Part shown: piece by piece, positions 1-64,000 of the stretch | How positions within the stretch are numbered: position 1 is the stretch's first letter | Layout of the letters: the number at the start of each line of letters is the position of its first letter | Virus genome (UHGV): UHGV-1550212 | Length of the DNA: 64,000 bases | DNA from: a virus | Reading direction: 5' to 3' (one strand) | Notes under the pieces: model-generated | Database searches by the model: none | What the model was told of the DNA's origin: nothing | What the model saw: the letters and a program-made list of their open reading frames with translations, nothing else | Position numbers and translations under genes: made by a program

Positions 1-1918
1 CAATTGATAGCACTTGTTTGCTATCTTTTGCTACTCTTGTCATAACTGCAAATATCGTAGCAAGCACACCAATCCCAAGTGCAGCCTTGCCCATGTCTTC
101 CCACTCAACAATTCGCCAAGCAAATATGCCAAGTGCAAGTGCACCAACCGCTGCAGCCATAGCAAGCACGCCTACACCAAGCTTTTGCATATCGCCATCT
201 TTGCCAGCAAGACGATTTGCACCAGCCATTGCCAATGCAAGTGTAGTAATTGTTATTGCAGGCGCAAATGCATATGTGTAATCAGGTATGAGTTCATGCC
301 AAGCCCAAATTGACAATGCAAGCACCGCTATTGAACCTGCAATCATCATCATTTGAGCACCGATGCCACCCTTAAGATTTGAGCCCTCTGTCTGCATTTT
401 GCTGAATGCATCAGCATTGCCAGATAGCTTCATACCAAGGCCTGCACCTGCAGATGATATGCCATTTGCAAAGCCGATTGCAAGACCCAATGCAACAATG
501 ACACCAAAGATTAAGCCAACAGATTCCCAGCTTGCTTCCATCAATTCACCTGCAGCAACCACTGCAAGCACAAACAGAGCAATTGAGCCTGATAGCATCA
601 GCATTTCTTTGCCCACTGCATTCTGCTGTCCTTTCTTGCCGCCTGAACCAAACAGCGATTCACCAGACAATGCTTTGCCAAGCACCCATATTGCTCCACT
701 GACAGCAAGCAAAGCAACTGAACCCATAACAACACCACTCCATGATACATTGCTAAATAGCATCATTGACAATGCGACCATGCTAAGCGCGCCTGCAATC
801 ATCATGACATTCTTTGCACCAGCTGATGCATCTTTGTCAGTGATTTTGCCAATTGCCCAATATGCTGCAATGAATGTCAATGTGCCAAGCGTGAACATTC
901 CAAGAGCTTCAAATGTCACAAGTTGACCAAATGACCATATTGTAAGACCCACAAGAGCAATTGCTGCAGCAGCTTTCATGACAACCTCTGTCGTTCTATC
1001 AAGAGATGCCACAAGTGATTCAACTTGGCTGACCATGTCAGCCACTGCAGTCATTGACTCTTTATGAGATTTCAGAGTTTCAGCAGCTTTCAAATACGAA
1101 TCGACAAGCTTATTCAAGGCAGCCTCAAATCTTGGAGCAGCCTTTTCAAGCCTGTCGACAATCAAATCGATAGCTTCAAGACCGCTTTCAAGCTGCAATC
1201 GTTTGACAGGCGACATATTTGTCAAAGAGTCAATGATTGTTGCAAAAGCAGTAGCTATCGTGCCCATTTTTGGGTCAATGTTGGGCGCATTGCTTGCATT
1301 GGCCTTGCTGTTTGCGATTGAGTCTTTTTCTTGACGTTCTGCAATGACGTCTGCAAATGTTGTCAGGTCATCAAGTTTTGATGACATCAATGCAAAGATG
1401 TTGCGTTGATTTTCCTCGATAACTTCAAGATAGACTCTTACAAGGTCACAATGTTGTGTAAATTCAGTATGTTGTGATTCAACATGCTCTGCAATCACAT
1501 CAAGCAAAACAGAAGCATCTGATATGTTTGTTGCAGCAGCTTTGTTTTCAATATGCTCTGCAATGATTTCAAGCAATGCGTTTGTGTCAGACAATAATGC
1601 AGATACTGATGTTGCTGAAGATGATTCGTCTGTTTGCAGTTCAGATATGATTTGAGCAAGACCTGCAAACATATTTGTTTCTGCACTCGAATCTTTTTCT
1701 TTCCATGATTGATACAAAACTGCACCAACAGTTGAGCACAATGACGCAACAATAGTGTCGTTGCCAACAATTGACATGAAAGTGTTTTCAAGCTTTGTCA
1801 GCTCATCATCACTGACATCAGTCGAAGATGCTGACGACGTGTCAGCATCTTCGAACTCTTGCCAGTTTGTTGGCTTGTCGCCTGTAGAATCGTAGACGTT
1901 TGTTTTGTCTTCAGCCAT
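1..1918 (-). CDS. Large hydrophobic Ala/Gly/Leu-rich protein; only the N-terminal ~639 codons are in the window (gene runs past position 1). Tape-measure-like or multi-pass membrane protein
   Basis: Minus-strand ATG at 1918-1916 (MAEDKTNVYDSTG...). I hand-translated both ends in the same frame (last in-window residues ...AVMTRVAKDSKQVLSI); the middle is inferred open because the ORF track lists no minus ORF here. Plus-strand ORFs 14-926 are its codon-aligned antisense. Confidence 0.45.
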   Translation of the reverse strand, partial: MAEDKTNVYDSTGDKPTNWQEFEDADTSSASSTDVSDDELTKLENTFMSIVGNDTIVASLCSTVGAVLYQSWKEKDSSAETNMFAGLAQIISELQTDESSSATSVSALLSDTNALLEIIAEHIENKAAATNISDASVLLDVIAEHVESQHTEFTQHCDLVRVYLEVIEENQRNIFALMSSKLDDLTTFADVIAERQEKDSIANSKANASNAPNIDPKMGTIATAFATIIDSLTNMSPVKRLQLESGLEAIDLIVDRLEKAAPRFEAALNKLVDSYLKAAETLKSHKESMTAVADMVSQVESLVASLDRTTEVVMKAAAAIALVGLTIWSFGQLVTFEALGMFTLGTLTFIAAYWAIGKITDKDASAGAKNVMMIAGALSMVALSMMLFSNVSWSGVVMGSVALLAVSGAIWVLGKALSGESLFGSGGKKGQQNAVGKEMLMLSGSIALFVLAVVAAGELMEASWESVGLIFGVIVALGLAIGFANGISSAGAGLGMKLSGNADAFSKMQTEGSNLKGGIGAQMMMIAGSIAVLALSIWAWHELIPDYTYAFAPAITITTLALAMAGANRLAGKDGDMQKLGVGVLAMAAAVGALALGIFAWRIVEWEDMGKAALGIGVLATIFAVMTRVAKDSKQVLSI

Positions 1919-1927
1919 AGTGTATCA

Positions 1928-2182
1928 TCAGAACTTTGGCAGTTCAAAATTATTGTTGAACTTTGGCATTGGCAGACTTGTCGGCATCATTGACTTTGCT
2001 TTGCGCATATATGCATCTTGTTGAGCCTTGATGCTTTTATGAGTACCGCTTTGTGAATCAGCATCGCCTTTTCGAGCTTCTTCTTCAGTTTTGATAAGCT
2101 CAAGAACATCATCCAGCAGCCATTGATATTCATAGTATGGCAATGCGTCCAATTCAGAAAACTGAAGAGGACATTTTTGCAT
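1928..2182 (-). CDS. Small hypothetical protein (84 aa from internal Met MQKCPLQFSELD...)
   Basis: ORF-track entry 1928..2326 trimmed to the Met at 2182 to remove a 128-nt out-of-frame overlap with the upstream gene ending at 2199. Confidence 0.3.
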   Translation of the reverse strand: MQKCPLQFSELDALPYYEYQWLLDDVLELIKTEEEARKGDADSQSGTHKSIKAQQDAYMRKAKSMMPTSLPMPKFNNNFELPKF

Positions 2183-2198
2183 GATGTATATGCGATTC

Positions 2199-3284
2199 TT
2201 ACAAAAGTTCCGATTCGAGATTTTGAACTGGTTGAAAAATCTGCTTGATTCCCTCTGGAAATCGAAACGGGGCTTCACCCTCCATGTGACACTTCGGGCA
2301 AGTGAACTTGATATTGTTAGATGCAAGAATCATGCACTTAGACAGAATCTTCAGCTTAAGCGGCAATTCTTTGAATGCATCCATTGCTTGGAACGACTGA
2401 CAAATTTGCTCAGCTTTCTTGACATTAAGACCTCGCCAATCAGGTGTAAGCCACTGAGCTGCAAGAATGTATGTCTTTGCGTTCATCAATGTGTCTTTGT
2501 CAAGTGTTCGCATGTACTCTGCAAAAACTTTGCCAACGCCGATTGTCGATGGCTTGAGTACAAGTTCGCCATACGAACGAGTTTGAACTCGATAGCAGCC
2601 GGTTTCAGAATCAATGTATTTGTCCATTGATTCATCGGGCTCATCCCAAGTCATATTGTCAGCAGTTAAGTCAAGCTTAAAATTATGCTTGCAAGTGCCT
2701 GATGAAATTTCCAGCGTAATCGGGTTTGTCAGCTCAGAGTTCTCAGGGAATGTGAGGTCGTGAATCAACATTATCAGGTACCACTTGTCGTGTTCGTATA
2801 TATCATCAACTGACCAATGATTCATGCCAGACTTGCTGACGCATCGAACGCATACCTTAACAATGTCGTTCAAATATGTTGCTGCTTCAGCTGGATTTGC
2901 ATTGTCATCAAGATTCGACCAGTGACGAATTTCACCTGCTCGACATGCTCGATAGATAATTTGCAAATCACTTGGGTACAGTCGACCTTGCTTAGCAAGC
3001 TTCGTCATGTCAACATTGAACCAGCCAGTGTCTGTAACTTCTGATTGACGTGCTCTTTCTGCAATACGCTCTTGAGCTACTTCAGTTGCAGCATCAATTG
3101 CGCTATCATTGACTCTTGTAGCTGCTTCAGCTTCTTCTACTACAGATGCAAGCGGATTGTTTCTACCCGCATTCTCACCGCCATCTGCTGGAATGACGAG
3201 ACGTTTCTTTTCTTGTGGCATATTGTAATGTATTTGAATGGTTTTGAATATGTATTTGAGATGTGCACACATTGAAAATATCAC
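2199..3284 (-). CDS. Hypothetical protein (361-aa ORF; true start may be the internal MPQEKKR)
   Basis: Long minus-strand ORF tightly packed between neighbours; C-terminal CPKC pair; no motif I can place. Confidence 0.5.
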   Translation of the reverse strand: MIFSMCAHLKYIFKTIQIHYNMPQEKKRLVIPADGGENAGRNNPLASVVEEAEAATRVNDSAIDAATEVAQERIAERARQSEVTDTGWFNVDMTKLAKQGRLYPSDLQIIYRACRAGEIRHWSNLDDNANPAEAATYLNDIVKVCVRCVSKSGMNHWSVDDIYEHDKWYLIMLIHDLTFPENSELTNPITLEISSGTCKHNFKLDLTADNMTWDEPDESMDKYIDSETGCYRVQTRSYGELVLKPSTIGVGKVFAEYMRTLDKDTLMNAKTYILAAQWLTPDWRGLNVKKAEQICQSFQAMDAFKELPLKLKILSKCMILASNNIKFTCPKCHMEGEAPFRFPEGIKQIFQPVQNLESELL

Positions 3285-3289
3285 ACAAA

Positions 3290-4585
3290 CTATTGTTTGC
3301 GTTGTAATGTCAGTAGTCCACAGTCATATACAGGTAAAAATCCTGCAGCATTGTAGTCTTCTGCATGTGATATGTCATTGTCTATAAAATGCTCACCAGT
3401 TCGCATATTATGCCAATGACATTGTATAACATTGCTTACTAATTTATAGTCATCTACATATTTTGTAGGGTCTTCTTTTGACAAGTCTATTGTAATAACG
3501 TCGGCAGTTTTCAATTGTTCTGTGTCATCGATGATTGACTTTAGCAATGCGACAATTGTATCAGCGTCATCCCAATCCCAAATTGTGACGCATCGATAGC
3601 CTTGCGACATTGCTTTGCAACATTTGTCTGCATGACTATTTGCATGTCTATGCCAATTTGCTGCAGAGCGGCCTGTCATATACTCAAAGCTATACGCACT
3701 ATTATGCGTAAACGTTGGATTGATTTCAATTGCTATGTTCTCATAGCGTAAGTCATATGTAAATGATTCTATTTGCGGTTGCTCAAACTCAAATTGAACG
3801 TTAAGCGATTCTAACAAGTATCGTTGCCACCATTGATTTTGCTTAGATATGATGTGACCTTGCGCAAGTTTACAATGTGTAGTCATGCAATAATATGGCA
3901 CACCATAACGCATCATATTTGTACGTACAACTGCTTGTGTGCGTCGTTTTAAGTCACCGCCCCACTTGTTGCCATACCGTTCAAGCTTTGTTTGCGTTGC
4001 CAGTTGTATATTCACACATCCATTTGCTTTGCCATATCGTTCAAGTTTGACTTGCGTAATTTTGTCCATAGGCCCAAATGCATTACCAAATTGTGCAATC
4101 TTTGTAGCTTTCATTTTGTCAATATTGCCAACACCTTTGCTGCCAAATCGAACAAGCTTAGTGTCGCCAACTTTGCATTTAACATCATGCAATTGTGATA
4201 TGAATTCTACACCGTATTTGAGCAAGTTATTGATGCGACCATTATAACGCTGTTTAATGATGCCATGCGATGTTTTGCGTGGTGCATAACGAACAAATGG
4301 TGTATTAGCAAGTTCAGCATCTCGCAATTCTTCAAGTTCTTTTATTCGAGCTGCATGTTCAGATGCGTTATCATATTGCAACGCGCCAGCATGACGTTCA
4401 TATGGCAATCTTCCATGCTTACGTATGAAAGCAATTTTGTTTGCATATTGCACACGTATCTTACTATGTGTAGATACTCTTGCGCTTAATTTTGCATATG
4501 GCGTTTCTGCAATCAATTTATCACGTTCAGCTTCAAGTTCTTTTATTCGAGCTTCAAGAGCATCACCAGTTAGTCGTTCAGCCAT
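3290..4585 (-). CDS. Homing-endonuclease-like protein, paralog 1 of 5 (coiled-coil N-module, (K/E)RYGxxxG repeats, Vsr/DUF559-like C-terminal nuclease domain)
   Basis: Start placed at MAERLTGDALEARIKELEAERDK by alignment with the paralog at 16845-17876. Repeats LVRFGSKGVGN / IAQFGNAFGP / LERYGKANG / LERYGNKWGG; C-terminal IEINPTFTHN ... GYRCVTIWDWDD ... GFLPVYDCG. The N-module is duplicated in this copy. Confidence 0.55.
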   Translation of the reverse strand: MAERLTGDALEARIKELEAERDKLIAETPYAKLSARVSTHSKIRVQYANKIAFIRKHGRLPYERHAGALQYDNASEHAARIKELEELRDAELANTPFVRYAPRKTSHGIIKQRYNGRINNLLKYGVEFISQLHDVKCKVGDTKLVRFGSKGVGNIDKMKATKIAQFGNAFGPMDKITQVKLERYGKANGCVNIQLATQTKLERYGNKWGGDLKRRTQAVVRTNMMRYGVPYYCMTTHCKLAQGHIISKQNQWWQRYLLESLNVQFEFEQPQIESFTYDLRYENIAIEINPTFTHNSAYSFEYMTGRSAANWHRHANSHADKCCKAMSQGYRCVTIWDWDDADTIVALLKSIIDDTEQLKTADVITIDLSKEDPTKYVDDYKLVSNVIQCHWHNMRTGEHFIDNDISHAEDYNAAGFLPVYDCGLLTLQRKQ

Positions 4586-4652
4586 TGTGCATGAATGTTC
4601 AATATGTAAATTCACTATATGTACATATAACACGAATATTCAAGTTAGATGC

Positions 4653-6644
4653 ATGGCTGAAGTCAAGAATCAAGTGTTTAATCCAGTAGCACAATTCAAA
4701 TCTGCTGAAGAAAAAGAAGCTGCGAAAGTTATATGGTGCAGTGAATCAGTCGCAATGGCATATGATGCAGTTGACCAAGGCTTGCCACTTAGAGCAAATC
4801 CGTGGTTCTTTGGCAATATTGCACTGCGTAAGCCCGGATTGCTATACAGATACACTGACATAGAATTGCGTGAATGGCTTAGATGCAAGTATGACATATT
4901 ATATTTTGCTGACACATGGTGTCAGATTTTAACTCCAGATGGCACAAGAAAGCATTTTAATTTGAGACCATATCAACGCAAAATGCTGCGTGCATATCAA
5001 CGACAAAAGTATACGATAGTTCTTACTGGGCGACAAGTAGGCAAAACGGTCGTTACATCAGTATTTCTCGCTTGGGCAGTCATTTTCAATCGTGAGCTTA
5101 ACATAGCAGTACTTGGCGACCGCTTGGCAACATCAAGTGAAAACCTGAACAAAACAAAAGACATCATAAACAATCTGCCGTTCTTTATGAAGCCTGGTGT
5201 GTTTGTTTGGAATGGCGGAATGGTCGCATTTGACAATGGTTGCAAAATTATCACAGGTACTGCTCAAAAGTCATCACTTGTCGGTAAGACAATTCACATC
5301 TTATATCTTGATGAGCTCGCAATTCCACCTGCTCAGCAATCAAAGACTCTTGTAGATTATGCATTGCCAACAATTGCGTCATTGCCAACTGGCAAAGTTA
5401 TCGTAACATCTACGCCATCTGGTGATAATGTGTTCAAGACTTTGTGGCTTGGTGCAATTAACAAAACAAATGGCTTCTTTCCAATTCAAGTAAACTGGTG
5501 GGATATTCCTGGCCGTGATGAAAAGTGGAAAGCTGAGCAAATCGCAATTCTTGGTGAAGATGCTTTCAATGAGCAATACAACTGCGTGTTCTTGTCAGGT
5601 GCAACGTCAATTTTCAATTCAAGAGCAATTGATGATATTGCAAGACGACAGCAAAAGTATGAATTTGTTGCTGATGAGCGTCTTGAATCACTACTCAGAT
5701 TCTTCATTGCTGATTCAGATGTCGGCACTGAACCCGAGCCGCACTCATTTATGACTTGGCGTGCAGATATTGACCCAGCAACACTCAAAAATGAAACATG
5801 TATCATCAATATTGACATTGCTGAAGGTTTATCTGGCGACTTTTCTGTCATACATGTGCATCGTATAGTTGACATTACAAAAGATGTTGAACTTGAACTT
5901 GATGCAAGCAATCTGTATGATATGTTTGACGATGACAAAAAATCATTGTTTGCAAAAGCAGTTGAAATGCAACGTCAAATGTCAGCAACACAAGCTCAAG
6001 ATGATGACGATGATGACGATGACGACTGGTTTGGCGCAGACGATGATGTCGCTCAAGGCGTTGATGCATATCAAGATTATGCGAATGCTGCAGTAGAAGA
6101 GATTGGCTTATGGCGTTCAAATGTGACATCAATCAAAGTCATGGCTCTGTATTTGCAGTTCTTAATGACGTATGTGTTTGATGCAAACAAAACAAAGATT
6201 ATCTATGAACGCAACAAATATGGTGGAGAGTTTCGTTCATATTGTTTGTCTGAACGTGCACGCAATATTGCAATTGATGAAGAGAGCTTCGTAAGCTTCC
6301 AACGAACTCTTGGTTCAGAACAACTTGCACCAGGCTGTTCAATTACGCCTGGCACCAAACCAGTGTACGTAAGACAGCTCAAAGACCTTATTGAAACTGG
6401 CAAGATTCTTGAAAACAATGCAGATACGCAAAGAGAGCTTACATATTTTGGCGGTGTCAAAGGCAAGAATGGTCACGTGTCATATCAGGCGTCACCTGGC
6501 TTCCATGATGACATTGCAATGACTCTTGTATCTCTTGCAGCATTTATGGACACTCGATGCAATGACTGGCTTGAACTGCTTGATGTGTTCTACAATGGCA
6601 GCAGTCAAACAAGTTCTGATGATGACGATGATGACTGGATTTGA
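4653..6644 (+). CDS. terL: Terminase large subunit (T4 gp17-like ATPase-nuclease)
   Basis: Walker A LTGRQVGKTVVTSVFLAWAV, Walker B HILYLDELA, C-terminal nuclease-domain GFHDDIAMTLVSLAAF, all closely resembling T4 gp17 as I recall it. Start moved to ATG 4653 (MAEVKNQ), divergent from the gene starting at 4585. Contains in-frame poly-Asp tracts at 6000-6026 and 6618-6635. Confidence 0.9.
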   Translation: MAEVKNQVFNPVAQFKSAEEKEAAKVIWCSESVAMAYDAVDQGLPLRANPWFFGNIALRKPGLLYRYTDIELREWLRCKYDILYFADTWCQILTPDGTRKHFNLRPYQRKMLRAYQRQKYTIVLTGRQVGKTVVTSVFLAWAVIFNRELNIAVLGDRLATSSENLNKTKDIINNLPFFMKPGVFVWNGGMVAFDNGCKIITGTAQKSSLVGKTIHILYLDELAIPPAQQSKTLVDYALPTIASLPTGKVIVTSTPSGDNVFKTLWLGAINKTNGFFPIQVNWWDIPGRDEKWKAEQIAILGEDAFNEQYNCVFLSGATSIFNSRAIDDIARRQQKYEFVADERLESLLRFFIADSDVGTEPEPHSFMTWRADIDPATLKNETCIINIDIAEGLSGDFSVIHVHRIVDITKDVELELDASNLYDMFDDDKKSLFAKAVEMQRQMSATQAQDDDDDDDDDWFGADDDVAQGVDAYQDYANAAVEEIGLWRSNVTSIKVMALYLQFLMTYVFDANKTKIIYERNKYGGEFRSYCLSERARNIAIDEESFVSFQRTLGSEQLAPGCSITPGTKPVYVRQLKDLIETGKILENNADTQRELTYFGGVKGKNGHVSYQASPGFHDDIAMTLVSLAAFMDTRCNDWLELLDVFYNGSSQTSSDDDDDDWI

Positions 6645-6653
6645 TTTGTGACA

Positions 6654-6707
6654 CATCATCACAAAACAAGCCAGCAGAATTGTCTGCTGGCTTGTTTTGT
6701 GATGATG
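6654..6707. terminator. Perfect 24-bp-stem hairpin (loop aattgt) between convergent terminase and DHFR genes; likely bidirectional terminator
   Basis: catcatcacaaaacaagccagcag / aattgt / ctgctggcttgttttgtgatgatg; begins 10 nt after the terminase stop. Confidence 0.6.
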
Positions 6708-6712
6708 TGCTG

Positions 6713-7216
6713 TCATCGTTTTCGATGGAAGACTTTGAATTTGTATCGTAACGTTCTGTCATTATCTGTGCATGTGTATAGTGCAGACTCAGATTTTTTA
6801 GTCCACATTCGCCAATTGACTGCAGGAAATCGAACGTCGCCTTCAGCATAATTGTCAATCATCGTCAAGTACATTCTGTCTGCATAAATCATTGCTTCTT
6901 CAAACAACTTAGAACCGCCGATGATAAACATGTTAGACGCAAATGCAGACTTGCAATATGCTATTGCATTGGCTAGCGTGCTAAATACGAAATAGTCGCT
7001 TGTTGGCTGCAATGTAGAGCTTATAACAATGTTAATTCTGTCGGGCAAGGGCTTGCAATTCATCGACTCAAAAGTCTTACGACCCATGATGACAATGTGA
7101 TTCTTTGTGAGTTTCTTGAAGTGCTGCAAGTCATGTGGAATATGCCAGGGCAAATCACCATTGCGACCTATGACATTGTTATTTGATACTGCTGCTATGA
7201 TATTGATGTATTGCAT
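6713..7216 (-). CDS. frd: Dihydrofolate reductase
   Basis: N-terminal IAAVSNNNVIGRNGDLPWHIPHDLQHFKKLTKNHIVIMGRKTFES is the canonical DHFR signature; 167 aa. Confidence 0.9.
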   Translation of the reverse strand: MQYINIIAAVSNNNVIGRNGDLPWHIPHDLQHFKKLTKNHIVIMGRKTFESMNCKPLPDRINIVISSTLQPTSDYFVFSTLANAIAYCKSAFASNMFIIGGSKLFEEAMIYADRMYLTMIDNYAEGDVRFPAVNWRMWTKKSESALYTCTDNDRTLRYKFKVFHRKR

Positions 7217-7231
7217 TGTTGATGAAGTTGT

Positions 7232-7537
7232 TTATAATGAGTCAGACACTACAGATGCATATTGCAAGACCTGTTTGCGAATATCACTGCCAATCAGTCG
7301 TTCATACTGCAGACGCAGTTTTGTAACTGTCATATTATCTGGCAGTTCTTTGATTTTGATGAACACACCAGCTCTATGACCTTTATCGATGTAGCCGCAT
7401 TTTTCACACATATTGCGCAAATTGTCGACGTATGACTCTTTGTCATTGACTGCAGATAGCATTTGCTGTCTGCTAAATGAATCGCCAATTGCAATTGATG
7501 CTATGAATTGTTTGAATGAATCCCAAGCAGTCATCAC
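7232..7537 (-). CDS. Hypothetical protein (101 aa)
   Basis: ORF with 4-nt start/stop overlap with the upstream gene. Confidence 0.45.
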   Translation of the reverse strand: MMTAWDSFKQFIASIAIGDSFSRQQMLSAVNDKESYVDNLRNMCEKCGYIDKGHRAGVFIKIKELPDNMTVTKLRLQYERLIGSDIRKQVLQYASVVSDSL

Positions 7538-7989
7538 ATATTTGACTTATAAGTTTCACAGCGTTTCCAATCTGTTGCAGACTTCAAGCCCTTCAAGTAT
7601 TCTACATACATTGGGTGCTCCCATGCAGGGTCATCAGTCACAGCAACATAGCCTTTGCTATGCTTATCTTTGTCAATAAGCATCTCTGCGTATTTTGGTG
7701 CAAGCAGTCGTTTGTTTGCAGCCCAAGCAAAATGACATTTGACAAAGTGCCGCGTAATTCTTGTGTATGCTGCTTTGACAGACTTTAGCATATCAGGGTC
7801 TGCAATGACATCTGACAAATTCTGTGGTGCTGCAGCAATGAAAACTGCTTCACAGTCTTTGTGCTTTGCCGCAATTTGCTGCAGCAAGTCTTCATGTGAA
7901 TTGAGATGCAGAATCGTCGAACAGATGACCACGATATCTGTTGCAGGTTCGATTCGCTTTGCTTGTTCTTTAAGAGATGGTTGTTCCAT
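7534..7989 (-). CDS. Hypothetical protein (151 aa)
   Basis: ORF in operon-like packing; no confident motif. Confidence 0.5.
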   Translation of the reverse strand: MEQPSLKEQAKRIEPATDIVVICSTILHLNSHEDLLQQIAAKHKDCEAVFIAAAPQNLSDVIADPDMLKSVKAAYTRITRHFVKCHFAWAANKRLLAPKYAEMLIDKDKHSKGYVAVTDDPAWEHPMYVEYLKGLKSATDWKRCETYKSNM

Positions 7990-7995
7990 GTTGTG

Positions 7996-8256
7996 TCAGA
8001 TTTTGATATGTCGTAGCAAAATTTTATGCAAATTCAACAATGATTGCGCTGCATATGCTGTATTTGGTTGAAGCTCTTTGCAGTTGTCGCATTTCAATGA
8101 CAGTTCAGTTATTTGAGCATCTGTGTCAATGTCAATTGCAGTTTGGCAAACTACACATTGCCATTTAAGTGTATGTGTATGCAAGTTGTTTACGAACAAC
8201 GTAGAGCCAAACTTGTCTTGCCAGTCTTCTGCGCATTTTGGATGAAACATTGTCAA
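7996..8256 (-). CDS. Small Cys-rich (zinc-ribbon-like) protein
   Basis: CxxC ... CxxC spacing (CVVCQ ... CDNC); 86 aa. Confidence 0.4.
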   Translation of the reverse strand: MTMFHPKCAEDWQDKFGSTLFVNNLHTHTLKWQCVVCQTAIDIDTDAQITELSLKCDNCKELQPNTAYAAQSLLNLHKILLRHIKI

Positions 8257-9254
8257 TGAGCCCAGTTAAGCCATACGTCATCAATTGATTGCGTAGTATA
8301 TTCACAATCATACAAAAAATCTACAAGAGCATCATAATTGCGTCTGCCCCATAATTTGTGCTTCAGACTGCCGATTTCTTCGTCTTTCTTGTAATTGTTG
8401 TAGATTCGTTCAAGCATTGCTGAAGAACCTGCTTTTGTGTCATATTCTGCCTCAAACAAACAGCCACAACTTGCTTTCTTTACAATTATGCGGTCATACA
8501 TTGACACTACTGCTCTCAAAATGCTCTTTGACTGCAATCGTAGCGTGTCAAGTTTATTGCATTGAGACTCCCATTTTTTGTACAACGTGTTGAATGATGG
8601 ATTGTCAAGTAGCTTGTCTGCAATTGCATACGCAAATGACATTGCATGCCAATCATCTGTTCTGAAGTCCTCTGTGTTATGCTTGTTGTAATAGGCGCCA
8701 GTCGGTGCACAGCCAATAAACGCTTCAAGCTGTCCAGCATCATTTCGCAATATACGCAATGAATGCTTGTTAAAGAATGACACCCATATGCGATTGTGCG
8801 CAACTATCACAGAATACTTGTTTTCGCATTTTGCAGCAGCATCACTTATTGAACGACAATCAATTTGCTTGCAAATTGATGTTATGAATGCTGCAAACTC
8901 TTCATGCTTCTTGAGCTTGTTTTGCGTGACGTCATACAGATGTAGCAGTCCATTGACAACAGAGTCAAGCTTAGCTTCGTCAGATTCAAAACTGCCAAAT
9001 GTTTCAAAGACTCGCATCTCTTTGTCAACAAGTGTTTCTACAATTGCATCAATATCTTTGCTAAGTAGTGTTTTGGGTTCTAACGTTGCATGCATAAATG
9101 TCAATTGAAGCAATGCATTTGCAGTTTGCTCAGACAACACATCATTTGCACGTGCAATGTCGATTGCAGCTTTAAGTTCTGTTCGTTTGACTTCAAAATA
9201 TCGTTGCAGCTGTAGTTTAAGTTGCTGAGAGTAGACGTTATTTGGTCTGAGCAT
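8253..9254 (-). CDS. Hypothetical protein (333 aa)
   Basis: Long ORF; promoter-like motif 9294-9320 lies ~40 nt upstream of its start. Confidence 0.55.
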   Translation of the reverse strand: MLRPNNVYSQQLKLQLQRYFEVKRTELKAAIDIARANDVLSEQTANALLQLTFMHATLEPKTLLSKDIDAIVETLVDKEMRVFETFGSFESDEAKLDSVVNGLLHLYDVTQNKLKKHEEFAAFITSICKQIDCRSISDAAAKCENKYSVIVAHNRIWVSFFNKHSLRILRNDAGQLEAFIGCAPTGAYYNKHNTEDFRTDDWHAMSFAYAIADKLLDNPSFNTLYKKWESQCNKLDTLRLQSKSILRAVVSMYDRIIVKKASCGCLFEAEYDTKAGSSAMLERIYNNYKKDEEIGSLKHKLWGRRNYDALVDFLYDCEYTTQSIDDVWLNWAH

Positions 9255-9293
9255 ATTTGGGACGGATTCTTGTCTTTACTTTACTATATGAAA

Positions 9294-9320
9294 ATTGTAC
9301 CACAAGTTGTCAAGTTTTGC
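9294..9320 (-). promoter_or_regulatory. Promoter-like motif (sense strand GCAAAA-N15-TACAAT variant)
   Basis: Plus strand reads attgtaccacaagttgtcaagttttgc; member of the recurrent intergenic motif family. Confidence 0.4.
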
Positions 9321-9363
9321 TAACTTTGACGACTTGTGGTACGTCTGTTTTGTACATATGCAG

Positions 9364-9732
9364 TTATTTGATTGCACGTTCAAACATTCTGCAGCACCAG
9401 TCTTTATATGCAGGATTGCCCTTGACATCTGCTCGGAATGCGCAGTTGATAAGAGTCTTCTCCTCATTAACAAAGCATGCATAACGGCAGTTTGCGCAAC
9501 AACGAGCATCTTCTTGTTTTGTGCAAAATGCTGCACATGTCATGTCATCTTCTGTGTTGCGAATTGTTTTTGTTGGCGTGTACTCATAAGTGCACTGACA
9601 AATGCCATTATGCTCACGATGAAAGAAGCAATTTTTGCAAATATGTGCAACTTCTTCAACTGGTGCTGATGCTGCATATGTTTGTTCTTGCTCTACTGCA
9701 GACTGTGCAGCAACTTTAGTCTTTTTTGCCAT
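9364..9732 (-). CDS. Cys-rich protein (about 13 Cys in 123 aa), possible zinc-binding regulator
   Basis: Start moved to MAKKTKVAAQ (ATG at 9732); the longer ORF-track N-terminus would read through the tandem repeat at 9759-9834. Confidence 0.45.
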   Translation of the reverse strand: MAKKTKVAAQSAVEQEQTYAASAPVEEVAHICKNCFFHREHNGICQCTYEYTPTKTIRNTEDDMTCAAFCTKQEDARCCANCRYACFVNEEKTLINCAFRADVKGNPAYKDWCCRMFERAIK

Positions 9733-9758
9733 TGTATCAAATATTTGTATTTGTAAGT

Positions 9759-9834
9759 TGTTTTGATGCAAAATGCAAAACAATATAAAATTGTTTTGAT
9801 GCAAAATGCAAAACAATATAAAATTGTTTTGATA
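9759..9834. repeat. Tandem direct repeat, 2.3 copies of a 33-bp unit
   Basis: ttgttttgatgcaaaatgcaaaacaatataaaa repeated head-to-tail; each unit contains the inverted pair ttgttttg / caaaacaa. Lies between the ligase stop (9836) and the Cys-rich gene start (9732). Confidence 0.8.
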
Positions 9835-9835
9835 T

Positions 9836-11740
9836 CTACAAAGATTTGAACAATTCCTCGTATGTTACAATTTTCTTGCCTTTTGCAAGTGCTGCTTTCA
9901 TTTTGTTCGACAGCTTGTTGACATCATTTGTGACAACATAGTCACATGCATCAATGTTTGCACCGACATCTTCAAGCTTACCATTTGCTGCATCAATAAA
10001 TGCGCCTTTTGTAGCCCAAGTAGGCTTAGGCGAGCCCGTCATGACAACTTTGATTGCTGCATCATTTGTAGACGTCTCTTTATGCATTTCATTAAACATT
10101 ACGAAGCATTGCGGAAAATGCTTGAGCAATCTTTGTATGACATTCAGCTTTATGAGCTTGTCAATTGGCTCCATGCTCAAGCCCTTAAAGTCATACTGAC
10201 AATTGCTGAAGTATGCAGATAACTGATACGCTGCTTTGCTGCCAAGACCAGGAATCTGCATGCATTCAATGAAATGCGATAAGTAAATGCTACTGAAGCG
10301 TTCACGTAAGCCTGCAATGACTGTACGGTCATTTTTGCTGTTTGTGTCAAACTGCAGCAGCTCAAACAGTCGTTCATTGTCAACTTCTTGCACAATGCAG
10401 AACAAGTCTTCAATTGTGGGCGCATCAGAGAATGTCAACATGACATCAAGATTGTCTTGTGCAATAAGCAAAGCCTCGCAAATTTTCGTAGCATAAACCC
10501 AACCAAGCCCATCGATGTTAAGCTTGCAAACGCCTTTGATAAACCTCGTGCATCTTGCAAATTCCTCAGGCATCATCAAGTGAATGCCATCGACATATGC
10601 ATGTACAGGAATGTCAGCTTTGCTGATATCACCAGGTTCAATACATTCTTGAATGTCTGGAATAATGTCGCCGCCCTTTTCAATACGAACAAGAGCGCCA
10701 GGCCAAATGTCATTTGCATGCAAAAAGCCATAGTGAAATGCTGAAGCTGCTTTTACTGTAGTGCCATCAAGCTCAACAGGCTCAAGTTCAACTCTCGGAA
10801 AAAGCTCACCATTGATTCGCTGACGCCAATCAATTCTAGTCACTCGAGTTACAGCAGACATTGCATCAAGCTTCAATGCAACCATGTTTGCGTATTCTGC
10901 TGCATTTGCAAACTGCTGCTCAATCCACAAGTCATCTGCAAAAGGCTTGACTACAATGCCATCAATGCGATATTTGAATTCTGGGCGTTCATTAGCAATT
11001 TTTGTGCAAGTTTCTGCAAACTCATTGTAATCAGTGACTTCAAAGACTTCTGCAATGAATTCTGCAGGCCAGCCAACTTTAGCAAGAGCATCTGCAGGAT
11101 TGGTTTGCTCATATGTTTTGCCATCAAGTGTGTCAGTCAACATGTATGCCATAGGGTCAATGTCTTCCATGCCACACATATCTAATGACTTCACAAATGC
11201 CGCAGCAGTATTACGCTCATTTTTGTATTTAACTGAGCCATCAGAGTTGAAGTGATACTTTTGTGCAAAAATGTCTTTTGCAATGACAGCTTCAAAGCGA
11301 ATCTGATATGGCTGTTCTGCTGCAGCAAGCTGCATCGGCACTTTGCCTGCTACAACAAATTTGCGCGTGACATCATAGCCCGTATAGCCATCACCACGAG
11401 TAACAACTTTTAGCAATCTGCCATCAGTGTCGTAATGTGCTTCACAGCCCATGCCGTCATACTTGTGCATAAGTAACATTTTATAACCAACAATGTTGCA
11501 CACAATATCATGCAATGTGGTTGTAAACTGTGACTTTGTGTGAATTGCAGCAAGACTTAATGCAGGTGTAAGATGCTTAACTTCTTGCTTGTTTGACTCT
11601 TCAAAACGAATCTTATGTTTAATGTCATCATTTGCAAGAAGCTGCTGTTCAAGAGCATCAAATGCATCATCAGACATTATCGGATTGCCCGCATAATATG
11701 CAGCTATAGCGTCATGGTACGTATTGAGCATGTCAGTCAT
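9836..11740 (-). CDS. ligA: NAD-dependent DNA ligase (LigA-like)
   Basis: Adenylation motif KYDGMGCEAHYDTDGRLLKVVTRGDGYTGYDVT (KxDG ... TRGDG); N-terminal Ia-like YYAGNPIMSDDAFDALEQQLL; 634 aa. Confidence 0.8.
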   Translation of the reverse strand: MTDMLNTYHDAIAAYYAGNPIMSDDAFDALEQQLLANDDIKHKIRFEESNKQEVKHLTPALSLAAIHTKSQFTTTLHDIVCNIVGYKMLLMHKYDGMGCEAHYDTDGRLLKVVTRGDGYTGYDVTRKFVVAGKVPMQLAAAEQPYQIRFEAVIAKDIFAQKYHFNSDGSVKYKNERNTAAAFVKSLDMCGMEDIDPMAYMLTDTLDGKTYEQTNPADALAKVGWPAEFIAEVFEVTDYNEFAETCTKIANERPEFKYRIDGIVVKPFADDLWIEQQFANAAEYANMVALKLDAMSAVTRVTRIDWRQRINGELFPRVELEPVELDGTTVKAASAFHYGFLHANDIWPGALVRIEKGGDIIPDIQECIEPGDISKADIPVHAYVDGIHLMMPEEFARCTRFIKGVCKLNIDGLGWVYATKICEALLIAQDNLDVMLTFSDAPTIEDLFCIVQEVDNERLFELLQFDTNSKNDRTVIAGLRERFSSIYLSHFIECMQIPGLGSKAAYQLSAYFSNCQYDFKGLSMEPIDKLIKLNVIQRLLKHFPQCFVMFNEMHKETSTNDAAIKVVMTGSPKPTWATKGAFIDAANGKLEDVGANIDACDYVVTNDVNKLSNKMKAALAKGKKIVTYEELFKSL

Positions 11741-11972
11741 CGTCTTCTTCTGTTAAATCATTTTCTTCTACCAATGTGTCGGTTGTGTCAATATCTGGAA
11801 ATTCGTAGTTGTTAGGTCGTTTTACGCTAATGTCATGCAAATGCTTCATAAGTTTATCACGAGTCATAAAGAACGTGTTATTATTATCATTTGCATACAT
11901 TAAGGGTTTTGCTGTAGATTCATATGTAGTTGCCGTGCATACATACAACGGCGAGCCATTCAGTGTTGGCAT
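11733..11972 (-). CDS. Hypothetical small protein with acidic C-terminus
   Basis: 79-aa ORF ending LTEEDDD; overlaps the ligase start by 8 nt. Confidence 0.4.
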   Translation of the reverse strand: MPTLNGSPLYVCTATTYESTAKPLMYANDNNNTFFMTRDKLMKHLHDISVKRPNNYEFPDIDTTDTLVEENDLTEEDDD

Positions 11973-11973
11973 T

Positions 11974-12417
11974 TCATTGCAATTGTTTTTGATACGCTAT
12001 CAATTCATTAAGCAATTCATCTGCATGACATTGAACAAGCAGTTGCCACGTTTTTGAATCAATGCCCTCAGTTTGCATATACAAGTCTACTACTCGTTTG
12101 TCAAACTTGTTTATTGCATCTACAGTAGCATTACTTGCAGGTTTGTCAACTTTCTTACCGCTGATAAAAGACCATTTTGGCTGTCTTGCATTACCAAGTT
12201 CTCTATGATAAGCATTCATAACTTGTGTCATGTCCATACCGAGTTTGTTGAATGCTTGAGCAATCTGCGGAAAGGCTATGGCAACATTGCGATTTGTCAT
12301 GAATGCATTGTCTGCTTTTTGTTTTGCAGTCAACTTATCATAATCGCTATCACGAACATACAATAGCTCCTTGAATTTGAAGAAGTCTACTTTTTGTGTG
12401 ATGAATTGTTCTGCCAT
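11974..12417 (-). CDS. Hypothetical protein (147 aa)
   Basis: ORF with promoter-like motif 12442-12470 immediately upstream. Confidence 0.5.
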   Translation of the reverse strand: MAEQFITQKVDFFKFKELLYVRDSDYDKLTAKQKADNAFMTNRNVAIAFPQIAQAFNKLGMDMTQVMNAYHRELGNARQPKWSFISGKKVDKPASNATVDAINKFDKRVVDLYMQTEGIDSKTWQLLVQCHADELLNELIAYQKQLQ

Positions 12418-12441
12418 TGAAGTTTATTGTTATATAGTGAT

Positions 12442-12470
12442 ATAGTACAACAAAAATCTCAAATTTGCAC
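12442..12470 (-). promoter_or_regulatory. Promoter-like motif (sense GTGCAAATTTGAGATTTTTGTTGTACTAT)
   Basis: Recurrent intergenic motif ~24 nt upstream of the start at 12417. Confidence 0.45.
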
Positions 12471-12471
12471 A

Positions 12472-12996
12472 CTATGATGGCTTTTTGTCATCAAATTTGA
12501 AAATGACTGGCATTGCAGAATCAGGCTTTATGTCGCCTTTGCTAACTGCGTCATTTAAGCATTCTACAATCTTTTTGCCAAAGTCTTTTACTTCTGCAGG
12601 AATTTTCTCATATGGCACATTTGATGACAATTGGGGCTCGTTTTGTTGATGCTCATTTTGTTGAAGCTCTGCTGTTTCAGATAGCTGCTTGTCAATTCGA
12701 GTACACATCAATTCATCACGTGCATCAATAAATTCTTGAATTGCTTGCAGCTGCTCAATGCTGCATATGACAACACATTGCAATAAGTTTGATGCATCAT
12801 AGAATGACATGCCAACAATTCGTGTAGTGTCATAATCGAATGCACATGAAGATTGCGCATAATCGATGTCTTTCAATGTATCCATAAACGACATTGATAA
12901 GTCTTCAATACCTGATACATCTGCAATGCTGAACACAAATTGTGTGCTGCCAACGCATTCATGCTTATCTGAAAATATGAGCTTATCTACTGTCAT
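12472..12996 (-). CDS. Hypothetical protein (174 aa)
   Basis: ORF; no confident motif. Confidence 0.5.
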   Translation of the reverse strand: MTVDKLIFSDKHECVGSTQFVFSIADVSGIEDLSMSFMDTLKDIDYAQSSCAFDYDTTRIVGMSFYDASNLLQCVVICSIEQLQAIQEFIDARDELMCTRIDKQLSETAELQQNEHQQNEPQLSSNVPYEKIPAEVKDFGKKIVECLNDAVSKGDIKPDSAMPVIFKFDDKKPS

Positions 12997-13208
12997 TTCG
13001 TAGTTACTTTTGTGATGATGCCCTTTGCAAGCATCTTTTTGTATGTGTCATAGCCGATAATGTCAATTGTTGTGTCGTTTACTCGCCGAACAATCAACTC
13101 TGCTTTATCTGCAGCAGACATGATGTTATCTGCAGCTTCTTTGTTTGCAGTGATAGCAGACCACTTACCATTACCGAGCTTAGTTATGTTTGCTTTGATT
13201 GATGTCAT
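12993..13208 (-). CDS. Hypothetical small protein (71 aa)
   Basis: ORF with 4-nt overlap to the downstream gene. Confidence 0.4.
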   Translation of the reverse strand: MTSIKANITKLGNGKWSAITANKEAADNIMSAADKAELIVRRVNDTTIDIIGYDTYKKMLAKGIITKVTTK

Positions 13209-13213
13209 TGTTG

Positions 13214-14557
13214 TCAGAATTGAAACATGTTGTTGATAAACGTATCGCCAAACTGCGCATCTGCAGCTTTTGACGTTATGTCATACGTTGCTGCATTGAT
13301 GCCGAGTGCAGTTATTGTTGATTGCGCATCTACAAGTTCATACACTTTGCAGCTTGGCTTTGTAATGTCTGTAAACGACATTGTGTACATGAAGTTTTCA
13401 AAGATATGTCTTGGTACTTCACGTGCATTCAAACATGCAAGTTGTCTATTTTCTGCAAATCGCGCCTTGAGCCATTCAAAGTCATCTGCAGGTACTGAGT
13501 CAACATTCATGAATGTCTTATATGCTGCAGTCAAAAACATTGCAATGACTTCGTCATCATACAAATCTTCACCAAGCATATATCGCATGCCAGGTTCCAA
13601 CTGTTTTGCATTGTCAGTTTCAATACCAAGAGACTTCAATGCATCGTAGATTTGGCCTACAGATAAATGCGACCAATTGTTGCCACGTTTCTTGAGCTTG
13701 CCAAACAATTCTGGGATGTTGTCACCAGCATCACCAAGCACAATCTTGTAAAACAAGAAACTTGGCACATGTTCATGAATCTCTGCATCAACATACTCAA
13801 GCAATGCTGCATATGGGTTGTCAAGAATGCGTGTTTTAACTTGAGCACCAGCAAAGCTGTCGAAGATGCTGCCGCCGACATTCTGCGACTTTTCACCAGC
13901 AAGTTCTTTGATGTGTTCAAGCACAAACTTGTCGCCCATCAGTACTCGAGACTTCTGCCACCCATTTGCTTTGCAGCCATTTTTGATGATTGCATATGCT
14001 GAACATGCGCCAGTGTATGTGTCAACACAAACACATTGAGTCAAGTCTTTGTCAGTGCCTTGATACAACACATTGCGGCCTTTTGACGTTGCATATCTGC
14101 TAAGCATGAAGATGACATCATCAGCTTCTGCTTCAGAAAGCTTAATGTGACGAATGCCATGCACTTCTTGCATCAACTTCAACCAGTCAAAGTATACACC
14201 ATAAACTTTGAGCCAGTTGATTGTCTGGTCATATGTTCGAGTGCCTTTGTAACCAGCATCTTCACCTTGTTCAAAGCCCTCTCTTGTCAAGTATTGATGC
14301 TTTGAGCGCCACAAATTCGACTTTTTGTCATCGACCGCAATGATGACATCATCAACAACATCTTCAAGTCTACGAAGCTCATTACAAAGGTCGAGCGTTA
14401 ACTTGGATATCAAAGACAGTCTTGATGCATTCTCATTCTTTTCGAATGACAAGTCTGTGCCTGATTTTGCTAATACTGGCACTCTGCTCTTCAACCACCA
14501 GCTTCCATCAATTACGTAGATGAACTTGTGATTATGAGTATTGTCAAGCTTTGTCAT
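13214..14557 (-). CDS. 5'-3' exonuclease / flap endonuclease (T4 RNase H-like)
   Basis: FIYVIDGSWW near N-terminus; SEAEADDVIFMLSRY ... GTDKDLTQC resembles T4 RNase H EADDHIAVL ... DGDFTQL; helix-hairpin-helix-like GDAGDNIP. Confidence 0.65.
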   Translation of the reverse strand: MTKLDNTHNHKFIYVIDGSWWLKSRVPVLAKSGTDLSFEKNENASRLSLISKLTLDLCNELRRLEDVVDDVIIAVDDKKSNLWRSKHQYLTREGFEQGEDAGYKGTRTYDQTINWLKVYGVYFDWLKLMQEVHGIRHIKLSEAEADDVIFMLSRYATSKGRNVLYQGTDKDLTQCVCVDTYTGACSAYAIIKNGCKANGWQKSRVLMGDKFVLEHIKELAGEKSQNVGGSIFDSFAGAQVKTRILDNPYAALLEYVDAEIHEHVPSFLFYKIVLGDAGDNIPELFGKLKKRGNNWSHLSVGQIYDALKSLGIETDNAKQLEPGMRYMLGEDLYDDEVIAMFLTAAYKTFMNVDSVPADDFEWLKARFAENRQLACLNAREVPRHIFENFMYTMSFTDITKPSCKVYELVDAQSTITALGINAATYDITSKAADAQFGDTFINNMFQF

Positions 14558-14805
14558 TGTCTGAATGCTTTTGCAATTGCTGATGTTGAGAGCATTGGCA
14601 CACTACCATTTTTGAAGCGAGGCTTTTTGTTTGACAACGACCACTTTTGCTTATGCCACTTTGAGCAGTTTGTGCCACGATTTGTTACATCTGCGCCGGA
14701 CCTTGAGCACTTGAGTCGGAAATCTTGTGCAGATGTGCAGTGCTTCTTTATTGAATGCTGACAATTATAGCAGCATTTATCTTGTGGTGTCACTGGATAT
14801 CTCAT
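14554..14805 (-). CDS. Hypothetical Cys-rich small protein
   Basis: ORF 14554..14913 trimmed to internal Met MRYPVTPQ (ATG 14805) to remove overlap with 14807..15274. Confidence 0.35.
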   Translation of the reverse strand: MRYPVTPQDKCCYNCQHSIKKHCTSAQDFRLKCSRSGADVTNRGTNCSKWHKQKWSLSNKKPRFKNGSVPMLSTSAIAKAFRQ

Positions 14806-14806
14806 G

Positions 14807-15274
14807 TCATTCAATGATAAGCGTATGACCAACTTCTTTCGCAAATGACACAATGCAGCCAAACAATTGCGGGTCACACCAAGGCTTGATGAACTGCTGC
14901 CACCAGTGAACATCAGATGACACCATCATTTCTTTGACAAGGTCTTCCTTTTCCCTGTCAAGATATGCAATATCACCCAATGCAAACATTGACTTCAAGA
15001 TGTTATCATCACTCATGTCAAACTTGCCAAGCCCTTGTTCGTCAACTTTTCGTGCAACTTTTATTGCATCAGGCAGCTTGCATGCCCCATTTGCGCATAA
15101 ACATGCTGCAAGAATTACAAATGCAGGCTTCTTATCCTGTGCAAGTCTGTATGCCCAATTGCGTGTTGCAGGAAAGTTTGGTACCCTGATGTCTACACCT
15201 TGAGGCAGATTTGATTCTTTAACTGCTTTGAGCTTGGCATCACTGCCAACCATGCCCATCTTTATTTGTGTCAT
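14807..15274 (-). CDS. Hypothetical protein (155 aa)
   Basis: ORF; no confident motif. Confidence 0.5.
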   Translation of the reverse strand: MTQIKMGMVGSDAKLKAVKESNLPQGVDIRVPNFPATRNWAYRLAQDKKPAFVILAACLCANGACKLPDAIKVARKVDEQGLGKFDMSDDNILKSMFALGDIAYLDREKEDLVKEMMVSSDVHWWQQFIKPWCDPQLFGCIVSFAKEVGHTLIIE

Positions 15275-15401
15275 ATATCAATCTTGGTCAAGAAATTGTT
15301 CTTCGTCATTTGACTGTTTCTTTGTCGACTCATCGACATTGTCTGCATCAAGCCATTTGTCATCTTGCTTGACTGTTCCAGTATCTGGTGCGTTCATATT
15401 G

Positions 15402-15797
15402 TCATCGGTTCTTTGAAAATGAAACTTGTGTTGATTGCTGTGGTCGTATATCGACAAACACTGAATCTACTGCGTCAAACTTAAGTGTCGCAAGTGAATC
15501 AATTGTCTGTCTTGCTTTTTGCAACTTGCGTGCTTTGATGCCTGATACTGTTGCAGACTTTTCAAGCAGATATGCATCACGAGGCGTCCAGTAACGAGCT
15601 TGCCAACGCATATGCATAGAGTCAACAATCAGATTTTCTGCTGCAGCGTCAATAATTGCCGCAGTTGATTGCTGAGTTGCATCAAGTCGTTGCTGCAACA
15701 CTGCTAATTGTTTTGTGTGCTGTTGCTGATGTTTGAATACTATGCTGATTGCTCCAAATAAGAGAAACCATGCAATAAACTGCAAAAATGACTTCAT
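15402..15797 (-). CDS. Hypothetical membrane-anchored protein (N-terminal hydrophobic helix)
   Basis: MKSFLQFIAWFLLFGAISIVF then Gln-rich coiled region; directly downstream of the clamp-loader gene. Confidence 0.45.
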   Translation of the reverse strand: MKSFLQFIAWFLLFGAISIVFKHQQQHTKQLAVLQQRLDATQQSTAAIIDAAAENLIVDSMHMRWQARYWTPRDAYLLEKSATVSGIKARKLQKARQTIDSLATLKFDAVDSVFVDIRPQQSTQVSFSKNR

Positions 15798-16801
15798 GAT
15801 TGCTGCACGAATTTTGAGAGCTCGAATGATAATGCGAGCATTGTTATGAATTGGTCAATTGATTGTTTCGACTCTACACCGTATTTGTGAGCTGCAATGA
15901 CAATGTCTCCAAGTCGTGCAACAAAACCGGGTGTGTTCTTTGAGAGCTTTGCATAGCACCAATTTGCAAAGTCAGTTGAGAGAGCATTGATGACTTCGGT
16001 TTCACGACCTTTGTATTGTGACAGTGTTTTGTAAAATTCACGTGGGTCTTTGCATGCAACAATGAAATCATACAGTTCTTCAAACTTTGCTGACATGCCC
16101 TTTGTGACATGCTCAAGCGTTATATGACGCTCGCCTTGATTGAAGACAAAGTAGCAAATGTTCAGAATTTTGCGGAAGTCTGGGTAGTTATCTTGAATTA
16201 GCTTGATGAGCGCTTCTTTTTCAATTGTGCATTCATTTTCCTTCAAGATATTGTAGACGCGAACCATGCATTTCTTCATCAACTGTTCTGCGACATCATC
16301 AGAAAAGTCGAATGATAGCATTTTGAGACGAGATTGAGCAATTGATGCATCAATGCGGTCTGGATAGTTGCAAGTTGCAATGAAAAACGCGATGCCTGCA
16401 AACTCTTCAATGGTGCCTCTTAAAGCCATCTGACTTTGCACAGATAAAAAATCCATTTCATCAAGCAGCACAACCTTTACGCCACTTGACGACAATGACA
16501 TATGCTGACAGAATTCTGAAATTGTGTTGCGAACTGTGTCAATGCCAGAATTCTTTGAGCAGTTAATTTGCAAAATTGAACGCCTATCAGTCCACTTCAA
16601 TGCCAATGCTCTTGCTGCGGTTGTTTTTCCACTTCCTGGTGCTCCTGCGAACAAATAATTTTGCGGCTGACCATTAAATGCTGCAGCATAATCATCAGGC
16701 ACAATTAACTCTTCGACTTTTGTTGGCCTGTAGCGTTCTAACCAAGTTTTATCTTTAAGGGATGCCATTTGTTGTTTGTTGTGATATGTGATATGATGCA
16801 A
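15794..16801 (-). CDS. Sliding-clamp loader subunit (T4 gp44 / RFC-like AAA+ ATPase)
   Basis: WLERYRPTKVEEL, P-loop AGAPGSGKTTAARALA, Walker B VVLLDEMDFLS, and NYPDFRKILN matching T4 gp44 NFPDFRKTIG. Confidence 0.85.
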   Translation of the reverse strand: MHHITYHNKQQMASLKDKTWLERYRPTKVEELIVPDDYAAAFNGQPQNYLFAGAPGSGKTTAARALALKWTDRRSILQINCSKNSGIDTVRNTISEFCQHMSLSSSGVKVVLLDEMDFLSVQSQMALRGTIEEFAGIAFFIATCNYPDRIDASIAQSRLKMLSFDFSDDVAEQLMKKCMVRVYNILKENECTIEKEALIKLIQDNYPDFRKILNICYFVFNQGERHITLEHVTKGMSAKFEELYDFIVACKDPREFYKTLSQYKGRETEVINALSTDFANWCYAKLSKNTPGFVARLGDIVIAAHKYGVESKQSIDQFITMLALSFELSKFVQQS

Positions 16802-16825
16802 AATGCATATTCATATTGTATATGA

Positions 16826-16856
16826 ATATGATACAACAAACGTGTCAATTTTGCAC
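16826..16856 (-). promoter_or_regulatory. Promoter-like motif (sense GTGCAAAATTGACACGTTTGTTGTATCATA)
   Basis: Recurrent motif ~25 nt upstream of the clamp-loader start. Confidence 0.45.
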
Positions 16857-17876
16857 AGCATGACCGCAATCGTACACAGGCAAAAAGCCTGCGTCAAGCA
16901 TCTCTTGTGTATCTTGTCCACAATCTTTAACATATTGTCGTGTTTTGAAATTATGCCAATGCTTATGAATTGTTGACTTGTCATCTGACAGCTGTGGATT
17001 GAGCGCGAAGTCAGTCGAGTCTACTGGTTCACCTGCAAGATGCTTTCTAATGGCATCAATGACTTCATTGTCATCCATCCATTCGAATATTGTAATGCAA
17101 GTGTAGCCATGCTTGAGAGCAAGCTGAGTTTTGTTGAAGTGATAGTCGAATGCAAGTGGATGATTATGCGTTGATTTGCCCATTGCATATGCAAATCCAT
17201 ATGCTGCATTGTGTGAAAACGTTGGGTTAATTTCAATGAGCAATTTGCAATGTTCATTGCTGTAGTTCAAATCAAATGAAAATCTATGCAATGAAATTTC
17301 ATCATAGCCACAATTGATGCAAAGTTCTTGCTGCAGTTTATCATGCCAATATTTGTTTATCGCTGAAATTGGGCGACCATTTGCATCTCTGCATCTCTTT
17401 GTCATGCAAAACCATGGCACACCATATCGTTGCAGCGTTGTTGCATTGATTTTTTGTTTAGGCCCAAATGCATTGCCATACAAGCGTTGTTTTGTTTCAA
17501 GCATTTTGTTAATGTTGCTTAGAGAGTCACCCCACTTTGCTCGTTTTGTTTCAATTGATTTTGCGACGTTGCCCCATGCATTGCCGTAGCGCTCTAAATT
17601 TGTTTGTCGTTGTTTAGCGACATTGCCCATGCCATTGCCATATTTTGCACGTTTTGATGCAACCATTTTCGCAGCAACATCTTTGCATTGATTGCTATGT
17701 TCTACACCATATTTGTGCAAACATGCTATTTTTCGATTGTACTTTGTTTTAATTGCGCCATGCGATGTTTTACGTGGCGCATATCTCACAAATGGCGTTT
17801 CTGCAAGCAATTTGTCTCTTTCCTCTTCAAGTTCTTTTATGCGAGCTTCAAGAGCTTCTCCTGTCAATTTTTCCAT
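16845..17876 (-). CDS. Homing-endonuclease-like protein, paralog 2 of 5
   Basis: MEKLTGEALEARIKELEEERDKLLAETPFVRYAPRKTSHG; repeats KYGNGMGN / ERYGNAWGN / LYGNAFGP / LQRYGVPW; C-terminal LLIEINPTFSHN ... GYTCITIFEWMDD ... GFLPVYDCG. Confidence 0.6.
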   Translation of the reverse strand: MEKLTGEALEARIKELEEERDKLLAETPFVRYAPRKTSHGAIKTKYNRKIACLHKYGVEHSNQCKDVAAKMVASKRAKYGNGMGNVAKQRQTNLERYGNAWGNVAKSIETKRAKWGDSLSNINKMLETKQRLYGNAFGPKQKINATTLQRYGVPWFCMTKRCRDANGRPISAINKYWHDKLQQELCINCGYDEISLHRFSFDLNYSNEHCKLLIEINPTFSHNAAYGFAYAMGKSTHNHPLAFDYHFNKTQLALKHGYTCITIFEWMDDNEVIDAIRKHLAGEPVDSTDFALNPQLSDDKSTIHKHWHNFKTRQYVKDCGQDTQEMLDAGFLPVYDCGHAVQN

Positions 17877-17906
17877 ATGTCATTTGTGTAAATGTCAACA
17901 AAAATA

Positions 17907-17941
17907 GCGCAGCAGTGTAATCTCACGACTAACTGCTGCGC
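17907..17941 (-). terminator. Hairpin (10-bp stem gcgcagcagt / actgctgcgc, 15-nt loop)
   Basis: Inverted repeat between the primase-helicase gene end (18111) and the paralog-2 start (17876). Confidence 0.35.
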
Positions 17942-18110
17942 TTGAACATTGTGCTATGAAAGAATGACCATCCCAAACACCCAAACAAGCACAAATGTTC
18001 CGACACAAGAAAACGGAAGAACCCGAAAGAAGCGAGGAGCACGCTTTGTTTGTGACTGGATTGTTATCAATGTATGTACTTATAGGGTGTTTGTTCGTGG
18101 GTTCTTGTCA

Positions 18111-21100
18111 TCAAAAGCTTCGATTCATCAGTTCATCAGCAAGTCGTTCAAGTTCAGTAGCAGCTTTTTGTCGCTTGGCTTCTCTTTCTGCTTCAACATC
18201 TGCTTTGCTTACTGGCGATTCCAAGTCTTTTGCAGGTGCATCTTCAATAACAGTCAAATTGCTGTCATCAAACTTGTTGTCAATGTCAACTCGTTTGAAT
18301 GATATGATGCCTGATGACACCTGAGCTTCTGCTTGTTGTTTGTCAAATACAAGGCTGCTAATTGTTGATTGCAGTTTTGTAGATGCCAGCAATCGTTCTG
18401 TGTTATCTGCAAAAATGTCATCAGTAAACAATACATGCAGCATTTGAGCAATCGAATCACGACTTCTGCTGCAGCCACTGTCAAATGCAGGCAACTGCTT
18501 AATTGCATAGATGTCGCCATCATGTACAGTAATTGCATTGAACATGCGTCTTGCAATTGATGCCACCGAATCAAGTACATCTGGTGATTGCGGCGTGTAG
18601 CCTCGTGAATCGAAGTATATGAGTGCAGAGTTCTTAACAATTTGGTCGACTACTTCTGATGCAATTGAGACTGCATCTTTGCTGTTATTGAAGACATCAT
18701 TTAGCATATATGACACAATCTTGATGTTCGACTCATGCATTGTGCCACTTGAACCCGCATCAAATATTGACACTGCATCTTTGATTGATTTGAGTCTTGC
18801 AAGTCGATACATGTCTTTGTTGTCAATGACATACATATCGATAGTCTTCATGATGGTGTCAAACAAGTAATGATGCGATAGTGTTCGCAATGCATGTCGC
18901 CAATCATCAAACACTCGTCTGTCTTCTACAAGATATGTAAGCTTGCCATTTTTCTTGACAAGTTCAAATCTGTCTGATTCTTGAACTTGCTCTGCTGGCA
19001 AATTCATGATAACTTCGAATGTAGCCTGATTGACAAATGATGCAAACATTTTGCCAATCTTGCTGTTCTTTTCTTGACGGTACTCTGCTCGAGCTTCTTT
19101 TGCAGCATTGAGAACTTGAGCAATCATCATGTCATCTGCAACAACATCTTGCACGACTTTGCATTCATAGCCATACGATGACAATGTGTTCTGAATGATG
19201 ACAAGCTGAGTAGCCCATTGTCGCCATTTCTGCTCAAACATATTGAGCTTATACGCAGTCAAGTGAATCTTGATTTCACCTGTGTACGGGTCACGATAAA
19301 AGTACGGTGCATTGAATGCCCATTCAAAGAAATCAAAGAGACTTCTTGAGTCATTGCGCTTTGTCTGCATTTGCAAAATGTCCCAGAATGACAGCTTTTC
19401 AACATTTGTTAATGTCAAGTCAAGCTCGTCATATGCAGTAATGTTTCGTGGGTCGCCATTTGATTTTGTCATACTGAAATACACATATGACTGAATGGAT
19501 ATTTTGCGAAGCCGTGAGTTAAATTGTTCGATTTCTTGACCTGTAAATGCCTCGTCATAAATGACATCAAATTCATAGCTGTCATTGATATCAATGCCAA
19601 CTGACAAGTAATTTGTGCAGAACAGCAGTTCAATATCACCAATTGTGCCAGATTCATTGATTGATTGAACAAAGTCATGCATTGCATTGTCACGCTTGTA
19701 GTACTTGACTTTTGGATTTCTGCCAAGCATCATTCGAACTGCGCCTACAATTGCATGAGTAAATGCGTCGCCTTTGTTTGTTGGGAACAGAATTCGTTTG
19801 CCTGCTTTAATTGCTGTTGAGATATGTGATGCAAGTTTTGTAATCTTGTCGCCGTCATGTTTGCAGCAGACAAATCTGACACCTTTGTTGTAATTAAGCG
19901 GCTTGTCGCAGAATATGACAGTGTCAAAATGACAGAACATGTGTTCAGCTACAGGTGTGCCTGTCATCAAAATGACTTTTGTCTGCAACTTTGTTAAGTT
20001 GTCAATCACATTTGCAGGTACAACATCACGATATGCAGACATTGTCAACAAGTGCGATTCGTCGACGACAACATAGTCATATAAAATTGACACTTCCTCT
20101 GGGTCAGCTAATGTAAATTTATCGAATGTCAAAGCTACATTGACATGCTTAGACAATTCAAGACCTCGTTGACCAAATGAGCAATACATGCCAAGGTCTG
20201 ACATCTCAATCTTTGATTGCAAGATTGATGTGTATGGTTCAATCAGCATGACTCGTTTTCCATCACGAGTAAGCTGCTTGATAAATTCTGTCTTGCCTGA
20301 GCCTGGCCGTGCAATCAAGTAATTGATGCCAGTTACAAATACTTCTTCAAGTTCATGCTTGTATGTTGACAAGTACTCATTTTCTGCAAGTTTGAAGACA
20401 TGCGTATGTCGAAGTTCAAAGTCTTTTTGCTGTGCAACTTTCGACATAATGTACTGACTGATTGCATCTTCTGTATTGTGTTCAGCAATCAGTTCATTGA
20501 CAGTTACAGATGACTTGTTAGCAAACTTGAATTTGAAGCCGTGCTTTTCACGAAGTTCTTTGACAGATGACCATACGCACGGACAAGTGCCTGCTGCATT
20601 ACGTTCAACTGCAGACCTGAATGAGTTTGCCCAGCTGTTATGCTCTGCATTGAACTTTGGATTACCCGAACACATTTGCAAGAACATTTGCAACACATGT
20701 TCATATTGACCACCTGTAGTTGACTTCAAATCATATAGCCATGCAAGTGTATAGGCCAAGCGATATCTACCAGTGTTGTCGTAGTTTTGTGGAGTGATTG
20801 TGAGCATTGTGCCCTCTTCAATCATTGTGATGTCATCACGTTGAGTGAAGACTTGCTCGCCGTCAGTCATTGCAGTCATATGAGACTTCGGCGCATAATC
20901 AAAACGACCTCGAAGTCTATCAAACATTGTCTTCAGTTTGTCGATGCAAAATTTTGCATCAACTGAAGCATAGATGCTAACATCAAACTCTGGTTGCTCA
21001 ATGAATTGCGCGTTTTGATTGATGATGACATCTTTATCACGTGCAACAAACAACGGCTGACTAATTTTGCAAACAGATGCATCAACTACTCGAGATTCAG

Positions 21101-21710
21101 ACATTTGACCTGACTTTTCAAGTCGTCTTGACAATGTATTGTTGACAGGATGCACTTCTCGAGCCATGTCATGATTGCCCTCTGATTCAAGCTGGTCACT
21201 CAGCAACACAAGGCATTTCCAAATGACATACAATTTTGCCTCATATGCATCAAGATATGCTTTCTTTGCTGCAGAAGCATTTTCAGATGACACAAATACA
21301 GCATCTTCAGTTTGAATTGACAGAGGCTTTGAGATTGTGTAGACGTGCAAGCCTGAACCAGAAGTCGACTTAAGCACAGCAACACACCACGGATATTTGC
21401 AAAGCATTGCAGCCAAACGTGGTTTGATGACTTCTACAAGTTCTTTTGAGTGAAAGTCCAAATCGACTGGCTGCAGACCTGACCAAGTCAAGTAGTCATG
21501 AACTTGTTGTTTTGGTCGAGCAAACATTGTCGATTGCGACACAAAGGGACGATGTGCTTTATCTACTGTGTCAAGTGACTCATCATTTGCAACTTTCATG
21601 ATGAGGTCATACAATGAAATTTGTTGCTTATTGACAGTGTCTTCTGTTTTACGAACACTGTCGCCCATCATGAACTTTATGCCACTGAGCAAATCTTTGA
21701 CGTTTGACAT
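18111..21710 (-). CDS. Primase-helicase: N-terminal archaeo-eukaryotic-primase-like domain fused to an SF2-type helicase
   Basis: N-terminus VDLDFH (DxD) and STSGSGLHVYT (sGxGxH) fit primase motifs I/II. Helicase motifs ARPGSGKTEF (I), VVVDESH (II), LMTGTP (III), QFNSRLRK (VI). 1199 aa. Confidence 0.55.
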   Translation of the reverse strand: MSNVKDLLSGIKFMMGDSVRKTEDTVNKQQISLYDLIMKVANDESLDTVDKAHRPFVSQSTMFARPKQQVHDYLTWSGLQPVDLDFHSKELVEVIKPRLAAMLCKYPWCVAVLKSTSGSGLHVYTISKPLSIQTEDAVFVSSENASAAKKAYLDAYEAKLYVIWKCLVLLSDQLESEGNHDMAREVHPVNNTLSRRLEKSGQMSESRVVDASVCKISQPLFVARDKDVIINQNAQFIEQPEFDVSIYASVDAKFCIDKLKTMFDRLRGRFDYAPKSHMTAMTDGEQVFTQRDDITMIEEGTMLTITPQNYDNTGRYRLAYTLAWLYDLKSTTGGQYEHVLQMFLQMCSGNPKFNAEHNSWANSFRSAVERNAAGTCPCVWSSVKELREKHGFKFKFANKSSVTVNELIAEHNTEDAISQYIMSKVAQQKDFELRHTHVFKLAENEYLSTYKHELEEVFVTGINYLIARPGSGKTEFIKQLTRDGKRVMLIEPYTSILQSKIEMSDLGMYCSFGQRGLELSKHVNVALTFDKFTLADPEEVSILYDYVVVDESHLLTMSAYRDVVPANVIDNLTKLQTKVILMTGTPVAEHMFCHFDTVIFCDKPLNYNKGVRFVCCKHDGDKITKLASHISTAIKAGKRILFPTNKGDAFTHAIVGAVRMMLGRNPKVKYYKRDNAMHDFVQSINESGTIGDIELLFCTNYLSVGIDINDSYEFDVIYDEAFTGQEIEQFNSRLRKISIQSYVYFSMTKSNGDPRNITAYDELDLTLTNVEKLSFWDILQMQTKRNDSRSLFDFFEWAFNAPYFYRDPYTGEIKIHLTAYKLNMFEQKWRQWATQLVIIQNTLSSYGYECKVVQDVVADDMMIAQVLNAAKEARAEYRQEKNSKIGKMFASFVNQATFEVIMNLPAEQVQESDRFELVKKNGKLTYLVEDRRVFDDWRHALRTLSHHYLFDTIMKTIDMYVIDNKDMYRLARLKSIKDAVSIFDAGSSGTMHESNIKIVSYMLNDVFNNSKDAVSIASEVVDQIVKNSALIYFDSRGYTPQSPDVLDSVASIARRMFNAITVHDGDIYAIKQLPAFDSGCSRSRDSIAQMLHVLFTDDIFADNTERLLASTKLQSTISSLVFDKQQAEAQVSSGIISFKRVDIDNKFDDSNLTVIEDAPAKDLESPVSKADVEAEREAKRQKAATELERLADELMNRSF

Positions 21711-21750
21711 ATTTTGTTGATGCTTTTTGTTTGGTCAAAATTATATTGAA

Positions 21751-21779
21751 TATGATACAACACTTGTGACATTTTTGCT
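21751..21779 (-). promoter_or_regulatory. Promoter-like motif upstream of the primase-helicase gene
   Basis: Plus strand tatgatacaacacttgtgacatttttgc; sense GCAAAAATGTCACAAGTGTTGTATCATA. Confidence 0.4.
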
Positions 21780-22426
21780 TAGAATGCGACACCGACATGT
21801 GCGCCAATCATAGCAGCTTTTGAGTCAACTTTCTTCATGCAGCCTGCATCAAGACCTATACGCCATTGTAAACTACTCTTACCAAATTGACGAGTGTATG
21901 ATAGCCAATACATGTCAATTGATTGCTTGTTAAATGTGCCAAATGCATAGTGAAAGTCTACATTATTTCGTGGTGCATCATGGTCAATGACTTTGATTGT
22001 CGTAGTTTGCACTTCACGAATAACTGTGTCTGCTTTGAACATCAAAACGTCCCAATCACGTTGCTTGATTGTGTTTTGCGTAATGTAGTCTTTTATTGCT
22101 ATTTGCAGTTTGTCTGACTTCAATGTGTCTGCATACTCATACTGTGCAAAGTAGTCATTAACATACTGCATAAGCTTTGTAGTGTCTATGTCAACTACAA
22201 GAGTCGTGTCACGATACACTGGCACTGGTATTGTCTTGCCAGGCATATGAACTGTGTCGTGTTTAATAACAGTGTCAGCTTTGACAATTGGCTCTGCATT
22301 TATAGCATCTTGATATGTTTGCCAGTCTTTTGGGCTGACAAAATGCCAATCTTTGAAAATCATGACAGCAGTCAATACAATGACTGCTGTCATGACTATG
22401 ATTTTGAGTGTCTTCAACATATTCAC
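21779..22426 (-). CDS. Hypothetical membrane-anchored protein (215 aa)
   Basis: N-terminal hydrophobic segment LKIIVMTAVIVLTAVMIF. Confidence 0.5.
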   Translation of the reverse strand: MNMLKTLKIIVMTAVIVLTAVMIFKDWHFVSPKDWQTYQDAINAEPIVKADTVIKHDTVHMPGKTIPVPVYRDTTLVVDIDTTKLMQYVNDYFAQYEYADTLKSDKLQIAIKDYITQNTIKQRDWDVLMFKADTVIREVQTTTIKVIDHDAPRNNVDFHYAFGTFNKQSIDMYWLSYTRQFGKSSLQWRIGLDAGCMKKVDSKAAMIGAHVGVAF

Positions 22427-24022
22427 TTATGCTTTTGCAGTTACAGATGATAAGACAATTCGTTGCAGGAAATTGCCTGCAGTGTCCATAATGTCCCAAG
22501 TAGTACTTGAGCCCTCATTGTTTGACAATGTAAATCTGATGTAATTCGATGTTCTTGTCAATTCATCGCGAATGATATTGTTGCCTGAACGTGCAATGTA
22601 ACTGCCAAATTTTTGCAATGCTATCTGAGCATTGTCTGTGTCAAGCAATGCAATTGATATGTCTACAGAAGAGCCCTTTGGGCAGTTGATTGTCTTGACA
22701 ACGAACAATGATTGAGCATCATCATTTATCACAAGCTTGCTGATAAGCGTAGGCACAGGTCTGTCAATCTGCAAGACTCTATCTACGCCCGCTTTTGCAT
22801 TGCCAATGACTGTCTTTTGATTGATGACTTTATGCACAATGTCATATGATTCAAATTTGACTTGAGGTTTACGATGCCAGCAAAGCATTGCAATGTCATC
22901 TTCAGACAGAATCAATTGCATTGAACGACTTATGCGTACTTGTCCAAGAGTTGACACGTAATCAAGCACAGCAGTAACATACACAAGAGCCATTTTTGGC
23001 TTGTTATCTGGATTGTCATCGTCTACAATGATAGGCGACCATTCAACTGCTTGTGTCGCGTTGTCAACATTTGCAAATTGCATATGTCGTATGCTTGAAT
23101 CTATGAGAACGCCTTCTGCATTGTATGCTTGCAAGATGACGTCATACGTGACATTCGCATCATCAATCAACTCAAGTCTTGAAATCCAATCTGACAGTTG
23201 CATTGTACGATGCTTCATCTGCATTTCAATGCATGCAGGCGCAAATTCGGATTCTTGTCGCAGTACTACATCTGCATACAAAGTCTCATCTTCATTGCCG
23301 GTCAACAGCAATGCTTGTTTGATTTCTCGAAGAGCAAACTGAGTAAATGTTCTGACTGCCCCAGATACAAGTGACTGCTCAAATGAGTAAACTTTGTCAT
23401 CATACACAAGTCCAATCTCAACATTGATATTTGATTGCAATGCTCGTCTTGTAGATGTGCCAAACACGAACTCACGAACTTTAGACATTTCATCACTGTT
23501 CATTGAACACAAGAAGTCAATATCGACAATCTTGAATTCAATTTCAGTAGTGAACTGCTCATTGTCAATGACGACAATCTTGTTTTTGACAGGTGTAAAC
23601 AATGAACGTGCTTTGATGTCAAGCAATGACATCAAACTGTATTTGACATCATCAATGTCAATTGACAGTCTAAGCCAAACGCCAATGACATTTGATGCAT
23701 AACGAAATCCACTGACTGCGTATAATCTGCATGTCAGATATTGCAGTTTGTCAAGCGATGTCGTCTTATATGCCGAATCTGCAAAATTTGCGACAATTGT
23801 GTCTGTGTATGAGTCTGGTGTCAGATATGTCGGCACCTGATATGTAGTGTTTTGTGCAACTGAACTGTATTCACGAACATTGTGTGTTTCTGCACCATCG
23901 GCATTCAATAGATGCACAACACCGCCACTTGCAATCTTATGCAAGGGCACGTCTGTCATGTCGTAGACACTTGAATCACCAATCTCAAGTGCAAAGTCTT
24001 CAGTCAGTCTCAGTCGTTGCAT
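22427..24022 (-). CDS. Hypothetical protein (531 aa)
   Basis: Long ORF; no motif recognised. Confidence 0.55.
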   Translation of the reverse strand: MQRLRLTEDFALEIGDSSVYDMTDVPLHKIASGGVVHLLNADGAETHNVREYSSVAQNTTYQVPTYLTPDSYTDTIVANFADSAYKTTSLDKLQYLTCRLYAVSGFRYASNVIGVWLRLSIDIDDVKYSLMSLLDIKARSLFTPVKNKIVVIDNEQFTTEIEFKIVDIDFLCSMNSDEMSKVREFVFGTSTRRALQSNINVEIGLVYDDKVYSFEQSLVSGAVRTFTQFALREIKQALLLTGNEDETLYADVVLRQESEFAPACIEMQMKHRTMQLSDWISRLELIDDANVTYDVILQAYNAEGVLIDSSIRHMQFANVDNATQAVEWSPIIVDDDNPDNKPKMALVYVTAVLDYVSTLGQVRISRSMQLILSEDDIAMLCWHRKPQVKFESYDIVHKVINQKTVIGNAKAGVDRVLQIDRPVPTLISKLVINDDAQSLFVVKTINCPKGSSVDISIALLDTDNAQIALQKFGSYIARSGNNIIRDELTRTSNYIRFTLSNNEGSSTTWDIMDTAGNFLQRIVLSSVTAKA

Positions 24023-24089
24023 ATTGTCGAAATCTTGTTTGTGTTATATGTACACAAAACTGCACCAGCAATTTTGCTGGTGCAGCTGG

Positions 24090-24347
24090 TTAATTGTTGA
24101 GATACTGCTGAAGCTCAACTTCTGTTGCAAGTCTACATTGCTTAATATTGAACACTGTCATAATATGACAACTCTTGCATTTATGCCAAATTTCAGCAAC
24201 AGCAGTTTGTGTGTTCTTTGGCAATGAGCGTCTGTACTTGACAATGTCTGTAGTGCCGCAGCATTTACATGTGCCAAGCACTACATACAATTTTGAGTTA
24301 GTCGCGCTCAATTGTGACATGTCTAACTTCTGCTTCTTCATAGCCAT
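24090..24347 (-). CDS. Small zinc-ribbon-like protein
   Basis: CKCCGTTD ... CKSCH Cys pairs; 85 aa; start may be one of three nearby Met. Confidence 0.4.
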   Translation of the reverse strand: MAMKKQKLDMSQLSATNSKLYVVLGTCKCCGTTDIVKYRRSLPKNTQTAVAEIWHKCKSCHIMTVFNIKQCRLATEVELQQYLNN

Positions 24348-25719
24348 GCTCTCTTAGCTTTTCAATGAGTGCTTCAACATCTGCTCGATAAGTGTCACGA
24401 TTGTCAGAACGTTCAACTACTTTGTACTCTTTCTTAAGTTCTACAATCTTTGCTTTTAGTTTTTTCTGCTCATCTTGAGTCAATCTGCTGACTGCAATTT
24501 CAAGAACTTTGTGATTGATTGAATGCTCATCAAGAATAGACTTGACTTGTTTAGTAGTCATCTTATGCAGTACAATGACTTCGTCAAGCACAAGTTGAAT
24601 GAACTTCATGATGTCTTCATACCACTGAATTGTAGTACGAATGTCTTCAAGTCGTTTTTGCTTGCGAATTTCATAGAATTGCAAACGCCACTCGACAAAT
24701 CGCATAATGAGTGAACCGACTGTTTTGTATCGACGAATCTTGTCATCGAAGTCAATGACAGTCAAGTTGTCACGTTCAATTCTGCAGAACATTGCAAGAG
24801 TCCAGTACAATGAGTCTTTTGCAAGCAACTCAACAAGTTTTGCTTTCGTAAACTTTATCTCATACAGAATCTTGTCTTTGTGAGAGTAATTTGTCCATGC
24901 TTCAATAATGTCACGGTCAAGCAGCATATTGAGATGGTTTTCATAGCCATCGAATGTGTTATTGTATGGGATTGCAGTTACATTGACTGTAGTGTCATCA
25001 ACAACTTCCATTCGACCATGATGCTCATATACACCATTGACAAGTCGCCATTCTCCTTGCAAGCCTTTGACATACGGCGTAATTTTGCGTTCAGAAATAT
25101 CTTCGCCATCAAGAGCATCAATAACAGCATTGCAAACTTCAATTGGATTACGATTGATAATTGTGCTTGAATAGCCAACCGCGATGCCCATAATTGAGTT
25201 TAGCAAAATTGTGGGCACAATTGGCAGATAAAATTGCGGCTCAACTTCAATGCCCTCTTGCCAACGATTTGTCAGCAACTCATTGTCTTTCATGAGCAAC
25301 TCAAATGCATCTGACAATCGAACAAAGATGTATCGAGGCGCACCTGCATATGGGCTGTAGAATGTACCAAACTGACCCTCACCAATGAAGTATGGAATGT
25401 TCTGCTTAAAGTCCTGAGACATGATTGTGATATTGCCCTCAAGACTTGTCTGGCCGTGTTCGTAACCACCCTCTGCTTTTACATAGCCCGCAAATGCACC
25501 TACAGTTTGCTTAACACCACCTTTAAGACGCTTGAGCGCAACATACATGATTTTTCGTGCAGTAGGCTTAAAGCCATCACGAACATCAGGTATTGCACGT
25601 TCAAATGCAGTGTGTAACGCATACTCTTTATATCGAGTATTCAAAAATTCCGCAATGGAAATTTGAATATCTTGTTCTGTCAATGGTTCTGTGTAAACTT
25701 CTTGTTTTCGTCGTGCCAT
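24298..25719 (-). CDS. DNA topoisomerase II, GyrA-like breakage-reunion subunit (T4 gp52-like)
   Basis: FLNTRYKEYALHTAFERAIPDVRDGFKPTARKIMYV matches the GyrA/ParC N-terminal signature (RAxPDVRDGxKP). Start placed at MARRKQEVY (ATG 25719) so the promoter motif at 25750-25777 stays upstream. Confidence 0.8.
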   Translation of the reverse strand: MARRKQEVYTEPLTEQDIQISIAEFLNTRYKEYALHTAFERAIPDVRDGFKPTARKIMYVALKRLKGGVKQTVGAFAGYVKAEGGYEHGQTSLEGNITIMSQDFKQNIPYFIGEGQFGTFYSPYAGAPRYIFVRLSDAFELLMKDNELLTNRWQEGIEVEPQFYLPIVPTILLNSIMGIAVGYSSTIINRNPIEVCNAVIDALDGEDISERKITPYVKGLQGEWRLVNGVYEHHGRMEVVDDTTVNVTAIPYNNTFDGYENHLNMLLDRDIIEAWTNYSHKDKILYEIKFTKAKLVELLAKDSLYWTLAMFCRIERDNLTVIDFDDKIRRYKTVGSLIMRFVEWRLQFYEIRKQKRLEDIRTTIQWYEDIMKFIQLVLDEVIVLHKMTTKQVKSILDEHSINHKVLEIAVSRLTQDEQKKLKAKIVELKKEYKVVERSDNRDTYRADVEALIEKLREHGYEEAEVRHVTIERD

Positions 25720-25749
25720 TGTAGCTAATTTGATTTTATTTCCTATATT

Positions 25750-25777
25750 ATTGTACAACGATGTTGTTAGATTTGCA
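25750..25777 (-). promoter_or_regulatory. Promoter-like motif (sense GATGCAAATCTAACAACATCGTTGTACAAT)
   Basis: Recurrent motif ~30 nt upstream of ATG 25719. Confidence 0.45.
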
Positions 25778-25951
25778 TCATTTGAATATCTTCAAATCTG
25801 CAAAGCTGCGCAGTAGACTGAATACGGAATACTAAGAATACACCAGAATCAGTGACGCATTTAACAAGTGCATCTTCATTTGTGGGCGTGTACAATACGA
25901 CATCCCAAGGTTCAAGTTGTTTTGCTTCTTCTGCTGTCATATGCGTAGTGT

Positions 25952-26920
25952 TTAATCAAGCCAATGCAACATATTCTCATCATCAAAACGAGATTCAAGC
26001 TCTGCTGTCGTAATGAATGCAAGTTTGTTCAGCATATACTGCTGCAATTCACGTTTGCGAATTGATTCAAATCTGACAAATGTTTCAGGCACTTCAAGTT
26101 CACCATCAGCATCATATGTTGCAACAGACGTGTCAACATTGATGTTATGAATCTTTTCACATGACACTCTGTACTTTGTCAAGTCAAAGCCTGGCATGCC
26201 ATCATTACGAGGCAGCAAACTCCACATAGCAAAGTTTTCTACAGCTTCAGCAACAAATGCAAGAGCTTCATGCATGTCAACACTATAGTCTTCTATAAGA
26301 TTTGCATACAATGTAGCTACAATGTTTTGGTGTGTTGCAAGGTCAAGCTTATTACTAATTGCATGCTCAAAAATGTCTTTGAAGTTCTCATACATAGTAA
26401 AGTTCTTCAAGACAAGTCGCTGTAATGCTGTGCGATCTTCAAGAGCTGCAAATGCTGCGTCATCATGCATTGCAGAAGCTGCTGCTTGCTGAGCATTCAG
26501 TACAACTGACACATCATGAATGACAAATTTTGAGTCAATCAATACTGACACTGCAATAAATGGTGCAACAGACTTTGAGTCTTTTTGAGCAAAGTCAATC
26601 TTAATGTGAAATGAATTGCCTTGTCGTGATTGCACTGAATGATAAATGTCGTAGTCGTTGACATACAGCTTAAAGTGCTGCTTGATTGCATCATTGACTG
26701 CATTGATGCCCGCATCATAAATGTTGCCAATCACTTCAAGTGCACGAGTGTTAAGCGTATGTGCAAGAAATGCTACGTTTTGATAGTTGACGAGTTTGTG
26801 AGACAAGTCAGTCGTGCTGTTAAGTTGTCTCATCAAATCATGCAGTGCATCGTATGACAATTTGATGTCATCTAATGTGTTGCACTCATGTATTGCGTTA
26901 ATTTGCTGTGCCAGAGTCAT
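25952..26920 (-). CDS. Hypothetical protein (322 aa)
   Basis: ORF; no motif recognised. Confidence 0.5.
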   Translation of the reverse strand: MTLAQQINAIHECNTLDDIKLSYDALHDLMRQLNSTTDLSHKLVNYQNVAFLAHTLNTRALEVIGNIYDAGINAVNDAIKQHFKLYVNDYDIYHSVQSRQGNSFHIKIDFAQKDSKSVAPFIAVSVLIDSKFVIHDVSVVLNAQQAAASAMHDDAAFAALEDRTALQRLVLKNFTMYENFKDIFEHAISNKLDLATHQNIVATLYANLIEDYSVDMHEALAFVAEAVENFAMWSLLPRNDGMPGFDLTKYRVSCEKIHNINVDTSVATYDADGELEVPETFVRFESIRKRELQQYMLNKLAFITTAELESRFDDENMLHWLD

Positions 26921-27164
26921 TTTGTGTATGTTCTTGATTTGCTTGTTCTGCTAAGTTGTTTATGAATGCTTTGAGCAATGTAATGATTGTTGTTAGCAAC
27001 TGAATTTGAAACAATACAATGCTAAACACGACAATTGCTACAACGCAAAATGAAATGAAGAGCATATTGATGTCAAATTTGTTTGCTATCAATGTTTGCA
27101 GCCAAGTTATGACTGCAAACATTGAAATCAGTATGAATGCTTTGTGCTGTGATAACGATTTCAT
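26898..27164 (-). CDS. Small two-helix membrane protein (holin-like topology)
   Basis: 88 aa, two hydrophobic helices and a polar C-terminus; not adjacent to a lysin, so function open. Confidence 0.35.
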   Translation of the reverse strand: MKSLSQHKAFILISMFAVITWLQTLIANKFDINMLFISFCVVAIVVFSIVLFQIQLLTTIITLLKAFINNLAEQANQEHTQNDSGTAN

Positions 27165-27880
27165 TTGAAATGTGTGGATGTTGGATTAGTGTCGGTCATT
27201 CTAACATGCCAATCATAAATGAACCATCTTGCGAGGTCATCATTTTTGATGTTATGAGTTTTGACATACTGTTCAGGACCTAATGCCTCACCAGTTTCAG
27301 GATTGACTGCGAAATGAGATTCATCTACATTAGTAGACTTGTTTTTGATGTTTGAGATTCGGAGCTTTGTATGCAGTTCAGTGCCATCAGATTGCAGTGT
27401 TTTGACATAGAATGCAGTTTTTGTCGTTGCTTCATTGTCAAGCCATACTCCAAACTTAACTCCGTGCGATTTCCAGTATGCATTGTCAGCATCCCTGATT
27501 GCTTTGAAGTTCGGGTCATCCAACCAAGGTTTGAAGACGTATACAGCATGTTGTTCTTTTCGAGTGATTTCGCCTTTGCCTTCACAAACTGTATGATACA
27601 GCCGCATTGCAGTTTCTTCATCAAAATAGTAAGTCAGATTGCCTGGCTTATCAAATGTGCCAAGCTGTTGACCATCGATTACAAGAATGAATGTGTACCG
27701 CGAATCCTTAAAGAATTCTACTTGTACAGGCTGTTTGTGCTGTTTGCTGTTAAGCAGTCTGTCAATTGTAATGACTGCCCAGTTGGTGCCTGTCTTTGTT
27801 TTGTTGCCGTGAAACAGTTCAGGATATGAAACTGTGTAAGGCAATGCTTTGTACTTCCAATGTTCATTAAAGCTTTTCAT
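27161..27880 (-). CDS. Hypothetical protein (239 aa)
   Basis: ORF preceded by three tandem promoter-like motifs. Confidence 0.5.
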   Translation of the reverse strand: MKSFNEHWKYKALPYTVSYPELFHGNKTKTGTNWAVITIDRLLNSKQHKQPVQVEFFKDSRYTFILVIDGQQLGTFDKPGNLTYYFDEETAMRLYHTVCEGKGEITRKEQHAVYVFKPWLDDPNFKAIRDADNAYWKSHGVKFGVWLDNEATTKTAFYVKTLQSDGTELHTKLRISNIKNKSTNVDESHFAVNPETGEALGPEQYVKTHNIKNDDLARWFIYDWHVRMTDTNPTSTHFK

Positions 27881-27963
27881 ATGTAGAGATTTTTGTAGTT
27901 TGTATCAATTGCATTCTATATCAATTGTATCTTGTATCAAATACATTATATTGATATATGATA

Positions 27964-28110
27964 ATTGTACTACAAAAATCCCAAATTTGCACACTTTGAT
28001 AATCAAAAGTGCAAACAAAATTCAAAGTTATATTGTACATCACAAAGTGCAAATTTGCACTTTGTGATGTTAAAATGCCCCATTGTACAATATTTTGTGC
28101 TATTTTGCAC
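27964..28110 (-). promoter_or_regulatory. Three tandem promoter-like motifs, the middle one embedded in a perfect 26-bp palindrome (28041-28066)
   Basis: attgtactacaaaaatcccaaatttgcac (27964-27992), attgtacatcacaaagtgcaaatttgcac (28032-28060), attgtacaatattttgtgctattttgcac (28082-28110); palindrome cacaaagtgcaaatttgcactttgtg. Confidence 0.5.
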
Positions 28111-28215
28111 AAAGCAGCATGTTAAAATGTAACCATTTATAACGCTGCAAAATGTCTGCATAAAATAAGCAGCTTAGCAATCTAAGCTGCTGTCATTGTA
28201 TGCATGCAGTCACTG

Positions 28216-28701
28216 TCATTTGTAGTGCTCAGTTATGTATGCTGAGCATAGCAATACAACTGATATGCAAATGACAATGTATGTTGGTGTAATCAGTGTC
28301 ACATTAAATAGCAATGCAGTCAATGCGCATACTGTTACTGATATAAGTGTTGAAATGAATACTGCATATGTACTAAACTTGCTTTTGAATAGACGCTCAA
28401 TGATGTACGTTGTTACAATAGATAGCAAGACTATGCATACAAATAACAGCAACCAAGTTGAGTTTGACGTTGTCGGCTCTTCAATAAATTGCAATGTTGC
28501 AGATGATACTTCAATGTTGTTTGGCGCTTGTAAAGTGCCACTTGCTGCATCTGCGTACATCACAGTTAAGTAGTGTCGTTGAATTTCTGCTGCGTCTACT
28601 TTATAGATTCTATGCCATGCAACATCTGATATGATGTATGTTGCAGCCATAAATGCAGCAATGCATAGCATATAAGAGCCAAACTTTGCAATCGGTTTCA
28701 T
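28216..28701 (-). CDS. Multi-pass membrane protein (about 4 predicted TM helices)
   Basis: Start at MKPIAKF (ATG 28701); hydrophobic runs YMLCIAAFMAATYIISDVAW, WLLLFVCIVLLSIVTTYII, VFISTLISVTVCALTALLF, IVICISVVLLCSAYI. Confidence 0.5.
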   Translation of the reverse strand: MKPIAKFGSYMLCIAAFMAATYIISDVAWHRIYKVDAAEIQRHYLTVMYADAASGTLQAPNNIEVSSATLQFIEEPTTSNSTWLLLFVCIVLLSIVTTYIIERLFKSKFSTYAVFISTLISVTVCALTALLFNVTLITPTYIVICISVVLLCSAYITEHYK

Positions 28702-28735
28702 GCAAATATATTTTTGTTTGTATATGTACATAAAA

Positions 28736-28765
28736 GAGCAAGTTCTCAATGTGGAGAACTTGCTC
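28736..28765 (-). terminator. Hairpin (12-bp stem gagcaagttctc / gagaacttgctc, loop aatgtg)
   Basis: Perfect inverted repeat downstream of the tRNA/non-coding region on the minus strand. Confidence 0.4.
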
Positions 28766-29159
28766 AGCTGACCTGTTGCCAGGTGAAAGCGTGGTGCAGC
28801 ACCTTGTGCTGCAATGGCTATGCTGCCATCGCCATAACGGGCTGAGCATTGCCCAGCATCATTACACGACCAGCTGCATTAAGCGTACGCTTTGCTTTGT
28901 TGAAAAATTTGCCAGTTATCTGGTATCTGCACATCTATTCAAGCGACCTACTATGCAATCAAATGCCTGTCGAGCCCAATGTTTGAGCAGTTGTTTGTCA
29001 GATGCTCAGCTGACTGCAGTCTTTCTGAGTGTATCAAGTTCAGCGATTCTGCATCTTTGCTAAATGGCAATAGTTCAGGTGGACTCGCCGAGAATCGAAC
29101 TCGGGTCTTACATAGCGCATCCTTGACTTGGTCCTGTAAACAGGGTTGTCAACATGCAT
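28766..29159 (-). ncRNA. Candidate structured non-coding RNA region downstream of the tRNA cluster, including a tRNA-like 3' half at about 29075-29105
   Basis: About 390 nt with no credible ORF, more GC-rich than surroundings, internal repeats (gctcagctgac twice) and a T-arm/acceptor-like CCGAGTTCGATTCTCGGCGAGTCCACC for which I could not find a pairing 5' acceptor strand. Confidence 0.25.
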
Positions 29160-29230
29160 TGCAATACGACAGGACTCGAACCTGCGACCTCGGATTGGAC
29201 GTCCGCGCTCTTACCGCTGAGCTACGTATT
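29160..29230 (-). tRNA. tRNA-Gly(UCC)-like, atypical (G at position 33, G1:G72 mismatch); possibly a pseudo-tRNA
   Basis: Minus strand GAATACG-TA-GCTCAGCGGTAAGAGC-GCGGA-CGTCCAA-TCCGA-GGTC-GCAGG-TTCGAGT-CCTGT-CGTATTG; canonical D and T arms, anticodon TCC. Confidence 0.5.
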
Positions 29231-29321
29231 CTTATCAATTGACTGCACTGCAATGCAATCAATCGTGCCAATGATATTTGACGCATAATTGCAGTTATGC
29301 GTAACAATTCAAATGTCATTG

Positions 29322-29394
29322 AGCCAACTGCAGGAGTCGAACCTGTAACCTGCTGATTACAAATCAGCTGCTCTGCCAATTGAGCTAAGTTGGC
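29322..29394 (-). tRNA. tRNA-Thr(UGU)
   Basis: GCCAACT-TA-GCTC-AATTGGCA-GAGC-A-GCTGA-TTTGTAA-TCAGC-AGGTT-ACAGG-TTCGACT-CCTGC-AGTTGGC-T; acceptor stem 7/7 paired. Confidence 0.8.
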
Positions 29395-29476
29395 ATAAAG
29401 TCGTTGGGCCATTGCAACCCAAACCTATCATCTTTGTCTAACCAAAGATGCAAGTGTTCTCTTACACCACGACTTG

Positions 29477-29548
29477 TAGCCGAACTTGGAGTCGAACCAA
29501 GCTTTCGAGAATGAAAATCTCGCGTCCTAACCGATAGACGAAACGGCC
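29477..29548 (-). tRNA. tRNA-Glu(UUC)
   Basis: Anticodon arm CGAGA-TTTTCAT-TCTCG, T arm CTTGG-TTCGACT-CCAAG, D loop with GG; acceptor stem has two mismatches at its base, so ends are +/- 2 nt. Confidence 0.65.
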
Positions 29549-29731
29549 AAGAGCAGTTCAAGTCTGCAGCATTGAACTGCGGAAACAATGCCTGTACGGG
29601 CAGCAAATTGTGCAGATACAGCGACATTGCAAAATCACACCGAACCAAGTTTGTGGCTCTTCTGTCTCATAAAAACAAGTAATCATTACACTTGGCACCA
29701 ATGATTCTGATGTAAAAATCGGTGTGTTATG

Positions 29732-29816
29732 CGGAGAGTAAGGGATTCGAACCCCTGGTACGTTGCCGTACAGTGGTTTTCAAGACCACCGCCATCGACC
29801 GCTCGGCCAACTCTCC
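29732..29816 (-). tRNA. tRNA-Ser(UGA), long variable arm
   Basis: GGAGAGT ... GTGGT-CTTGAAA-ACCAC, variable arm TGTACGGCAACGTACCA, T arm AGGGG-TTCGAAT-CCCTT, acceptor 3' ACTCTCC perfectly paired. Confidence 0.85.
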
Positions 29817-30010
29817 ATAAAACATTGCATAAGCATTCTTATCTCTTGATGAGACCAAGTAGCTAATTTGGCAAGTTTGTTATATCTATCGTGACTGTTG
29901 CAGTTTGTTTGTCACTCAATACACAAAACTTTCGAACATTCATTGACAGCACTGCAATATCGCTTTTTAAGCTTAGCCATCAATGTATTTATGCAATGTA
30001 TAACAATTCG

Positions 30011-30092
30011 TAGCCAAACCGGGACTTGAACCCAGACTCCTAATGGAACAACATTTTGAGTGTTGCGTGTCTACCAATTCCACCATTTGGCC
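30011..30092 (-). tRNA. tRNA-Leu(CAA), long variable arm
   Basis: Anticodon arm CAACA-CTCAAAA-TGTTG, variable arm about 13 nt, T arm CTGGG-TTCAAGT-CCCGG, acceptor GGCCAAA/TTTGGCT. Confidence 0.8.
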
Positions 30093-30182
30093 ATTTACAA
30101 ATGCAATCTATTTCACAACTGTTTGCATTTGCATTGTTTAACACTAAAAATATGATTCATCTAATCAAAAACCAGAGAATTG

Positions 30183-30256
30183 TAGGGTAGACAGGACTCA
30201 AACCTGCGACCACGTGGTCCCAAACCACGCATTCTAATCAACTGAACTACTACCCT
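30183..30256 (-). tRNA. tRNA-Pro(UGG)
   Basis: AGGGTAG-TA-GTTC-AGTTGATTA-GAAT-G-CGTGG-TTTGGGA-CCACG-TGGTC-GCAGG-TTTGAGT-CCTGT-CTACCCT-A. Confidence 0.85.
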
Positions 30257-30262
30257 AAGTAG

Positions 30263-30334
30263 TTGAACCGTCTGGACTCGAACCAGAAATGGCTGAACCA
30301 AAATCAGCTGTGTTACCGATTACACCACGATTCA
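30263..30334 (-). tRNA. tRNA-Gln(UUG)
   Basis: TGAATCG-TG-GTGT-AATCGGTA-ACAC-A-GCTGA-TTTTGGT-TCAGC-CATT-TCTGG-TTCGAGT-CCAGA-CGGTTCA-A. Confidence 0.85.
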
Positions 30335-30398
30335 ATCAAATGCAAATCTTTGTAAGGCGTTTGCAATCCTGTAATTTGTTTATGTATTTTATAGTGAT

Positions 30399-30427
30399 AT
30401 AATACTACAAACATTTATGATTTGCAC
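30399..30427 (-). promoter_or_regulatory. Promoter-like motif upstream of the tRNA operon (sense TGCAAATCATAAATGTTTGTAGTATTAT)
   Basis: Same TGCAAA-N16-TAnnAT architecture as the protein-gene motifs, about 65 nt upstream of the tRNA-Gln 5' end. Confidence 0.45.
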
Positions 30428-30450
30428 CATATACTGTAACTTTGTATCAC

Positions 30451-30813
30451 TTAATTGTACAATATGACTCTGTCTTTAAGTTTGTGCATGTGTAGCACGC
30501 TTGTAATATCTACTGGCAACTTATATGACCCATCAGATATTGCAAATGCAGCAAGTTGCATAATCAAATCTGCATTGTCTGTAAGAACTTCTGCAAATTT
30601 ACTGGCATCACAACATGCATAATACTTGCGAATTGTTGTTGCTTGTTTTTGTATGATGACGCGCACGTAAACAGTTTGAGCAATGATTGCGCGTCGTAAA
30701 TCAACTTTGACAATACACATAGTGTCATCGTGGTCATTTATGACATGTCGCCATACACCGTCATTGCAAATGCCGTGCTGTGCTATAAGTATTTTCGTGA
30801 TATCAGACATCAT
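30451..30813 (-). CDS. Hypothetical protein (120 aa)
   Basis: ORF; no motif recognised. Confidence 0.45.
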   Translation of the reverse strand: MMSDITKILIAQHGICNDGVWRHVINDHDDTMCIVKVDLRRAIIAQTVYVRVIIQKQATTIRKYYACCDASKFAEVLTDNADLIMQLAAFAISDGSYKLPVDITSVLHMHKLKDRVILYN

Positions 30814-30858
30814 CTCTGTTCAAATATAATTTTTTGATAATAAAATTCCATACAAATA

Positions 30859-31356
30859 TCATTCGATGTTACCAGATAATATCCGAATGGCATCCAATGC
30901 ATTTTCTCGTATTAAGCCAAACTTACCTATAACTTGAACAAAATGTTTGTCATTTTCAAATGTTGAGTCGTCAAGAATGACATATTGTTTGATGTTATGT
31001 TTATCAACAAGCGCAGGCACTGCAGCAAATCTGTCATAAAAGCCCTCAGCATAAATTGATGGCAACAAATAGCCCGGCATATTGCGCTTAAGCCACATTG
31101 TCTTGCAGTCATCAAGAATAGCCCAACTACTTATCAAGCAAATTGCGCCAACATCTGACATCTGACAAATGTATCTCAACCAGCCAACACAACGTTCGTC
31201 AAATAATTGACCAAACTCATCTCTCGACTGCACATCCATGTTTGCACGATGTTTTGACATGTGCAACATATTGAGATTATCTTGGCTATTCAAAACGCCA
31301 TCAATATCCAAGAAAATTACTTTGTCAGGCCAAATCACTTTGCTTGCTGCGTTCAT
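30859..31356 (-). CDS. HAD-superfamily hydrolase (possible 5'-nucleotidase-type phosphatase)
   Basis: HAD motif I VIFLDIDGVLNS and later ILDDS; 165 aa. Confidence 0.45.
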   Translation of the reverse strand: MNAASKVIWPDKVIFLDIDGVLNSQDNLNMLHMSKHRANMDVQSRDEFGQLFDERCVGWLRYICQMSDVGAICLISSWAILDDCKTMWLKRNMPGYLLPSIYAEGFYDRFAAVPALVDKHNIKQYVILDDSTFENDKHFVQVIGKFGLIRENALDAIRILSGNIE

Positions 31357-32200
31357 AACGATGCTTTATTATGTCTTCTATTGTTAGATTGAGCGCAGGC
31401 CACGTGTCAAACACTTTTTGTAATTGCTCATCTGACTTATTAAGAAGCTTCTTATATGTTGTGCTCAATGATTGATAATGAGCGTCAAGAGCTTTGCTGA
31501 TGTGCGCAAGTGGTATTTGCAAATGCACAATACAATGCAGCACAAATGCTTGTTTGCGAAGTCTTTGAACGCCACCATCCAAACGCCAAATTTGCAGCAT
31601 ATTGCATTTTAACGCATCTTCATACAATGACTGCACAACTTGTATGTTATGCTCTGCTGTAGTACGTCTGCTATCGCGTTTTGTTGCTGCAAGCGACCTG
31701 CGTGAATCTGGGCGTTGTCTTGTGTGCTTAATAGTCTGTGCTGTGACATCATTGATATGAATATGAGTTTTCTCAATGTCAATGAATTCAGTACGATGTT
31801 CTTTTGCTGCAGTTTTTCGTCTGCCAAGTACACGTTTGTCATATACTTGTTCTTGCAGTCGTTCAGACAACTCTGCTTGCAAATCTGCGACTTGTTTGCG
31901 CAATATTGCATTTTGCGCAGATTGTTGTGCTGCAATATCTGCAACAGACATAATGTCAAAGACTGTGTTGAGCTGCAGCCATACATTATATGCGCATTCT
32001 ACAATATGACGTTTGGCTGCATCAATTGTTGCAAATTGCTCACGAGTCTTAAATGCATCAAGCATTGTGCTTATGACATACGCATGCTCACGTTGAATTA
32101 TTGTGATATTGATGCCACCAATTGTTGCAGTCCATTGCATTGGCGCAGATAACTGCACATTGACAGATGCATCAATAGACTTGCGCAATGAATCAAACAT
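31325..32200 (-). CDS. Hypothetical protein with coiled-coil region (291 aa)
   Basis: ORF; its ATG (32200-32198) is preceded on the sense strand by the C-rich spacer CCCCCCCACCCCC. Confidence 0.5.
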   Translation of the reverse strand: MFDSLRKSIDASVNVQLSAPMQWTATIGGINITIIQREHAYVISTMLDAFKTREQFATIDAAKRHIVECAYNVWLQLNTVFDIMSVADIAAQQSAQNAILRKQVADLQAELSERLQEQVYDKRVLGRRKTAAKEHRTEFIDIEKTHIHINDVTAQTIKHTRQRPDSRRSLAATKRDSRRTTAEHNIQVVQSLYEDALKCNMLQIWRLDGGVQRLRKQAFVLHCIVHLQIPLAHISKALDAHYQSLSTTYKKLLNKSDEQLQKVFDTWPALNLTIEDIIKHRYERSKQSDLA

Positions 32201-32208
32201 GGTTGCTT

Positions 32209-32221
32209 GGGGGTGGGGGGG
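32209..32221. repeat. Homopolymeric G tract GGGGGTGGGGGGG in the 24-nt spacer between two minus-strand genes
   Basis: Plus strand ttgggggtgggggggtca; striking in AT-rich DNA. Confidence 0.8.
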
Positions 32222-32224
32222 TCA

Positions 32225-32734
32225 TCATAACATTATGAGTTGTTGACGTGCTTGCATCTGCTCAATGCAATCATCACCTGTTATGCACAAATACTGAGGC
32301 AACTTGTCAAGTGAAATGAGCGTGCAAATGTATGGGTCAAAGAACTTATTTGTTGATGCAAGCAAATCGTAAAATAGACATGCTTGTTCTGCATCAAGTC
32401 GAGTAACAACAAGTCTATTGTAGCCAGGCGCATCGAAACCACATTTAAGCAAATGTCTACCGACGCGTATGTCATTGCCCATTGTCAATGTTGCTACAAG
32501 CATGCTGTCACATTCTACTGCAGGTTCTGAGTAGTGCCAGTTAATTGATGCATACGCAGTTAACACATACATGCCAGCAGTGACGTCCCATTCAGACTCT
32601 GCAATAATTGCCCATGTGCGCTTACCATTGTGCTCAATTTCAACAAAATCACCCCTTGTATATGAATCTACAAGCTTTGCAGTTATCAGATACTGCAGTT
32701 GTTCTATGCTATTGTATTTGATGCAAGTTTTCAT
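32225..32734 (-). CDS. Hypothetical protein (169 aa)
   Basis: ORF ending with TGA immediately before the C-rich spacer. Confidence 0.5.
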   Translation of the reverse strand: MKTCIKYNSIEQLQYLITAKLVDSYTRGDFVEIEHNGKRTWAIIAESEWDVTAGMYVLTAYASINWHYSEPAVECDSMLVATLTMGNDIRVGRHLLKCGFDAPGYNRLVVTRLDAEQACLFYDLLASTNKFFDPYICTLISLDKLPQYLCITGDDCIEQMQARQQLIML

Positions 32735-33029
32735 AATCTGTCAATATAAAGCATCGTACAAGTCTTGAAACGAGTCGTCTATGACCCGTCTCAACTCGTA
32801 TCATATGCTTGGTGAATAGTGGACCTGCTGCTGTAACACAATGTCTGTCAAGGGCATTTAGTACTTTGTTCATTGCAATCAATGGGTGCAAATGACTATT
32901 CGGCCAGCATTCTTCTGCAATGTATGTCAAAATGCCATCGCCATATGACACGACTGCGCATTTGTCTGCAACAAGATGCTTCTTAGCAATCTCTGCAACT
33001 TTCTGTGTAGAACAACACATCACAATCAA
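32709..33029 (-). CDS. Hypothetical protein (106 aa)
   Basis: ORF; 4-nt overlap with the topoisomerase gene end. Confidence 0.4.
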   Translation of the reverse strand: MIVMCCSTQKVAEIAKKHLVADKCAVVSYGDGILTYIAEECWPNSHLHPLIAMNKVLNALDRHCVTAAGPLFTKHMIRVETGHRRLVSRLVRCFILTDYENLHQIQ

Positions 33030-35020
33030 TCATCTGCAGCATCACCATCGAAGCCCATTAGTACTTTGCGTACATGCGCATTGCCGCCGAGCCATGCATT
33101 GATTGCATCCCATGAGTCTTCTTTAGCGACTACTTGTTCGAGTACTGGCGCAGACATAATGTCTTCAAACTCTGTAGAAGTCAATGATGCAAGACCCTTC
33201 TTATGATTGACTTCCCAGTCTTTGCTGCCATTGAATTTGTCTGCGACTTTATTGTAATCATCATAGAAGTAGAACTTTCGCTCTTCACCAGTTTTGCGAT
33301 TGTTGCAAATGATGATTGGCGTGACTACGTTGTACACAAGGCCCATGTCAAATAACTCAGGCCAGAACTTATAGAAGAATAACTGCAGCAATGATGAAAT
33401 GCTGTAGCCATCAACATCAGCATCAGTCAAAATGCAAATCTTGCCATAGCGTAATTTGCGTGGGTCTGCTTTTTCATTGAATCGCAAGCCAAGCGACTGC
33501 ATCAAACCAGCAATTTCAGGCTTTTCTATGAGTTTCTTTGGATTGTCATAGTAGCAATTGCCGATTGACTTACCGCGAATGCAGTAGAAGCCTTGAGTAA
33601 GTGCATTTCGATTGACTCGAATACCTTGTGATGCAGAATCACCTTCTACAATGAATAGCATGCATTCATTACGATTTGTCTTTTGTGCAGCATCTACAAG
33701 TTTATTGACGTGAAACTGCTTTGTCTTGACTTCAAGTTTCTTATTGAGCTCCTTGGCTTCTTTGGCTTTCTCTTTCTCTTCTTCAATCTGTTTCTTGATT
33801 TTGCAGTCCATCAAGATGCGGTCAAGAATTTCAGTTTTTGTCAAGTACTTCTTGAGCTTATCTGAAATGAGAATTGGAAAGCCAAACTTTTGTGTTTTTG
33901 TAGCCAATTTATCTTTGACCTGCGCATCGAATTCAGGATTGGGGATTTTCCACATCGACAAAATTGACATGTGCTTAAATACGTCTTTCTTTGCAGGTTC
34001 AAACCCATATTTGTTTTTGATGTGACTAATCAAAAAGTCTGCGCATACATTCGCGATGAAGTCCATATGCGTGCCATAGTCACATCGAATTGAATTGACT
34101 ATTGCAAAGCTTTCAAAGAAGCCTGCTCTACTTGGACCAATCTCAAAACTGTAGTTTTCGTTTTCATCACCACGAAATTCTTGAGTATGTTCCCATAAGT
34201 CTTTGTATTCCCAGAAGTGTTTGAACTTGAACTCATAGTTTTCACCAGTGACTTCATTGTGCCATTCAACTACAAGTGGATTGTTTACATCGCAGCCCAT
34301 AACTGCGACTTCAATTGCTCGTGATAGCCACTTGTCTACAGTGTCATCTGGAATGTGGTCAAGCGGAGCTGCGTTAATCCACTCCCATCTGCCAAGGTCA
34401 AGATGAGCTTCGATGTATGTAAAATGTTCAGACTTACGGCATTTGCTGACTTTTGCCTCATCATGTCGCCCCATGTTGTCATACCAGCAAATTTCAAGTT
34501 TTTTGCCATCTTTTGCTGTAATGACTTTGAATGACTTAGACATCACATTGACAAGTGACGCGCCAAGACCATTTGTGCCAGACAATGCGCCGCGGTCAGC
34601 AACAAAATTTGAACCAGACCTCAATGAGCCAAATACCATCTGCGGTATGTACTCATTGTACTCTGGATGCATCACTACAGGAATGCCACCGTTGTCCCAT
34701 ACTGCAAGCTTGCCTGTTTTTGGGTTGACTGTGACAGATATGCGATTGACTACTTCTTGTGCATGACTTTGAATGTTACGTTGACGCTCATCAAAACTAT
34801 TATTGATGCACTCATTAAACATTGTATTCAAGCCAATTGACTGATATGTGTCATAGACACGTCGAATCGGTCTTTCAGCATCTTCATATGGACGATACAA
34901 CTCACATTCTTGTTCCGCAAGAAATTCAAGCGAACCTATGTACATGCCGGGCTTCAGTAGACAATGCTCGCGCGATGAAAGTTTTTTGAATTTTTCTGTC
35001 AGAGTGTTTATGTCAGACAT
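33026..35020 (-). CDS. DNA topoisomerase II, GyrB-like ATPase + TOPRIM subunit (T4 gp39/gp60-like, fused)
   Basis: ATPase motifs GLNTMFNECINNSFDE, VWDNGGIPV, GTNGLGASLVNVMS; TOPRIM motifs LFIVEGDSA and KICILTDADVDGYSI. Start at MSDINTL (ATG 35020). Confidence 0.85.
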   Translation of the reverse strand: MSDINTLTEKFKKLSSREHCLLKPGMYIGSLEFLAEQECELYRPYEDAERPIRRVYDTYQSIGLNTMFNECINNSFDERQRNIQSHAQEVVNRISVTVNPKTGKLAVWDNGGIPVVMHPEYNEYIPQMVFGSLRSGSNFVADRGALSGTNGLGASLVNVMSKSFKVITAKDGKKLEICWYDNMGRHDEAKVSKCRKSEHFTYIEAHLDLGRWEWINAAPLDHIPDDTVDKWLSRAIEVAVMGCDVNNPLVVEWHNEVTGENYEFKFKHFWEYKDLWEHTQEFRGDENENYSFEIGPSRAGFFESFAIVNSIRCDYGTHMDFIANVCADFLISHIKNKYGFEPAKKDVFKHMSILSMWKIPNPEFDAQVKDKLATKTQKFGFPILISDKLKKYLTKTEILDRILMDCKIKKQIEEEKEKAKEAKELNKKLEVKTKQFHVNKLVDAAQKTNRNECMLFIVEGDSASQGIRVNRNALTQGFYCIRGKSIGNCYYDNPKKLIEKPEIAGLMQSLGLRFNEKADPRKLRYGKICILTDADVDGYSISSLLQLFFYKFWPELFDMGLVYNVVTPIIICNNRKTGEERKFYFYDDYNKVADKFNGSKDWEVNHKKGLASLTSTEFEDIMSAPVLEQVVAKEDSWDAINAWLGGNAHVRKVLMGFDGDAADD

Positions 35021-35050
35021 GTCTGTAAATTGAGATGTTTGTATATGTAT

Positions 35051-35079
35051 ATTGTACAACAAGAATGCAAAACTTGCAC
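35051..35079 (-). promoter_or_regulatory. Promoter-like motif (sense AGTGCAAGTTTTGCATTCTTGTTGTACAAT)
   Basis: About 30 nt upstream of ATG 35020. Confidence 0.45.
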
Positions 35080-35207
35080 TGAAAATATACACATTTTCAC
35101 ATAACAGCAAGCATAATGCCAAGCAGCACTGCAAGACATATCAAACCTATGCCAAGAACAATAAAGTCCAGCATAGAATACGTGTCATTAGACTGTTTCA
35201 TAAGTAG

Positions 35208-36134
35208 TTATCGCAATTGATTCTTTGCAATGAATGCATTGATGTGCTCTGGCTTGCATACAGCACGATAGTAGAGTTCAAATACTCGTTTAGCAGATGG
35301 CAATTTGCATGCAGTCAAATCTTTATTTTGCATTATAACACCAGTGATGTACTTAATGTCATGTCGTTCAATGTCTGAACAATTATGCTTTGCAGCAAAT
35401 TCAAATGCTTGCTTGATAATTTTTGAACATTCTGCTGTGGTGCATTGCTGAAACGCTATGCAAAACTCTGCATAAGTGCTGCAGTCATTTTGCAGATGTA
35501 ATGCAACAGATGATTTCAACATTGATTCTGTTAAGTACTTTGGCAGCTTGCACAAAATTTTGACGTACTTGCACTTGTCATCTGTCACATGCACGTAGCC
35601 AGACACTGCAAGCATTCTAACATATCGAACAAGTTCTCTATGCTGTAGTGCTGTGCGCAGTATGACATTATTTTGCAGCAAAATTTCATTGTCAACTGTG
35701 CAGTTAAGTGGCAATGTGTTGTATGCTACTTTAAGATACGATAGCTTCGTTAATTGTTGTAAGCCATCATAGCCAACAAAATCTGCTGGCACAATCAGTG
35801 GCAGACTGCAAACGACTTGTCGATTATTTCTGTCAACAATTGTGATTGCTGGGTTTTGCAAGTCAAGCACAGATTTTGAGCAAAACACTTGCATGACACC
35901 TTGAACTGTGACAAATCCGAAGTTCTTGCACAATTGCATATTGCATGTACGAGCTTCTGCTGCGCTAATTGTTGCAATGGGCAACTGTTTGTCGCTACGC
36001 ACATGCATTGGAGCTGGCCATATTGGGTCAGCTCTCAATACAAGCACATGTTTATTGCAGTCATATATTGCAGCAAAATCTGCAAGATTGCTGATGTATC
36101 TTAAAGTAGTGTTACAAATCCCATTCATATGCAT
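35208..36134 (-). CDS. Hypothetical Cys-rich protein (start uncertain)
   Basis: ORF 35208..36350 trimmed to internal Met MHMNGICNT because the N-terminal part overlaps the upstream gene out of frame. Confidence 0.45.
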   Translation of the reverse strand: MHMNGICNTTLRYISNLADFAAIYDCNKHVLVLRADPIWPAPMHVRSDKQLPIATISAAEARTCNMQLCKNFGFVTVQGVMQVFCSKSVLDLQNPAITIVDRNNRQVVCSLPLIVPADFVGYDGLQQLTKLSYLKVAYNTLPLNCTVDNEILLQNNVILRTALQHRELVRYVRMLAVSGYVHVTDDKCKYVKILCKLPKYLTESMLKSSVALHLQNDCSTYAEFCIAFQQCTTAECSKIIKQAFEFAAKHNCSDIERHDIKYITGVIMQNKDLTACKLPSAKRVFELYYRAVCKPEHINAFIAKNQLR

Positions 36135-36945
36135 TGTCTTGTACAGGTCCACTAATTTGAACATCGAGGCCAAAGCGCTCAAGATAGCCATCGCAGAAAT
36201 CAAGCCCATATTTGTTGCACTGTCTGAATGCATACTGGAACTTATCCAAGATTGCCCATAGATAAGGCTTTGAGCCTTCTGTGGGATATCCGCCCTTTCT
36301 GTAATGCCACCAGCGCATGATATCATGAAACTCCCAATCTTCTGCTTCACATTCTACTGTAAAGCAGTCATGATATTTTGCCATCTGAGGCCAGAGTTCA
36401 GTATTGATGCGTTGACGAGTTGCTGCGCAGTCATCAAGCAACTCAAGAAACTCTTCAGGCGCATCAATCATGGGCAGATTTGCTTCATTGACATCTATTT
36501 CTGCATCATTCGACAGCAGCTTTGTGATACGACCATTATGCTCCGCAATGTCCTCATAGACTTTTTTGCGCGTAGCATCCATAGTCGCAGTCCACTTCGT
36601 GCCCTCTTCAATTTTCGGAAGTTGCTTGTCTTTGTTTTCATTCCATTCAGGTGACTGGTCGAATATTGCCTTGCGACGAATATCGACAAGCTCCAAAAAG
36701 AAGGGCTTCGTCAACATAACAGTGTCACCCAGAATTTCTTTTGCTTGTTCAAAGCCCTCAATTTTGATTGAGTCTGCTGCAGCACAAATCTGCTCCTGAA
36801 TTTTGTCTGCAGCTTCAAGAATGATGCGAGCTTTTGTTTTGATGTCGTAAGATGCAGAATGTAAGCCAAGCTGCTCTGCAATTTCTACGGAATTTTGAAG
36901 ACGAGCCTGCATGGCTTCTTCATTGTTCTTCTTTCCTCGTGCCAT
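36112..36945 (-). CDS. Hypothetical protein (277 aa)
   Basis: ORF; acidic, no motif recognised. Confidence 0.5.
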   Translation of the reverse strand: MARGKKNNEEAMQARLQNSVEIAEQLGLHSASYDIKTKARIILEAADKIQEQICAAADSIKIEGFEQAKEILGDTVMLTKPFFLELVDIRRKAIFDQSPEWNENKDKQLPKIEEGTKWTATMDATRKKVYEDIAEHNGRITKLLSNDAEIDVNEANLPMIDAPEEFLELLDDCAATRQRINTELWPQMAKYHDCFTVECEAEDWEFHDIMRWWHYRKGGYPTEGSKPYLWAILDKFQYAFRQCNKYGLDFCDGYLERFGLDVQISGPVQDNAYEWDL

Positions 36946-36960
36946 AATGTTATTGTTTTG

Positions 36961-37209
36961 CTATATGAGACTTGTTATGACTTCAAGCACATGTTCTTTT
37001 GAATAGCACTTATCAAACTTATGCTTGAAGTCAAATAGTGACTCAAGCTTTGTTAAGTACCATTGATTGTCATACTTGAACCAGACTCGAGCATTTGCCG
37101 AACATATTGCATGCATTGCAGCATTCTGGTCTTCTTCAGGATTACGCCACTTAGACCCAAAGTGATATTGCAATGTAATGCCGCATTTATGAATTTCGTG
37201 CAATTTCAT
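36961..37209 (-). CDS. Hypothetical small protein (82 aa)
   Basis: ORF. Confidence 0.4.
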   Translation of the reverse strand: MKLHEIHKCGITLQYHFGSKWRNPEEDQNAAMHAICSANARVWFKYDNQWYLTKLESLFDFKHKFDKCYSKEHVLEVITSLI

Positions 37210-37218
37210 GTGTACTTG

Positions 37219-37473
37219 CTAAAATGTTAACTGTAATGACTTGATATTGCTGCATTCGATTTTTAACATGGCCAACTTGTCATGTGCAGCCATTGCGTCA
37301 TATTTGATGTTTGCAATTTCGAGCTTTTGTGCAATTTTGTATGCAGTGGCAGCATCAGTAGATATGCAGATGCAATTGCCAATGACTATATTTGCTGCAT
37401 CTGTTATGTTAACTTTGCATGCATTATCATTGTTATCAATGACTTCGATGCATTTGATTGAGTTAAAGTCCAT
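37219..37473 (-). CDS. Hypothetical small protein (84 aa)
   Basis: ORF with promoter-like motif 37526-37554 upstream. Confidence 0.4.
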   Translation of the reverse strand: MDFNSIKCIEVIDNNDNACKVNITDAANIVIGNCICISTDAATAYKIAQKLEIANIKYDAMAAHDKLAMLKIECSNIKSLQLTF

Positions 37474-37525
37474 ATTGCAGAGGTTTAGTATATTTGACTC
37501 TATATTATTTATAGATTAATACTAC

Positions 37526-37554
37526 ACACTTGCAGATTTTGCACTTAATTGATA
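37526..37554 (-). promoter_or_regulatory. Promoter-like motif (sense GTGCAAAATCTGCAAGTGTGTAGTATTAAT)
   Basis: Recurrent motif in the divergent intergenic region. Confidence 0.4.
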
Positions 37555-37644
37555 AATAATTTGTAAACATTTTCACAAACTTTTAACAGCTCTTTCGCTT
37601 ATGAAAACTACTCAACTCTGGTTTGAACGCCAGCAGTCAATCGC

Positions 37645-37651
37645 GGGGGGG
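37645..37651. repeat. Homopolymeric G7 tract 27 nt upstream of the plus-strand gene at 37678
   Basis: caatcgcgggggggctcttc in an otherwise AT-rich intergenic region. Confidence 0.8.
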
Positions 37652-37677
37652 CTCTTCGTGCTCCTGATTACATAGAT

Positions 37678-38370
37678 GTGCGGTTTACGCTCGTAGATGA
37701 TATGAGCATACATTGTGCATATATGCCAAACATATATGTGTTTGCTGATGGCAATGAGTATGCAATATCTCCAATAGGTTCACAATCACTTGATTATGAC
37801 GGCTCATGTATTGTACGTATTACCAAGTCAGACTGGATTGAAATGTTTGGCGCTGGTGTTACACAAGGCAGACTTAAATTTGGCTATGGTACAAATGAGC
37901 TTGAATTTTGTGAATTGATAAGCACTGCAACTGCTGAAGTCAAATTCGTTATTGGTTATGAGCAAAACCAGTCTGTCACTGCAACATTTAGTGATTTGCT
38001 GCATAATCCACTTGTCGCAACAAACAACAATTCTGCACAAGCAACAATTACATATACATTTAGTCATGCGACATTTAGAACAGCAGCATTTACGATTATC
38101 GGTAATGTGACATTTATTCCAGGCGGTGATGTAAGTAAAACAGCTATAATTCTTGCGCCTAATTATAGTATAACAATTAAGTACACTACGTCATCAACGC
38201 CAAAACTATTTGAGCATTCAATGACATTTGAGCGTAACAATGAAATGCTTGAGTATGTTGGCACTGAAGTAGACAGACATGCGTATTGTCAAATGAGACG
38301 TAGAACTACGGGCTCAACTGTATATTGTCATGTGTATATTGATGATAGCATGCTTAATATGATGGATTGA
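37678..38370 (+). CDS. Hypothetical protein (230 aa), one of only two plus-strand genes
   Basis: ORF begins with GTG at 37678 (ATG alternative at 37702); followed by a strong hairpin. Confidence 0.5.
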   Translation: MRFTLVDDMSIHCAYMPNIYVFADGNEYAISPIGSQSLDYDGSCIVRITKSDWIEMFGAGVTQGRLKFGYGTNELEFCELISTATAEVKFVIGYEQNQSVTATFSDLLHNPLVATNNNSAQATITYTFSHATFRTAAFTIIGNVTFIPGGDVSKTAIILAPNYSITIKYTTSSTPKLFEHSMTFERNNEMLEYVGTEVDRHAYCQMRRRTTGSTVYCHVYIDDSMLNMMD

Positions 38371-38385
38371 TAGTTGTAATATTGC

Positions 38386-38430
38386 GCAAAAAGAAAGCCG
38401 AACTGAATTTCAGTTCGGCTTTCTTTTTGC
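38386..38430. terminator. Perfect 21-bp-stem hairpin with flanking A/T runs; bidirectional terminator between convergent genes
   Basis: gcaaaaagaaagccgaactga / att / tcagttcggctttctttttgc. Confidence 0.7.
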
Positions 38431-38446
38431 ATACGCTTATGCTATG

Positions 38447-41400
38447 TTAGAACAGAGCAATGATGTTGTCGACAAACATAAAGCATGCATGCAGCAATTC
38501 AGCTGTCGGCATCATCTCATATGCTTTGCCATCATACATGAATCGCACAGTGACAATGGGTGACACTTCATCTTTGAATGCAAGCACAGGAACATCTACA
38601 CCTGCAGTCAATTGCACTTCAACATCCTTGTCAGCTGCTACATCTTTAGCAATCACTGTAATATCTCGACAACGACCAGCAGCTACTGCATATCTAACAT
38701 TTGTCAATGTAGCAGACATGTCAGCAAGAGCTTGCATGATTTGTTGCTGAGTAAATTGCTCAACTGACTTCTTTGCAGCCTTGACAGCTTCGATATCTTG
38801 TGTGTTTGCAAGAATCAATGCTACCACTGCAGGGTCAGAAGTAGTCCACCAACGACCATCAATTGCAAGCCACAGTCGATTGCCATTGACGTCAATTGCA
38901 TATGCATATTGAGTGTTTGGCGCCAATGCGACTTTTCGAGTGTTCTTTAAGAACTCTGCCGCATCAGGAGCCGCAACAATGTTCTTGACAAATGACGGCA
39001 GCATTTCAGCTTCAAATGTTTGTGTAGCTTCAAAGACACCGCCATGTGCATCGTCATCAATTCTGCCTGCAAAGCGTTTGCAGATTTGAATGATTGTAGC
39101 CATGCCTACCGTTGAAACGACTTGACGTTTCATTGCAGGCATTTGCAGAGGCATTGTATCTTGCGCAATGTACAATGATGTCGTATTAATAGTGTCAAGT
39201 ACTCGTGCAATGTCTGCAGTATCAACAATTACAAACCAGTCGCCGTCATGGCAGACAATAAGTTGCTTGCTGTCATTTGCATATGTCAGCAATACTGCAA
39301 TGTCATTTTTGATTGAGATTGCAGGAATCCATGCTTGTTGCAGAGGTAAGTCAAGATTTGGTGTGCCGCATGGATAAAGCGCAGATGGCTGCATAATTGA
39401 GCGGCAATCAAAACCTATTGAACTTACAAGCTGCAGAACTTCGCCACGAATGCAAGCATTACTTTGATTCTGTGTCATGTCATATGCAAGCCAACTGCAA
39501 ATTGCTTTGATTGATGACACTGGAAATGCTACGCCAATTGTGCTGTATGCAATCTTGCCGTCTGCTGACAATGACTCATCAACTGCAATGCCAGCATCAT
39601 TGAACAATGACATATCAATTGAACAATGGAATTCGCCACCAGGCATTGGACCTGCAGCAATGCCATAGCCAGGACCAAGTGACAGCCATTCTTTCATTGC
39701 ATCTGAATTGTATGACGAGAACTTGTACAACACGTATGACTTATGCGGGTCACTAACTGACTTGCGAATCTCCATCTTGGCGCCTGCTTTCTTTGCAATT
39801 GCTTTAATGTTATCGGCGTGCTTCTTTGCCTCAGACTTATCAAATTTGCCTTCATCAAGTTGAGCAATCTTGCCAAGCGCATAAGCAGTCCATGCAATTG
39901 ACAATTGATTCAGCGCGCCAACTTCTGACCACGACTTTTCTGCAAACCATGAGCCAAGACCAGATTTGTCAAGAGTTTCTTTGCGTTCAGCTTTTGTTGC
40001 AGCATCCCACCACTTGCCTGTTGCAGGCAACACAACGTCTTTGATTTGCTCCTTGCGAAGCTCATTGACACCGATTTTGCCCTCATGAACATGCGCATTT
40101 GCATGATATGCTCTAAGAGCAGCCAATGCAGCATCATATGAGTCATAGTCTTGCGGCCAGAATTCCCCATTCTTGCCAATGATGCCCCATACGCCCTTTG
40201 ACTTTTCTTGTATGACAGAATCTTTGTCACCGGCAGCTTCATTGACAAATGCTGTGTTAAGATACGCAATGACATGCTGAAGCTCTTTGTCATCTGCAGA
40301 CTCATTGACATTCTTAGCGTAATCACCAAGAATTGATTCAACTTTGCCACGCAAATTGCTTGGCATATCATCAAGGTCAAGATTGCCATACTTCGTGACT
40401 TCTGGTTGAGACAATCCAAGCAATTTCAACACCTTATCACGGTACTTGTTTGCGAGCTTCTTCCAAATCCAGCGGAATGTTACAGCGCCAATCAGAAATT
40501 TGATGAGGCCCTCATCAAGTACATGCTGTTCACGCAAATATGACGTAATGCATGAACGTTGACCATCAGTCAAGTCAACCCACATTTTATCAAGCAATAT
40601 TGAATCTGGGTTGCTTGCAATGCCAGCACCACTGCGGTTGTACACATTCATTCTGTCAATTGCTGGTGTTGCGTCATTGTCCCACCAAGCTTGTGCATAT
40701 GAACATCCAGCAGGATTTGAGATTGCCTCATTAATGTACATGACATTGAAGATTTCGCAAAGACGCTTGCGGCATTCATGTGACATAACTTGCCATTGTT
40801 CGGCAATTTTGTCTTCTGACCACTGCAGCAACATGTCTGCAAATTCTTTACCTGCGCATTGCTCAACTACACCATGTTTTGAACGCCAATAATTGTCAGG
40901 CTCAATCTGCGCAATTGCATGAACAAATGAAGTCAGATTGTATGACGCAGATTCGCAAATGCAATGCTGTTCAATGTAGCTACGAACAGCAAGTGCAGTG
41001 TCTTCCGGCAAGTTGCTATATGGTGACTCATAGATGTTTGCTTGCTGATTGAGCATATGTGGAGCAACTTCTGCAATGATTTGCTTGCGAACATTCAATG
41101 GCCATGCATTCCATGAAGATTCTACAGATTCATCAAGATGCATGCCAATTGCATCCATAACTGCATCAGCATCTTTGCCCAACAGTTCGTCAAACAATTT
41201 GTCTACTACTGCAGTGTCATATCGCAAATTTGGCTGAGCTTTTGCAAGAGCATTCATCATTGCTTTGCGTTCTTGTTTTGACGCATTGTTCCATGTGCCA
41301 GCATACAATTCTGCTGTCGCGCTTTCACAGACAATATCTGCAGCAGCATATGCTTGCTTCATAATGTCCATGAAGATTGACTTCATTTTTGGATGCATCA

Positions 41401-41653
41401 CATGATACTTTTCATTGTAGATGTCAAGTACGCCATAAACATCTTTCAATGGTCGAATGCTTTCTGATGAGCCGAATGATGGCTTCAAAATTGAATTGCA
41501 TACACGTTCAACGGTGCCACGCATAAACTTGACATCACTTCGCTTGTCACTGATAGACATAAATGCATCAATGACAGACTTGATGGTGTCATCTGCAGCT
41601 TCATTAACAAAGCCTACTGGTCGACCGCCAAACTTGTTTGTTTGTGTTGTCAT
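38447..41653 (-). CDS. Large hypothetical protein (1068 aa)
   Basis: Uninterrupted ORF; no catalytic motif recognised by eye. Confidence 0.6.
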   Translation of the reverse strand: MTTQTNKFGGRPVGFVNEAADDTIKSVIDAFMSISDKRSDVKFMRGTVERVCNSILKPSFGSSESIRPLKDVYGVLDIYNEKYHVMHPKMKSIFMDIMKQAYAAADIVCESATAELYAGTWNNASKQERKAMMNALAKAQPNLRYDTAVVDKLFDELLGKDADAVMDAIGMHLDESVESSWNAWPLNVRKQIIAEVAPHMLNQQANIYESPYSNLPEDTALAVRSYIEQHCICESASYNLTSFVHAIAQIEPDNYWRSKHGVVEQCAGKEFADMLLQWSEDKIAEQWQVMSHECRKRLCEIFNVMYINEAISNPAGCSYAQAWWDNDATPAIDRMNVYNRSGAGIASNPDSILLDKMWVDLTDGQRSCITSYLREQHVLDEGLIKFLIGAVTFRWIWKKLANKYRDKVLKLLGLSQPEVTKYGNLDLDDMPSNLRGKVESILGDYAKNVNESADDKELQHVIAYLNTAFVNEAAGDKDSVIQEKSKGVWGIIGKNGEFWPQDYDSYDAALAALRAYHANAHVHEGKIGVNELRKEQIKDVVLPATGKWWDAATKAERKETLDKSGLGSWFAEKSWSEVGALNQLSIAWTAYALGKIAQLDEGKFDKSEAKKHADNIKAIAKKAGAKMEIRKSVSDPHKSYVLYKFSSYNSDAMKEWLSLGPGYGIAAGPMPGGEFHCSIDMSLFNDAGIAVDESLSADGKIAYSTIGVAFPVSSIKAICSWLAYDMTQNQSNACIRGEVLQLVSSIGFDCRSIMQPSALYPCGTPNLDLPLQQAWIPAISIKNDIAVLLTYANDSKQLIVCHDGDWFVIVDTADIARVLDTINTTSLYIAQDTMPLQMPAMKRQVVSTVGMATIIQICKRFAGRIDDDAHGGVFEATQTFEAEMLPSFVKNIVAAPDAAEFLKNTRKVALAPNTQYAYAIDVNGNRLWLAIDGRWWTTSDPAVVALILANTQDIEAVKAAKKSVEQFTQQQIMQALADMSATLTNVRYAVAAGRCRDITVIAKDVAADKDVEVQLTAGVDVPVLAFKDEVSPIVTVRFMYDGKAYEMMPTAELLHACFMFVDNIIALF

Positions 41654-41712
41654 ATATCAACTATTTTGATTGTCAATCAATTGATTTGTTTGTTATATGT
41701 ATGCAACAATGC

Positions 41713-41748
41713 AAAATGAACCTGCAAATTTCTTCGCAGGTTCATTTT
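41713..41748 (-). terminator. Hairpin (13-bp stem aaaatgaacctgc / gcaggttcatttt) downstream of the reductase gene
   Basis: Inverted repeat followed on the sense strand by a T-rich run. Confidence 0.5.
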
Positions 41749-41766
41749 TGAGCATGTCATGCAATA

Positions 41767-44700
41767 TCAATTACATGCTGAATGTCCGCAGTTGGTGCAT
41801 CGAACACAGCCATCAAACTTGACCATGTCACCGCCGCATTCAGGACACTTTGCATACATCTTTGAGCCATCTTGAATATGCAGTTTCAATGCGCGCCCAA
41901 TTGCTTTGCAGAATGTTCCGACAGATGCAAAGCTTTTTGCAGTTTGGTCGACAATTTCGCCAAGGTCAATGCCATTGCGAAGCATCGTTGAGTACAGTCG
42001 AGTAATTGTTTGCTGCTCGTCTGAACCAAGACGTTCTGAGATATTATCATAGTGCTGCAAGAATGACAAATTATCACCAAGCTTGTAGTGCTTCTTATCA
42101 GTCTTTGTGATTGTCGTTTGTTCAATGCCTTGCAACTTGTCGAATTCATCTTTGTCAAGTTCAAATGCAAAGATTTCATAAGGTCGACCGTCATCACAGC
42201 CTACAAGAATACACCACTTGCGCTTATACACTGACACGCAATACACTGCAGCAGGCAATACTGGTTTTCGTTTTGAGCGATGACCAGATTGCAAGATGTG
42301 CGACTTGTCTTTTGACTGCTTGTCATCTTTTACGAGAACACCTGCACGTGAGCCATCTCGATAAATTGTGCAGCCTTTGCAGCCAGATTTCCATGCAGTC
42401 AGATAAATTTCACGAACAAGCTCTTTTGTTGCAGAGTTTGGAATGTTGACCGTTACAGAAATTGACGAGTCAATGTATTTTTGCAATGCACCTTGCAATT
42501 TCACCTTGCCAATCCAGTCAACATCTTCAGTAGTTGCCTTGTAGTATGGTGATTGAATAAGCAATTCATCAATGACTGCTTGCGGAGCATTTGACAACCA
42601 AGCTTTGATGCGAGACATTTCTGCTTCTGACCATTCAATGCCAGTATCTTTGACAAGAGTAAATTTGCCATCGCCAAGCTGCACTCGTTTACAAATCCAC
42701 TGCATCAACGGATAATGAACTACAGCGTATTCAATGAACTTGTCACCAGTAGTCTCATCAATGAAGTTGATGTCGGCCTCATTATCAACTGCAGTTGGCT
42801 TACGACGACGTTTATGTAGTGGCATAAATACGGGCTCAATACCAGACGTTGTCTGAGTCATCAAAGCTGTAGTGCCTGTTGGTGCAATTGTGGTCGTGTT
42901 AATGTTTCGACGGCCAAATTGCTGATAAGTTTTGATGTGCTCATCATCAATCAGTTCAGATAGCATACGCTGGATGAACTTTGATTGCACATCTGTGTCA
43001 TAGTCAAATATTGCAAATGAGCCACGAATCTTTGCCAAGTCAATTGACGCTTCATAAGTCGCCTTTACAAGCCATTGTTGCATAGTGACTGCGAAGTCAA
43101 TTGACTCCTGCGAGCCATAACGCAAGCCAAGCATCGCCATTGCATCGCCAAGCGCAAGGAAGCCCATGCCATATCGACGAGTGTTTGTCAGTTTATCATA
43201 AACTTTGTGCCACAAGTCAAGTTCAGTCTTTTTGATGTCAAAGTCTTCTTTATCTGACCGAACCTTTGCAATGATTCGTTGCACTGCTTCAATTTCAAGC
43301 TGCACAAGGTCATCCATGATGACTGCACAGTCATATGTATCTTTGTAGAATGTCTCAAAGTCAAATGATGCATCAGCAGTCCAAGGATTAAGCACATATG
43401 CAGTCAAATTGCGATGCGACAAAATGCAGCTTGCATATGCAGCGAGAGGCTGTTCACCGCAATTTAGTGTATTGACTACTTGCTTGTCATTGACAGCAAT
43501 AAAGAAATTGTGGAAGTCTTCTACTGTGCCATTGTACACATCTGCTTTGTTCATGTGACGTGTTGCAACGACTTTGACAATTGCATCACCAGTAGTGTCA
43601 ATGTCTGCATATTTGCTGCAGTCACCTAACGCTGCGCAAGCATCACAGCAATATGCTTGTTCACGATTGTCATAAGAAACTTCGAATTCTTTACCACAGC
43701 ACTCGCATTGTTTGATAACTGTGTTTCGTTCTGTTTTTACAAGCTCGTCAGTCTTCAATGCAATTGATAGCTTATCTGCGCTTGGCATATCAATTGCCCA
43801 CAATGAGTCATTTGTTGCAAGGTCAATTGCATTCTTGAAATCGCCATTAGCAAGCCTGAACTCATGATTTGCTGTGCAATTGATGACATGGCCGTCATCA
43901 AGCACAATTTGAATGATTTGCGCATTATGTGCAGTCAATCTGGGTCGACGCATTGTGCGCACAACGAGCTTGCCATTAGAGTCAAGACAATATACTGGAA
44001 TGTCTTCACCACTATCAGCAAGCTCTTTGAATGTCTTCAAACCTGAGCCATCAGCAACAAGTACTTTTGTGTCACCTGTGAAGCATGGATTTGTTGAGCG
44101 CTCTTCATACATTTTGCCATATGCTTTCGAGTTCGACTCTTCCATGATACGGTCCCAGAAGAACACGCCGGGTTCTGCAGATGCCCATACGTTATCAACA
44201 ATTTTGTCAAACAATGCTTTTGCATCTGATGTCTTATGCAGCTCTTGGCCATTAGAGCCACGCCAAACATGCTCAAACTGTTGTTCTGCAAGCACTGCAC
44301 GCATAAATGCATCAGTAAGCTTGATTGAAATGTTTGCGCCTGTGATTTTCGTCAAGTCCTTTTTTGCATCAATGAACTTATCTGCGTCAGGATGCTCAAT
44401 TGACAATGACAACATCAATGCGCCACGCCTGCCATTTTGTGCAACTTCTTTTGTTGATGTTGAAAAACGTTCCATAAATGACACTACACCAGAAGTTGTA
44501 ATAGCACTGTTATGCACTTCTACGTCTTCTGGACGAATGTGCGACAAATCATGACCAACGCCACCACGACGCTTCATCAACTGAACTTGCTCTTCATCTG
44601 TTTTGAAGATGCCGCCATATGAATCTGCGTCATTGCCAATTACATAGCAATTTGACATTGACGTGTAACCGCCAAGACCAATACCAGCCATTGGAGAACC

Positions 44701-44988
44701 ACCAAGCACAAACCGCTTAAAAGGCTCAAGTAAATATGCAAGTCGTTCTTTTGACAATACACGTTTGCCTGTCTGTTCTTCAAATTGTGATTCGATGCGG
44801 TCAAATTCATTGACCCAGCGCTCATGCATATCAGACAATGAGTGTTCATACAAATTGTCTTTGTCATGATGCAAGTATTTTGACATGCATATGTCAGCAG
44901 CCATTGAATCGCCTGTAAATTCATGCGTCAGTGTAGTGTGCACTTCAGCATATTCAGGCGACCCAATTTGAATGGGATGTTTTGTCAT
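41767..44988 (-). CDS. nrdJ: Ribonucleotide reductase, class II-like (NrdJ-type) catalytic chain, interrupted by an intein
   Basis: RRGALMLSLSIEHPDADKFIDAK signature; catalytic motif split as ...ERSTNP | intein | CGEQPLAAY, giving NPCGEQPL after excision; C-terminal zinc ribbon CPECGG ... CVRCTNCGHSAC. Start at MTKHPIQ (ATG 44988). Confidence 0.75.
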   Translation of the reverse strand: MTKHPIQIGSPEYAEVHTTLTHEFTGDSMAADICMSKYLHHDKDNLYEHSLSDMHERWVNEFDRIESQFEEQTGKRVLSKERLAYLLEPFKRFVLGGSPMAGIGLGGYTSMSNCYVIGNDADSYGGIFKTDEEQVQLMKRRGGVGHDLSHIRPEDVEVHNSAITTSGVVSFMERFSTSTKEVAQNGRRGALMLSLSIEHPDADKFIDAKKDLTKITGANISIKLTDAFMRAVLAEQQFEHVWRGSNGQELHKTSDAKALFDKIVDNVWASAEPGVFFWDRIMEESNSKAYGKMYEERSTNPCFTGDTKVLVADGSGLKTFKELADSGEDIPVYCLDSNGKLVVRTMRRPRLTAHNAQIIQIVLDDGHVINCTANHEFRLANGDFKNAIDLATNDSLWAIDMPSADKLSIALKTDELVKTERNTVIKQCECCGKEFEVSYDNREQAYCCDACAALGDCSKYADIDTTGDAIVKVVATRHMNKADVYNGTVEDFHNFFIAVNDKQVVNTLNCGEQPLAAYASCILSHRNLTAYVLNPWTADASFDFETFYKDTYDCAVIMDDLVQLEIEAVQRIIAKVRSDKEDFDIKKTELDLWHKVYDKLTNTRRYGMGFLALGDAMAMLGLRYGSQESIDFAVTMQQWLVKATYEASIDLAKIRGSFAIFDYDTDVQSKFIQRMLSELIDDEHIKTYQQFGRRNINTTTIAPTGTTALMTQTTSGIEPVFMPLHKRRRKPTAVDNEADINFIDETTGDKFIEYAVVHYPLMQWICKRVQLGDGKFTLVKDTGIEWSEAEMSRIKAWLSNAPQAVIDELLIQSPYYKATTEDVDWIGKVKLQGALQKYIDSSISVTVNIPNSATKELVREIYLTAWKSGCKGCTIYRDGSRAGVLVKDDKQSKDKSHILQSGHRSKRKPVLPAAVYCVSVYKRKWCILVGCDDGRPYEIFAFELDKDEFDKLQGIEQTTITKTDKKHYKLGDNLSFLQHYDNISERLGSDEQQTITRLYSTMLRNGIDLGEIVDQTAKSFASVGTFCKAIGRALKLHIQDGSKMYAKCPECGGDMVKFDGCVRCTNCGHSACN
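43462..44085 (-). mobile_element. Intein (208 aa) inserted at the catalytic Cys of the reductase
   Basis: Starts CFTGDTKVLV (block A), block B TANHEF, block F DVYNGTVEDFHNFFIAV, ends ...VVNTLN followed by Cys +1; middle has a small Cys cluster (CECCGK ... CCDAC ... C), no LAGLIDADG motif seen. Confidence 0.65.
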
Positions 44989-45029
44989 TGTAACAGTGCA
45001 TTTAAGTGTTTTAACTGTTTTATGTATAA

Positions 45030-45057
45030 ATTGTACAACAATGGGCAAAATTTTGCA
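45030..45057 (-). promoter_or_regulatory. Promoter-like motif (sense TGATGCAAAATTTTGCCCATTGTTGTACAAT)
   Basis: About 40 nt upstream of the reductase ATG; its TGCAAA element lies inside the left arm of the hairpin at 45055-45108. Confidence 0.45.
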
Positions 45058-45108
45058 TCAACTCAAAACAGCCAAGCAATTCATTGCTTGGCTGTTTTGA
45101 GTTGATGC
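45055..45108 (-). terminator. Perfect 25-bp-stem hairpin (loop ttca)
   Basis: gcatcaactcaaaacagccaagcaa / ttca / ttgcttggctgttttgagttgatgc. Confidence 0.55.
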
Positions 45109-45296
45109 GCACCTGCTATTTTACTTGAACAGCTTCTGCAAGAATGAAACTGCAATCTACTACATCATCTTCTTCGCATTTAGAATTGAAGTACTGCTGA
45201 GCATCCTTGGCATTGTCAAATGCTTCATACCATCGATGGTCAATGTAGTCTACTAATACAAGATAGTGTTTCATAGTTAGTTGCAGTTAGTTGTAG

Positions 45297-45752
45297 TTAT
45301 TGTGCTTTACCAGTGTAATAAGTGATTGCATCAATGTAAGGCTGTTCTTTAGACATTAGCCAATCAATGCCAAATACTGTATCTTGACGAAATCTTCGTT
45401 GTGCAATCATTTGAACTTCGATTGGCATATCTACGTCCTTGCCAAATCTGATTGTATTTGCAAGTTCTGTGATTGCATATCTGAGAATTGTGTCAGTACT
45501 CATTGTTAATGTGCTTTCCGGCAATTGCCAGTAACGTTCTTGGAATGCTCGATTTGCTGAGTAAGTCCAAAGTTCAAGTCTTGCATTTCTGCAATCATAT
45601 GAAACAATCAGACTTAATCCTTTTGTCCAGCAATGTGCTATCTTAATGATAGGGTTGTTGTCATTGATTGATGACATTGCTTGCAATCTTTCGAAATCTT
45701 TAACATATCTGTTATCATTCGAAAGCTGTTCCATTATTTCACCGTAAGTCAT
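45297..45752 (-). CDS. Hypothetical protein (151 aa)
   Basis: ORF with promoter-like motif at 45798-45825. Confidence 0.5.
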   Translation of the reverse strand: MTYGEIMEQLSNDNRYVKDFERLQAMSSINDNNPIIKIAHCWTKGLSLIVSYDCRNARLELWTYSANRAFQERYWQLPESTLTMSTDTILRYAITELANTIRFGKDVDMPIEVQMIAQRRFRQDTVFGIDWLMSKEQPYIDAITYYTGKAQ

Positions 45753-45797
45753 TGTAGTAGAGGTTAAAATATATTAATATATAATAATTATACTACA

Positions 45798-45825
45798 AAG
45801 TTGTCAGATTTGCACCAGAATGTAT
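45798..45825 (-). promoter_or_regulatory. Promoter-like motif (sense GGTGCAAATCTGACAACTTTGTAGTATAA)
   Basis: Recurrent motif upstream of the start at 45752. Confidence 0.45.
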
Positions 45826-45941
45826 AACAAGTTTGCATAAAAGTTTTACATAAAATGCAAACAAAACAAGCAGACTGCAATTGCAGCCTGCTTGCGCCAA
45901 AACAGAAAAAGATGATAACTTACTAACCCAAAAACCTAACT

Positions 45942-47483
45942 TTATCTACTTGCAGAATCCCGCATTGAAGTCATGACTTGCTCTTGAATTGTTATAGGCA
46001 TGATGTTGAAGTCTGACAATTCAGCAATGTCATCAACGTCAAGAGCTCTCAATGTATCTGTGGTGCAACAAGTCACAATGATTGACTTGCGAACAAACTC
46101 ATCTGCGACATTCCACAATAGTTGACAAATTGCTCGATTGTCAAGACAAATTTCATTAACTGTACGAACAAGACTGTACCATGCAGTCACATTGTTGCGT
46201 TTCAGAGTTTCAAGCATATATCGTGCAAGCCCAAAACCTGCTACATATAACCCAGTCTGTTTGTTGAATGACTCGATTGCGTATGCATCAAACAATGCTT
46301 CTGTCATCAAGGGCATTGCTGCAGTCATTCTGTAGTATCGATAGTCAACGCAGACAATTAGCCAGTTAACATATGAATTGACTGCATATGCATATGCCTT
46401 GAAGCCAAGGTCATTCAAGATTTTGCAAACAGCATTGTAAGTCGATTCATCAGCATTGCCAAAGTTTGCAAGCAACTTAACTTTCAGAATGTCTTCACCA
46501 ATTGCATTTCTTGTAGCAGTGAATGATGGCATACATGCAAAGCTTCTTTTGCAGATGTCTGTGATAAGTTGCTGTGCATCATTTACAAGTTGTCTTGCAG
46601 CCTCAGCACGTTTTTCAGACTGTGCTTGATATTTTGGTCGCAACTGTGATGAGCCAGTCGCAGCACCATATCGCATAGCAGCTTGCCAGTCCTTGAGATT
46701 ATTTTGCAATTCACGAACATAGTCTGCAGCAACCATTGCAGATGGAGTTCTTTGTTGCTCGATTAGTTTGTTGATGTTTGCAAGCACATCTGATGCAAAC
46801 ATATCTTTTGGCTTGACTCTTGCAATTTCAGCAAGCACTGCCGGTACACGAGCAATACCGCGAGGTTCATTTGAAACTACTACTGCATAGTCTACAAGTG
46901 CCTCACATACAAGCTGCTCATCAACAAAGTACTCAGGATTCTGCACAGCATCTTCAACAACTGCAATCAATGTTGCTCTACGATTGTCATCAGGTTTGTT
47001 GCCAAACAGCTCAATGTACAGCATGTCTGCTTGCTGGTCTGTCATTGAACCTGCGATGTCAATTGACTTTGCAAGTTTGTTAAGCAGTTCAGCTTGCTTA
47101 CTTGACAATCTGACTTTGTATGACGACTCTACGGCTTCTTTGACTGCTTTGAGTTTTCTATCAATGTCAAGGCTGCTTTCATTGACATTCATGCCGACAA
47201 TACTTGCAGCTTCAGTGTTAAATTGCTCAACAGTTTCTGCTGCAGTTATTGGCACTGACACAATAGATTGTTTTGCATTTGCTGCAAGCTGATTGAGTCG
47301 ATTGACTGCTTCAGAATCTTGCACAACTGCAAGATATCTTACGCACAGCTCATCAATCTGTGAAAGATAACTTTGGGTCATGTTTATCGAAAAAATGTTG
47401 TTTCTTGACGAATAGCTGTTGGATGCAATTTGCGGAAACACTTCGACATTTCTAAGTTCTGATGATGACAACAATGTTTCCAT
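45942..47483 (-). CDS. Hypothetical protein (513 aa)
   Basis: Long ORF; no motif recognised. Confidence 0.55.
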   Translation of the reverse strand: METLLSSSELRNVEVFPQIASNSYSSRNNIFSINMTQSYLSQIDELCVRYLAVVQDSEAVNRLNQLAANAKQSIVSVPITAAETVEQFNTEAASIVGMNVNESSLDIDRKLKAVKEAVESSYKVRLSSKQAELLNKLAKSIDIAGSMTDQQADMLYIELFGNKPDDNRRATLIAVVEDAVQNPEYFVDEQLVCEALVDYAVVVSNEPRGIARVPAVLAEIARVKPKDMFASDVLANINKLIEQQRTPSAMVAADYVRELQNNLKDWQAAMRYGAATGSSQLRPKYQAQSEKRAEAARQLVNDAQQLITDICKRSFACMPSFTATRNAIGEDILKVKLLANFGNADESTYNAVCKILNDLGFKAYAYAVNSYVNWLIVCVDYRYYRMTAAMPLMTEALFDAYAIESFNKQTGLYVAGFGLARYMLETLKRNNVTAWYSLVRTVNEICLDNRAICQLLWNVADEFVRKSIIVTCCTTDTLRALDVDDIAELSDFNIMPITIQEQVMTSMRDSASR

Positions 47484-47495
47484 GTGATATGTATT

Positions 47496-48104
47496 TTAGC
47501 CTGCAAACTCATTGATTTTTAGGTCATTTGTCGTAACTGCAAAGCAATCAATGTGCAGCCATGTGACGTCTTTTTCTATACGACAACGATGCGGCAATTC
47601 ATCTGCATGCTCTTTAATGAGCTTTCGCATTTCTGCAGCAGTCATATCTGCAGACTGACAATCAATTGCTGCGCCATTACAATGAGCACTCAAATAAAGC
47701 TTGTTTGCAAGCGTTTTGTCTTTTGGAATTTGACAAATATTGCATCGTAAGCCACGTTGACTCATTGCGCCGCCTTTAGCCCAATTATTGACACATAACG
47801 GCACTTTCAGCACAAATTTGCGTAATGCAAGCAGCAAATCAAGCAGTTCTCTGTCAAGAAACTGCCAAGAATTATCGCCAAACTTGTCATAGCAGTGTTT
47901 GCATACAAGTTCTTTTATGCTGAAATATTGCTTAAGCTCTGCAATAACAGAGTCTCTTGAAGCACTTGCAATATCTGCAATGTTAGTTATGCTGTTGTTG
48001 CTGTTGTTCATGTTGTCTGTCAAGTTCTTTGCATTTGCACTCATTTCGTTCACCCATGACTTTTGTAATACCTGCAGTTGCAAACATGCCTGCGACTGCG
48101 CCAA
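47496..48104 (-). CDS. Peptidase M15-family cell-wall hydrolase (endolysin candidate); true start probably internal (MNNSNNS, about 48011)
   Basis: Zinc-ligand motifs YLSAHCNGAAIDCQSADM (SxHxxGxAxD) and TWLHID (WxHxD). ORF-track N-terminus overlaps the holin-like gene out of frame. Confidence 0.6.
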   Translation of the reverse strand: MAQSQACLQLQVLQKSWVNEMSANAKNLTDNMNNSNNSITNIADIASASRDSVIAELKQYFSIKELVCKHCYDKFGDNSWQFLDRELLDLLLALRKFVLKVPLCVNNWAKGGAMSQRGLRCNICQIPKDKTLANKLYLSAHCNGAAIDCQSADMTAAEMRKLIKEHADELPHRCRIEKDVTWLHIDCFAVTTNDLKINEFAG

Positions 48105-48294
48105 TTATGCCTGCAACTGCGCCAAGTTGTTCAGTTGTTTTGCCAGTTGCTACGACTTCCCATATGATTGCAAAACAAACAACGAGTAATATAAAGATGC
48201 CTATAAAAGTCACAGCTACGACAAAAAATGATTTGACTGACACACCAGTGTCATTCGTCACTAAGTTGCGCATTGTAAATTTGTTGTTATTCAT
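47983..48294 (-). CDS. Holin-like small membrane protein
   Basis: Two hydrophobic helices (FFVVAVTFIGIFILLVVCFAIIW; LGAVAGIIGAVAGMFATAGI) and a charged C-terminus; directly upstream of the M15 peptidase. Confidence 0.5.
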   Translation of the reverse strand: MNNNKFTMRNLVTNDTGVSVKSFFVVAVTFIGIFILLVVCFAIIWEVVATGKTTEQLGAVAGIIGAVAGMFATAGITKVMGERNECKCKELDRQHEQQQQQHN

Positions 48295-48396
48295 AGGGAT
48301 GGCGAACTGTACACATTGTGCATATTGTACACACTATATATTGTATGTGTTTGTATATGTATTTTAACAGGCATTAGCAAACAATACAAAAACAAC

Positions 48397-48438
48397 AAAT
48401 GAAAGTGGCCCAGATGTATATCTGAGCCACTTTCATTT
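48397..48438 (-). terminator. Hairpin (13-bp stem aaatgaaagtggc / gccactttcattt with inner stem cagat / atctg)
   Basis: Inverted repeat between the nucleotidyltransferase-kinase gene end and the holin start. Confidence 0.5.
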
Positions 48439-48455
48439 ATCGTATAGTCTGTTTA

Positions 48456-50111
48456 TTATGCAAGTAGTGTTTGCAGCATATAGCAGCCTTTTGCATATGC
48501 AACAATTGCTTTTGCAGGATTGTTCTTGATGTATGCAGGTAACTTGAGCCAAATCAATGACACAAGTACTTTCTGTCGCAGCGTCAAATCAAGTTCATCG
48601 ATATTGTAGCCAATGACTTTTGCTCTGACATCGCCATCAACATAATCGAATTGCTGATATGCTGACTGATTGAATGCATCATAGCCAGACAAGCCATACG
48701 CAAACTTTGCAATGTCATAATCGATGTCACCTGTCATCTTAACGTCACCAAAGTAGCCTCTTGGGTCAATGAACATGCATTTTGATGAATCTGCACTGAA
48801 CATCGTATTTGACGTATTCGGGTCACCATGAATGAATGACCAATTTTCGCATGCATAGTCAATTGAATCTTCTTGCGACAAGAAGAGTCTTAACTTGCTC
48901 ATCAGTTCATCGAATGGCATCAATGCAATGCCATTGAATGATTTGATGCCTGCTACAAGTGACTTGACTTCAGCATATCTTGCAATAGTAGTCTCAATGT
49001 ACTCTTTGCGCATTGCGTCAATCATTTGTTGTCTGCTAACGGGCCAAATCTCGTCATTGTCAAGATTGCTTGCATGCAATTCATTGATTGACTGCTTGAA
49101 TGTCGTCATGCAGCCGCGCGCAATTGCAGCATATCTACGCTCAATATCAACTTTATTGAGGAACTGATGCACAGTCACTCCGTTAATTTTCGACATTTTG
49201 ATGAAGTCTTCACCAGTTTCAAATATCGATGGAATGACTGTTGATTCTGCATTCATCGCATGACGATACCACTCTTGCTCTTTCTGAATGAGTGCCAAGC
49301 CTCGAGCATTTGTAGCAGATTTTGTAACAATATCGCCATCAATGCTAATGCTATTGAAATATCGCACTTCATTGTCACGTGCAGTCTTGACTGCTTCACT
49401 GACAAATACACCACGTTCACCATATGAATGACAACCAGCAATTTCATATCTGTCTACAAATGTAACGTTGGTCATCAAATCAGCAAAATCAGCATTGCTA
49501 TCATTGTGCTGCATATCAATGACATTGTTATGAAATGCTGCAGGTACATAGTATGCACCGACAATGCCACTATGATATGTTGACTCACATATGTGGTCAA
49601 GCATATATGATTCTGCATCTGCATATGAACCTACTTTGTTGTACACTTCTGCAGGAATAAGATGAAGTCTGCAATCAATATCATTTGACGTGCAGCAAGT
49701 TATGCAGCCAGTTTTGAATTTGTCAAGTGGCAATTCAATATCGCCAAGCCACACATCAGACCAATGATAGAATACATTGCATTCACCAATGTTGTTAGCA
49801 ATAAACATTGCTACATCTGCGCATGCTTTTGCTGAGCCATCAGCTTTGTCATGCACAATAGTTGACAATTTGATATCTGGCGCAAATGCTGCAGCATGTT
49901 CATGAATCATTGCTGCATGAGTGTCATTTGCACATGCAACAATGAATTCATCAAACTGTTGAGCATAGGATGTCAAAATCTTTGCGAGCACTGTTTGTTT
50001 GCCTGCATTTACAAGCGTTTTTGGAATGTAGTTATTACCAGTCATTGTTGACATGCGAGTGCCCAAACCACATGCAATGATTGCTAACACATTTGGATAT
50101 TGATGAGACAT
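48456..50111 (-). CDS. Bifunctional sugar-phosphate nucleotidyltransferase + aminoglycoside-phosphotransferase/choline-kinase-fold kinase
   Basis: N-terminal LAIIACGLGTRMSTMTGNNYIPKTLV resembles the LicC/RmlA-type signature; C-terminal kinase motifs FIHGDPNTSN (HGDxxxxN) and FIDPRG. Start at MSHQYPNV (ATG 50111). Confidence 0.65.
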   Translation of the reverse strand: MSHQYPNVLAIIACGLGTRMSTMTGNNYIPKTLVNAGKQTVLAKILTSYAQQFDEFIVACANDTHAAMIHEHAAAFAPDIKLSTIVHDKADGSAKACADVAMFIANNIGECNVFYHWSDVWLGDIELPLDKFKTGCITCCTSNDIDCRLHLIPAEVYNKVGSYADAESYMLDHICESTYHSGIVGAYYVPAAFHNNVIDMQHNDSNADFADLMTNVTFVDRYEIAGCHSYGERGVFVSEAVKTARDNEVRYFNSISIDGDIVTKSATNARGLALIQKEQEWYRHAMNAESTVIPSIFETGEDFIKMSKINGVTVHQFLNKVDIERRYAAIARGCMTTFKQSINELHASNLDNDEIWPVSRQQMIDAMRKEYIETTIARYAEVKSLVAGIKSFNGIALMPFDELMSKLRLFLSQEDSIDYACENWSFIHGDPNTSNTMFSADSSKCMFIDPRGYFGDVKMTGDIDYDIAKFAYGLSGYDAFNQSAYQQFDYVDGDVRAKVIGYNIDELDLTLRQKVLVSLIWLKLPAYIKNNPAKAIVAYAKGCYMLQTLLA

Positions 50112-50136
50112 TGTGTAGTGTTGCTTATATGAAAAT

Positions 50137-50192
50137 ATTGTACAACATGCATTGCAAATTTGCAATGATACAACATGCATTGCTATTTTGCA
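50137..50192 (-). promoter_or_regulatory. Two tandem promoter-like motifs; the first contains the 18-bp palindrome cattgcaaatttgcaatg
   Basis: attgtacaacatgcattgcaaatttgca + atgatacaacatgcattgctattttgca, 26 nt upstream of ATG 50111. Confidence 0.5.
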
Positions 50193-50440
50193 AGATGACA
50201 ATGCTTACGCCATACTGCAATTTCAACATCTGTAGCAAAATCAAAGTGCAAGCCATGCAATTGTTTCATGTCATATTGACGTCTTGCAATATACTTGTTG
50301 CCAACTCGCTCAACAACAGAACCAACTTCTACTACATTTTTAGAATGTCGTGGCTCATGTAATGGCACTCTGAATATGTATCTGCCATCTAATGTTGACA
50401 TTATATCACCATTGTCAATTATGCCTGTTTGCCTGCTCAT
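50183..50440 (-). CDS. Hypothetical small protein (85 aa)
   Basis: ORF overlapping the promoter-like repeats of the downstream gene; weak. Confidence 0.3.
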   Translation of the reverse strand: MSRQTGIIDNGDIMSTLDGRYIFRVPLHEPRHSKNVVEVGSVVERVGNKYIARRQYDMKQLHGLHFDFATDVEIAVWRKHCHLAK

Positions 50441-50455
50441 TGTTAAAGCATCAAG

Positions 50456-51130
50456 TTATTTTTGAATGTCTGCAAGTTCTGCTGCAATTCTATTGTATGC
50501 TAATATGTGCTTAATTGCGTCATCAAGCAGCTTGTTAAATTCAAGATACTGCTGCAGCACTTTGTCATTCTGCAATGACTGCTCAAGCGCAGCATAATCA
50601 CCTGCAAACGGGCGATTCATTGACAGACCAAAGTTCTTCGCGCATTTAGCATAAAAAGCATTGTACTCTGCAGCATCAATCGGTGTCGCGTCATGAGCAT
50701 TAAGCGCACTTTCACTGAGCAATGGGATTGTAAGTTTTCTGCAACGAGTAAACTCATCTTTGTCGACATACAGCACAGAACAACGAACGACATGGTCTTC
50801 TGCATTCATGCCGCCAGTCAACAAATCCATGTCCCAATCGAAGCAAATGTTGTAGATGTACAGCATCACAGTTCGATGTTTTTTGTAGACAAATTTCCAG
50901 TATCGAGACTTCTTGCATATATCTTTGATATGCTGCAAGTCATGCATAAATTTGTCATACGATATCGCATCAAAGCGAGGCAATGATTTGTTGTCAATGA
51001 ATGCGTTTGCTGCATCTGCACAACGTTTGAATTCTGCTTGATGCATATTTAGCTCTTCTGTGCGCTTTGCTACAAGTGCTTCATATTCTGCTTTTGCAAG
51101 TTCAAGTCTTGCTTCATACAAACTTTGCAT
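50456..51130 (-). CDS. Hypothetical protein (224 aa)
   Basis: ORF; no motif recognised. Confidence 0.5.
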   Translation of the reverse strand: MQSLYEARLELAKAEYEALVAKRTEELNMHQAEFKRCADAANAFIDNKSLPRFDAISYDKFMHDLQHIKDICKKSRYWKFVYKKHRTVMLYIYNICFDWDMDLLTGGMNAEDHVVRCSVLYVDKDEFTRCRKLTIPLLSESALNAHDATPIDAAEYNAFYAKCAKNFGLSMNRPFAGDYAALEQSLQNDKVLQQYLEFNKLLDDAIKHILAYNRIAAELADIQK

Positions 51131-51155
51131 ATTTGTGTACGTTTATGAGTTTCTG

Positions 51156-51611
51156 TTAAAATTTGCCATCTGCTACTTGAAAGCATCGATAGCCAAGCTC
51201 TCGCCATTTAGCAACCATAGAATCACGGTCTTCAAGTATAAACGCGATTTGTTTCAGCTCATCTTCAGACAAGGCTTCTACAAGCAATTCAGGCTTGACA
51301 AGTGTATCATGACGTTTATCACCATCTTTTCGCATAAGAATTTGCGGATTGACGATTCTGCCATCTGTATGCTGTGCAAGCCAAATTTCTGTCATTTGTC
51401 TACAGCTTTCACGACGACCTGTGCAGAATATGATTCTGTAGCCAACTTGCTGCAAATCGCAAAGCAAGTCAAGCACAGTCATAATGGGCATGTCTTCATG
51501 ACAGTGTGCATAAAACGCATCCCAATCTTTGTTTGATTGTTGAAGATATTTTAGACGGTCGCCAACTTTTGAAATTGTTCCGTCAATGTCGCATATAATG
51601 ATATTTGCCAT
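51156..51611 (-). CDS. HAD-family polynucleotide 3'-phosphatase-like protein (resembles the phosphatase domain of T4 polynucleotide kinase)
   Basis: IIICDIDGTIS (DxDGT), IIFCTGRRE, and C-terminal ILEDRDSMVAKWRELGYRCFQVADGKF, which matches my recollection of the T4 Pnk tail [27 protein letters not shown]. Confidence 0.6.
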   Translation of the reverse strand: MANIIICDIDGTISKVGDRLKYLQQSNKDWDAFYAHCHEDMPIMTVLDLLCDLQQVGYRIIFCTGRRESCRQMTEIWLAQHTDGRIVNPQILMRKDGDKRHDTLVKPELLVEALSEDELKQIAFILEDRDSMVAKWRELGYRCFQVADGKF

Positions 51612-51630
51612 GATGTGTATGCTTATGAAA

Positions 51631-51654
51631 GGAAGAGCTCAATTGAGCTCTTCC
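51631..51654 (-). terminator. Palindromic hairpin ggaagagctc-aatt-gagctcttcc
   Basis: Perfect 24-bp palindrome 20 nt upstream of the phosphatase start and downstream of the preceding gene. Confidence 0.45.
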
Positions 51655-51685
51655 TGATAGTCAACTTGATAAACCTCTACGAAAA

Positions 51686-52558
51686 TCAAGCCTGACTACT
51701 TTTGTTGATTACGAGATACTTGTATCGTTCTTTGATTGTGATGTTCTTTGATTTTGCAGCCTCGATTTCTTTGCGTTCCTTGGAGGAATAGTTGAACTTG
51801 ATATAGTCGGAGAACAATTCGGGCTTATCTGCTACTTCATTGTTCTTGACTTCTTTTACAAGAGTTTGCTGAAACTCATTGATTGTAGTGAAACCGAGGA
51901 ATGACTGGAACTTGTTAAGCGGAAACAGCTTATCTGTGTTGTCCTCGAATGTCGGGAATTCGTCAGAATACGTAATTTCAATTTGGTCTACAAAATATCT
52001 GAGTTTTTCCCAGGGTTCCTTGCCAATGAGGAGAATGTTCTGATGGTCGAGTTTTTCCTCGAACATTTCCAGGAGACATTCGTATGATTTTACGAGACGA
52101 ACTCCAGGATATGTAATTGATGCAATTGAACGAGGTTTGTGAGTCGTCTTAACTTCTTTATTGTACGTTTCCTCGTCAATGCAATAGATGTATCGCTTAA
52201 CCTTGTCGTATTCTTTAGGAAGATAGTTGTTGTCAAGGAATTGCTTGTCAACTACAATGAAACTGAAAGGATAGAGTTCATTGAATCGTTGGCGAAGCTG
52301 TTCTGTTGCAAGGAAGAAATGCGAGCCATCTTTTGCTGCAAATTCCATATTTGAATTGCATCCTGCATATGCAATGTATCTGTTTCGCTTCCATTTGAGG
52401 AATCGACTTACCAGGTTCTTTTCGAAGATGTCCTTGTATTTGAAGTTAGTGTCCCAGTACTCCTTAACAATTCCATCTTGCATTTTTCTTGACAATTTTG
52501 AATTGTCTACCGGCCTATCAGTAAAAACTGAAGGTTTGTTTGCGTTGTATAATCCCAT
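51686..52558 (-). CDS. Hypothetical protein (290 aa) with codon usage unlike its neighbours
   Basis: ORF whose sense strand is visibly richer in GAG/CTC/CGA/TCC-type codons than flanking AT-rich genes; no motif recognised. Confidence 0.5.
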   Translation of the reverse strand: MGLYNANKPSVFTDRPVDNSKLSRKMQDGIVKEYWDTNFKYKDIFEKNLVSRFLKWKRNRYIAYAGCNSNMEFAAKDGSHFFLATEQLRQRFNELYPFSFIVVDKQFLDNNYLPKEYDKVKRYIYCIDEETYNKEVKTTHKPRSIASITYPGVRLVKSYECLLEMFEEKLDHQNILLIGKEPWEKLRYFVDQIEITYSDEFPTFEDNTDKLFPLNKFQSFLGFTTINEFQQTLVKEVKNNEVADKPELFSDYIKFNYSSKERKEIEAAKSKNITIKERYKYLVINKSSQA

Positions 52559-52595
52559 TGTAGTAGAGGTTTGTTAATTTATTATTTATAGATAT

Positions 52596-52624
52596 ATAAT
52601 ACTACGACAATGCAAATTTTGCAC
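52596..52624 (-). promoter_or_regulatory. Promoter-like motif (sense GTGCAAAATTTGCATTGTCGTAGTATTATA)
   Basis: About 38 nt upstream of the start at 52558. Confidence 0.45.
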
Positions 52625-52653
52625 TGTCGTAGCATAAAAGTTTACACATTTTT

Positions 52654-53004
52654 TTACAAATGTGAGAACAACTTATTCGTAACTCGTTCAATTGCAAATT
52701 CAACACCATATTGCAATAACTGTTCAGTGCTAAATGACCTTGCTGCACGTGCAGGTGCTACAATATGCTTTGATTGCGCATACAAAATCCAAGTATCAGT
52801 TGGCCTGTCATAAGTAACTGTCAGTCTGTATGTTTGCAACACAAACTCTTGACTAAAGTGTTCTCTTCGCCAAAACTCTGGTTCTGCAATATGCAAATCA
52901 AACCAAGCAAACTCAAACAAGATTTGTTCGAGTTGACGTTGATGCTTGCGTTCAGCACGATATGTACCGCTGAACAGATACTTGATGATGTTCATCATTT
53001 GCAA
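52654..53004 (-). CDS. Hypothetical protein (116 aa)
   Basis: ORF. Confidence 0.45.
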   Translation of the reverse strand: MQMMNIIKYLFSGTYRAERKHQRQLEQILFEFAWFDLHIAEPEFWRREHFSQEFVLQTYRLTVTYDRPTDTWILYAQSKHIVAPARAARSFSTEQLLQYGVEFAIERVTNKLFSHL

Positions 53005-53711
53005 TCATTATGCTGAGTATGAATTGCGTTGCCCTGTGAATCCAAGCGAATCGCAGTTTGCATTGCGACTTCAGATTGTATTTGTTCTGCCACATAAGAC
53101 TTTCCGATGCCCCCGCCTGGATGTACTGCCCTGAACCTATCAAAATCTGTGCCCAGCTGCTCAGCAACAGACAGCATGATATTATCACCAACGAGCTGAG
53201 ATGCCAGCAGAGAATTCGTCGGAATTCGCGGATTGCGTGAGTCCTCATCAATTGCTGGCAATGACACAAGCAAATCTGCCCAAGCATTCATATCAGTGAC
53301 CTTGCCACCAGCAAAGTTGATGCCAATGATTTGGCAATTCGGTGCAAGCAATTCACGATGTTCACGAAGATATGTCATTGCAGTTGCAAGTTCAGATGTG
53401 TTGCCAGTTTTGCTGAATGCTACAATAACATCGTTGTTTCGAATCATGCCAAAGTCACCATGCATTGCATGCACTGCATCAAAGAATGATGCGTTCAATG
53501 ACAAGCAATAACATGTTGCAGCAAGTTTTTCACAGCAATGCACATTTTTACCAATGCCAGTGAACAACACTTTGCCATCAGACTTCAATGCATTTGCAAT
53601 GATATCTGCTGCAATACCAAGAACGTCATATTGCGCATCTGAAATATTGTTGTGCCATGCTACAAGCGATTCAACTGATGCAGCAATGCCTTTGTGTACA
53701 AGTGTTTTCAT
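52995..53711 (-). CDS. SIS-domain sugar-phosphate isomerase, arabinose-5-phosphate isomerase-like (KdsD/KpsF-type SIS domain without CBS domains)
   Basis: GKVLFTGIGKN, HGDFGMI, VIVAFSKTGNTSEL and FRAVHPGGGIGK line up with the KdsD motifs GKVVVMGMGKSG / HGDLGMV / VIAISNSGES / SHPGGALGRKLL as I recall them. Start at MKTLVHKG (ATG 53711). Confidence 0.75.
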   Translation of the reverse strand: MKTLVHKGIAASVESLVAWHNNISDAQYDVLGIAADIIANALKSDGKVLFTGIGKNVHCCEKLAATCYCLSLNASFFDAVHAMHGDFGMIRNNDVIVAFSKTGNTSELATAMTYLREHRELLAPNCQIIGINFAGGKVTDMNAWADLLVSLPAIDEDSRNPRIPTNSLLASQLVGDNIMLSVAEQLGTDFDRFRAVHPGGGIGKSYVAEQIQSEVAMQTAIRLDSQGNAIHTQHNDCK

Positions 53712-53730
53712 TTTTGTGATGTTTGAAGGT

Positions 53731-54411
53731 TCAAAGAAACTTGAGTTTTGACAGCATTTCAGTGTCTTGTTCAGTGTTGATGCAGAGCTCTTGCATAACA
53801 TCAAGCAATGCAGACCATAATTGCTCATATGATTTGCCGTTGTTCATAACAACAGCGTCAACAAACAGCTCATCTATGTGTTGTTCACTTGAATGACTGA
53901 TGTTTTGCTTGACATCATCATTGACAATTTTAATGAGTTTGAAACCTCTTGAACGCAATGCGGTCGCTTCGTTTGGATATCGACAATCGCCAACACAAAT
54001 AAGTGCTTCATTATGACAATTGTCAAGTCGATACAGCAAACTGTTTACAAAGAAGTCTTCACCATACAGTTTCTTGAGCGCATCTGAAACATCAAGATGC
54101 ACATTGCGAATCGATGAACCTGCAAACTCTACAAAGTGTTTCTGTTTGAATGCATTGTTATGCAAGTCTTGCAAATTGTAGCCCAGTGTACTTGCAATAA
54201 ATGCTTTCAGTGGCTTTGCAAAGCACTCATATGCAAGATTGCAGCCACATGGCCAGTATGGATTTGCTTCAATTTGCTGCAAAGTTGATGTGTAAATGCC
54301 ATCAATTACAGTGAACTTGCATTTAGTCATGACTCGAATCATCGCCCAAGCCAAATCTTTGCCTACGCCTGCATGACCAACAAGCGCAATTTTTGTTATG
54401 TCATCATTCAT
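53731..54411 (-). CDS. Deoxynucleoside monophosphate kinase (T4 gp1-like)
   Basis: P-loop KIALVGHAGVGKDLAWAMI versus T4 gp1 KLIFLSGVKRSGKDTTADFI; C-terminal D-x-R ... E pattern also similar. Confidence 0.65.
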   Translation of the reverse strand: MNDDITKIALVGHAGVGKDLAWAMIRVMTKCKFTVIDGIYTSTLQQIEANPYWPCGCNLAYECFAKPLKAFIASTLGYNLQDLHNNAFKQKHFVEFAGSSIRNVHLDVSDALKKLYGEDFFVNSLLYRLDNCHNEALICVGDCRYPNEATALRSRGFKLIKIVNDDVKQNISHSSEQHIDELFVDAVVMNNGKSYEQLWSALLDVMQELCINTEQDTEMLSKLKFL

Positions 54412-54793
54412 TGCACCACTGTTTAAGAGTCACAAAATTGTTGAAGTCTGCATAAAAGTCATCACCACCGTTAAGCATTGCGACATTCTCAAGTTCATTG
54501 AGAATGATTTGCTTATCAATGACTATTGCAAGAGCGTCAAAGTCTTCTTTTGATTGCAAGTTAAGTAGCACAGGATGACCTTTGAGTCTTGTAGTTAATG
54601 TTGCTGGCAGTCTATGCACAGACTTCTTTTTCTTTGACTGCGTAGGATGTTTTGAGCGCTTTCTTGTAGCAGTCAGCTGAATATCATAATCAATTTCAAG
54701 CAAACCTGCATCTTGCATTACAAAATTGAGATTAACATGCACAGGATACTTTTGCTGAATGTCTATGAATTCTTGTAATTTGTCGTTTATCAT
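54404..54793 (-). CDS. Hypothetical protein (start at MINDKLQEF)
   Basis: ORF 54404..54886 trimmed because a promoter-like motif (54817-54845) and hairpin (54852-54879) lie inside the longer N-terminal extension. Confidence 0.45.
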   Translation of the reverse strand: MINDKLQEFIDIQQKYPVHVNLNFVMQDAGLLEIDYDIQLTATRKRSKHPTQSKKKKSVHRLPATLTTRLKGHPVLLNLQSKEDFDALAIVIDKQIILNELENVAMLNGGDDFYADFNNFVTLKQWCNE

Positions 54794-54816
54794 TTGAAAT
54801 GCATTTGTATATGATA

Positions 54817-54845
54817 ATTGTACCACGTATGCATCAACTTTGCAC
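54817..54845 (-). promoter_or_regulatory. Promoter-like motif (sense GTGCAAAGTTGATGCATACGTGGTACAATT)
   Basis: 24 nt upstream of ATG 54793. Confidence 0.45.
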
Positions 54846-54851
54846 ACAAAA

Positions 54852-54879
54852 CAAGACCAGCTCAATTGAGCTGGTCTTG
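54852..54879 (-). terminator. Hairpin caagaccagctc-aatt-gagctggtcttg
   Basis: 12-bp perfect stem; shares the core agctcaattgagct with the hairpin at 51631-51654. Confidence 0.5.
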
Positions 54880-54897
54880 CGGTCATATGTAGACTTC

Positions 54898-55470
54898 TTA
54901 AAATTTGGATAGACTCGTAGTATCAAGCGATGCAATTGAATCAATGCGCAAAGAATCTGCTATAGGTGCGCAATCATCAATTGGGTGACTTGCAGGCTTA
55001 ACTTTGAGCATATACATTCTGCAGTTGCCAATATCTATAAGGGAACCAGAACGTGTCATATAATCACAGCCCAAAATGCCAACGACTTCATGACCAAGTG
55101 CTTTGCTAAGCTGAACTAAAATAGGCGAAATGTCATCAATAAACATGTCCAGCTCTACAGAGCCATTTGCGATAGTAATGTCTGCATCTATTGCATGAGA
55201 TACTTGAAGAGCCCCTGTGACATATGATAGTCGCTTAACTGAACGCTCTTTGCCAACCATGTCATGAGTAGCAACAAATGTGCTATCAATCAATGACAAT
55301 GACGCGCCAGTATCAAGCAAAAGCCATGCATCGACACCATTGACATTTGCATGTACAAATGGCAGGCTCTTCAAAACAATCGGTGACTGTGATTGCTGCA
55401 ATGCTTCATTGCACATTGTCAGCGTCATAATCGCAAGTAGCGATATAAGAAACAATTTGAATGCTTTCAT
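54898..55470 (-). CDS. Secreted or lipid-anchored retropepsin-like aspartic protease
   Basis: N-terminal signal-like MKAFKLFLISLLAIMTLTMC followed by the aspartyl-protease motif AWLLLDTGASLSLID. Confidence 0.55.
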   Translation of the reverse strand: MKAFKLFLISLLAIMTLTMCNEALQQSQSPIVLKSLPFVHANVNGVDAWLLLDTGASLSLIDSTFVATHDMVGKERSVKRLSYVTGALQVSHAIDADITIANGSVELDMFIDDISPILVQLSKALGHEVVGILGCDYMTRSGSLIDIGNCRMYMLKVKPASHPIDDCAPIADSLRIDSIASLDTTSLSKF

Positions 55471-55474
55471 AAGG

Positions 55475-57232
55475 CTACTCTGCTTTTGTTGCTTGCATCA
55501 GTTCAGCAAAGCTTACAGTGTAAGCATCTTCACCAACAGTCACATATGCAGCATCAACATTTGAGTCATTGCCTGTGTATGCAACCAAGGTGCCTGCTGG
55601 AATTTCTACACCGTCAATTGTTAGCATCGAATTGACAAGCTTGTATGTCTTGTTATCTTCGAAGTTCTCATTGACATATGCAGCAGCAATCATTGTTGAA
55701 CGTTTACGAGATTCATTGACAAAGCTTGCGCCAACAAGTTCTGACAGCTTCTTCTTTGTTGCTGCAGAGCATTTGTCATATGCAATGTCAATTGCGAGGT
55801 CTACATCACCAAGTTCCTTTGCAATGAGTTCATCAATCTGAGACAGCTTCTTGTCATCTTTGACAGCGACAAAATTCATTGCAAACTTGCGAGCGTTGTC
55901 TGACAATGATTCATCAATGTTCCACTGTTTCATCAATGTCTGCTTCAACACCTTGTCAAGTTCTGACCAGTCCTTATCTGCAAGAGTAGTTGCATCAAAG
56001 TCTTCATTGCTGAACTGCTTCAGCACTTTGACTTTGTCATCATGTGACAATGCTGACCACTTGTTTGCAGCGTCTTCAGCAGATTCAAGCAGAGGCTTGA
56101 TTGCATCTTTGAGTTCTTGCGGCCAAGTTTCAGGCGCTTTGAGCAGCATCTCAGATGAGTTGTACTCAAGCATGTCTGTCATGATTGCAAGCTTGACATT
56201 GTTAGCTTTCTCTTCAGGTGACAGAGCTTTGAATTTTTCAGCCCAGTCTTCAGATTCAGTCACGATTGATGCAGGCTTTGCAAAACCAGCAACAAAAACG
56301 AGCTTGTACATGATGTTCGTCATGAATGAGCAAGCTGCATCGATATCTGACTGAGTTGCTGCAGATTGAGCATCACGAATGTTGAGCAATGCCTGACGAA
56401 GAGACATAATGCCTACAACAGGGTCAGACCATGTCAATACAACTGAACTATCGATTGTGATGCCCTTGTCAAATCGCATATTTTCTGCAATGCGGTCAGC
56501 AAGTTCAGGCAGTTCAGTGTAGTACTGCTCAAGCGCTGCATGTGCAGCAGGAATTGAAACTTTTGCAGCATCAAATGCGTTGTTGATGTGCATAACATGC
56601 GCAGTTTGAATTGACTGCATCAACATCGACACTACTGCAGATTCTGTTGCAACATCATCTGTTGCAGCTTCATTAACAAATGACGCCATTGCATTTTGCA
56701 GCATGTATTGATGGTCTCGTACTGGCAACTCAACAATTTCAAAGCCTTCAAGAGACTTTGGCGAATCAGTTGCTGAACCTGCTTCAAGACACTTCTTTGA
56801 TGCATTGTCAATGACAAACCACATCTTTTGTGCTTTGAGTGCAATGTAAGTCTTGTCTTTTGATTGCTGAACAGTCATGTTGTCAAGAGCCAACGCACTG
56901 ATTGGCAAATTCTTGACTGCTGACTTGTCAAGTGCTTCATTGACTGCTACATTGTCATCACTCATTAACTGAGTATTTGCAGCAAATGTTGCAGAATCAA
57001 TGCTAAGCTCTTTGCCATCAGGCATAGAGAACTTAACTGCATCTGCAACATCAAGCACTTGCACCATGGCGCCTGCTTCGACTTTGTCATCACCAACAGC
57101 GAACTCAGTTACAACCTGATATGCCTTGTTAGCTTCAACAGTTTCAACAGACTCCATAATGAACTTTGCTGTACTGCAAGAGATTTTGTGCTTTTTCATG
57201 TTCATGTATGAATTTGAGTGTTTGTTGTTCAT
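55475..57232 (-). CDS. Hypothetical acidic protein (585 aa), possibly virion-associated given its position near the capsid gene
   Basis: Long ORF; preceded by three tandem promoter-like repeats. Confidence 0.55.
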   Translation of the reverse strand: MNNKHSNSYMNMKKHKISCSTAKFIMESVETVEANKAYQVVTEFAVGDDKVEAGAMVQVLDVADAVKFSMPDGKELSIDSATFAANTQLMSDDNVAVNEALDKSAVKNLPISALALDNMTVQQSKDKTYIALKAQKMWFVIDNASKKCLEAGSATDSPKSLEGFEIVELPVRDHQYMLQNAMASFVNEAATDDVATESAVVSMLMQSIQTAHVMHINNAFDAAKVSIPAAHAALEQYYTELPELADRIAENMRFDKGITIDSSVVLTWSDPVVGIMSLRQALLNIRDAQSAATQSDIDAACSFMTNIMYKLVFVAGFAKPASIVTESEDWAEKFKALSPEEKANNVKLAIMTDMLEYNSSEMLLKAPETWPQELKDAIKPLLESAEDAANKWSALSHDDKVKVLKQFSNEDFDATTLADKDWSELDKVLKQTLMKQWNIDESLSDNARKFAMNFVAVKDDKKLSQIDELIAKELGDVDLAIDIAYDKCSAATKKKLSELVGASFVNESRKRSTMIAAAYVNENFEDNKTYKLVNSMLTIDGVEIPAGTLVAYTGNDSNVDAAYVTVGEDAYTVSFAELMQATKAE

Positions 57233-57366
57233 ATGATATGATATATATCAAGTGCAGCAATTGAACAGATTGCAAAAACAATGCTCAGACTGTAAAGTCT
57301 GAGCATTGAACGACTAAATTGTACATCTTCCACAATGATATAGAATCATTGTTAATATTGTATTGA

Positions 57367-57478
57367 TATTGTACAACATGCATTGCATATTTGCAATGAT
57401 ACAACATGCAAAATGCACTTGCACTTTGATGCAAAGTACTGCGTACACAACATGCATCGCGTATTTGCATTTTGACGC
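57367..57478 (-). promoter_or_regulatory. Array of three tandem promoter-like units
   Basis: attgtacaacatgcattgcatatttgca / atgatacaacatgcaaaatgcacttgca / tactgcgtacacaacatgcatcgcgtatttgca; closely related copies at 50137-50192 and 58517-58590. Confidence 0.5.
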
Positions 57479-57482
57479 AATG

Positions 57483-58565
57483 TCATTGTTGTTTATGCCA
57501 GCCATATGATGCCTGACCAGCATCATACACTTCTACGAAGCCATGGTCGTACATAAAATCTTCATTACGAGTGCCCTTGCCCCCATTAGTGCCAAGAATA
57601 CGGTCTGCGCCATGCATAAGCAGCATATTATTTGTGACATGTTGCTTTGTCAGCATATTGAACCAGTGTTTGCTATATGACAAGCCAAGACCATCAAAGC
57701 CCAGCTTTGTGTACACACCACCGTCAAACTTGCTTAAATCACAATATGATAACACAGATTCAGGGTCATATGTCTTGATAAAGTGCTTAAAGATTCGTTC
57801 AGCACCACCAACAACTTTGGTTGCTGCACAAAGACGTAGCAATTCATATTGATAGCGCTTATTGTATCGTGGACGACCAAATGTCATAAGTTGATGAATG
57901 ACATAACCACCAAGCAACTCAAGTGGATGACCTTCAATCAACGCAAGATTGATAAAATTGCCTGAGCACTTGCCTTGCAAATGATGTTCAATCAAAAATT
58001 GATTTGCAGTATACTTGTCAATTTCAACAACTTTAAGCTTGCGAGCATATACAATCTTTGATTTGTCTACGATTTGATGCTTGATGTGATTGATAACTTT
58101 CTTGGCGTCATCCCAGTCCCACACATGAATGCAATGAAAGCCTGCTGATTTGGCGATGTCTGTTTTCTTTGCATGAATATCACAAGGCAAATGCGAATCT
58201 TTTGCATCATGCATAAACAGATGTTCAAATGAATGTGTGCTGTTATGTGAAAATGCAGGATTGATGTTAATGACAATATTGTCATGTCGAAAATCGAAGA
58301 CTTCATCGCCAATGACAAAGTTGCGCTCAAAATTTATACCGACATGTTTGAGTAACACTTGATGCCACACATCTTTATAGGCTGATTCAAGCTTGCTTAG
58401 CTCATCACAGTTTGCAATGTTTTTGTAACGTTGAATAGCAGCATCAAAGTCAAGATTGACTTCAGCGTAGTCTGCATTTTTATCGTAGTGAAATTTTGAG
58501 CTCATGTGTATAATTTTGTATGAGATTATTGTACAACATGCAAATGCATGTTGCATTTGATGCAA
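57483..58565 (-). CDS. Homing-endonuclease-like protein, paralog 3 of 5 (nuclease-like domain N-terminal, different downstream module)
   Basis: DNIVININPAFSHN ... GFHCIHVWDWDD near the N-terminus; C-terminal GFVEVYDAG shared with the other paralogs; middle region with ANQFLIEHHLQG. Confidence 0.55.
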   Translation of the reverse strand: MHQMQHAFACCTIISYKIIHMSSKFHYDKNADYAEVNLDFDAAIQRYKNIANCDELSKLESAYKDVWHQVLLKHVGINFERNFVIGDEVFDFRHDNIVININPAFSHNSTHSFEHLFMHDAKDSHLPCDIHAKKTDIAKSAGFHCIHVWDWDDAKKVINHIKHQIVDKSKIVYARKLKVVEIDKYTANQFLIEHHLQGKCSGNFINLALIEGHPLELLGGYVIHQLMTFGRPRYNKRYQYELLRLCAATKVVGGAERIFKHFIKTYDPESVLSYCDLSKFDGGVYTKLGFDGLGLSYSKHWFNMLTKQHVTNNMLLMHGADRILGTNGGKGTRNEDFMYDHGFVEVYDAGQASYGWHKQQ

Positions 58566-58590
58566 AGTACTGCGTACACAACATAAAGTA
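58517..58590 (-). promoter_or_regulatory. Promoter-like repeat units between two homing-endonuclease-like genes
   Basis: attgtacaacatgcaaatgcatgttgcatttgatgcaaagtactgcgtacacaacat; shares ttgatgcaaagtactgcgtacacaacat with 57420-57460. Confidence 0.45.
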
Positions 58591-58612
58591 CAAGTTTGTC
58601 TTTTGATAGACT

Positions 58613-59674
58613 TTACTTTGTATTGCTACGCGTCATTGTTAAATGACCGCAATCATACACATCAACTTCTGTTTTGCCAAGCATGCATGTATGACAATTT
58701 ATTTTGAAATCTGCTGCAGCGTAATCAGGATAGTTTAGTGGAGATTCTTTTGACAAATCAATTTCAATTGTGTCAGTAGTTTTAAGCTGTTCAGTACCTG
58801 CAATGATATCTGCAATAAGATTGATAACTTCTTCTTGTGAATCCCAATCAAACACAGTTATGCAACGATAGCCTACATCAAGTGCAAGTTTTGTTTTATT
58901 GTAATGGTATTGCGCACCAATAACATTGTTGTCTTTTGCTCGACCAGTTAAATATGCAAAACTAACAGTGCAGTTGTGCGTAACTGTTGGACAAATTTCT
59001 ATAAGTAACTTTGCAGGCTCATACTGCAAATCATATGTTTGATTATTGATGTTAAACTCGTACTGTGTATCAATTGCCAACTGTCGTAATAACGCATCAT
59101 GCCACATCATATTACATTTAGAAATTGTTTTGGATGACAATCTGCATTGAGGCAATTGACATGGCCAATCTACGCCGTACATTTGTTGTGTTGTTTGACG
59201 CATTTTGTTAACATCACCAAAATGATTGCCATATCGATGCTCTTTGGTTTTAAGCGACTGCTCAATATTGACATTGCCTACACAACCATAACGTTCAAGT
59301 TTTGTTGCAGCAGTTTTGCTAACATCACCATGTCCATTACCAAATTTGGCGACTTTAGTTGCAAGTATTTTATGACTTGGGCCAAATGCATTGCCATACA
59401 ATTCTTGTTTAGTCGCAAGCATTTTGTCGATATTACAACCAGCGCCATAAGTGTTATGCATAGTTTGCATACGCTGTCGAATAAATTTTGGCACAGATAA
59501 AGGACTTTCTACACCATATTTGCGTAAGCAACTGATTTTGCATGCGTACTTTTGCTTGATGACAGAATGTGCATTTCGACGTCCTATGTAAGTATTTTCT
59601 GATGTAGCAGCAAGCTCTGCATCTCTAAGAACTTCAAGTGCAGCAATTCGTGCTTCAATTTCTTCAGATGTCAT
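58613..59674 (-). CDS. Homing-endonuclease-like protein, paralog 4 of 5
   Basis: MTSEEIEARIAALEVLRDAELAAT; repeats LERYGCVGN / HRYGNHFGD / QMYGVDWP; LLIEICPTVTHN ... GYRCITVFDWD ... VDVYDCGH. Confidence 0.6.
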   Translation of the reverse strand: MTSEEIEARIAALEVLRDAELAATSENTYIGRRNAHSVIKQKYACKISCLRKYGVESPLSVPKFIRQRMQTMHNTYGAGCNIDKMLATKQELYGNAFGPSHKILATKVAKFGNGHGDVSKTAATKLERYGCVGNVNIEQSLKTKEHRYGNHFGDVNKMRQTTQQMYGVDWPCQLPQCRLSSKTISKCNMMWHDALLRQLAIDTQYEFNINNQTYDLQYEPAKLLIEICPTVTHNCTVSFAYLTGRAKDNNVIGAQYHYNKTKLALDVGYRCITVFDWDSQEEVINLIADIIAGTEQLKTTDTIEIDLSKESPLNYPDYAAADFKINCHTCMLGKTEVDVYDCGHLTMTRSNTK

Positions 59675-59694
59675 TTTTTAATAGCATATTGATA

Positions 59695-59723
59695 ATTGTA
59701 CAACATACAAATGCGTTTTGCAT
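59695..59723 (-). promoter_or_regulatory. Promoter-like motif (sense TGCAAAACGCATTTGTATGTTGTACAATT)
   Basis: 21 nt upstream of ATG 59674. Confidence 0.45.
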
Positions 59724-59759
59724 TTTTGATGTAGCAATTGCTTGCACAGTTTGCAAAAA

Positions 59760-59790
59760 AGAACCGCTTGCAATCTAATTGCAAGCGGTT
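59760..59790 (-). terminator. Hairpin gaaccgcttgcaat-cta-attgcaagcggttc (14-bp stem)
   Basis: Perfect inverted repeat downstream of the capsid gene on the minus strand. Confidence 0.5.
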
Positions 59791-60021
59791 CAATGAATAC
59801 GTTTGTCAGAAACTGTCAATGTGTGCAATCGCTTGAAGAGTTAGCTGAACAGCTTGTTGATGCGATTGCTGCATTGGTGACTACCAAGCAGCCCATTGAA
59901 CATTGGATTCGACATCAACGTCTTTGTGGTTGTTGTTGAACTCACCAAGCCAGCAAGTATCATTTAGCAAGTTTCCAAACTTAACGTACTTGTCGTTCCC
60001 CGGCTTGGGTGGCGCAGGTTG

Positions 60022-61737
60022 TCAAATCCAGCCGTAGTCGCTGTGGATAGCGAAGGTGAGATAAGCCAACTCGGGATACATACCCGTCTCCGCGAGAGCG
60101 TAATCCGACTCAATCAGCAACTTAGGTGCTGCTGTACCCTCAGCGGTTAATTCCACACTTGATGCAAGGTCATATGGCATGAATACACATCCCTGGTTGA
60201 CATTCTCTACGTCAACGCCGTCAGCAGTCTTGTTCGTACGAAGAACGAGAACAGTGTTATCGTTCAGCGGCTGCTTAGGATTGCAATAGATTTTAATGCC
60301 AGCCAAGTCACCTGCATAATACAGGTTCTTGTTGTCCTGTACCAGCGTATTGTCAAGAGCTGCAACAAAGTTCTTCTGAGCCTTAATTGCAACCAAGGCA
60401 ATCGTATTGACCACAGCAGCATCACCAGCACCGAAACGCGACAGGTTGCCAATGATTGTCGAAGCAGCCAGGATACGAGTTGCGATACGAGCCTGACGGG
60501 TAATCTGGTTCTCAGCCGAGCTGTTCGATTCAGCGTTAGGAACCATGCCGAACTCAGCCGTGCGGTCTACACCCATCTTGTCAACGAATGCAGGAGCCTG
60601 GAATTCCGAGAATGCCTTGGCAGTCGAACCAGCGTAGCCAATGTACAAGTTCAGGTTGTAGCCCTGAGCAGCCAACAGCTGAGCATGTGTCGTAACACCA
60701 AGTGCACGCATGCGCTTCAGACCATTGTCGTTGATTGACTGCGTGATTTCATTCTGCATTGCATTCTTGATGATTGCAACTGCATCCAAACCGCGAGCAC
60801 GGAGGTCCTTAACCTGGCGACGAGTCAGAGCACCCCAAGTCTGGTACGTCTTAACTTCGATAGCCTTTGAGAAGGTGCGGAGCTCCAGCATGTTCGGGTT
60901 GCCAGCCTCAGCCTCAGAACGAGACATTGGATTGCCGTCAAGGTCATCCATTGCAGCGAAGCCGTGGATGTGTTCGTCACCAGCCGAAACCAGGTCGAAC
61001 ATAACCTCAGTCATGCCAGTCAGCATGTCAGTTACAGCACCTGTAGCGTCAACCGAGTAGATTTTCGATGCAGCCATTGCAACATCAGCCAACGACTTGT
61101 CAGGAGCAACAGTCATTGCGCCACCAGCGCCAACGGTATATACGCCTTCATTGCGAACTACGAGGTAGCCTGCAACACGCGATACCTGTACGAACGTTAC
61201 CTTGGCAGCAAGCTCACCAGCAGCTGAACCGCCGATGTACAGAACTTGACCCTTCTTGAGGCCATGAACCATTGTCTGCGAAGCAACATTGTACAACTCC
61301 TTCCACTTGATGAGGAAGTAGCGAGGACCCTTGGCTGCGTTCAACTTGCCACCACCATACACGTAGTCTACATAGTCCAGCTGAACCAGCGGGCTGTATA
61401 CAGGAATGGCCGGGAGCAGGTCGAACAGAATCGTGTTGGCTGCGATGTTCATGTTCAGAGCCAGAACATTGGCAGCTACATCGATTGAACCACGCTTACG
61501 CGACGGGTCATGGAACTGTGCTTGCGTACCTGGGTCAGCAGGGAAAGCGACCGGACCTACGCCATTGAGATTCTGCGAATACGTCGACTCAAACGACTCG
61601 TTCATATACTGAACGTTCTGAGCGATTGATGCGAGCAGATACTTCTTAGCGGGCGAAAGCTTGGAGTCAAACGACTCATCAAGAACAGGGCCCCACTTTT
61701 TCAGCAATGCATCAATCTGTGTACGTTTTGCGTTCAT
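60022..61737 (-). CDS. Major capsid protein (T4 gp23-like)
   Basis: N-terminus TQIDALLKKWGPVLDE versus T4 gp23 TKAELLNKWKPLLEGE; internal QVKDLRARGLDA versus AQDLRAVHGMDA; codon usage noticeably more GC-rich at third positions than neighbours. Confidence 0.8.
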   Translation of the reverse strand: MNAKRTQIDALLKKWGPVLDESFDSKLSPAKKYLLASIAQNVQYMNESFESTYSQNLNGVGPVAFPADPGTQAQFHDPSRKRGSIDVAANVLALNMNIAANTILFDLLPAIPVYSPLVQLDYVDYVYGGGKLNAAKGPRYFLIKWKELYNVASQTMVHGLKKGQVLYIGGSAAGELAAKVTFVQVSRVAGYLVVRNEGVYTVGAGGAMTVAPDKSLADVAMAASKIYSVDATGAVTDMLTGMTEVMFDLVSAGDEHIHGFAAMDDLDGNPMSRSEAEAGNPNMLELRTFSKAIEVKTYQTWGALTRRQVKDLRARGLDAVAIIKNAMQNEITQSINDNGLKRMRALGVTTHAQLLAAQGYNLNLYIGYAGSTAKAFSEFQAPAFVDKMGVDRTAEFGMVPNAESNSSAENQITRQARIATRILAASTIIGNLSRFGAGDAAVVNTIALVAIKAQKNFVAALDNTLVQDNKNLYYAGDLAGIKIYCNPKQPLNDNTVLVLRTNKTADGVDVENVNQGCVFMPYDLASSVELTAEGTAAPKLLIESDYALAETGMYPELAYLTFAIHSDYGWI

Positions 61738-61825
61738 GATTGAATTTGTTTGTTATTGAAAGTGAAACATATATTTCTGTATAATATGTATAGAACTACT
61801 GACATTGATTGAATTGTGAAAATGG

Positions 61826-63217
61826 TCATTTTTCAATCTTTTTGAGCAATGCATGACCACAATCATAGACTTCGACGAAGCCTGACGCAATCATTTGTTG
61901 CCTATCAAACCCATTGTCAAGTAGATGTTCCCATGTCTTTGTATTGTGCCAATGCAATTGAATTGATGATTTATCTGTACTAAGCTGCGGATTTTTTGAA
62001 AAGTCTGCACAGTCAATTTTGTCACCGTTAAGATGCTTACGAATGCATTCAATGACAGTGTCGTGGTCATCCCAGTCCCATATTGTTATGCATACATAGC
62101 CATGTTGTAATGCAATTTGTGTCTTGTCAAAATGACTATCATGTCTCTTTGGCCTATTACGCTTTGTGCGCTTAGTAATATATGCATATGAGTATGTTGA
62201 GTTATGCGAAAATGTTGGATTCACTTCAATCAACAATTTGCAATGTTCATTTTCATAATGCAAGTCATATGAAAAGCCAAGTAGCTTAACATCGTCATAA
62301 CTGCAATCAATGTTAAGCTCTTGTTGCAACTTATCATGCCAAAATTGATTTGGCTTAGATATTATGTTGCCTTGACTGTTTATGCAGTTAGAAGTCATAC
62401 ATGACCATGGCACGCCATAACGCTCAATGTTTGTTTTGTTTGCACTTGCTTGAATTTTTGACAATGGGCCCCATGGATGACCATACTTTGCACGCTTGAC
62501 ATCTGCACCACGTTTAGCAACTTCACGATAATCGCCATAACGCTCTTTTCTTGTAGCAAGCATTTTTGCAATATTGCCCGCGCCACGAGAGCCATATCTA
62601 AGCTCTTTAGTCTTTTGAGCTTTGGCGTAATCACCACAAAATGCATTGCCATATCGAGCAATTTTTGTTGCTTTCATTTTTTCAATGTTGCCTGCACCAG
62701 CATTGCCATAACGTTCAAGTTTTGTTTGCTTGGACAATTCAACATTGCCAAATTTGTTGCCATAACGCACTAATTTTGTTTCTTGTGAACGTTGACGTAT
62801 TTCTTGCACTTGTGCACAGTATTCTACGCCATAGCGTTTTAACATTGTTATTCGTTGATTATATGCACGTTTAATAGGTGCATGCGATGTTCGTTTTGGC
62901 CCATATTTAACAAACTCAGTAGATGCAAGTAATTCATCACGCTCACGTTCAAGTTCTGCAATTCGTTGTTGTATATGGACATCATACACAGGCTGCTCAG
63001 AAATGTCATCAATAGCTGTCGTTTCTAATTTAGCAAGTTTGCGTTTAAGAGCTTTTGTTGTTTGCGTGCAGCTCATTTTTATCAATGCATGTGCATGTCT
63101 GCCACAGTCAAGTACAATGTTAGGCTCATTTGCAAGGCGTTCATCACGTTTACATTCTGCAGCATGTATTGCATCAATAAGTTGTCGTCTCTTTACATTA
63201 TATTCGTCTTGTGTCAT
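61826..63217 (-). CDS. Homing-endonuclease-like protein, paralog 5 of 5
   Basis: IAELERERDELLASTEFVKYGPKRTSHAPIK; repeats VRYGNKFGN / ERYGNAGAGN / IARYGNAFCGD / LRYGSRGAGN / ERYGDY / AKYGHPWGP / ERYGVPW; LLIEVNPTFSHN ... GYVCITIWDWDD ... GFVEVYDCGH. Confidence 0.6.
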   Translation of the reverse strand: MTQDEYNVKRRQLIDAIHAAECKRDERLANEPNIVLDCGRHAHALIKMSCTQTTKALKRKLAKLETTAIDDISEQPVYDVHIQQRIAELERERDELLASTEFVKYGPKRTSHAPIKRAYNQRITMLKRYGVEYCAQVQEIRQRSQETKLVRYGNKFGNVELSKQTKLERYGNAGAGNIEKMKATKIARYGNAFCGDYAKAQKTKELRYGSRGAGNIAKMLATRKERYGDYREVAKRGADVKRAKYGHPWGPLSKIQASANKTNIERYGVPWSCMTSNCINSQGNIISKPNQFWHDKLQQELNIDCSYDDVKLLGFSYDLHYENEHCKLLIEVNPTFSHNSTYSYAYITKRTKRNRPKRHDSHFDKTQIALQHGYVCITIWDWDDHDTVIECIRKHLNGDKIDCADFSKNPQLSTDKSSIQLHWHNTKTWEHLLDNGFDRQQMIASGFVEVYDCGHALLKKIEK

Positions 63218-63333
63218 AATTATCTGTGTTTAATTTATGTATACTATTGTATTGTAGCATTGACTACTTTGCGCATAACAAAAAAGAAGCCAAGTCATTT
63301 GACTTGGCTTTGAAATGTGTACTTGCAGTTGTA

Positions 63334-63909
63334 TTAGAACTGAGAACCGACAACTCGTGGCACTGCAAGTTCGCTCGTAAGAGTAACTTGGCAAGTGTAA
63401 ATGTCGTCACTATTCTTGTCATGTGAATCAACTGCGCTGATAGGACCCTTAGGGAATCCATTCTTGTACGACGTTACTCTCCAGGCTGTTCCAACCTGAT
63501 TATTTTCAACGAGAATCCAAGAACCTACATAGTTCTTCTTGAGACCCATGGCTCCCGTGAGAGGATTCCTGCGTTTAGCATTCCAACTTTGGAAAGCATT
63601 GTAAATCACAGGGTCATTGGTGTCTGGTCCATGCAAGTTCAGATTCATTGTGATAGTCAGGTTATGAATGTTGCTGACTGTCAATGCTGAGAACTGACGA
63701 GACTGATTTTGTGCAACTTTTTGTGAAACCACATCAGGCGCATTGTCAAGTGTGCCCAAACCTGAAATTGACTGAATTTGCTCATCAATTGTATCTGGAA
63801 TCACAACGCCTGTAGGTGGCATAAGTGTGAGCTCGAACAATGAACTGAACACGGGTTCAGCATATTCGGCAGTCACTTCGCTGTTTTTGATATGCGGTAA
63901 CTTCGGCAT
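63334..63909 (-). CDS. Hypothetical protein (191 aa), possibly a virion structural protein
   Basis: ORF upstream of the capsid-gene region; no motif recognised. Confidence 0.45.
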   Translation of the reverse strand: MPKLPHIKNSEVTAEYAEPVFSSLFELTLMPPTGVVIPDTIDEQIQSISGLGTLDNAPDVVSQKVAQNQSRQFSALTVSNIHNLTITMNLNLHGPDTNDPVIYNAFQSWNAKRRNPLTGAMGLKKNYVGSWILVENNQVGTAWRVTSYKNGFPKGPISAVDSHDKNSDDIYTCQVTLTSELAVPRVVGSQF

Positions 63910-64000
63910 GATTGTAATGTGTTATTAAATTGTTCTTGTTTTGTTATGCGTCATCGTACAGTGAATGAATTATCGTCATCTTCTGTAGTAGTTGGGTCAT

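Follow-up and report, generated by a model that had tools for sequence, protein, structure and literature searches.

The window analysed here is a 64,000-nucleotide stretch of the virus genome UHGV-1550212. ARAGORN places seven tRNA genes on its minus strand at 29161-30334 (Table 1), and the same seven were called independently by the Rfam model RF00005 with 44.1 to 65.9 bits (gathering score 29) and E-values from 4e-6 to 4e-12 in 64 kb. A first-pass annotation, made from the sequence alone, had described these seven minus-strand genes, and both programs agree with it; ARAGORN returned all seven in 29160-30334 with exactly the anticodons it had read. Its view of the array as a phage tRNA operon is in line with the rest of the window, which encodes a gp23-like capsid, a T4-type terminase, a split topoisomerase II and an RNR. 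The extent of the operon has to be revised, since the unit does not end at 29160 but runs on into a circularly permuted (two-piece) tmRNA and a terminator. This tmRNA lies directly downstream of the tRNAs (about 29150-28730, minus strand) and was overlooked at first pass; no other feature of the locus is as substantial.

The capsid and terminase are 30-40% identical to those of Chryseobacterium, PAU and Tenacibaculum jumbo phages, and the phage itself is related to T4 only distantly. The array and the tmRNA sit in a jumbo-phage clade whose cultured members do not carry the array at this locus: neither tRNA nor tmRNA was found in the syntenic region between the two topoisomerase genes of Chryseobacterium phage MA9V-1 and Sphingomonas phage PAU. 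Upstream of the array lies one of the two RNA-repair-type HAD phosphatase genes of the phage; the same HAD_SAK_2 gene precedes the array in the relative L004 (relatives are designated here by L numbers). We list it as context, a neighbour rather than an assigned member of the unit.

Table 1. Features of the tRNA-tmRNA locus and its upstream neighbour, in order of transcription (window coordinates).
Feature	Position	Strand	Evidence and remarks
HAD phosphatase, RNA-repair "Swiss army knife" type	30859..31356	-	Pfam PF18143 HAD_SAK_2, 54.4 bits; upstream neighbour
Promoter TGCAAA-N16-TATTAT	30399..30426	-	Recurrent phage class; 65 nt upstream of tRNA-Gln
Leader block TACAGGATTGCAAACGCCTTACAAAGATTTGC	30335..30366	-	Directly upstream of tRNA-Gln
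tRNA-Gln (UUG)	30262..30334	-	ARAGORN; Rfam 59.1 bits; CAA = 67% of Gln codons
tRNA-Pro (UGG)	30182..30256	-	ARAGORN; Rfam 62.5 bits; 5 nt after tRNA-Gln
tRNA-Leu (CAA)	30010..30092	-	ARAGORN; Rfam 54.2 bits
tRNA-Ser (UGA), canonical 7/5 allele	29731..29816	-	ARAGORN; Rfam 56.5 bits; TCA = 45% of Ser codons
tRNA-Glu (UUC)	29476..29548	-	ARAGORN; Rfam 46.4 bits; GAA = 71% of Glu codons
tRNA-Thr (UGU)	29321..29394	-	ARAGORN; Rfam 65.9 bits; ACA = 52% of Thr codons
Aberrant Gly(UCC)-like tRNA	29161..29231	-	ARAGORN; Rfam 44.1 bits, local end in anticodon arm
tmRNA acceptor piece	29078..29150	-	ARAGORN permuted tmRNA 28727-29169; Rfam RF04321; covariation; 5' end approximate
Acceptor-piece 5' hairpin	29144-29133	-	P2 3' strands also in acceptor piece
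tmRNA T arm	29104-29100 with 29092-29088	-	In acceptor piece
tmRNA acceptor 3' strand CGAGUCC	29087-29081	-	Followed by A73 at 29080 and CC at 29079-29078
tmRNA intervening segment	28978..29077	-	Excision from precursor expected; hairpin GAGCA...UGCUC just upstream of coding piece
tmRNA coding piece	28730..28977	-	Acceptor 5' strand GGGCUCG 28977-28971; D-loop-like ACAGGCAUUUGA; P2 5' strands; 3' hairpins
tmRNA tag ORF	28895-28818	-	AKRTLNAAGRVMMLGNAQPVMAMAA and stop, ending PVMAMAA
Intrinsic terminator	28765-28736	-	12 bp, then T tract TTTTAT

A promoter-like motif had been noted upstream of the array. A promoter is present there, and it belongs to the class TGCAA-N16-18-TAYWAT, with 17 matches in the window against 2.2 expected (about 8-fold; 17 was reached in none of 100 shuffles). 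Sixteen of the 17 matches are on the minus (coding) strand, and L004 has TGCAAA...TATAAT at the equivalent position. The sequence CACTATAAAATA is not the recurrent motif: as a recurrent phage promoter it was rejected, with 8 matches in the window against 7.6 expected and disruption in L001. Scanning with a simple sigma-70 consensus gave nothing on the minus strand upstream of tRNA-Gln. Enrichment of TGCA/TTGCA was also discarded as a special signal, TGCA being absent from the tetranucleotide extremes; the -35 element of the promoter and a preference for GCA/TGC codons account for the motif. The leader block is identical to that of L004 at 31 of 32 positions, despite a neighbouring protein only 61% identical, and its core is unique within the window.

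Six of the tRNAs are canonical, with fold z-scores from -2.1 to -3.0. According to the phage codon counts they read codons representing 32-71% of their families, and each matches the most-used codon of its family, or for Leu the joint most-used: CCA, with 45%, is at the top of the Pro codons, and TTG, with 32% of the Leu codons, is essentially level with CTT at the top. Their likely role would be to supplement or replace the host tRNA supply. Different alleles were found in the relatives. L007 carries a divergent tRNA-Gln (47/73 identical), tRNA-Pro has three alleles among close relatives, and in L001 and L137 the tRNA-Ser is of an 8/4, Sec-like type with an unchanged anticodon loop.

The Gly-like gene has the lowest RF00005 score of the seven, although it passes the gathering threshold. 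Its acceptor stem is made of six Watson-Crick pairs and G1•G72, the D arm has G18 G19 (D loop AGCGGUAA), and the T arm (GCAGG-UUCGAGU-CCUGU) has the UUCRANY loop. Two anomalies pointed out at first pass were recovered: the Rfam alignment flags the G1:G72 mismatch, and position 33 is G, since the anticodon loop reads CGUCCAA. Beyond these, we found C73, A2:U71, A3:U70 and a shortened anticodon arm. Only 21 nt separate the D stem from the T stem (22 in T4 tRNA-Gly, 23 in the tRNAs of the same scaffold), therefore the arm is one layer short. Its stem has 4 bp (CGGA/UCCG), instead of the five pairs closing a seven-base loop with U33 of the RF00005 model; in tRNAs this stem is consistently 5 bp, with 6-bp exceptions (review PMC7609411). 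The fold z-score of the gene is -0.56, with no folding signal, and its minimum-energy fold lacks the anticodon stem. A histidine-type tRNA with G-1:C73 was considered and rejected: with the numbering fixed by U8, A14 and G10, the first G is position 1.

The bacterial GlyRS identity set known from E. coli and T. thermophilus includes U73, G1:C72, C2:G71 and G3:C70. By these rules, which may not be those of the host, the acceptor end of the Gly-like gene carries none of these features, whereas T4 tRNA-Gly has all four features, including U73, C:G at 2:71 and G:C at 3:70. The GlyRS elements C35 and C36 are present in the anticodon UCC, and together with the loop context C32...A37 A38 they are identical to those of T4 tRNA-Gly. 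The cognate codons are the rarest Gly codons of the phage (GGA 6% and GGG 3%, together 9%, or 69/759), with at most 5 in any gene, so that the frequent cognate codon expected for codon compensation is not found for this tRNA.

Despite these defects the gene is conserved. It has 1 variable column in 71, against 44/545 (8.1%) in the spacers (Fisher P = 0.024), with 6/89 in the spacer immediately upstream. This is similar to the 4/230 of tRNA-Leu, Glu and Thr together, and such conservation, equal to that of genuine tRNAs, speaks against a pseudogene in free decay. Of 6 independent assemblies from different samples, 5 have the same sequence; the sole substitution, U4 to C in L006, disrupts a pair of the acceptor stem and so adds a further mismatch there. 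The low diversity may reflect a recent sweep of the cassette instead of purifying selection.

The first-pass annotation had left the gene as either a pseudo-tRNA or an unusual functional tRNA, a choice that can now be narrowed on both sides. As a dead pseudogene without function, it would owe its low diversity to the recent spread of a cassette in recombining phages. The multiple independent defects would be expected in this case, as would the additional mismatch in L006 and the absence of the gene from the distant relative L008, where tRNA-Thr abuts the tmRNA; moreover, the array does exchange whole gene cassettes between near-identical genomes. However, we consider this explanation rather unlikely, given the low variability relative to the flanking spacers, the sequence shared by five assemblies from different samples, and the D arm, T arm and 6/7 acceptor pairs that are still perfect.

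A second possibility is that the gene is a working, inefficient tRNA-Gly for the rare GGA and GGG codons, perhaps where the host isoacceptor is scarce. The T4-like anticodon loop fits this explanation, as do the perfect D and T arms, a score above the tRNA threshold, a conservation equal to that of real tRNAs and the presence of Gly-UCC in the very similar set of T4. Decoding is nevertheless unlikely, because there is no codon demand (the few GGA and GGG codons are concentrated in no gene), the anticodon arm is truncated and carries G33, and the acceptor end is without the T4 tRNA-Gly features; the gene is also missing from L008.

The Gly-like gene is most likely a non-decoding, tRNA-shaped RNA, and our reading is that it derives from a tRNA-Gly(UCC) of the T4 kind. 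It would have lost the features for glycylation and decoding, and the D and T arms that it keeps would preserve the L-shape of a tRNA and hence its processing. The low variability suggests that it may be retained for a role depending on this shape. It might mark a boundary for processing that separates the tRNA array from the tmRNA precursor, or it might act as ligand or decoy of a tRNA-binding factor. The boundary role is weakened, because in L006 and L009 an 840-nt ORF separates the gene from the tmRNA. The same ORF, together with the absence of the gene from L008, also weakens the idea that the tmRNA needs the gene as a 5' processing signal. A loop-free pattern of the gene was searched in IMG/VR and metagenomes, and no normal version with U33 and a 5-bp stem is among the matches listed; these correspond to the Gly-like gene itself, to genuine tRNAs unrelated to it (Asn, Thr, Ile, Met, Arg) and to GC-rich coding DNA matching by chance.

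A more speculative explanation, which we regard as improbable, sees the whole array as contested ground between the phage and host immunity directed at tRNAs. In this case the Gly-like RNA would be a constrained, uncleavable tRNA mimic that could soak up or jam an anticodon nuclease or another tRNA-binding defence factor, which is conceivable because G33 adjoins the position where cleavage usually occurs and the anticodon arm is short. Bodies of Gln, Pro and Ser tRNAs and both halves of the tRNA-like domain of the tmRNA are swapped among phages otherwise 92-99% identical, and these wholesale swaps could be the product of diversifying selection by defence factors. The two RNA-repair-type phosphatase genes might serve the same counter-defence.

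Returning to the reading of the Gly-like gene as a non-decoding RNA within a unit for translation, the remaining component is the tmRNA. ARAGORN called a permuted tmRNA in the window and in L007, L008, L137 and L143. The RF04321 scores are 30.8 bits in the window (E 9e-4), 30.6 in L007, 35.1 in L008 and 27.2 in L009, none reaching the gathering score of 47. The acceptor helix (GGGCUCG / CGAGUCC-A-CC) has its 3' strand upstream of the 5' strand, with G3:U70, A73 and CC(A). The G3:U70 wobble is invariant in 6/6 sequences, with three neighbouring acceptor pairs changed on both sides; A73 is invariant as well, and L001 encodes ACA in place of ACC at the 3' end. In the tRNA-like domain, 89.8% of the cells are paired, against 32-43% in slid controls, and 15 pairs are changed on both sides, against 0-2 in the controls and with none of 500 shuffles attaining this. 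The T arm and the P2 pairing between the two pieces were both found, with double changes in 8/15 pairs of P2. Two allele types can be recognised by the T stem (CCGAG/CUCGG in the window, CCGCC/GGCGG in type B, in which the T loop has 6 nt rather than 7), and among the relatives a change of allele in one half of the domain goes with the corresponding change in the other. Variants of the intervening segment are unlinked to the allele type of the domain; the pairing of its hairpin is kept in L001 through two double changes (GGACA...UGUCC).

The tag ORF has the hydrophobic end with ...AA and stop, and signs of selection at the peptide level. Comparing the tag of the window, AKRTLNAAGRVMMLGNAQPVMAMAA, with that of L008, AKRSLNNAMGRVMTLGAPAPVMAMAA, both followed by a stop, 10 codons differ only synonymously and 6 non-synonymously, with PVMAMAA unchanged. 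The resume codon was inferred from its context. The tag is unusual in being long and basic. The ORFs scanned in the window revealed no SmpB domain, and the tmRNA presumably relies on host proteins (SmpB, alanyl-tRNA synthetase, EF-Tu). A scan of bacterial genomes with the 5' end of the tmRNA gave two chance matches, and no bacterial relative was recovered, since neither locus holds a tmRNA. Exact-pattern scans of IMG/VR with the acceptor piece and the tag region returned nothing or only one related contig, and blastn against the phage collection returned only short tRNA-like matches. ARAGORN is known for over-calling tmRNAs, and with Rfam scores below gathering and no bacterial relative recovered by the 5' tRNA-like-domain pattern the call could be a false positive, such as a tRNA fragment beside a chance ORF, but this highly improbable explanation is already largely refuted by the concurrence of two programs across at least five assemblies, the covarying pairs that hold against slid and shuffled controls, the invariant G3:U70 and A73, the mostly synonymous divergence of a tag with a conserved ...AMAA stop context, and the joint allele change of both domain halves.

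Taking these features together, we find it probable that one phage transcription unit makes up the locus, combining six normal tRNAs, a two-piece tmRNA and a non-decoding Gly-like RNA and supporting translation during infection. Transcription would start at the sigma-70-like phage promoter and produce a polycistronic precursor that stops at the intrinsic terminator. Host RNase P and 3'-end enzymes would release the individual RNAs, and a CCA-adding enzyme would complete their 3' ends, being needed because none of the genes encodes the full CCA. By pairing with each other, the acceptor and coding pieces would then create a tRNA-like domain that has G3:U70 and A73 and accepts alanine, and the assembled tmRNA would rescue stalled ribosomes and add the tag ending in PVMAMAA.

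Array, promoter, tmRNA and terminator are all parts of a known kind and leave what is known unchanged. Phage tRNA arrays and phage two-piece tmRNAs are already documented, and the value of the locus lies in its details. It adds a well-supported two-piece tmRNA outside the three bacterial permuted lineages. The joint switch of the tmRNA halves across a conserved 100-nt intervening segment may be regarded as a natural demonstration of co-adaptation between the pieces. In addition, near-identical phages have interchangeable tRNA bodies for a given anticodon (including canonical and 8/4 tRNA-Ser) beside a conserved crippled tRNA. As far as sequences can indicate, this arrangement is the pattern expected if selection other than codon supply acts on phage tRNAs.

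Bacterial permuted tmRNAs (RF04321) are known from alpha-proteobacterial, beta-proteobacterial and cyanobacterial lineages (PMC11915505). The phage molecule shares their order of acceptor piece, intervening segment and coding piece, as well as G3:U70, A73, the T arm, the inter-piece P2 and a tag ending in Ala-Ala. It differs in its scores of 27-35 bits against a gathering score of 47, and the lineage-specific models hardly respond to it (beta 17.6, alpha 14.3 bits); on these scores no assignment to one of the three lineages is possible. Two-piece tmRNAs of phages are known in the OM43 phage Melnitz, pelagimyophages and other aquatic phages (Buchholz et al. 2022, PMC9004378). As in these, we found a circularly permuted ssrA, called as permuted by ARAGORN, in a large T4-like myovirus-type genome with tRNA genes. 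Unlike in those phages, the tmRNA is fused to the end of a tRNA operon, its tag is longer and basic, and Rfam found no glutamine riboswitch here; no blastn similarity to the tmRNA sequence was detectable in the phage collection.

Phage tRNAs can escape tRNA-targeting defences (van den Berg et al. 2023, PMC10264068; Azam et al. 2024, PMC11555353). The Gly-like gene resembles them in having, within or close to the anticodon loop, a sequence unlike that of host-like tRNAs, and the two RNA-repair-type HAD phosphatase genes of the phage can be set beside this comparison. However, the defence-escaping tRNAs remain functional decoders, while the Gly-like gene probably does not decode. Neither position 33 nor Gly is mentioned in the main text of the eLife paper on phage tRNAs and tRNA-targeting defences. 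The (8/4) tRNA-Ser and allo-tRNAs occur in phage tRNA clusters (Mukai et al. 2017, PMC5389517), and the Ser allele of L001 and L137 is similar to them in its 8-bp acceptor stem, long variable arm, Ser anticodon, and long D stem with a 4-nt loop. This likeness is limited to the relatives, since the tRNA-Ser of the window is canonical.

The closest parallel for the array itself is with T4, whose set comprises Gln-ttg, Leu-taa, Gly-tcc, Pro-tgg, Ser-tga, Thr-tgt, Ile(cat) and Arg-tct. Its cluster has the order Gln-Leu-Gly-Pro-Ser-Thr-Ile, segB, Arg, rnaD, rnaC, which differs from that of the window, and its spacers are of 1-10 nt, compared with 80-190 nt here. Other differences are the Leu anticodon (CAA here, UAA in T4), the presence of Glu, the absence of Ile and Arg, and the defective Gly member. 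On the other hand, both are compact same-strand arrays with Gln-UUG in first place, both groups include a free-standing endonuclease gene in the cluster (segB in T4, a DUF559 ORF in L006 and L009), and both have stable non-tRNA RNAs at the 3' end (rnaC/rnaD in T4, the tmRNA here). The overlap with T4 noted in the first-pass annotation is also borne out: of the seven anticodons, five (Gln-UUG, Pro-UGG, Ser-UGA, Thr-UGU and Gly-UCC) are shared by both sets.

The locus is a well-formed phage tRNA operon that continues into a two-piece (circularly permuted) ribosome-rescue RNA (tmRNA), and all of its components belong to known kinds. The last tRNA of the array, the Gly-like gene, is truly aberrant and probably non-decoding. 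A first-pass annotation had proposed the seven tRNA genes, and its coordinates and anticodons were right, because ARAGORN and the Rfam tRNA model call the same seven (the latter at 44.1-65.9 bits, where the gathering score is 29). The overlap with the T4 anticodon set claimed there also held, since five of the seven anticodons are T4's. Codon use in 57 minus-strand ORFs fits, for the six canonical genes, the role in codon supply that phage tRNAs usually have: the cognate is the most used codon of its family for CAA (67%), CCA (45%), TCA (45%), GAA (71%) and ACA (52%), and Leu TTG (32%) is essentially tied with CTT.

Features of the tRNA-tmRNA locus (window coordinates unless a relative is named)
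Feature	Coordinates	Strand	Remark
tRNA Gln-ttg	30262-30334	minus	ARAGORN
tRNA Pro-tgg	30182-30256	minus	ARAGORN
tRNA Leu-caa	30010-30092	minus	ARAGORN
tRNA Ser-tga	29731-29816	minus	ARAGORN
tRNA Glu-ttc	29476-29548	minus	ARAGORN
tRNA Thr-tgt	29321-29394	minus	ARAGORN
tRNA Gly-tcc (Gly-like gene)	29161-29231	minus	ARAGORN
Permuted tmRNA	28727-29169	minus	ARAGORN; directly downstream of the array; absent from the first-pass annotation
Promoter-like TGCAA-N16-18-TAYWAT	30426-30399	minus	65 nt upstream of tRNA-Gln
Other promoter-motif sites, e.g.	59722-59695, 58555-58528, 57395-57368, 50164-50137, 45057-45030, 35078-35051; 28109-27964		the last range holds three in tandem
Terminator	28765-28736	minus	12-bp hairpin, then T tract; ends the transcription unit
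Loci compared for allele swaps (Pro, Ser, Gln)	30256-30182, 29816-29731, 30334-30262; L001 4488-4561, 4942-5026; L007 127-278

The Rfam permuted-tmRNA model matches 28818-29138 with 30.8 bits (E = 9e-4 in 3 kb), below its gathering score of 47. Among the relatives found via neighbouring genes (L001, L006, L007, L008, L009, L137, L143 and L144), the ARAGORN call recurs in L007, L008, L137 and L143, and the Rfam model matches L007, L008 (35.1 bits) and L009. The acceptor helix pairs GGGCUCG (28977-28971) with CGAGUCC (29087-29081), after which come A73 and CC. L001, L006, L009, L144 and the distant L008 have a second allele, GGGGGUG/CACCUCC. RNAalifold recovered the acceptor helix, T arm, long inter-piece P2, 5' hairpin, a hairpin in the intervening segment and the terminator, with 26 pairs changed on both sides. 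Within the tRNA-like domain, pairing holds in 89.8% of cells, compared with 32-43% when partners are slid; double changes occur at 15 pairs there and at 0-2 in the slid controls, and none of 500 shuffles reached the observed values. The U:G wobble at 3:70 does not vary. When GCA after the A-rich stretch is taken as the resume codon, the tag reads AKRTLNAAGRVMMLGNAQPVMAMAA in the window and AKRSLNNAMGRVMTLGAPAPVMAMAA in L008. Between the two, ten codons show synonymous differences alone, and six alter the amino acid; the final seven residues are the same, although this stretch has four synonymous changes and ends in another stop codon. We regard the downstream RNA as a genuine two-piece tmRNA. 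Such RNAs have been documented in phages before: ARAGORN classed 53 unique structures as two-piece, most of them in aquatic phages (Buchholz et al. 2022, PMC9004378). The 2025 tmRNA database has 79 phage tmRNAs (PMC11915505).

The Gly-like gene reads GAAUACG-UA-GCUC-AGCGGUAA-GAGC-G-CGGA-CGUCCAA-UCCG-AGGUC-GCAGG-UUCGAGU-CCUGU-CGUAUUG-C. The G at position 33 and the G:G pair at 1:72 noticed previously are both present, along with C73, and the Rfam alignment marks 1:72 as non-standard and skips part of the anticodon arm. That annotation left the choice between a pseudo-tRNA and an unusual functional tRNA, and the evidence argues against both a decoder and a decaying pseudogene. Several observations stand against decoding. 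Its cognate codons, GGA and GGG, are used less than any other Gly codon (69 of 759 together, at most 5 in any gene). Only 21 nt separate the D stem from the T stem, leaving the anticodon arm one layer short compared with T4 tRNA-Gly and real tRNAs of the same D-stem, anticodon-stem and variable-loop scaffold. Position 33 is G, and the minimum-energy fold leaves the anticodon stem unformed; the z-score of this fold, -0.56, compares with -2.1 to -3.0 for the six other tRNAs. The acceptor end (G1•G72, A2:U71, A3:U70, C73) shares no feature with that of T4 tRNA-Gly, whose features match the published bacterial GlyRS identity set. Finally, the gene is missing from L008, where Thr directly precedes the tmRNA. 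A decaying pseudogene would agree with the only substitution seen, U4 to C in L006, which breaks a pair; low variability nevertheless argues against it, with 1 of 71 columns variable across five close genomes, similar to the 4 of 230 in Leu, Glu and Thr together and against 44 of 545 in spacers (Fisher P = 0.024), and its sequence is the same in five of six independent assemblies. The Gly-like gene thus most likely encodes a tRNA-shaped, non-decoding RNA, processed with the other tRNAs, which may be kept for a shape-dependent role.

A promoter-like motif had also been claimed ahead of the array. One is indeed present, but CACTATAAAATA, tested as the likely candidate, was rejected because it is not recurrent in the window. 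TGCAA-N16-18-TAYWAT is common to intergenic regions, with 17 matches against 2.2 expected, 16 of them on the coding strand, and no further copies inside the array; it often reads ...GTTGTACAAT. The sigma-70-like geometry of the motif is a hint that the host uses standard -35/-10 promoters and is not of Bacteroidota type. The 32 nt directly 5' of tRNA-Gln are nearly invariant, even in the relative L004, where the neighbouring protein has only 61% identity. The long spacers 29817-30009 and 29549-29730 (minus strand) fold better than shuffled sequences (z = -1.96 and -2.31), with hairpin stems kept and loops varying among relatives, and could represent processing sites or small RNAs. In L006 (~1027-1054), 28 nt inserted ahead of tRNA-Thr duplicate the first 9 nt of that gene, and a hairpin follows the insertion.

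The window belongs to a large phage with gp23-like capsid, T4-type terminase, split topoisomerase II, RNR, NAD ligase and DHFR. Its nearest cultured relatives, Chryseobacterium phages MA9V-1/2, Sphingomonas phage PAU and Tenacibaculum jumbo phages, share only 30-40% amino-acid identity. The array is a lineage-specific insertion, since the two topoisomerase genes lie 7.3 kb apart here and only 1-2.6 kb apart in MA9V-1 and PAU, with no tRNA between them. Two RNA-repair-type HAD phosphatases are encoded on the minus strand, HAD_SAK_2 adjoining the array (30859-31356, 54 bits) and HAD_PNKP 20 kb away (51156-51611, 106 bits); no partner RNA ligase or kinase was found for them. The RNR large subunit (41767-45048, minus) is apparently interrupted by an intein (Intein_splicing 30.8 bits, below its cut-off), its barrel domain being spread over residues 132-896. 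GATC (2 against 369 expected on both strands; single site 26434) is almost missing and CTAG (4 against 120; sites 6973 and 10836) very rare, which looks like avoidance of a restriction system.

Among relatives, whole tRNA bodies are swapped for divergent alleles with the same anticodon loop, while the spacers of these genomes are 92-99% identical. The tRNA-Gln of L007 is identical to other Gln genes at 47 of 73 positions, tRNA-Pro has three alleles, and the tRNA-Ser of L001 and L137 matches the canonical allele at 46-47 of 87. This alternative tRNA-Ser(UGA), at 4942-5026 in L001, has an 8-bp acceptor stem, a long D stem of 6-7 bp closing a 4-nt loop, and a T stem that is short. Rfam scores it as Sec-like, and its shape is the 8/4, Sec-like or allo-tRNA one, in agreement with the (8/4) tRNA-Ser known from phage tRNA clusters (PMC5389517). 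In the tmRNA, both halves of the tRNA-like domain change together between type A, the window's allele, and type B, while variants of the 100-nt intervening segment are unlinked to allele type, as would be expected from co-adaptation of the pieces with recombination between them. The type-B T loop has 6 nt (UUCGAU; L001 ~5640-5665, L008 ~100-125) against the usual 7 in type A (UUCGAUU). That the aberrant tRNA and the exchanged cassettes act against defence systems seems rather improbable.

Between the Gly-like gene and the tmRNA, L006 carries a 279-aa ORF (1305-2144) with a DUF559/restriction-endonuclease-like domain. The 3' end of the same ORF lies upstream of the tmRNA in L009 and L144, possibly as a remnant in the latter, and all three carriers have type-B tmRNA. 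This ORF is probably a free-standing homing endonuclease, and recalls segB, found inside the T4 tRNA cluster.

Follow-up and report, generated by a model that had tools for sequence, protein, structure and literature searches.

What does a run of 12 guanines, interrupted by a single T, do between the stop codon of one gene and the start codon of the next, in a phage genome that otherwise avoids GG and CC? Here, we analyze such a tract in a stretch of 64,000 nucleotides (64 kb; hereafter the window) from the virus genome UHGV-1550212. We report that the tract is very probably a non-coding hypermutable repeat, and we develop a reading, to which we assign a probability of roughly 0.5, in which this slippage-prone repeat would gradedly tune translation of the downstream gene.

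Sequence and layout of the intercistronic tract

On the plus strand, the tract consists of G5 at 32209–32213, a T at 32214, and G7 at 32215–32221. Read on the sense (minus) strand, the junction runs ATA ATG TTA TGA TGA, then C7-A-C5, then AAGCAACC, and finally ATG TTT GAT, i.e., the upstream open reading frame (ORF) stops at the TGA at 32227–32225, and the downstream ORF begins at the ATG at 32200–32198 (Table 1). The initial annotation had placed a G5-T-G7 tract between two genes at this site, which the sequence read-out bears out, and had given 24 nt for the spacer between the upstream stop and the downstream ATG, which is correct. It had further described the spacer as almost entirely tract, and here it overstated the case, since only 13 of the 24 nt belong to the tract and the rest is the second TGA plus AAGCAACC.

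Table 1. Coordinates of the tract, the surrounding elements, and the second tract in the window
Feature	Position	Strand	Remarks
G5-T-G7 tract, GGGGGTGGGGGGG	32209–32221	+	C7-A-C5 on the sense (−) strand; hypervariable simple-sequence repeat
Intercistronic spacer, 24 nt	32201–32224	−	Second TGA, tract, and AAGCAACC
Second stop, TGA	32224–32222	−	In frame with the upstream gene; tandem stops TGA TGA
AAGCAACC	32208–32201	−	Between tract and ATG; invariant among relatives; carries the A at −3
Upstream gene, 169 aa	32225–32734	−	Tandem stops TGA TGA; dN/dS 0.04–0.18 among lineages
Downstream gene, 291 aa, ORFan	31325–32200	−	Helical, coiled-coil, basic stretch; tract in its initiation region
Two upstream AUGs (ATGATG)	32223–32228 (32228–32226 and 32225–32223)	−	Overlap the upstream stop codon
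11-codon uORF, MMTPPPPSNHV*	32193–32228	−	Window allele; TGA at 32195–32193, 5 nt past the annotated ATG
Second hypervariable tract, G7	37645–37651	+	5′ coding end of the gene from ATG 37601, 15 codons in

Long G/C homopolymers had been called rare in AT-rich phage DNA, and the statistics for the window agree: the tract is far beyond chance by both a dinucleotide Markov model and simulation. The window has a G+C content of 40.5%, with GG at 0.41 and CC at 0.62 of expectation; for 64 kb, the model predicts 0.06 G/C runs of at least 7 nt, as compared with two observed, and none of 200 simulations contained a 13-mer with 12 G. The only other G/C runs of at least 5 nt in the window are the G7 of the second tract and two C5 runs. 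Counted singly, the G/C runs of at least 5 nt number five in all in the 64 kb. The avoidance of GG and CC is strand-asymmetric in the whole window, and AA and TT stand at 1.05 of expectation. The G+C content rises to 0.49 at 60001–62000 against a background of ~0.40, and this block matches an ORF at 60022–61737 (571 aa).

The phage and its probable host

The adjacent gene (33026–35134) encodes the large subunit of a T4-type topoisomerase II, which is most similar to proteins from Chryseobacterium phages (37%) and Prevotella Lak megaphages. The region 29161–30334 contains seven tRNA genes, and 47 of the 50 long ORFs are on the minus strand. ARAGORN places a candidate permuted tmRNA at 28727–29169 (minus strand) beside the tRNA cluster, with an overlap of a few bases with tRNA-Gly. 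Contigs of 96–181 kb that are identical or related to the window come from human-gut metagenomes (ZEEV15-1, COST17-2, GAOR21-1, and others), and at the nucleotide level megablast gave no match to the region among cultured phages. From these contigs and their origin we infer that the source is an uncultured human-gut phage of ~175–180 kb.

A Shine-Dalgarno (SD)-like core stands upstream of 1 of the 50 long ORFs, which equals the background (1.9%). The leaders of these ORFs are A-rich and G-poor, with A at 54–64% in positions −12 to −14 and at 50% in position −3. This resembles the SD-less initiation pattern, A-rich at −14 to −11 and with A at −3, that has been described for mRNAs of Bacteroidota (Baez et al. 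2019, PMC6847099), and it suggests a Bacteroidota-like host. A pattern scan of GTDB genomes gave no match, hence no host assignment from prophages.

Length alleles of the tract among relatives

Junctions were collected from IMG/VR, from one JGI contig (the only one added by a pattern scan of JGI metagenomes), and by exact-protein look-ups in ENA and Logan assemblies. This yielded eight lineages from independent gut metagenomes, which carry 34–135 substitutions per 1,540 nt of flank. Every close relative carries the tract, and seven alleles of 6–13 nt were found: C6 (IMGVR_UViG_3300045988_149023), C8 (three lineages), C9 (COST17-2 samples, contigs L006/L007; also the allele of P0005, the most abundant lineage with 57 contigs), C10 (ERR1539648, contig L009), CCAC8 (i.e., C2AC8; ERR13908735), CCACCCACCCCC (C2AC3AC5; ERZ27260843 and ERR1136811), and C7AC5 (the window and ZEEV15-1_SAMEA3664939). 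With lengths of 6, 8, 9, 10, 11, 12, and 13 nt, all classes modulo 3 are occupied. The flanks, TGA...AAGCAACCATG, are identical in all eight lineages, and the upstream stop codon is TGA in seven of them and TAA in the eighth.

The tract had been taken for a classical slipped-strand site, and a uniform length across deep coverage together with absence from all relatives would have spoken for a neutral oddity or an assembly artefact. The comparison with related genomes contradicts this: no close relative lacks the tract, whose length varies from 6 to 13 nt between invariant flanks. As in a hypermutable simple-sequence repeat (SSR), tract length polymorphism exceeds flanking substitution among close relatives, and the pure runs of C6 to C10 found in them are long enough to slip (about 6–7 nt or more). 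The C9 and C10 contigs come from different samples and are identical over 3,510 nt outside the tract; please note that this single-base difference derives from short reads and may be a homopolymer miscall. Three lineages that are 2–3.6% apart all have C8, so the instability is only moderate at this length.

Two short-read contigs end or begin at G/C tracts. The Logan contig L004 (ERR1137265_27407) ends 2 nt past the upstream stop, directly before the tract, and contig L020 (ZEEV15-1_SAMEA3664609 scaffold_281) starts inside the second tract (G7); contig ends at both tracts fit either read-level heterogeneity or a drop in coverage.

Start codon of the downstream gene and coding status of the tract

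At tract lengths of 6, 9, or 12, both AUGs at the upstream stop share the frame of the downstream ORF. A length divisible by 3 gives an in-frame N-terminal extension of 8–9 residues (MMTPPQAT-M...), a remainder of 1 gives a uORF of 10–12 codons that ends 5 nt beyond ATG 32200, and a remainder of 2 gives an overlapping uORF of 41–43 codons. Gene callers report the same gene as 291, 292, 299, or 300 aa, the 299/300-aa products being called in the C9 and 12-nt alleles. The in-frame alleles make up three of the seven, which is near the chance rate of one third.

An exhaustive HMMER search returned just two clusters at the level of 50% identity, one being the window's group and the other that of L012, the only distant homologue locus, whose two proteins are 48% and 40% identical to those of the window. 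The L012 junction reads TGAtATG and holds no C run, and its protein start, MQLPLRKSI, aligns residue for residue with the MFDSLRKSI of the annotated start. Moreover, no relative has a disrupted downstream ORF, and dN/dS for this ORF is 0.04–0.27 irrespective of tract phase. The tract is considered non-coding because all modulo-3 classes occur, because L012 starts at the internal methionine, because there are only two clusters, and because the ORF stays intact under selection. On this comparison, the functional start of the downstream gene is ATG 32200, and a stop and a start that once nearly overlapped have been separated by the tract, an insertion specific to this lineage. Since the out-of-frame lineages also keep an intact ORF under purifying selection, translation from ATG 32200 is expected in all lineages.

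A change of ±1 nt in this tract does not truncate a protein, as it does in intragenic tracts of the Fletchervirus type. The initial annotation had proposed that length changes alter spacing or coupling and not frame. The spacing part holds, as the stop-to-start distance varies from 17 to 24 nt and neither annotated frame shifts; the frame part holds only partially, as the frame of the AUGs overlapping the stop is reset by every change that is not a multiple of three.

The initiation region and a proposed effect on translation

The tract spans positions −9 to −21 of the downstream gene's leader, and the patch at −14 to −11 reads CCCC or ACCC in every allele, with the A at −3 kept. Positions −21 to −9 hold 12 C, as compared with 0–4 in the 49 other long ORFs, and positions −14 to −11 hold one A, as compared with a mean of 2.2 in the other genes. 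In Flavobacterium johnsoniae, A residues at −14 to −11 stimulate initiation, and a swap to UCCC lowered reporter output by 90% (PMC6847099). Applied here by analogy, from another organism and another mRNA, this reporter result would predict a low rate of initiation at ATG 32200.

Promoter scans covered sigma-70-type sites and the Bacteroides-type pattern TTTG-N18-22-TAnnTTTG. No sigma-70-type site spans the tract, the Bacteroides-type pattern shows no enrichment in the window and does not occur at the tract, and no promoter- or terminator-like site was found in the spacer. The predicted local mRNA fold is ordinary (z = −1.7), the tract is largely unpaired in it, and the pairing probability of the AUG is 0.59 for every allele. 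A structural route is therefore unsupported, since the predicted accessibility of the start codon is the same for all alleles. We also considered the conservation of AAGCAACC as a sign of constraint and dropped it: eight invariant sites are unremarkable at the observed diversity.

We propose the following model. Units of poly(C) in the mRNA, i.e., of poly(G) on the plus strand, would be gained and lost by slipped-strand mispairing during phage replication. The tract lies between two co-oriented ORFan genes that are probably co-transcribed. The C's in place of the A-rich −14 to −11 enhancer would leave ATG 32200 with weak independent initiation, which would then depend on ribosomes coming from the upstream gene. 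Each slippage event would shift the distance from stop to start within the 17–24 nt range and would also decide the fate of ribosomes that start at the stop-overlapping AUGs, the product being, by length class, an extended protein, a short uORF with its stop slightly downstream of the real AUG, or an overlapping uORF of greater length. The outcome would be a heritable, reversible, and graded "volume control" of downstream gene output and not ON/OFF switching.

The persistence of the run in all eight lineages (dS up to ~0.29), in a genome that purges such runs, mildly argues for maintenance. Whether the tract has a real effect on expression seems to us close to an even question, leaning slightly to the negative. 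We have also considered that tract length modulo 3 might set the fate of ribosomes restarting at the upstream-stop AUGs, as a three-state translational rheostat for an SD-less host, among genome-wide G/C switches of which some would be intragenic ON/OFF switches in the cassette genes with the 20-aa leader. Here, a long overlapping uORF would block the real AUG and a short uORF would hand over to it, which would amount to a heritable and reversible dosing of an ORFan, possibly regulatory, protein; we consider this improbable.

A second hypervariable tract and the genes that share its leader

With G7, as in the window, the frame of the gene from ATG 37601 breaks after MKTTQLWFERQQSIAGG and meets a stop at 37673–37675 (MKTTQLWFERQQSIAGGLFVLLIT*), and the 222–230-aa body, which extends to 38370, lies in another frame. 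G8 (ERZ27260843) restores a 256-aa ORF, and G6 is also found. The second tract is intragenic and its length changes shift the frame; the public protein clusters hold seven truncated and two full-length forms. By its sequence, 37601–38370 (plus strand) looks like a classical ON/OFF contingency gene in the OFF state. Formally, G GGG GGG could also serve as a slippery heptamer for −1 frameshifting, which would yield the same protein. Judging from these length variants, slippage of G/C runs occurs in this phage and serves to switch genes. The intercistronic tract becomes more likely functional because the second tract slips and switches frame, which is not proof.

In the relative IMGVR_UViG_3300045988_149023, the gene is absent at the homologous site, and three paralogues are clustered at 139.6–142.7 kb (L026:8869, L027:222, and L027:~2527). 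Each has the leader MKT(T/P)Q(L/F)WFERQQ(SI/GL)AGG, then G7, then an unrelated body of ~140–260 aa that belongs to no known family. The shared leader is 20 aa long, and one of the paralogues has diverged DNA with the conserved peptide MKTPQFWFERQQGLAGG; a search of cultured phages with the 20-aa leader peptide gave no match. All three paralogues are out of frame in this assembly; the ON state would require G8 in one of them and G6 or G9 in another. The slot at 37474–38446, between a 1068-aa gene and an 84-aa gene, is a variable cassette site: compared with contigs L025, L028, and L021, it holds either a leader-polyG gene or a 76-aa gene instead, and in L021 the same leader and tract precede a different body, similarity breaking 9 nt after the tract. 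Unrelated bodies that share only an N-terminal leader are reminiscent, by analogy, of the T4 internal proteins, in which diverse bodies stand behind a common N-terminal capsid-targeting sequence (PMC3012670).

At L027:1349–1355, a C7 run directly follows a TGA (gatatgTGAcccccccAAttcaa), and this TGA-Cn-AA order is also that of the tract at 32209–32221. Read on the opposite strand, the C7 run precedes, by ~110 nt, an ORF of 136 aa whose N-terminal motif is YFETGDKPTSAQFGDLVDSIF.

Alternative explanations

The strong rival to a graded effect on translation is a neutral hot spot, i.e., a C run that arose once, for instance by insertion between stop and start, that slips like any long G/C run and persists only because indels are harmless at this site, and that has no measurable effect on either gene; we regard it as a real possibility, although a tentative one. 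It can draw on the purging of G/C runs elsewhere in the genome (GG 0.41, CC 0.62 of expectation), on the tolerance of all length classes, and on the A-interruptions in three of the seven alleles, which resemble ordinary microsatellite decay; predicted folding is unaffected by length, the conservation of the 8-mer flank is not significant, and the distant relative L012 manages without a tract. However, a freely slipping run should often collapse, yet the run is kept in eight of eight lineages (dS up to ~0.29), each with at least six tract bases and a pure run of at least five C. The tract also lies exactly on −9 to −21, a segment important for initiation in SD-less bacteria, and the other long run of the same genome is clearly functional in type. 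If, instead, the true start were at 32228 or 32225, the tract would encode proline, and the locus would be a coding contingency locus, ON at 6/9/12 and OFF at 8/10/11/13. For this speak the extension of the ORF to the upstream ATGs by gene callers in the C9 and 12-nt alleles (299/300 aa), the C9 of the most abundant lineage P0005, which is in frame, the intragenic ON/OFF tract in the same genome, and the ATGA overlap at the upstream stop, a classical coupled-start arrangement. We nevertheless hold this to be very unlikely: three in-frame alleles of seven is near chance, the distant homologue begins exactly at the internal methionine, and the supposedly OFF lineages, including three diverged C8 ones, retain an intact ORF under purifying selection.

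Poly-C is the best activator of the transcription terminator Rho, and the tract might be a recognition element, an idea raised in the initial annotation for a protein or the ribosome, i.e., a C-rich RNA or a G-rich DNA bound by a factor, with tract length setting the affinity. Besides Rho, the factor might be ribosomal protein S1, a DNA-binding protein of the phage, or a G-rich small RNA of the RepG-tlpB kind. In the predicted mRNA fold most of the tract is unpaired, and it comes directly after a stop codon, where RNA is ribosome-free; in Helicobacter pylori, a small RNA acts on a variable homopolymeric repeat of an mRNA leader, with a length-dependent outcome (PMC8295292). Against such an element, Rfam gives no match in 30400–38600, the 64-kb window offers no complementary G run other than the G7 in the leader of gene 37601, and 6–13 nt is short for Rho loading. 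We consider it unlikely. Two G runs cannot make an intramolecular G-quadruplex, and a G-quadruplex or i-motif was ruled out on this ground. The least credible explanation, which we practically dismiss, is a sequencing or assembly artefact, i.e., a poly-G read-end artefact or a homopolymer miscall in the contig. Assemblers do struggle at these runs, with contigs L004 and L020 breaking at tracts, and the ±1 difference between C9 and C10 is within the error-prone range of Illumina. The tract, however, lies inside contigs of 96–181 kb from many studies and assemblers, always with the same flanks, miscalls do not produce allele differences of as much as 7 nt or the distinct A interruptions, and where ENA and Logan both have an assembly of one strain, the two are in agreement (L013/L014 and L015/L016). 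Because L003, an ENA assembly made independently, has the window's sequence and many further assemblies contain alleles of the tract, the tract is not an assembly artefact.

Comparison with known systems and significance

To our knowledge, experimental demonstrations of hypermutable repeats in phages are limited to Campylobacter phages and, lately, T-even phages. In bacteria, promoter-spacer SSRs (the poly-G/C of Neisseria porA/opc and the poly-C of Bordetella fim) act as a "volume control," with expression graded by tract length (for a review, see PMC11868660); there, the repeat separates the −35 and −10 hexamers of the promoter. The present tract is, like them, an intergenic G/C homopolymer; unlike them, it showed no promoter-like hexamers around it in the scans for sigma-70-type and Bacteroides-type sites, and it sets a stop-to-start distance of 17–24 nt, so any effect would probably be translational. 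The H. pylori tlpB/RepG system, in which the length of a leader homopolymer gives graded post-transcriptional control of an operon (PMC8295292), likewise uses a non-coding leader repeat; it needs a complementary C/U-rich small RNA, whereas the repeat here is C and not G, and in a phage.

In Fletchervirus Campylobacter phages, polyG tracts of 7–11+ nt vary by slippage (Sorensen et al. 2021, Cell Rep 35:109214, as recounted in PMC12823448 and bioRxiv 10.1101/2025.10.21.683753). According to these accounts, the tracts are part of genes for receptor-binding proteins, which they turn ON or OFF. The likeness is that of a slippage-variable G/C homopolymer in a phage genome that gives rise to sub-populations, and the second tract, being intragenic and frame-shifting, matches closely. 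The tract at 32209–32221 differs in that it is intercistronic, stands beside ORFans, shifts no annotated frame, and belongs to a phage whose signals are of the Bacteroidota type and not of the Campylobacter type. In T2/T4 and other coliphages, homopolymer SSRs of at least 6 nt have raised indel rates, and a minority are intergenic (Gomez, Barrick & Waters 2025, bioRxiv 10.1101/2025.10.21.683753). The functional examples among them, agt and rIIA, are intragenic frameshifts in AT-rich runs, and the intergenic ones have no assigned function; here, in contrast, the run is G/C, up to 13 nt long, and in a genome otherwise avoiding GG/CC. Compared with the Bacteroidota initiation rule, the genes of the window follow the SD-less A-rich pattern, and the tract departs from it with A at −3 retained.

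Hypermutable repeats let clonal populations hedge their bets, and in this large uncultured gut phage a minimum of two G/C tracts differ from one person's gut sample to another's. The known phage loci are mostly intragenic; a G/C tract in the intercistronic initiation region of an SD-less system is in an unusual position. If tract length does change output, the locus would be a simple and testable case of repeat-mediated translational tuning without SD recognition, and the flanking ORFans would be marked as genes whose dosage matters. On the practical side, such tracts break short-read assemblies and give differing called protein lengths for one gene.

The flanking proteins

Neither flanking protein falls into a known family in Pfam, PHROGs, a PDB sequence search, tblastn against cultured phages, or the exhaustive HMMER search. 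The AF2 model of the 291-aa protein, made from a 3-sequence alignment, has a pLDDT of 52.7 and is unusable, and a C-terminal helix-turn-helix in this protein was an unsupported impression. An apparent frameshift of the downstream gene in contig L008 (84 + 227 aa) proved to be a run of N in the scaffold and not biology. In contig L001, at ~5430–5500 (the homologue from UViG149023, residues ~143–166), a local stretch differs completely (LIVISIMSQYRLLSTQDNA as against THSHINDVTVQTTKRTRQR) in a protein that is otherwise ~90% identical, as if two frameshifts in the basic linker region had compensated each other.

Follow-up and report, generated by a model that had tools for sequence, protein, structure and literature searches.

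A 28-base signal recurs upstream of minus-strand genes throughout the window (the whole stretch of DNA that was analysed, 64,000 nucleotides of the virus genome UHGV-1550212), and it is very probably both a real sequence family and a promoter class. Judging from sequence comparison, we consider it very likely that the copies form one lineage-specific class of strong promoters on the sigma-70 plan, presumably read by bacterial RNA polymerase with a sigma of canonical specificity, with a phage factor plausibly involved. The consensus is a new phage promoter consensus of an already known promoter type; literature searches on it, and on promoters of jumbo phages that are PAU-like or infect Bacteroidota, returned nothing relevant.

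A stereotyped two-box signal on the coding strand

The initial annotation had described a genome-wide motif upstream of minus-strand genes in which TGCAAA is followed, after a fixed 16-nt spacer, by a -10-like hexamer. A search of the 64-kb window with TGCAAA-N16-TAYWAT gave 13 matches, none of them on the plus strand; dinucleotide-preserving shuffles predict 0.19 and never gave more than 2. The spacing of 16 nt is favoured, as the looser pattern TGCAA..TANNAT matched 18 times on the minus strand at this distance and only 0-5 times at other spacings or on the plus strand. A hypothesis-free count of spaced 5-mer pairs ranked TGCAA-N13-GTTGT, together with its shifted versions, first on the minus (coding) strand. 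A weight matrix 29 nt wide, trained on 18 sites and used at a cut-off of 16 bits, found 21 sites on the minus strand of the window, whereas none on the plus strand exceeded 15 bits.

All 21 sites are intergenic and closely precede a gene or RNA gene of the same orientation. The distance from the site to the ATG of a long ORF is 20-59 nt, with the upstream members of tandem arrays further away; for the tRNA cluster the site lies about 65 nt upstream of tRNA-Gln. Fourteen of the 18 coordinates listed at first were exact or at most 2 nt off. Three were displaced by 10-11 nt and are corrected here (37526 to 37516, 45798 to 45787 and 58517 to 58528), and the remaining one, 63246, is doubtful. Tandem copies at 28032, 28082, 50165 and 57396 were absent from that list. 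The major capsid and terminase genes do lack the motif, as had been reported, and probably use another signal.

Recurrence in a sister strain and a more distant relative

Scanning IMG/VR with TGCAAA-N12-GTWGTACAAT returned 84 stretches. Twelve of the matches fall on one 175.6-kb contig, IMGVR_UViG_3300045988_149023, all on one strand, and two contigs of sample 3300030471 carry two matches each; the remaining matches are single, and within IMG/VR the motif is clustered only in this phage lineage. The 175.6-kb contig belongs to a sister strain that matches the window at 92-97% identity, and the 3300030471 contigs represent a relative with about 66-74% nucleotide identity and 74% capsid identity. 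Outside the region shared with the window, the sister strain has at least 13 more sites, reaching about 140 kb on its contig, and none between 145 and 155 kb. The genes behind these extra sites include gp32, a split family-B DNA polymerase, dCMP deaminase, dUTPase and MazG, among others.

The sister DNA keeps every window site that it covers, with differences in the copy number of tandem cassettes; at 25777, for instance, it has two copies where the window has one. Divergence between window and sister is 13.3% in the 11-nt spacer, 6.8% in the two boxes and 7.8% in other intergenic DNA, and because the boxes lie only slightly below the other intergenic DNA the signal of constraint is weak at this distance. 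In the relative at about 70% identity a copy is present at 5 of 7 orthologous positions, embedded in intergenic sequence that can no longer be aligned, in the form TTGCAAA-N11-TGTAGTACAAT or a weaker variant. The motif was not found in the more distant relatives L101, L102 and L104.

Anatomy of the consensus

The window, the sister strain and the relative at about 70% identity together supplied 41 unique sites. Their consensus is (G/T/A)TGCAAA - 11 nt - TGT(T/A)G - TA(C/T)(A/C)AT, the hexamer being TA(C/T)AAT in the shorter form used below. With the hexamer numbered -12 to -7, T-12 is found in 38/41 sites, A-11 in 40/41, A-8 in 41/41 and T-7 in 38/41. The TTG or TAG that had been noticed ahead of the hexamer belongs to the nearly invariant TGT(T/A)G, where G-13 is present in all 41 sites and T-15 and G-16 in 40 each. 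The upstream box is indeed of TGCAAA type instead of TTGACA, and its GCAA is invariant across the 41 sites. The predicted +1, 7 nt after the hexamer, is an A in 32 of the 41.

Read as TGCAAA, the upstream box lies 16 nt from the hexamer and covers -34 to -29 under sigma-70 numbering; read as nTGCAA, it lies exactly 17 nt away. The conserved T-12, A-11 and T-7 of a sigma-70-family -10 hexamer are present, as is a -35-like hexamer at 17 +/- 1 nt from it. Such a -35 element, the spacing of 17 nt, the extended -10 element and a purine at the start are together the layout of the sigma-70 family; on the evidence of these positions the class is of that design, and it is specific to this phage lineage. 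A generic sigma-70 consensus scan gave no overall enrichment and did not single out the motif sites. The spacer is otherwise free, yet TGCA occurs in 16/41 spacers against about 14% expected, giving rise to optional TGCAAA..TTTGCA and ATGCAT palindromes. Some cassettes also have extended flanks in common and vary in copy number between strains.

The canonical sigma-70/sigma-A promoter is TTGACA-17-TATAAT, with an extended -10 element TGn at -15 to -13. The phage promoters resemble it in having boxes at -35 and -10, a 17-nt spacer, near-invariant T-12, A-11 and T-7 and a purine at +1. They differ from it in the -35 box, which is nTGCAA(A) with invariant GCAA rather than TTGACA, in the extension, which is TGT(T/A)G at -17 to -13 rather than TGn at -15 to -13, and in the hexamer TACAAT with its invariant A-8. 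The canonical type is, moreover, not used by the probable host phylum of this phage. In being stereotyped, near-consensus, numerous within one genome and sometimes tandem, the copies are like the strong early promoters of T4, T5 and T7, and as lineage-specific two-box promoters that differ from those of the host they are like the SPO1 gp28 middle promoters.

Promoters of other kinds were also compared. A T4-type late promoter, which is used with gp55 and consists of a single TATAAATA in the -10 region and no -35 box, was rejected since the motif has two boxes; CTATAAATA-like words of the T4 late type occur 15 times in the window against 10.8 expected, and are not enriched. A sigma-54 reading, with TTGCA as the -12 box, was rejected since there is no conservation at -24. 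As a separate observation, the element ATACATAT(A/T) is a candidate late promoter.

Predicted promoter copies and the genes they precede

All copies in the window lie on the minus strand, and several stand directly downstream of a strong terminator. Reading from high to low coordinates, the doubtful degenerate copy at 63246..63273 (CGCAAA-N16-TACAAT, below 16 bits) has no TGTTG element; it comes after terminator 63287-63310 and upstream of gene 61826-63217. The copy at 59695..59722 (30.5 bits) follows terminator 59761-59791 and lies 20 nt upstream of a DUF7487 paralogue (58613-59674), and a TGCAAC variant at 58528..58555 (28.5 bits) lies 22 nt upstream of a homing/HNH endonuclease-like gene (57483-58505). 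A tandem pair occupies 57368..57423, with 57396-57423 at 22.9 bits and 57368-57395 at 34.8 bits, and beside it is a decayed third copy at about 57442-57469. This pair is predicted to drive a transcript of about 90 nt ending at terminator 57279-57308, ahead of gene 55475-57232. At 54817..54844 (26.2 bits), 23 nt upstream of gene 54404-54793, the T-tract of terminator 54851-54880 enters the -35 box.

A GTAG-TATTAT variant at 52596..52623 (27.5 bits) lies 37 nt upstream of gene 51686-52558, at a position kept in the relative (L047, 4669). The tandem pair at 50137..50192, upstream of a nucleotidyl-transferase-like gene (48456-50111), includes the best site of all, 50137-50164 at 38.0 bits, together with 50165-50192 at 32.8 bits; its position is also kept in the relative (L047, 3174). 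Downstream of terminator 45866-45895, the copy at 45787..45814 (33.4 bits) is 34 nt upstream of gene 45297-45752, and the copy at 45030..45057 (28.7 bits) is 41 nt upstream of the intein-containing gene for the ribonucleotide reductase large subunit (41767-44988). A weaker copy with TATTAA as its -10 hexamer is found at 37516..37543 (19.6 bits), 42 nt upstream of gene 37219-37473.

The site at 35051..35079 (34.9 bits), of the form GTGCAAG-N11-TGTTGTACAAT, reads on the minus strand from 35079 to 35051 as GTGCAAG-TTTTGCATTCT-TGTTG-TACAAT. The gene for the ATPase/Toprim subunit of type II topoisomerase (33026-35020) starts with its ATG 30 nt further downstream. The motif also heads the tRNA operon, as first proposed, with a copy at 30399..30426 (30.8 bits) about 65 nt upstream of a cluster of seven tRNAs (29161-30334). 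Triple tandem promoters at 27964..28109 (28082-28109, 26.7 bits; 28032-28059, 31.8 bits; 27964-27991, 36.5 bits) follow terminator 28168-28191 and stand upstream of gene 27161-27880, with the position kept in the relative (L078, 3708). The copy at 25750..25777 (28.9 bits), the one that is doubled in the sister strain, lies 30 nt upstream of the topoisomerase II A-subunit gene (24298-25719).

Towards the left end, a weak copy with AAGCAAA at 21752..21779 (16.9 bits) is 41 nt upstream of a 1199-aa ORFan (18111-21710) and has a TAATTTTG box just downstream of it. The copy at 16828..16855 (36.0 bits) lies 59 nt upstream of the gp44-like clamp-loader gene (15794-16768). That at 12442..12469 (37.0 bits), whose position is kept in the relative (L010, 3220), lies 24 nt upstream of gene 11974-12417, which is followed by the NAD-dependent ligase gene (9836-11740). 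Another weak copy, TAGCAAA, at 9294..9321 (19.8 bits) lies 39 nt upstream of gene 8253-9254.

A jumbo phage of the human gut and its probable host

The gene products of the window include a capsid protein of gp23 type, a large terminase of T4 type, a clamp loader resembling gp44, both subunits of topoisomerase II, an NAD-dependent ligase, an intein-bearing ribonucleotide reductase and DHFR, besides many ORFans. With the gp32 of the sister contig, several of these make up the T4-like core (gp23, large terminase, gp44, gp32, topoisomerase II) of a jumbo phage from the human gut; identical proteins occur on contigs from human-gut metagenomes (ENA scaffold ZEEV15-1_SAMEA3664939; runs ERR1137001 and ERR1137265). 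A near-identity DNA search against GenBank phages gave zero matches. The nearest relatives by capsid and terminase, at 33-47% identity, are the Chryseobacterium phages MA9V-1 and MA9V-2, the 'Sphingomonas' phage PAU and Tenacibaculum phages, with a Flavobacterium phage and the Prevotella Lak phages farther away at 26-31%.

A Shine-Dalgarno-like 4-mer at -20 to -4 precedes only 1 of 59 genes in the window, and the leaders are A-rich and depleted in G. Leaders that are A-rich, poor in G and without Shine-Dalgarno sequences are the pattern reported for Bacteroidetes (PMC6847099). One protein of the sister contig has a BACON domain. The host is probably a gut member of the Bacteroidota, since the relatives infect Bacteroidota, Shine-Dalgarno sequences are missing, a BACON domain is present and the phage comes from the human gut. 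A search of bacterial genomes for relatives of the DHFR, made for host assignment, found none.

The promoters of this phylum look different. The consensus of the Bacteroidota primary sigma is -33 TTTG / -7 TAnnTTTG, with T-8, T-7, T-6 and G-5 nearly invariant (PMC6847099). In the phage motif position -8 is A in all 41 sites, which leaves no TTTG at the -7 position, and neither T-6 nor G-5 is kept; three of the six positions that hardly vary in the -7 box are unmatched. Nor is there a conserved TTTG at -33, where TGCAAA occupies -34 to -29. TAnnTTTG showed no concentration upstream of genes in the window and the sister contig. As the -10 element is without the TTTG of the -7 box, reading by the sigma of the probable host is doubtful.

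The related phage MA9V-1 provides a comparison. It carries ATGTC-N12-TATAT in 18 copies, all on the coding strand, most of which continue as TATATTTGTA, so that its stereotyped promoter TATATTTG (ATGTC-N12-TATATTTGTA) contains a perfect host-type -7 box. These promoters head equivalent genes, among them those for a sigma factor, ligase, topoisomerase and clamp loader. The motif of the window is absent from MA9V-1 and, unlike the promoter there, has a true -35-type box at 17 nt.

The same pattern in cellular genomes

A search with TGCAAA-N11-TGTWGTACAAT against one genome per bacterial species returned at least 120 stretches. Among the bacterial matches listed, a T precedes the box in 94/120, giving TTGCAAA, and a Shine-Dalgarno-like 5-mer lies within 120 nt downstream in 71/120. 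A Shine-Dalgarno sequence and an ATG commonly follow the pattern, and tRNA genes lie downstream of some matches. Clostridia (Lachnospiraceae, Oscillospiraceae and others) account for 55 of the 80 titled matches listed and Bacteroidota for 3, proportions that are indicative and whose skew may partly reflect database order. Two of the three Bacteroidota matches (L138 and L146), together with the untitled L210, have flanks in common that resemble homologous coding sequence. Indicatively, then, the pattern appears to mark canonical sigma-A promoters in cells and to be essentially unused by Bacteroidota among the matches listed.

Search for a recognition factor

Jumbo phages of the gp23-type group reportedly carry genes for sigma factors in place of an RNA polymerase of their own (PMC7824862). 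MA9V1_023 of MA9V-1 and gp1 of PAU have a genuine sigma region 2, with SigA/RpoD structure matches to E = 2e-17. For the present lineage, the DNA searched comprised the window, about 10 kb to the right of it, and two parts of the 175.6-kb sister contig (its first 69.7 kb and positions 76.2-155.5 kb), and no such RpoD-like sigma was found there. Pfam and PHROGs scans of about 66 window proteins and 76 proteins of the sister contig showed no sigma-70 region 2. Neither tblastn nor a profile of the MA9V sigma family detected a region 2 in the window or the roughly 150 kb of sister contig, and the same profile run against IMG/VR matched only an unrelated contig. The MotA_activ, MotCF and AsiA families of Pfam had zero matches among about 140 proteins, small proteins of a kind that diverges fast. 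The catalytic DxDGD motif of RNA polymerase is absent from the large ORFs, and comparison of large and small ORFans with solved structures gave no matches.

One lead came from gene 27161-27880, whose protein has 50 member sequences from public sequencing runs and whose orthologue in the relative was matched by the MA9V sigma profile. The match was to an extra C-terminal domain of the MA9V protein and not to its sigma regions. The AlphaFold model of the gene product was unusable (pLDDT 38, mostly beta strands) and the lead was dropped on that account.

Which polymerase reads the motif

The best-surviving alternative is that these are ordinary early promoters read by unmodified host holoenzyme, with no phage factor at all, either because the host does not have a sigma of the ABfr type or because that sigma, or an alternative sigma of the host, tolerates the sequence. 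About 150 kb searched for a phage sigma, appropriator or polymerase yielded none, and the motif is the sole abundant promoter-like motif in a genome of which some promoters must fire at the start of infection. Among the matches listed, the pattern behaves in many genomes like an ordinary sigma-A promoter of the cell. The early promoters of T4, too, are very strong, stereotyped and of host type (PMC2988021). The host evidence pulls the other way: the nearest relatives all infect Bacteroidota, the single Shine-Dalgarno-like leader in 59 genes speaks strongly against Firmicutes and most Proteobacteria, and the sister contig has its BACON domain. The motif misses three of the six near-invariant positions of the Bacteroidota -7 box, with A-8 in 41/41 sites and T-6 and G-5 unconserved (PMC6847099), and the related MA9V-1 does have the host-type box. 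We regard unmodified host holoenzyme as rather unlikely.

T4-like sigma appropriation, the analogy drawn at the outset, would have the host sigma on the -10 element and a MotA-type activator on TGCAAA after AsiA-like remodelling of region 4. The resemblance to the MotA/AsiA middle promoters of T4 is real, in that an upstream box with a TGC core is joined to a -10-like hexamer, precedes genes of replication and nucleotide metabolism, and belongs to a phage with a T4-like core (gp23, large terminase, gp44, gp32, topoisomerase II) whose box is phage-specific. The MotA box, however, has the sequence (a/t)(a/t)(a/t)TGCTTtA and takes the place of the -35 element, at a distance of 12 +/- 1 bp to the -10 element (PMC2988021). 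The phage box, (G/T/A)TGCAAA, has TGC alone in common with it, and instead of being centred at -30 at that distance it lies 16 nt from TA(C/T)AAT, a geometry that is exactly that of direct -35 contact by sigma region 4. Moreover, the -10 element is unlike the -7 box of the probable host, and MotA_activ, MotCF and AsiA are unmatched among the roughly 140 proteins. The analogy therefore does not hold in either sequence or spacing, and appropriation of this kind is improbable. The design appears closer to that of T4 early promoters, with their -35 and extended -10 elements, than to the MotA type, and it also resembles promoters of phage sigma factors.

A phage-encoded RNA polymerase, whether one of the large ORFans (1068-1371 aa) or an enzyme delivered with the virion, would account for the several very large proteins without detectable homologues and for host-type early promoters not being seen. 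Two boxes, a 17-nt spacer and a TAnAAT hexamer are nonetheless a sigma-70-family signature, no large ORF has the catalytic DxDGD, and the gp23-type jumbo group is reported to do without polymerases of its own and to have sigma factors (PMC7824862), which makes this reading very improbable. That the motif is mainly a regulator-binding site or a mobile repeat rather than a promoter is equally hard to credit: its TTGTACAA core is an 8-bp palindrome, the TGCAAA..TTTGCA arrangement is frequent, TGCA is over-represented in the spacers and some cassettes have common extended flanks and strain-variable copy number, but the strand bias is absolute (21 versus 0), orientation and distance to start codons are fixed, conservation falls on a -10 hexamer (A-11, T-7) and a +1 A without symmetry, the spacer palindromes are optional, and the same pattern stands at promoters in cellular genomes among the matches listed. 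Overlap of a regulator with the promoters would be compatible with this.

Discussion

Our preferred reading remains a single class of sigma-70-plan promoters specific to this lineage. Each would consist of a -35-like nTGCAA (+A), a fixed 17-nt spacer and TGT(T/A)G-TA(C/T)AAT, with initiation predicted at the conserved A 7 nt downstream. The class heads transcription units concerned with DNA replication, with nucleotide metabolism and with tRNAs, besides several unknown genes; its sites are often placed right after a terminator, and some are arranged in tandem cassettes of two or three copies. The reader would be bacterial multisubunit RNA polymerase with a sigma of canonical -35/-10 specificity.

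That specificity would most likely be supplied by a phage factor, because the primary sigma of Bacteroidota reads -33 TTTG / -7 TAnnTTTG instead. Such a factor could be a sigma that our searches missed through its divergence or its distant place in the genome, or a protein that re-targets the host sigma. No second promoter class usable by unmodified Bacteroidota polymerase for the earliest genes was found; given this lack of visible host-type promoters in over 150 kb, the virion itself might even bring the factor in. That the phage has to supply such a specificity factor is plausible, at somewhat less than an even chance; the proposal rests on the host inference and has no candidate gene, and a host with canonical sigma A would make such a factor unnecessary. 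More tentatively still, we suggest that a Bacteroidota jumbo phage runs most of its pre-late programme from promoters of Firmicutes/E. coli style, which the sigma-ABfr-type holoenzyme of the host should not read, through an unrecognised factor that may be a novel sigma or a new way of re-targeting the Bacteroidota sigma.

The motif provides a map of transcription units, with promoters, terminators and predicted starts, for an uncultured lineage of gut jumbo phages that has almost no annotated genes. Should the host assignment be wrong, the motif would be a useful clue to the true host. If the assignment is right, the phage has to supply or generate a sigma specificity that its host lacks, which, if true, would amount to a novel mode of transcriptional take-over in Bacteroidota and would offer orthogonal promoter and factor parts for Bacteroides engineering.

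A second recurrent element, a candidate late-promoter class

Besides the TGCAAA motif we found a second recurrent element, (T/A)ATACATAT(A/T)(A)CAAAC, which lies on the minus strand of the window at 24045-24051, 28721-28727, 41694-41700, 48354-48360 and 61785-61793, and also occurs at about 13430 in L103 and about 9950 in L007, two of the comparison sequences. The element is positioned immediately 3' of terminators and precedes genes without a TGCAAA motif (22427-24022, 38447-41653 and 47496-48104). The major capsid gene also has it upstream, and there the 74%-identical relative retains ATACATATT. The word of the element often recurs 2-3 nt 3' of the -10 hexamer in TGCAAA promoters. We regard the element as a candidate late-promoter class.

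One repeat matches the search pattern by chance. About 100 nt long, it is present in at least nine copies (L113, L118, L129, L158, L180, L193, L202, L215 and L217) on a single Chloroflexota chromosome, the Caldilineaceae MAG OZ253474.1. It has the sequence ..CCCAGGAAC TGCAAAC.CCCCGAT..TGTAGTACAAT TGTGC.. and no relation to the phage.

Translation starts and leaders

Shine-Dalgarno sequences were detected in only 1 of 59 genes, and the leaders are rich in A and poor in G. A subset of genes has in common the start context AACCTCTAC(T/A)ACAATG, seen in the window upstream of the starts at 52558, 45752 and 37473 and also in the comparison sequences L036 and L103; it is similar to the anti-Shine-Dalgarno sequence, not to its complement. 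AACAAA-N10-TATGGCA forms another recurrent word pair. A C-rich tract (CCCCCCCACCCCC) was observed at about 32205-32217, where it immediately precedes the start codon at 32200. The divergent intergenic region ahead of the plus-strand gene 37702-38370 contains a G-run (GCGGGGGGGC) at about 37640-37650.

Genes behind the triple promoter and the MA9V sigma factor

The whole genome of Chryseobacterium phage MA9V-1 (L001-L005) contains 18 copies of ATGTC-N12-TATAT, every one on the coding strand and most running on as TATATTTGTA. These copies represent a stereotyped promoter with a Bacteroidota -7 box, and one of them precedes the phage's own sigma-factor gene. Two neighbouring minus-strand genes of the window, 27161-27880 and 25952-26920, both lie downstream of the triple promoter. 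In the relative (L078), the orthologues of both genes show similarity to the C-terminal extension of the MA9V sigma factor, with profile E-values of 6e-8 and 0.002, respectively. For 27161-27880, the profile-profile match was itself weak (hhalign probability 36%) and structure prediction gave no usable model.

A predicted short transcript and other genes of the window

From the tandem promoters 57396/57368 a transcript of about 90 nt is predicted (57268-57361, minus strand), comprising an ORF of 11 codons and a pair of hairpins, of which the second is the terminator at 57279-57308 (fold z-score -4.8). The region is kept in the sister strain and lies upstream of gene 55475-57232; the transcript may act as a small RNA or as a leader that attenuates transcription. 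A homing/HNH-endonuclease-like gene (57483-58505, minus) with its own TGCAAC-type promoter is flanked by the tandem-promoter region and a DUF7487 gene. Four DUF7487 paralogues are dispersed through the window, all on the minus strand (3290-4633, 16845-17876, 58613-59674 and 61826-63217), and two more are present in the sister contig.

The ribonucleotide reductase large subunit gene (41767-44988, minus) carries an intein (Intein_splicing match, residues 338-517). Four very large ORFs encode 1068-1371 residues: the minus-strand ORFs 18111-21710 and 38447-41653 of the window, which had no match in Pfam, PHROGs or solved-structure sequences, and L093 1935-6047 and L098 16244-20167, which were searched, pooled, against Pfam only. 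ARAGORN also called a permuted tmRNA at 28727-29169 (minus), overlapping tRNA-Gly; as Rfam shows seven tRNAs only, this call is probably false.

Variation of promoter cassettes between strains

The copy number of promoter cassettes varies between strains that are 92-97% identical, differing between window 25750-25777 and 4753-4813 of the comparison sequence L074, and between window 27964-28109 and L074 7068-7163. Some cassettes also have extended upstream flanks in common (GTACTTTGCATCAAA). Taken together, these copy-number differences and common flanks suggest that promoter modules have been duplicated or moved.

Follow-up and report, generated by a model that had tools for sequence, protein, structure and literature searches.

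The locus studied here raises the question of what a run of seven G residues does close to the start of a plus-strand gene in a phage genome that otherwise avoids such runs. In the window, i.e., the whole stretch of 64,000 nucleotides (64 kb) of viral DNA that was analyzed, GGGGGGG was confirmed at positions 37645-37651 of the plus strand, where the first-pass annotation had placed it. Only two G/C runs of six or more nucleotides are present in the entire window, at 37645-37651 and 32215-32221. Dinucleotide-preserving shuffles yielded an expectation of 0.08 G7 matches, and two matches were obtained in none of 100 shuffles, in agreement with the earlier view that a pair of such tracts is improbable by chance. 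Moreover, GGGG is 7-fold rarer than expected (13 observed vs 93 expected, 0.14x). Among the runs of five or more nucleotides in the window, A5, A6, T5, T6 and T7 occur 35, 7, 90, 14 and 1 times, and C5, G5 and G7 occur 2, 1 and 2 times, respectively. The run count above that of the shuffles and the scarcity of GGGG together place the G7 tract far beyond chance, and thus it is not a product of base composition.

With regard to the genome itself, the window encodes both topoisomerase II subunits, a clamp loader, an NAD ligase, an intein-containing RNR, the large terminase and the major capsid protein. The capsid protein is approximately 37% identical to those of Chryseobacterium phages MA9V-1/2, Sphingomonas phage PAU and Tenacibaculum phage PTm1, and also matches Prevotella megaphages. 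Start codons are preceded by A-rich sequence with no Shine-Dalgarno (SD) motif, related contigs of 175-181 kb come from human gut metagenomes, and a gene neighboring the locus carries a BACON domain in relatives. We infer a large lytic phage, probably of a gut Bacteroidota host. Several other features of the window were recorded. The large subunit of RNR, which carries the intein, is encoded at 41767-45048 on the minus strand (14070-17291 and 14170-18156 in the relatives L001 and L012), with lengths of 1093 aa in the window, 1073 aa in L001 and 1328 aa in L012, the last with an HNH domain. Homing-endonuclease-like ORFs were observed at 3290-4633, 57483-58565 and 61826-63217, and a 190-aa ORF at 54898-55470 (minus strand) matches the retroviral-type aspartyl protease domain PF13650 (E = 1.6e-6), an unusual find in a phage. 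The tetranucleotides GATC and CTAG occur only once and twice, respectively (231 expected for each), which suggests strong restriction-site avoidance. TGCA is 4.9-fold over-represented (1129 vs 231 expected), and TGCA, TTGC and GCAA are all enriched.

The gene behind the tract (37651-38370) is an isolated plus-strand unit inside a minus-strand block. The first-pass annotation had this gene start at GTG 37678, with the tract 27 nt away in a regulatory spacer. Three-frame translation and comparison with relatives revealed a different organization, whose features are given below; here, "cassette" refers to a block of approximately 70 nt (ATG, leader, Gn and CTCTTCGTG) that recurs before five types of gene body, designated A-E.

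37536..37600, plus strand: promoter-like AT-rich block and 5' leader (attttgcact..gataaataatttgtaaac..ttttcaca..ctctttcgctt), partly conserved in the alignment upstream of all five body types, in two subtypes
37601..37644, plus strand: start codon ATG 37601 with the leader-coding stretch MKTTQLWFERQQSI(A); this 5' half of the cassette does not vary and is the same before bodies A-E
37645..37651, plus strand: G7 homopolymer, the proposed hypermutable switch, at an out-of-frame (OFF) length here; G6-G9 in relatives
37652..37660, plus strand: invariant 3' end of the cassette, CTCTTCGTG, after which the bodies diverge
37601..37675, plus strand: ATG-frame product of the window's G7 allele, the 24-codon peptide MKTTQLWFERQQSIAGGLFVLLIT, with stop TAG at 37673-37675
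37651..38370, plus strand: body ORF of type A, which begins at the final G of the tract and runs for 239 codons (ALRAPDYIDVRF...) to a stop at 38368-38370
38386..38430, no strand: 21-bp perfect hairpin between the plus-strand gene and a convergent 1068-aa minus-strand gene; fold -35.6 kcal/mol, z = -7.6, as good in 0 of 200 shuffles

ATG 37601 opens a 15-codon leader, MKTTQLWFERQQSIA, which reads into the tract (44 nt downstream of this ATG) as GCG GGG GGG. The frame of the long ORF is one base off and is open back to 37627 (...NRGGALRAPDYIDVRF...), so the long ORF already contains the tract; in this body frame, the last G of the tract and CTCTTCGTG encode ALR. When tract length was changed in silico, one added G fused the leader and the body into a 256-aa ORF and removal of one G made the ATG 37601 frame stop after 21 codons, compared with 24 codons for G7 as it stands. 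The first ATG, GTG or TTG of the long ORF is GTG 37678, which reads GTA in L001 and thus is not a conserved start. The tract is located within coding sequence, 15 codons past a conserved ATG, rather than in a regulatory spacer, and the GTG start could not be upheld. The tract does lie upstream of that GTG, as had been described, and its end is 26 nt before it.

The conserved block upstream of the cassette is presumably a promoter. A sigma-70 scan of the block performed no better than on shuffles, and a Bacteroidota-type -33/-7 promoter would be only one reading of it, the match to TAnnTTTG being inexact. The cassette region has no meaningful match in Rfam and its RNA fold is no better than those of shuffles (z = -0.84); riboswitch, attenuator and frameshift-stimulator ideas were dropped because of this non-significant fold. 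The hairpin at 38386-38430 is likely a bidirectional terminator. A separate motif, (T)AAACCTCT(A/G)C(TAC)A(AT), was observed directly before the ATG of three minus-strand genes (37474-37490, 45753-45770 and 52559-52575), one of which (37219-37473) is divergent from the cassette. The three genes probably share it as the promoter or leader of a different expression class.

To find cassette copies, public collections were scanned with the 20-mer directly upstream of the tract. Three copies were present in one 175.6-kb viral contig, and further copies were found in metagenomes. In the alignment, the same block, from tttcgcttATG through the tract to CTCTTCGTG, heads bodies A-E, which have no detectable mutual similarity (BLASTP E > 0.04). 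The leader of type E is slightly different (MKTTQLWFERQHSIAAGG). A long ORF opens at the tract in every copy examined, and the sequences of the body types part 9 nt after it. Other searches added little: no INPHARED phage matched the locus in blastn, a scan of viral contigs seeded with the type A protein returned nothing, and a degenerate leader-pattern scan of IMG/VR retrieved one contig only, which was already known.

Several contigs (L002, L003, L018, L022, L023 and L025) end or start within the cassette. These breaks fit the behavior of assemblers at a multi-copy repeat of approximately 70-130 nt. As a consequence, public annotations systematically cut short the genes that carry the cassette or give them a wrong start, and the called length varies with the tract (215-224, 251 or 256 aa).

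Additional polyG tracts were also observed in relatives. A sixth cassette family with a diverged leader, ATGAAAACTCCACAATTTTGGTTTGAGCGTCAACAAGGGCTAGC-Gn (peptide MKTPQFWFERQQGLAGG), is present at 266(+) in L006, 8186(-) in L013 and 3098(+) in L026; its tract is G7 or G8, and in none of these three copies is the 157-aa body behind it (GSKLVYLQLVIGDASLY...) in frame with the ATG. Two more polyG tracts just past an ATG, ATGCAAATCCCTCGTAACT-G10 and ATGACATTCAAATTGAA(C/T)T-G7/G8, were detected at 6314(-) and 6554(+) in L013, 4987(+) and 4688(-) in L026, and 1349(-) in L006, and both read ...N-W-G-G.... It seems that this phage lineage uses polyG switches near gene starts widely. In L014, the type E body (minus strand) is broken by another frameshift approximately 90 codons past the cassette (...DDPEWAH*, then an overlapping 164-aa ORF), a break through which protein P0031 of L026 reads (...DDPEWGALDYGT...). 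No homopolymer of six or more nucleotides was found at the junction, and the split is either a decaying gene or a second switch.

A total of 37 cassette copies were then compared for tract length, all allele lengths being taken from consensus assemblies. They comprise G6 (10 copies), G7 (20 copies), G8 (four copies) and G9 (one copy), along with one copy each of GGGTGGG and the interrupted 8-nt allele GGGGGTGG. The first eleven copies were G6, G7, G9 or GGGTGGG, none of them in frame with the ATG. The idea that in-frame lengths are avoided, which arose at that point, was rejected when G8 alleles were found. G8 was absent from the ten copies found irrespective of state, and among the loci retrieved by way of type C, a single type E tract is G8.

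Fusion products of just the lengths predicted from the frames were found by listing the members of protein clusters. Two type A proteins of 256 aa (P0025 and P0026) and one type C protein of 259 aa (P0019) start with MKTTQLWFERQQSIAGGALR, and their DNA carries G8 (L012, and L013 with two cassettes, both G8). L012 is 97.3% identical to the window over the locus, has G8 and encodes the 256-aa P0025; the type A body is fused to the leader only at this length. Likewise, L023 has G8 at type E and encodes the 108-aa P0029, with the leader at its N terminus. The allele GGGGGTGG is also in frame, giving a 233-aa type B protein, and would in effect be locked ON; GGGTGGG in L005 has an OFF length and would in effect be locked OFF.

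That the tract changes readily could be seen from nearly identical genomes. Type C loci of different gut samples aligned with 0 mismatches and one gap over 3,544-3,654 nt, and the sole gap is the tract (G7 in L014-L016, G6 in L019-L021). Two gaps separate L015 from L020, one at the type C tract and the other at the type E tract on the opposite strand. In contigs of the same strain, type E is G6, G7 or G8 irrespective of type C. The G7 type C protein P0008 is present on 52 contigs and the identical-bodied G6 protein P0009 on 6. In the window's own strain, G7 was found in 3 of 3 assemblies; these match at 100% identity across 6.6 and 3.75 kb and might come from a single sample. The tract had been proposed to vary in length, and this proved to be the case: G6, G7, G8 and G9 occur in relatives, with a single-G difference and 0 mismatches over 3,654 nt. 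The tract mutates much faster than its flanks.

We consider it probable that the locus is a simple-sequence contingency locus in which the G7 tract serves as the switch, by translational frameshift, and that the window carries the OFF allele. The cassette stands before at least five unrelated genes per lineage, plus a sixth with a diverged leader, and, with the same good confidence, each gene would be set on or off independently by its own tract length. The tract is a repeat of at least 6-7 units that lies within an ORF and mutates faster than its flanks, as is characteristic of contingency loci. The cassette would provide, in order, the promoter-like block, the ATG, the 15-codon leader, the G run read as Gly-Gly and then CTCTTCGTG. 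Run length would be altered by slipped-strand mispairing in phage DNA replication, as the allele pattern suggests. At G8 (3n+2), the leader and the body would be in frame and a full leader-bearing protein, 256 aa for the window gene, would be made, presumably the ON state. At G7, the ATG frame would end after 24 codons and the body would be OFF; alternatively, weak leaderless expression of the body at most might occur from GTG 37678 or ATG 37702. At G6 or G9, the ATG frame would end after approximately 21 codons and a TTG within the cassette would enter the frame, a state that is probably OFF too.

The role of this TTG differs among alleles. A TAA in that frame just before the tract blocks it in L002 and L011, and TTG was rejected as a general start of the G6 state for this reason. 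The protein P0004 has been called from TTG in the G6 state, and such a start may be used in this state for some alleles. Natural alleles occur in all three phases. Since the tracts vary independently, one genome can yield a combinatorial population of expression states, from which the population would gain by bet-hedging. The avoidance of G runs elsewhere and the fixed site of the tract, 15 codons into the cassette, argue for a selected switch.

Comparison of orthologues revealed how selection acts on both sides of the tract. Between the tract and the first internal ATG, each of the six substitutions falls on a third codon position of the body frame and is synonymous (GTG>GTA, ACG>ACA, ATC>ATT, GGC>GGT, GGT>GGC and TAT>TAC). 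In type C, there is no ATG, GTG or TTG for 25 codons past the tract. Together with the GTA of L001, these observations indicate that translation of the body must come from the cassette. With respect to the leader, the main and diverged cassettes differ in 8 of 16 codons, including four synonymous changes (GAA/GAG, CGC/CGT and CAG/CAA twice) and four conservative ones (T/P, L/F, S/G and I/L). The other two frames contain stops, and 8 of 10 and 9 of 10 differing codons are changed in them. As judged from these substitution patterns, the leader is a selected peptide, and purifying selection acts on the body frame from the tract on. In-frame alleles form a small minority of the consensus genomes, yet the bodies are intact and under purifying selection. 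Such selection may be upheld by rare ON subpopulations that are strongly selected at times, or by low-level slippage on G7 templates.

Purifying selection on bodies whose consensus alleles are mostly out of frame also speaks for programmed recoding, an alternative in which G7 would be the designed state, the fusion would be made constitutively at a low level and the DNA length variants would be noise. The route could be -1 ribosomal frameshifting on G_GGG_GGG or stuttering of RNA polymerase along the G run. Of the 37 copies, 20 have G7, the commonest length, and the ATG frame reads G GGG GGG, which formally matches the heptamer X_XXY_YYZ and at which a -1 shift gives the fusion. However, no conserved downstream stimulator is present, as the body types diverge 9 nt past the tract and the fold is non-significant (z = -0.84), and an SD-type stimulator is unlikely given that the phage does not use SD sequences. 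Programmed sites are normally fixed in length, whereas G6, G8 and G9 were found here in identical or near-identical genomes. G6 alleles would require the opposite shift, and in-frame G8 and locked GGGGGTGG alleles exist. The lack of a stimulator, the unconserved length and the opposite shift needed for G6 make recoding unlikely as the sole mechanism, and we regard this alternative as improbable. Recoding could operate alongside DNA-level switching, in which case it would account for purifying selection on OFF alleles.

The reading of the first-pass annotation, in which the tract is a promoter or 5'-UTR element whose length would set the level of transcription or initiation for a gene starting at GTG 37678, is very unlikely. 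It is true that the G7 allele has no in-frame canonical start between the tract and GTG 37678, and that TAG 37673-37675 ends 2 nt before this GTG, where reinitiation could occur. Nevertheless, the tract is situated downstream of the conserved ATG and the promoter-like block, not between promoter elements, and GTG 37678 is GTA in L001. The synonymous evolution of the codons from the tract to the internal starts, the startless stretch of 25 codons in type C, the leader-body fusions encoded by G8 alleles and the conservation of the leader at the amino-acid level also stand against a spacer. It is scarcely credible that the length differences are homopolymer sequencing or assembly errors around a tract that is truly always in frame: homopolymers are error-prone on some platforms and contigs frequently break at the cassette (the six listed above), but the multi-copy repeat accounts for the breaks, identical lengths were recovered repeatedly in many independent assemblies and with different assemblers (52 contigs for P0008 and 6 for P0009), two tracts vary independently within the same contigs, and the interrupted 7- and 8-nt alleles give OFF and ON frames with no pure homopolymer.

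The other variable run of the window resembles the cassette tract only superficially. The first-pass annotation had located this run at 32209; it actually occupies 32215-32221 and reads C7AC5 on the minus (coding) strand. It is contained in a 24-nt spacer (32201-32224) between the TGATGA stop of the gene at 32225-32734 and ATG 32200 of the gene at 31325-32200, and these two genes share a reading frame. This spacer is variable among relatives, with C8 in L001 and CCACCCAC5 in L012. Hence, of the common rationale offered for both tracts, the part that stands is that both are variable G/C runs; the 32215 run differs in being a stop-to-start spacer, at which no cassette and no leader were found. 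The downstream gene has been called 8 codons longer in L012 (299 vs 291 aa), where an upstream ATG that overlaps the stop has entered the frame.

We also examined what the switched proteins might do. Searches of Pfam and PHROGs gave nothing above threshold for body types A, B, C and E, and type D has a sub-threshold CorA-like copper-binding match (25.1 bits vs a cutoff of 27). An exhaustive phmmer search (1.8 billion representatives) returned close relatives only, plus a repeat-driven match to SpaA/prealbumin repeats. There is a weak hint that the N-terminal 60 or so residues of body A may form a beta-sandwich domain. Two AlphaFold runs gave pLDDT values of 36.5 (body A) and 35.5, which are too low for a fold search. 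A double-glycine secretion leader (...IAGG motif) was considered for the leader and rejected: the match is only partial, and the Gly-Gly is dictated by the G run.

A possible precedent for the leader is the capsid targeting sequence (CTS) MKTYQEFIAE, which is common to diverse small internal proteins of phage T4 (PMC8442874, PMC3012670). Like the CTS, the leader is short, N-terminal and common to proteins that are diverse and otherwise unrelated, here five bodies. The CTS and the leader MKTTQLWFER have M1, K2, T3 and Q5 in common (4 of 10 positions), and in both a hydrophobic pair follows Q5 and then a Glu, at position 10 in the CTS vs position 9 in the leader. The cleavage motif of prohead proteases is (L/I)-x-E; the Glu of the leader is preceded by W-F, not by the L/I-x of this motif. 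No T4-type prohead protease was recognized in the ten ORFs scanned in the window, which covers about a third of the genome. Furthermore, the CTS genes of T4 have no homopolymer switch, cleavage by the prohead protease and packaging have been demonstrated for T4 whereas the leader is known from sequence alone, and the present phage is only distantly T4-like, its capsid protein being nearest to those of the PAU, PTm1 and MA9V phages. A relationship of the leader to the T4 CTS is therefore a lead rather than a demonstrated membership.

With low confidence, the leader may be a targeting or attachment peptide common to interchangeable accessory proteins. A more specific proposal, which is speculative and rather unlikely, is that it targets proteins to the virion (by T4 CTS-like capsid targeting or by attachment), and that at least five independent polyG cassettes would randomly vary which accessory proteins, such as anti-defense or adhesion factors, are carried or injected by each progeny particle. 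Under this proposal, the identity of the cassettes would be kept by gene conversion and new bodies would be plugged in by recombination. If true, this would constitute a phase-variable virion cargo system.

The locus can be compared with several known systems. In the opa genes of Neisseria, a phase-variable multigene family, CTCTT repeats are located in the signal-peptide coding sequence. The present genes resemble opa in that several loci have a common 5' end holding the repeat, switch independently by frameshift and would be expressed combinatorially. The opa genes have homologous bodies, a pentamer repeat and a Sec signal peptide as leader, whereas the present system belongs to a virus and combines unrelated bodies with a mononucleotide run and a leader that does not resemble a signal peptide.

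Among phages, hypermutable polyG tracts have been described in receptor-binding protein genes of Campylobacter Fletchervirus phages (Sorensen et al. 2021, Cell Rep 35:109214, as relayed in PMC10877375 and PMC12633550). According to these accounts, the Fletchervirus tracts are of similar length (7-11 G) and lie within coding genes, with several tracts per genome, and their length changes frameshift the gene and give phenotypically mixed progeny; the frameshift is common to both systems. As relayed there, the Fletchervirus tracts differ from the present one in belonging to genes of known function and in that the host genome is itself rich in polyG contingency loci. The system described here, known from its sequence only, is distinguished from that description by a portable, sequence-identical ATG-leader-Gn cassette on unrelated genes in a gut Bacteroidota-type phage. 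In T2, T4, T6 and other coliphages, homopolymeric simple sequence repeats of at least 6 units in ORFs mutate reversibly by polymerase slippage, which has been interpreted as bet-hedging (Gomez, Barrick and Waters 2025 preprint, PMC12633550). A homopolymer of at least 6 in a phage ORF is common to those loci and the cassette. The coliphage loci are mostly polyA/T tracts scattered in ordinary genes of AT-rich genomes, and many may be incidental (PMC12633550); in contrast, G runs are avoided here (GGGG at 0.14x) and the tract has a fixed site in a dedicated cassette. The switching rate has been measured for coliphages (PMC12633550), whereas the present alleles are known from consensus assemblies. 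No description of a portable start-leader-polyG cassette in phages was found in the searchable literature. What is new here is thus the sequence-identical cassette on unrelated genes, phage polyG/polyA contingency loci as such being already known.

As far as the sources cited above relay it, contingency loci in phages have been recognized only recently, the polyG tracts of Campylobacter phages dating from 2021 and the general proposal from a 2025 preprint. The present locus provides natural, metagenome-level evidence from the human gut, in which identical genomes from different samples differ only in tract length. Gene callers start at internal ATGs or at TTG according to tract length, so that such switches are invisible in standard virome annotation. 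The cassette design would make any gene placed behind it phase-variable, in parallel with bacterial antigen families such as opa. If the bodies are host-range, adhesion or anti-defense factors, the system would account for the way in which a lytic phage of the gut insures itself against Bacteroidota hosts that are themselves phase-variable.
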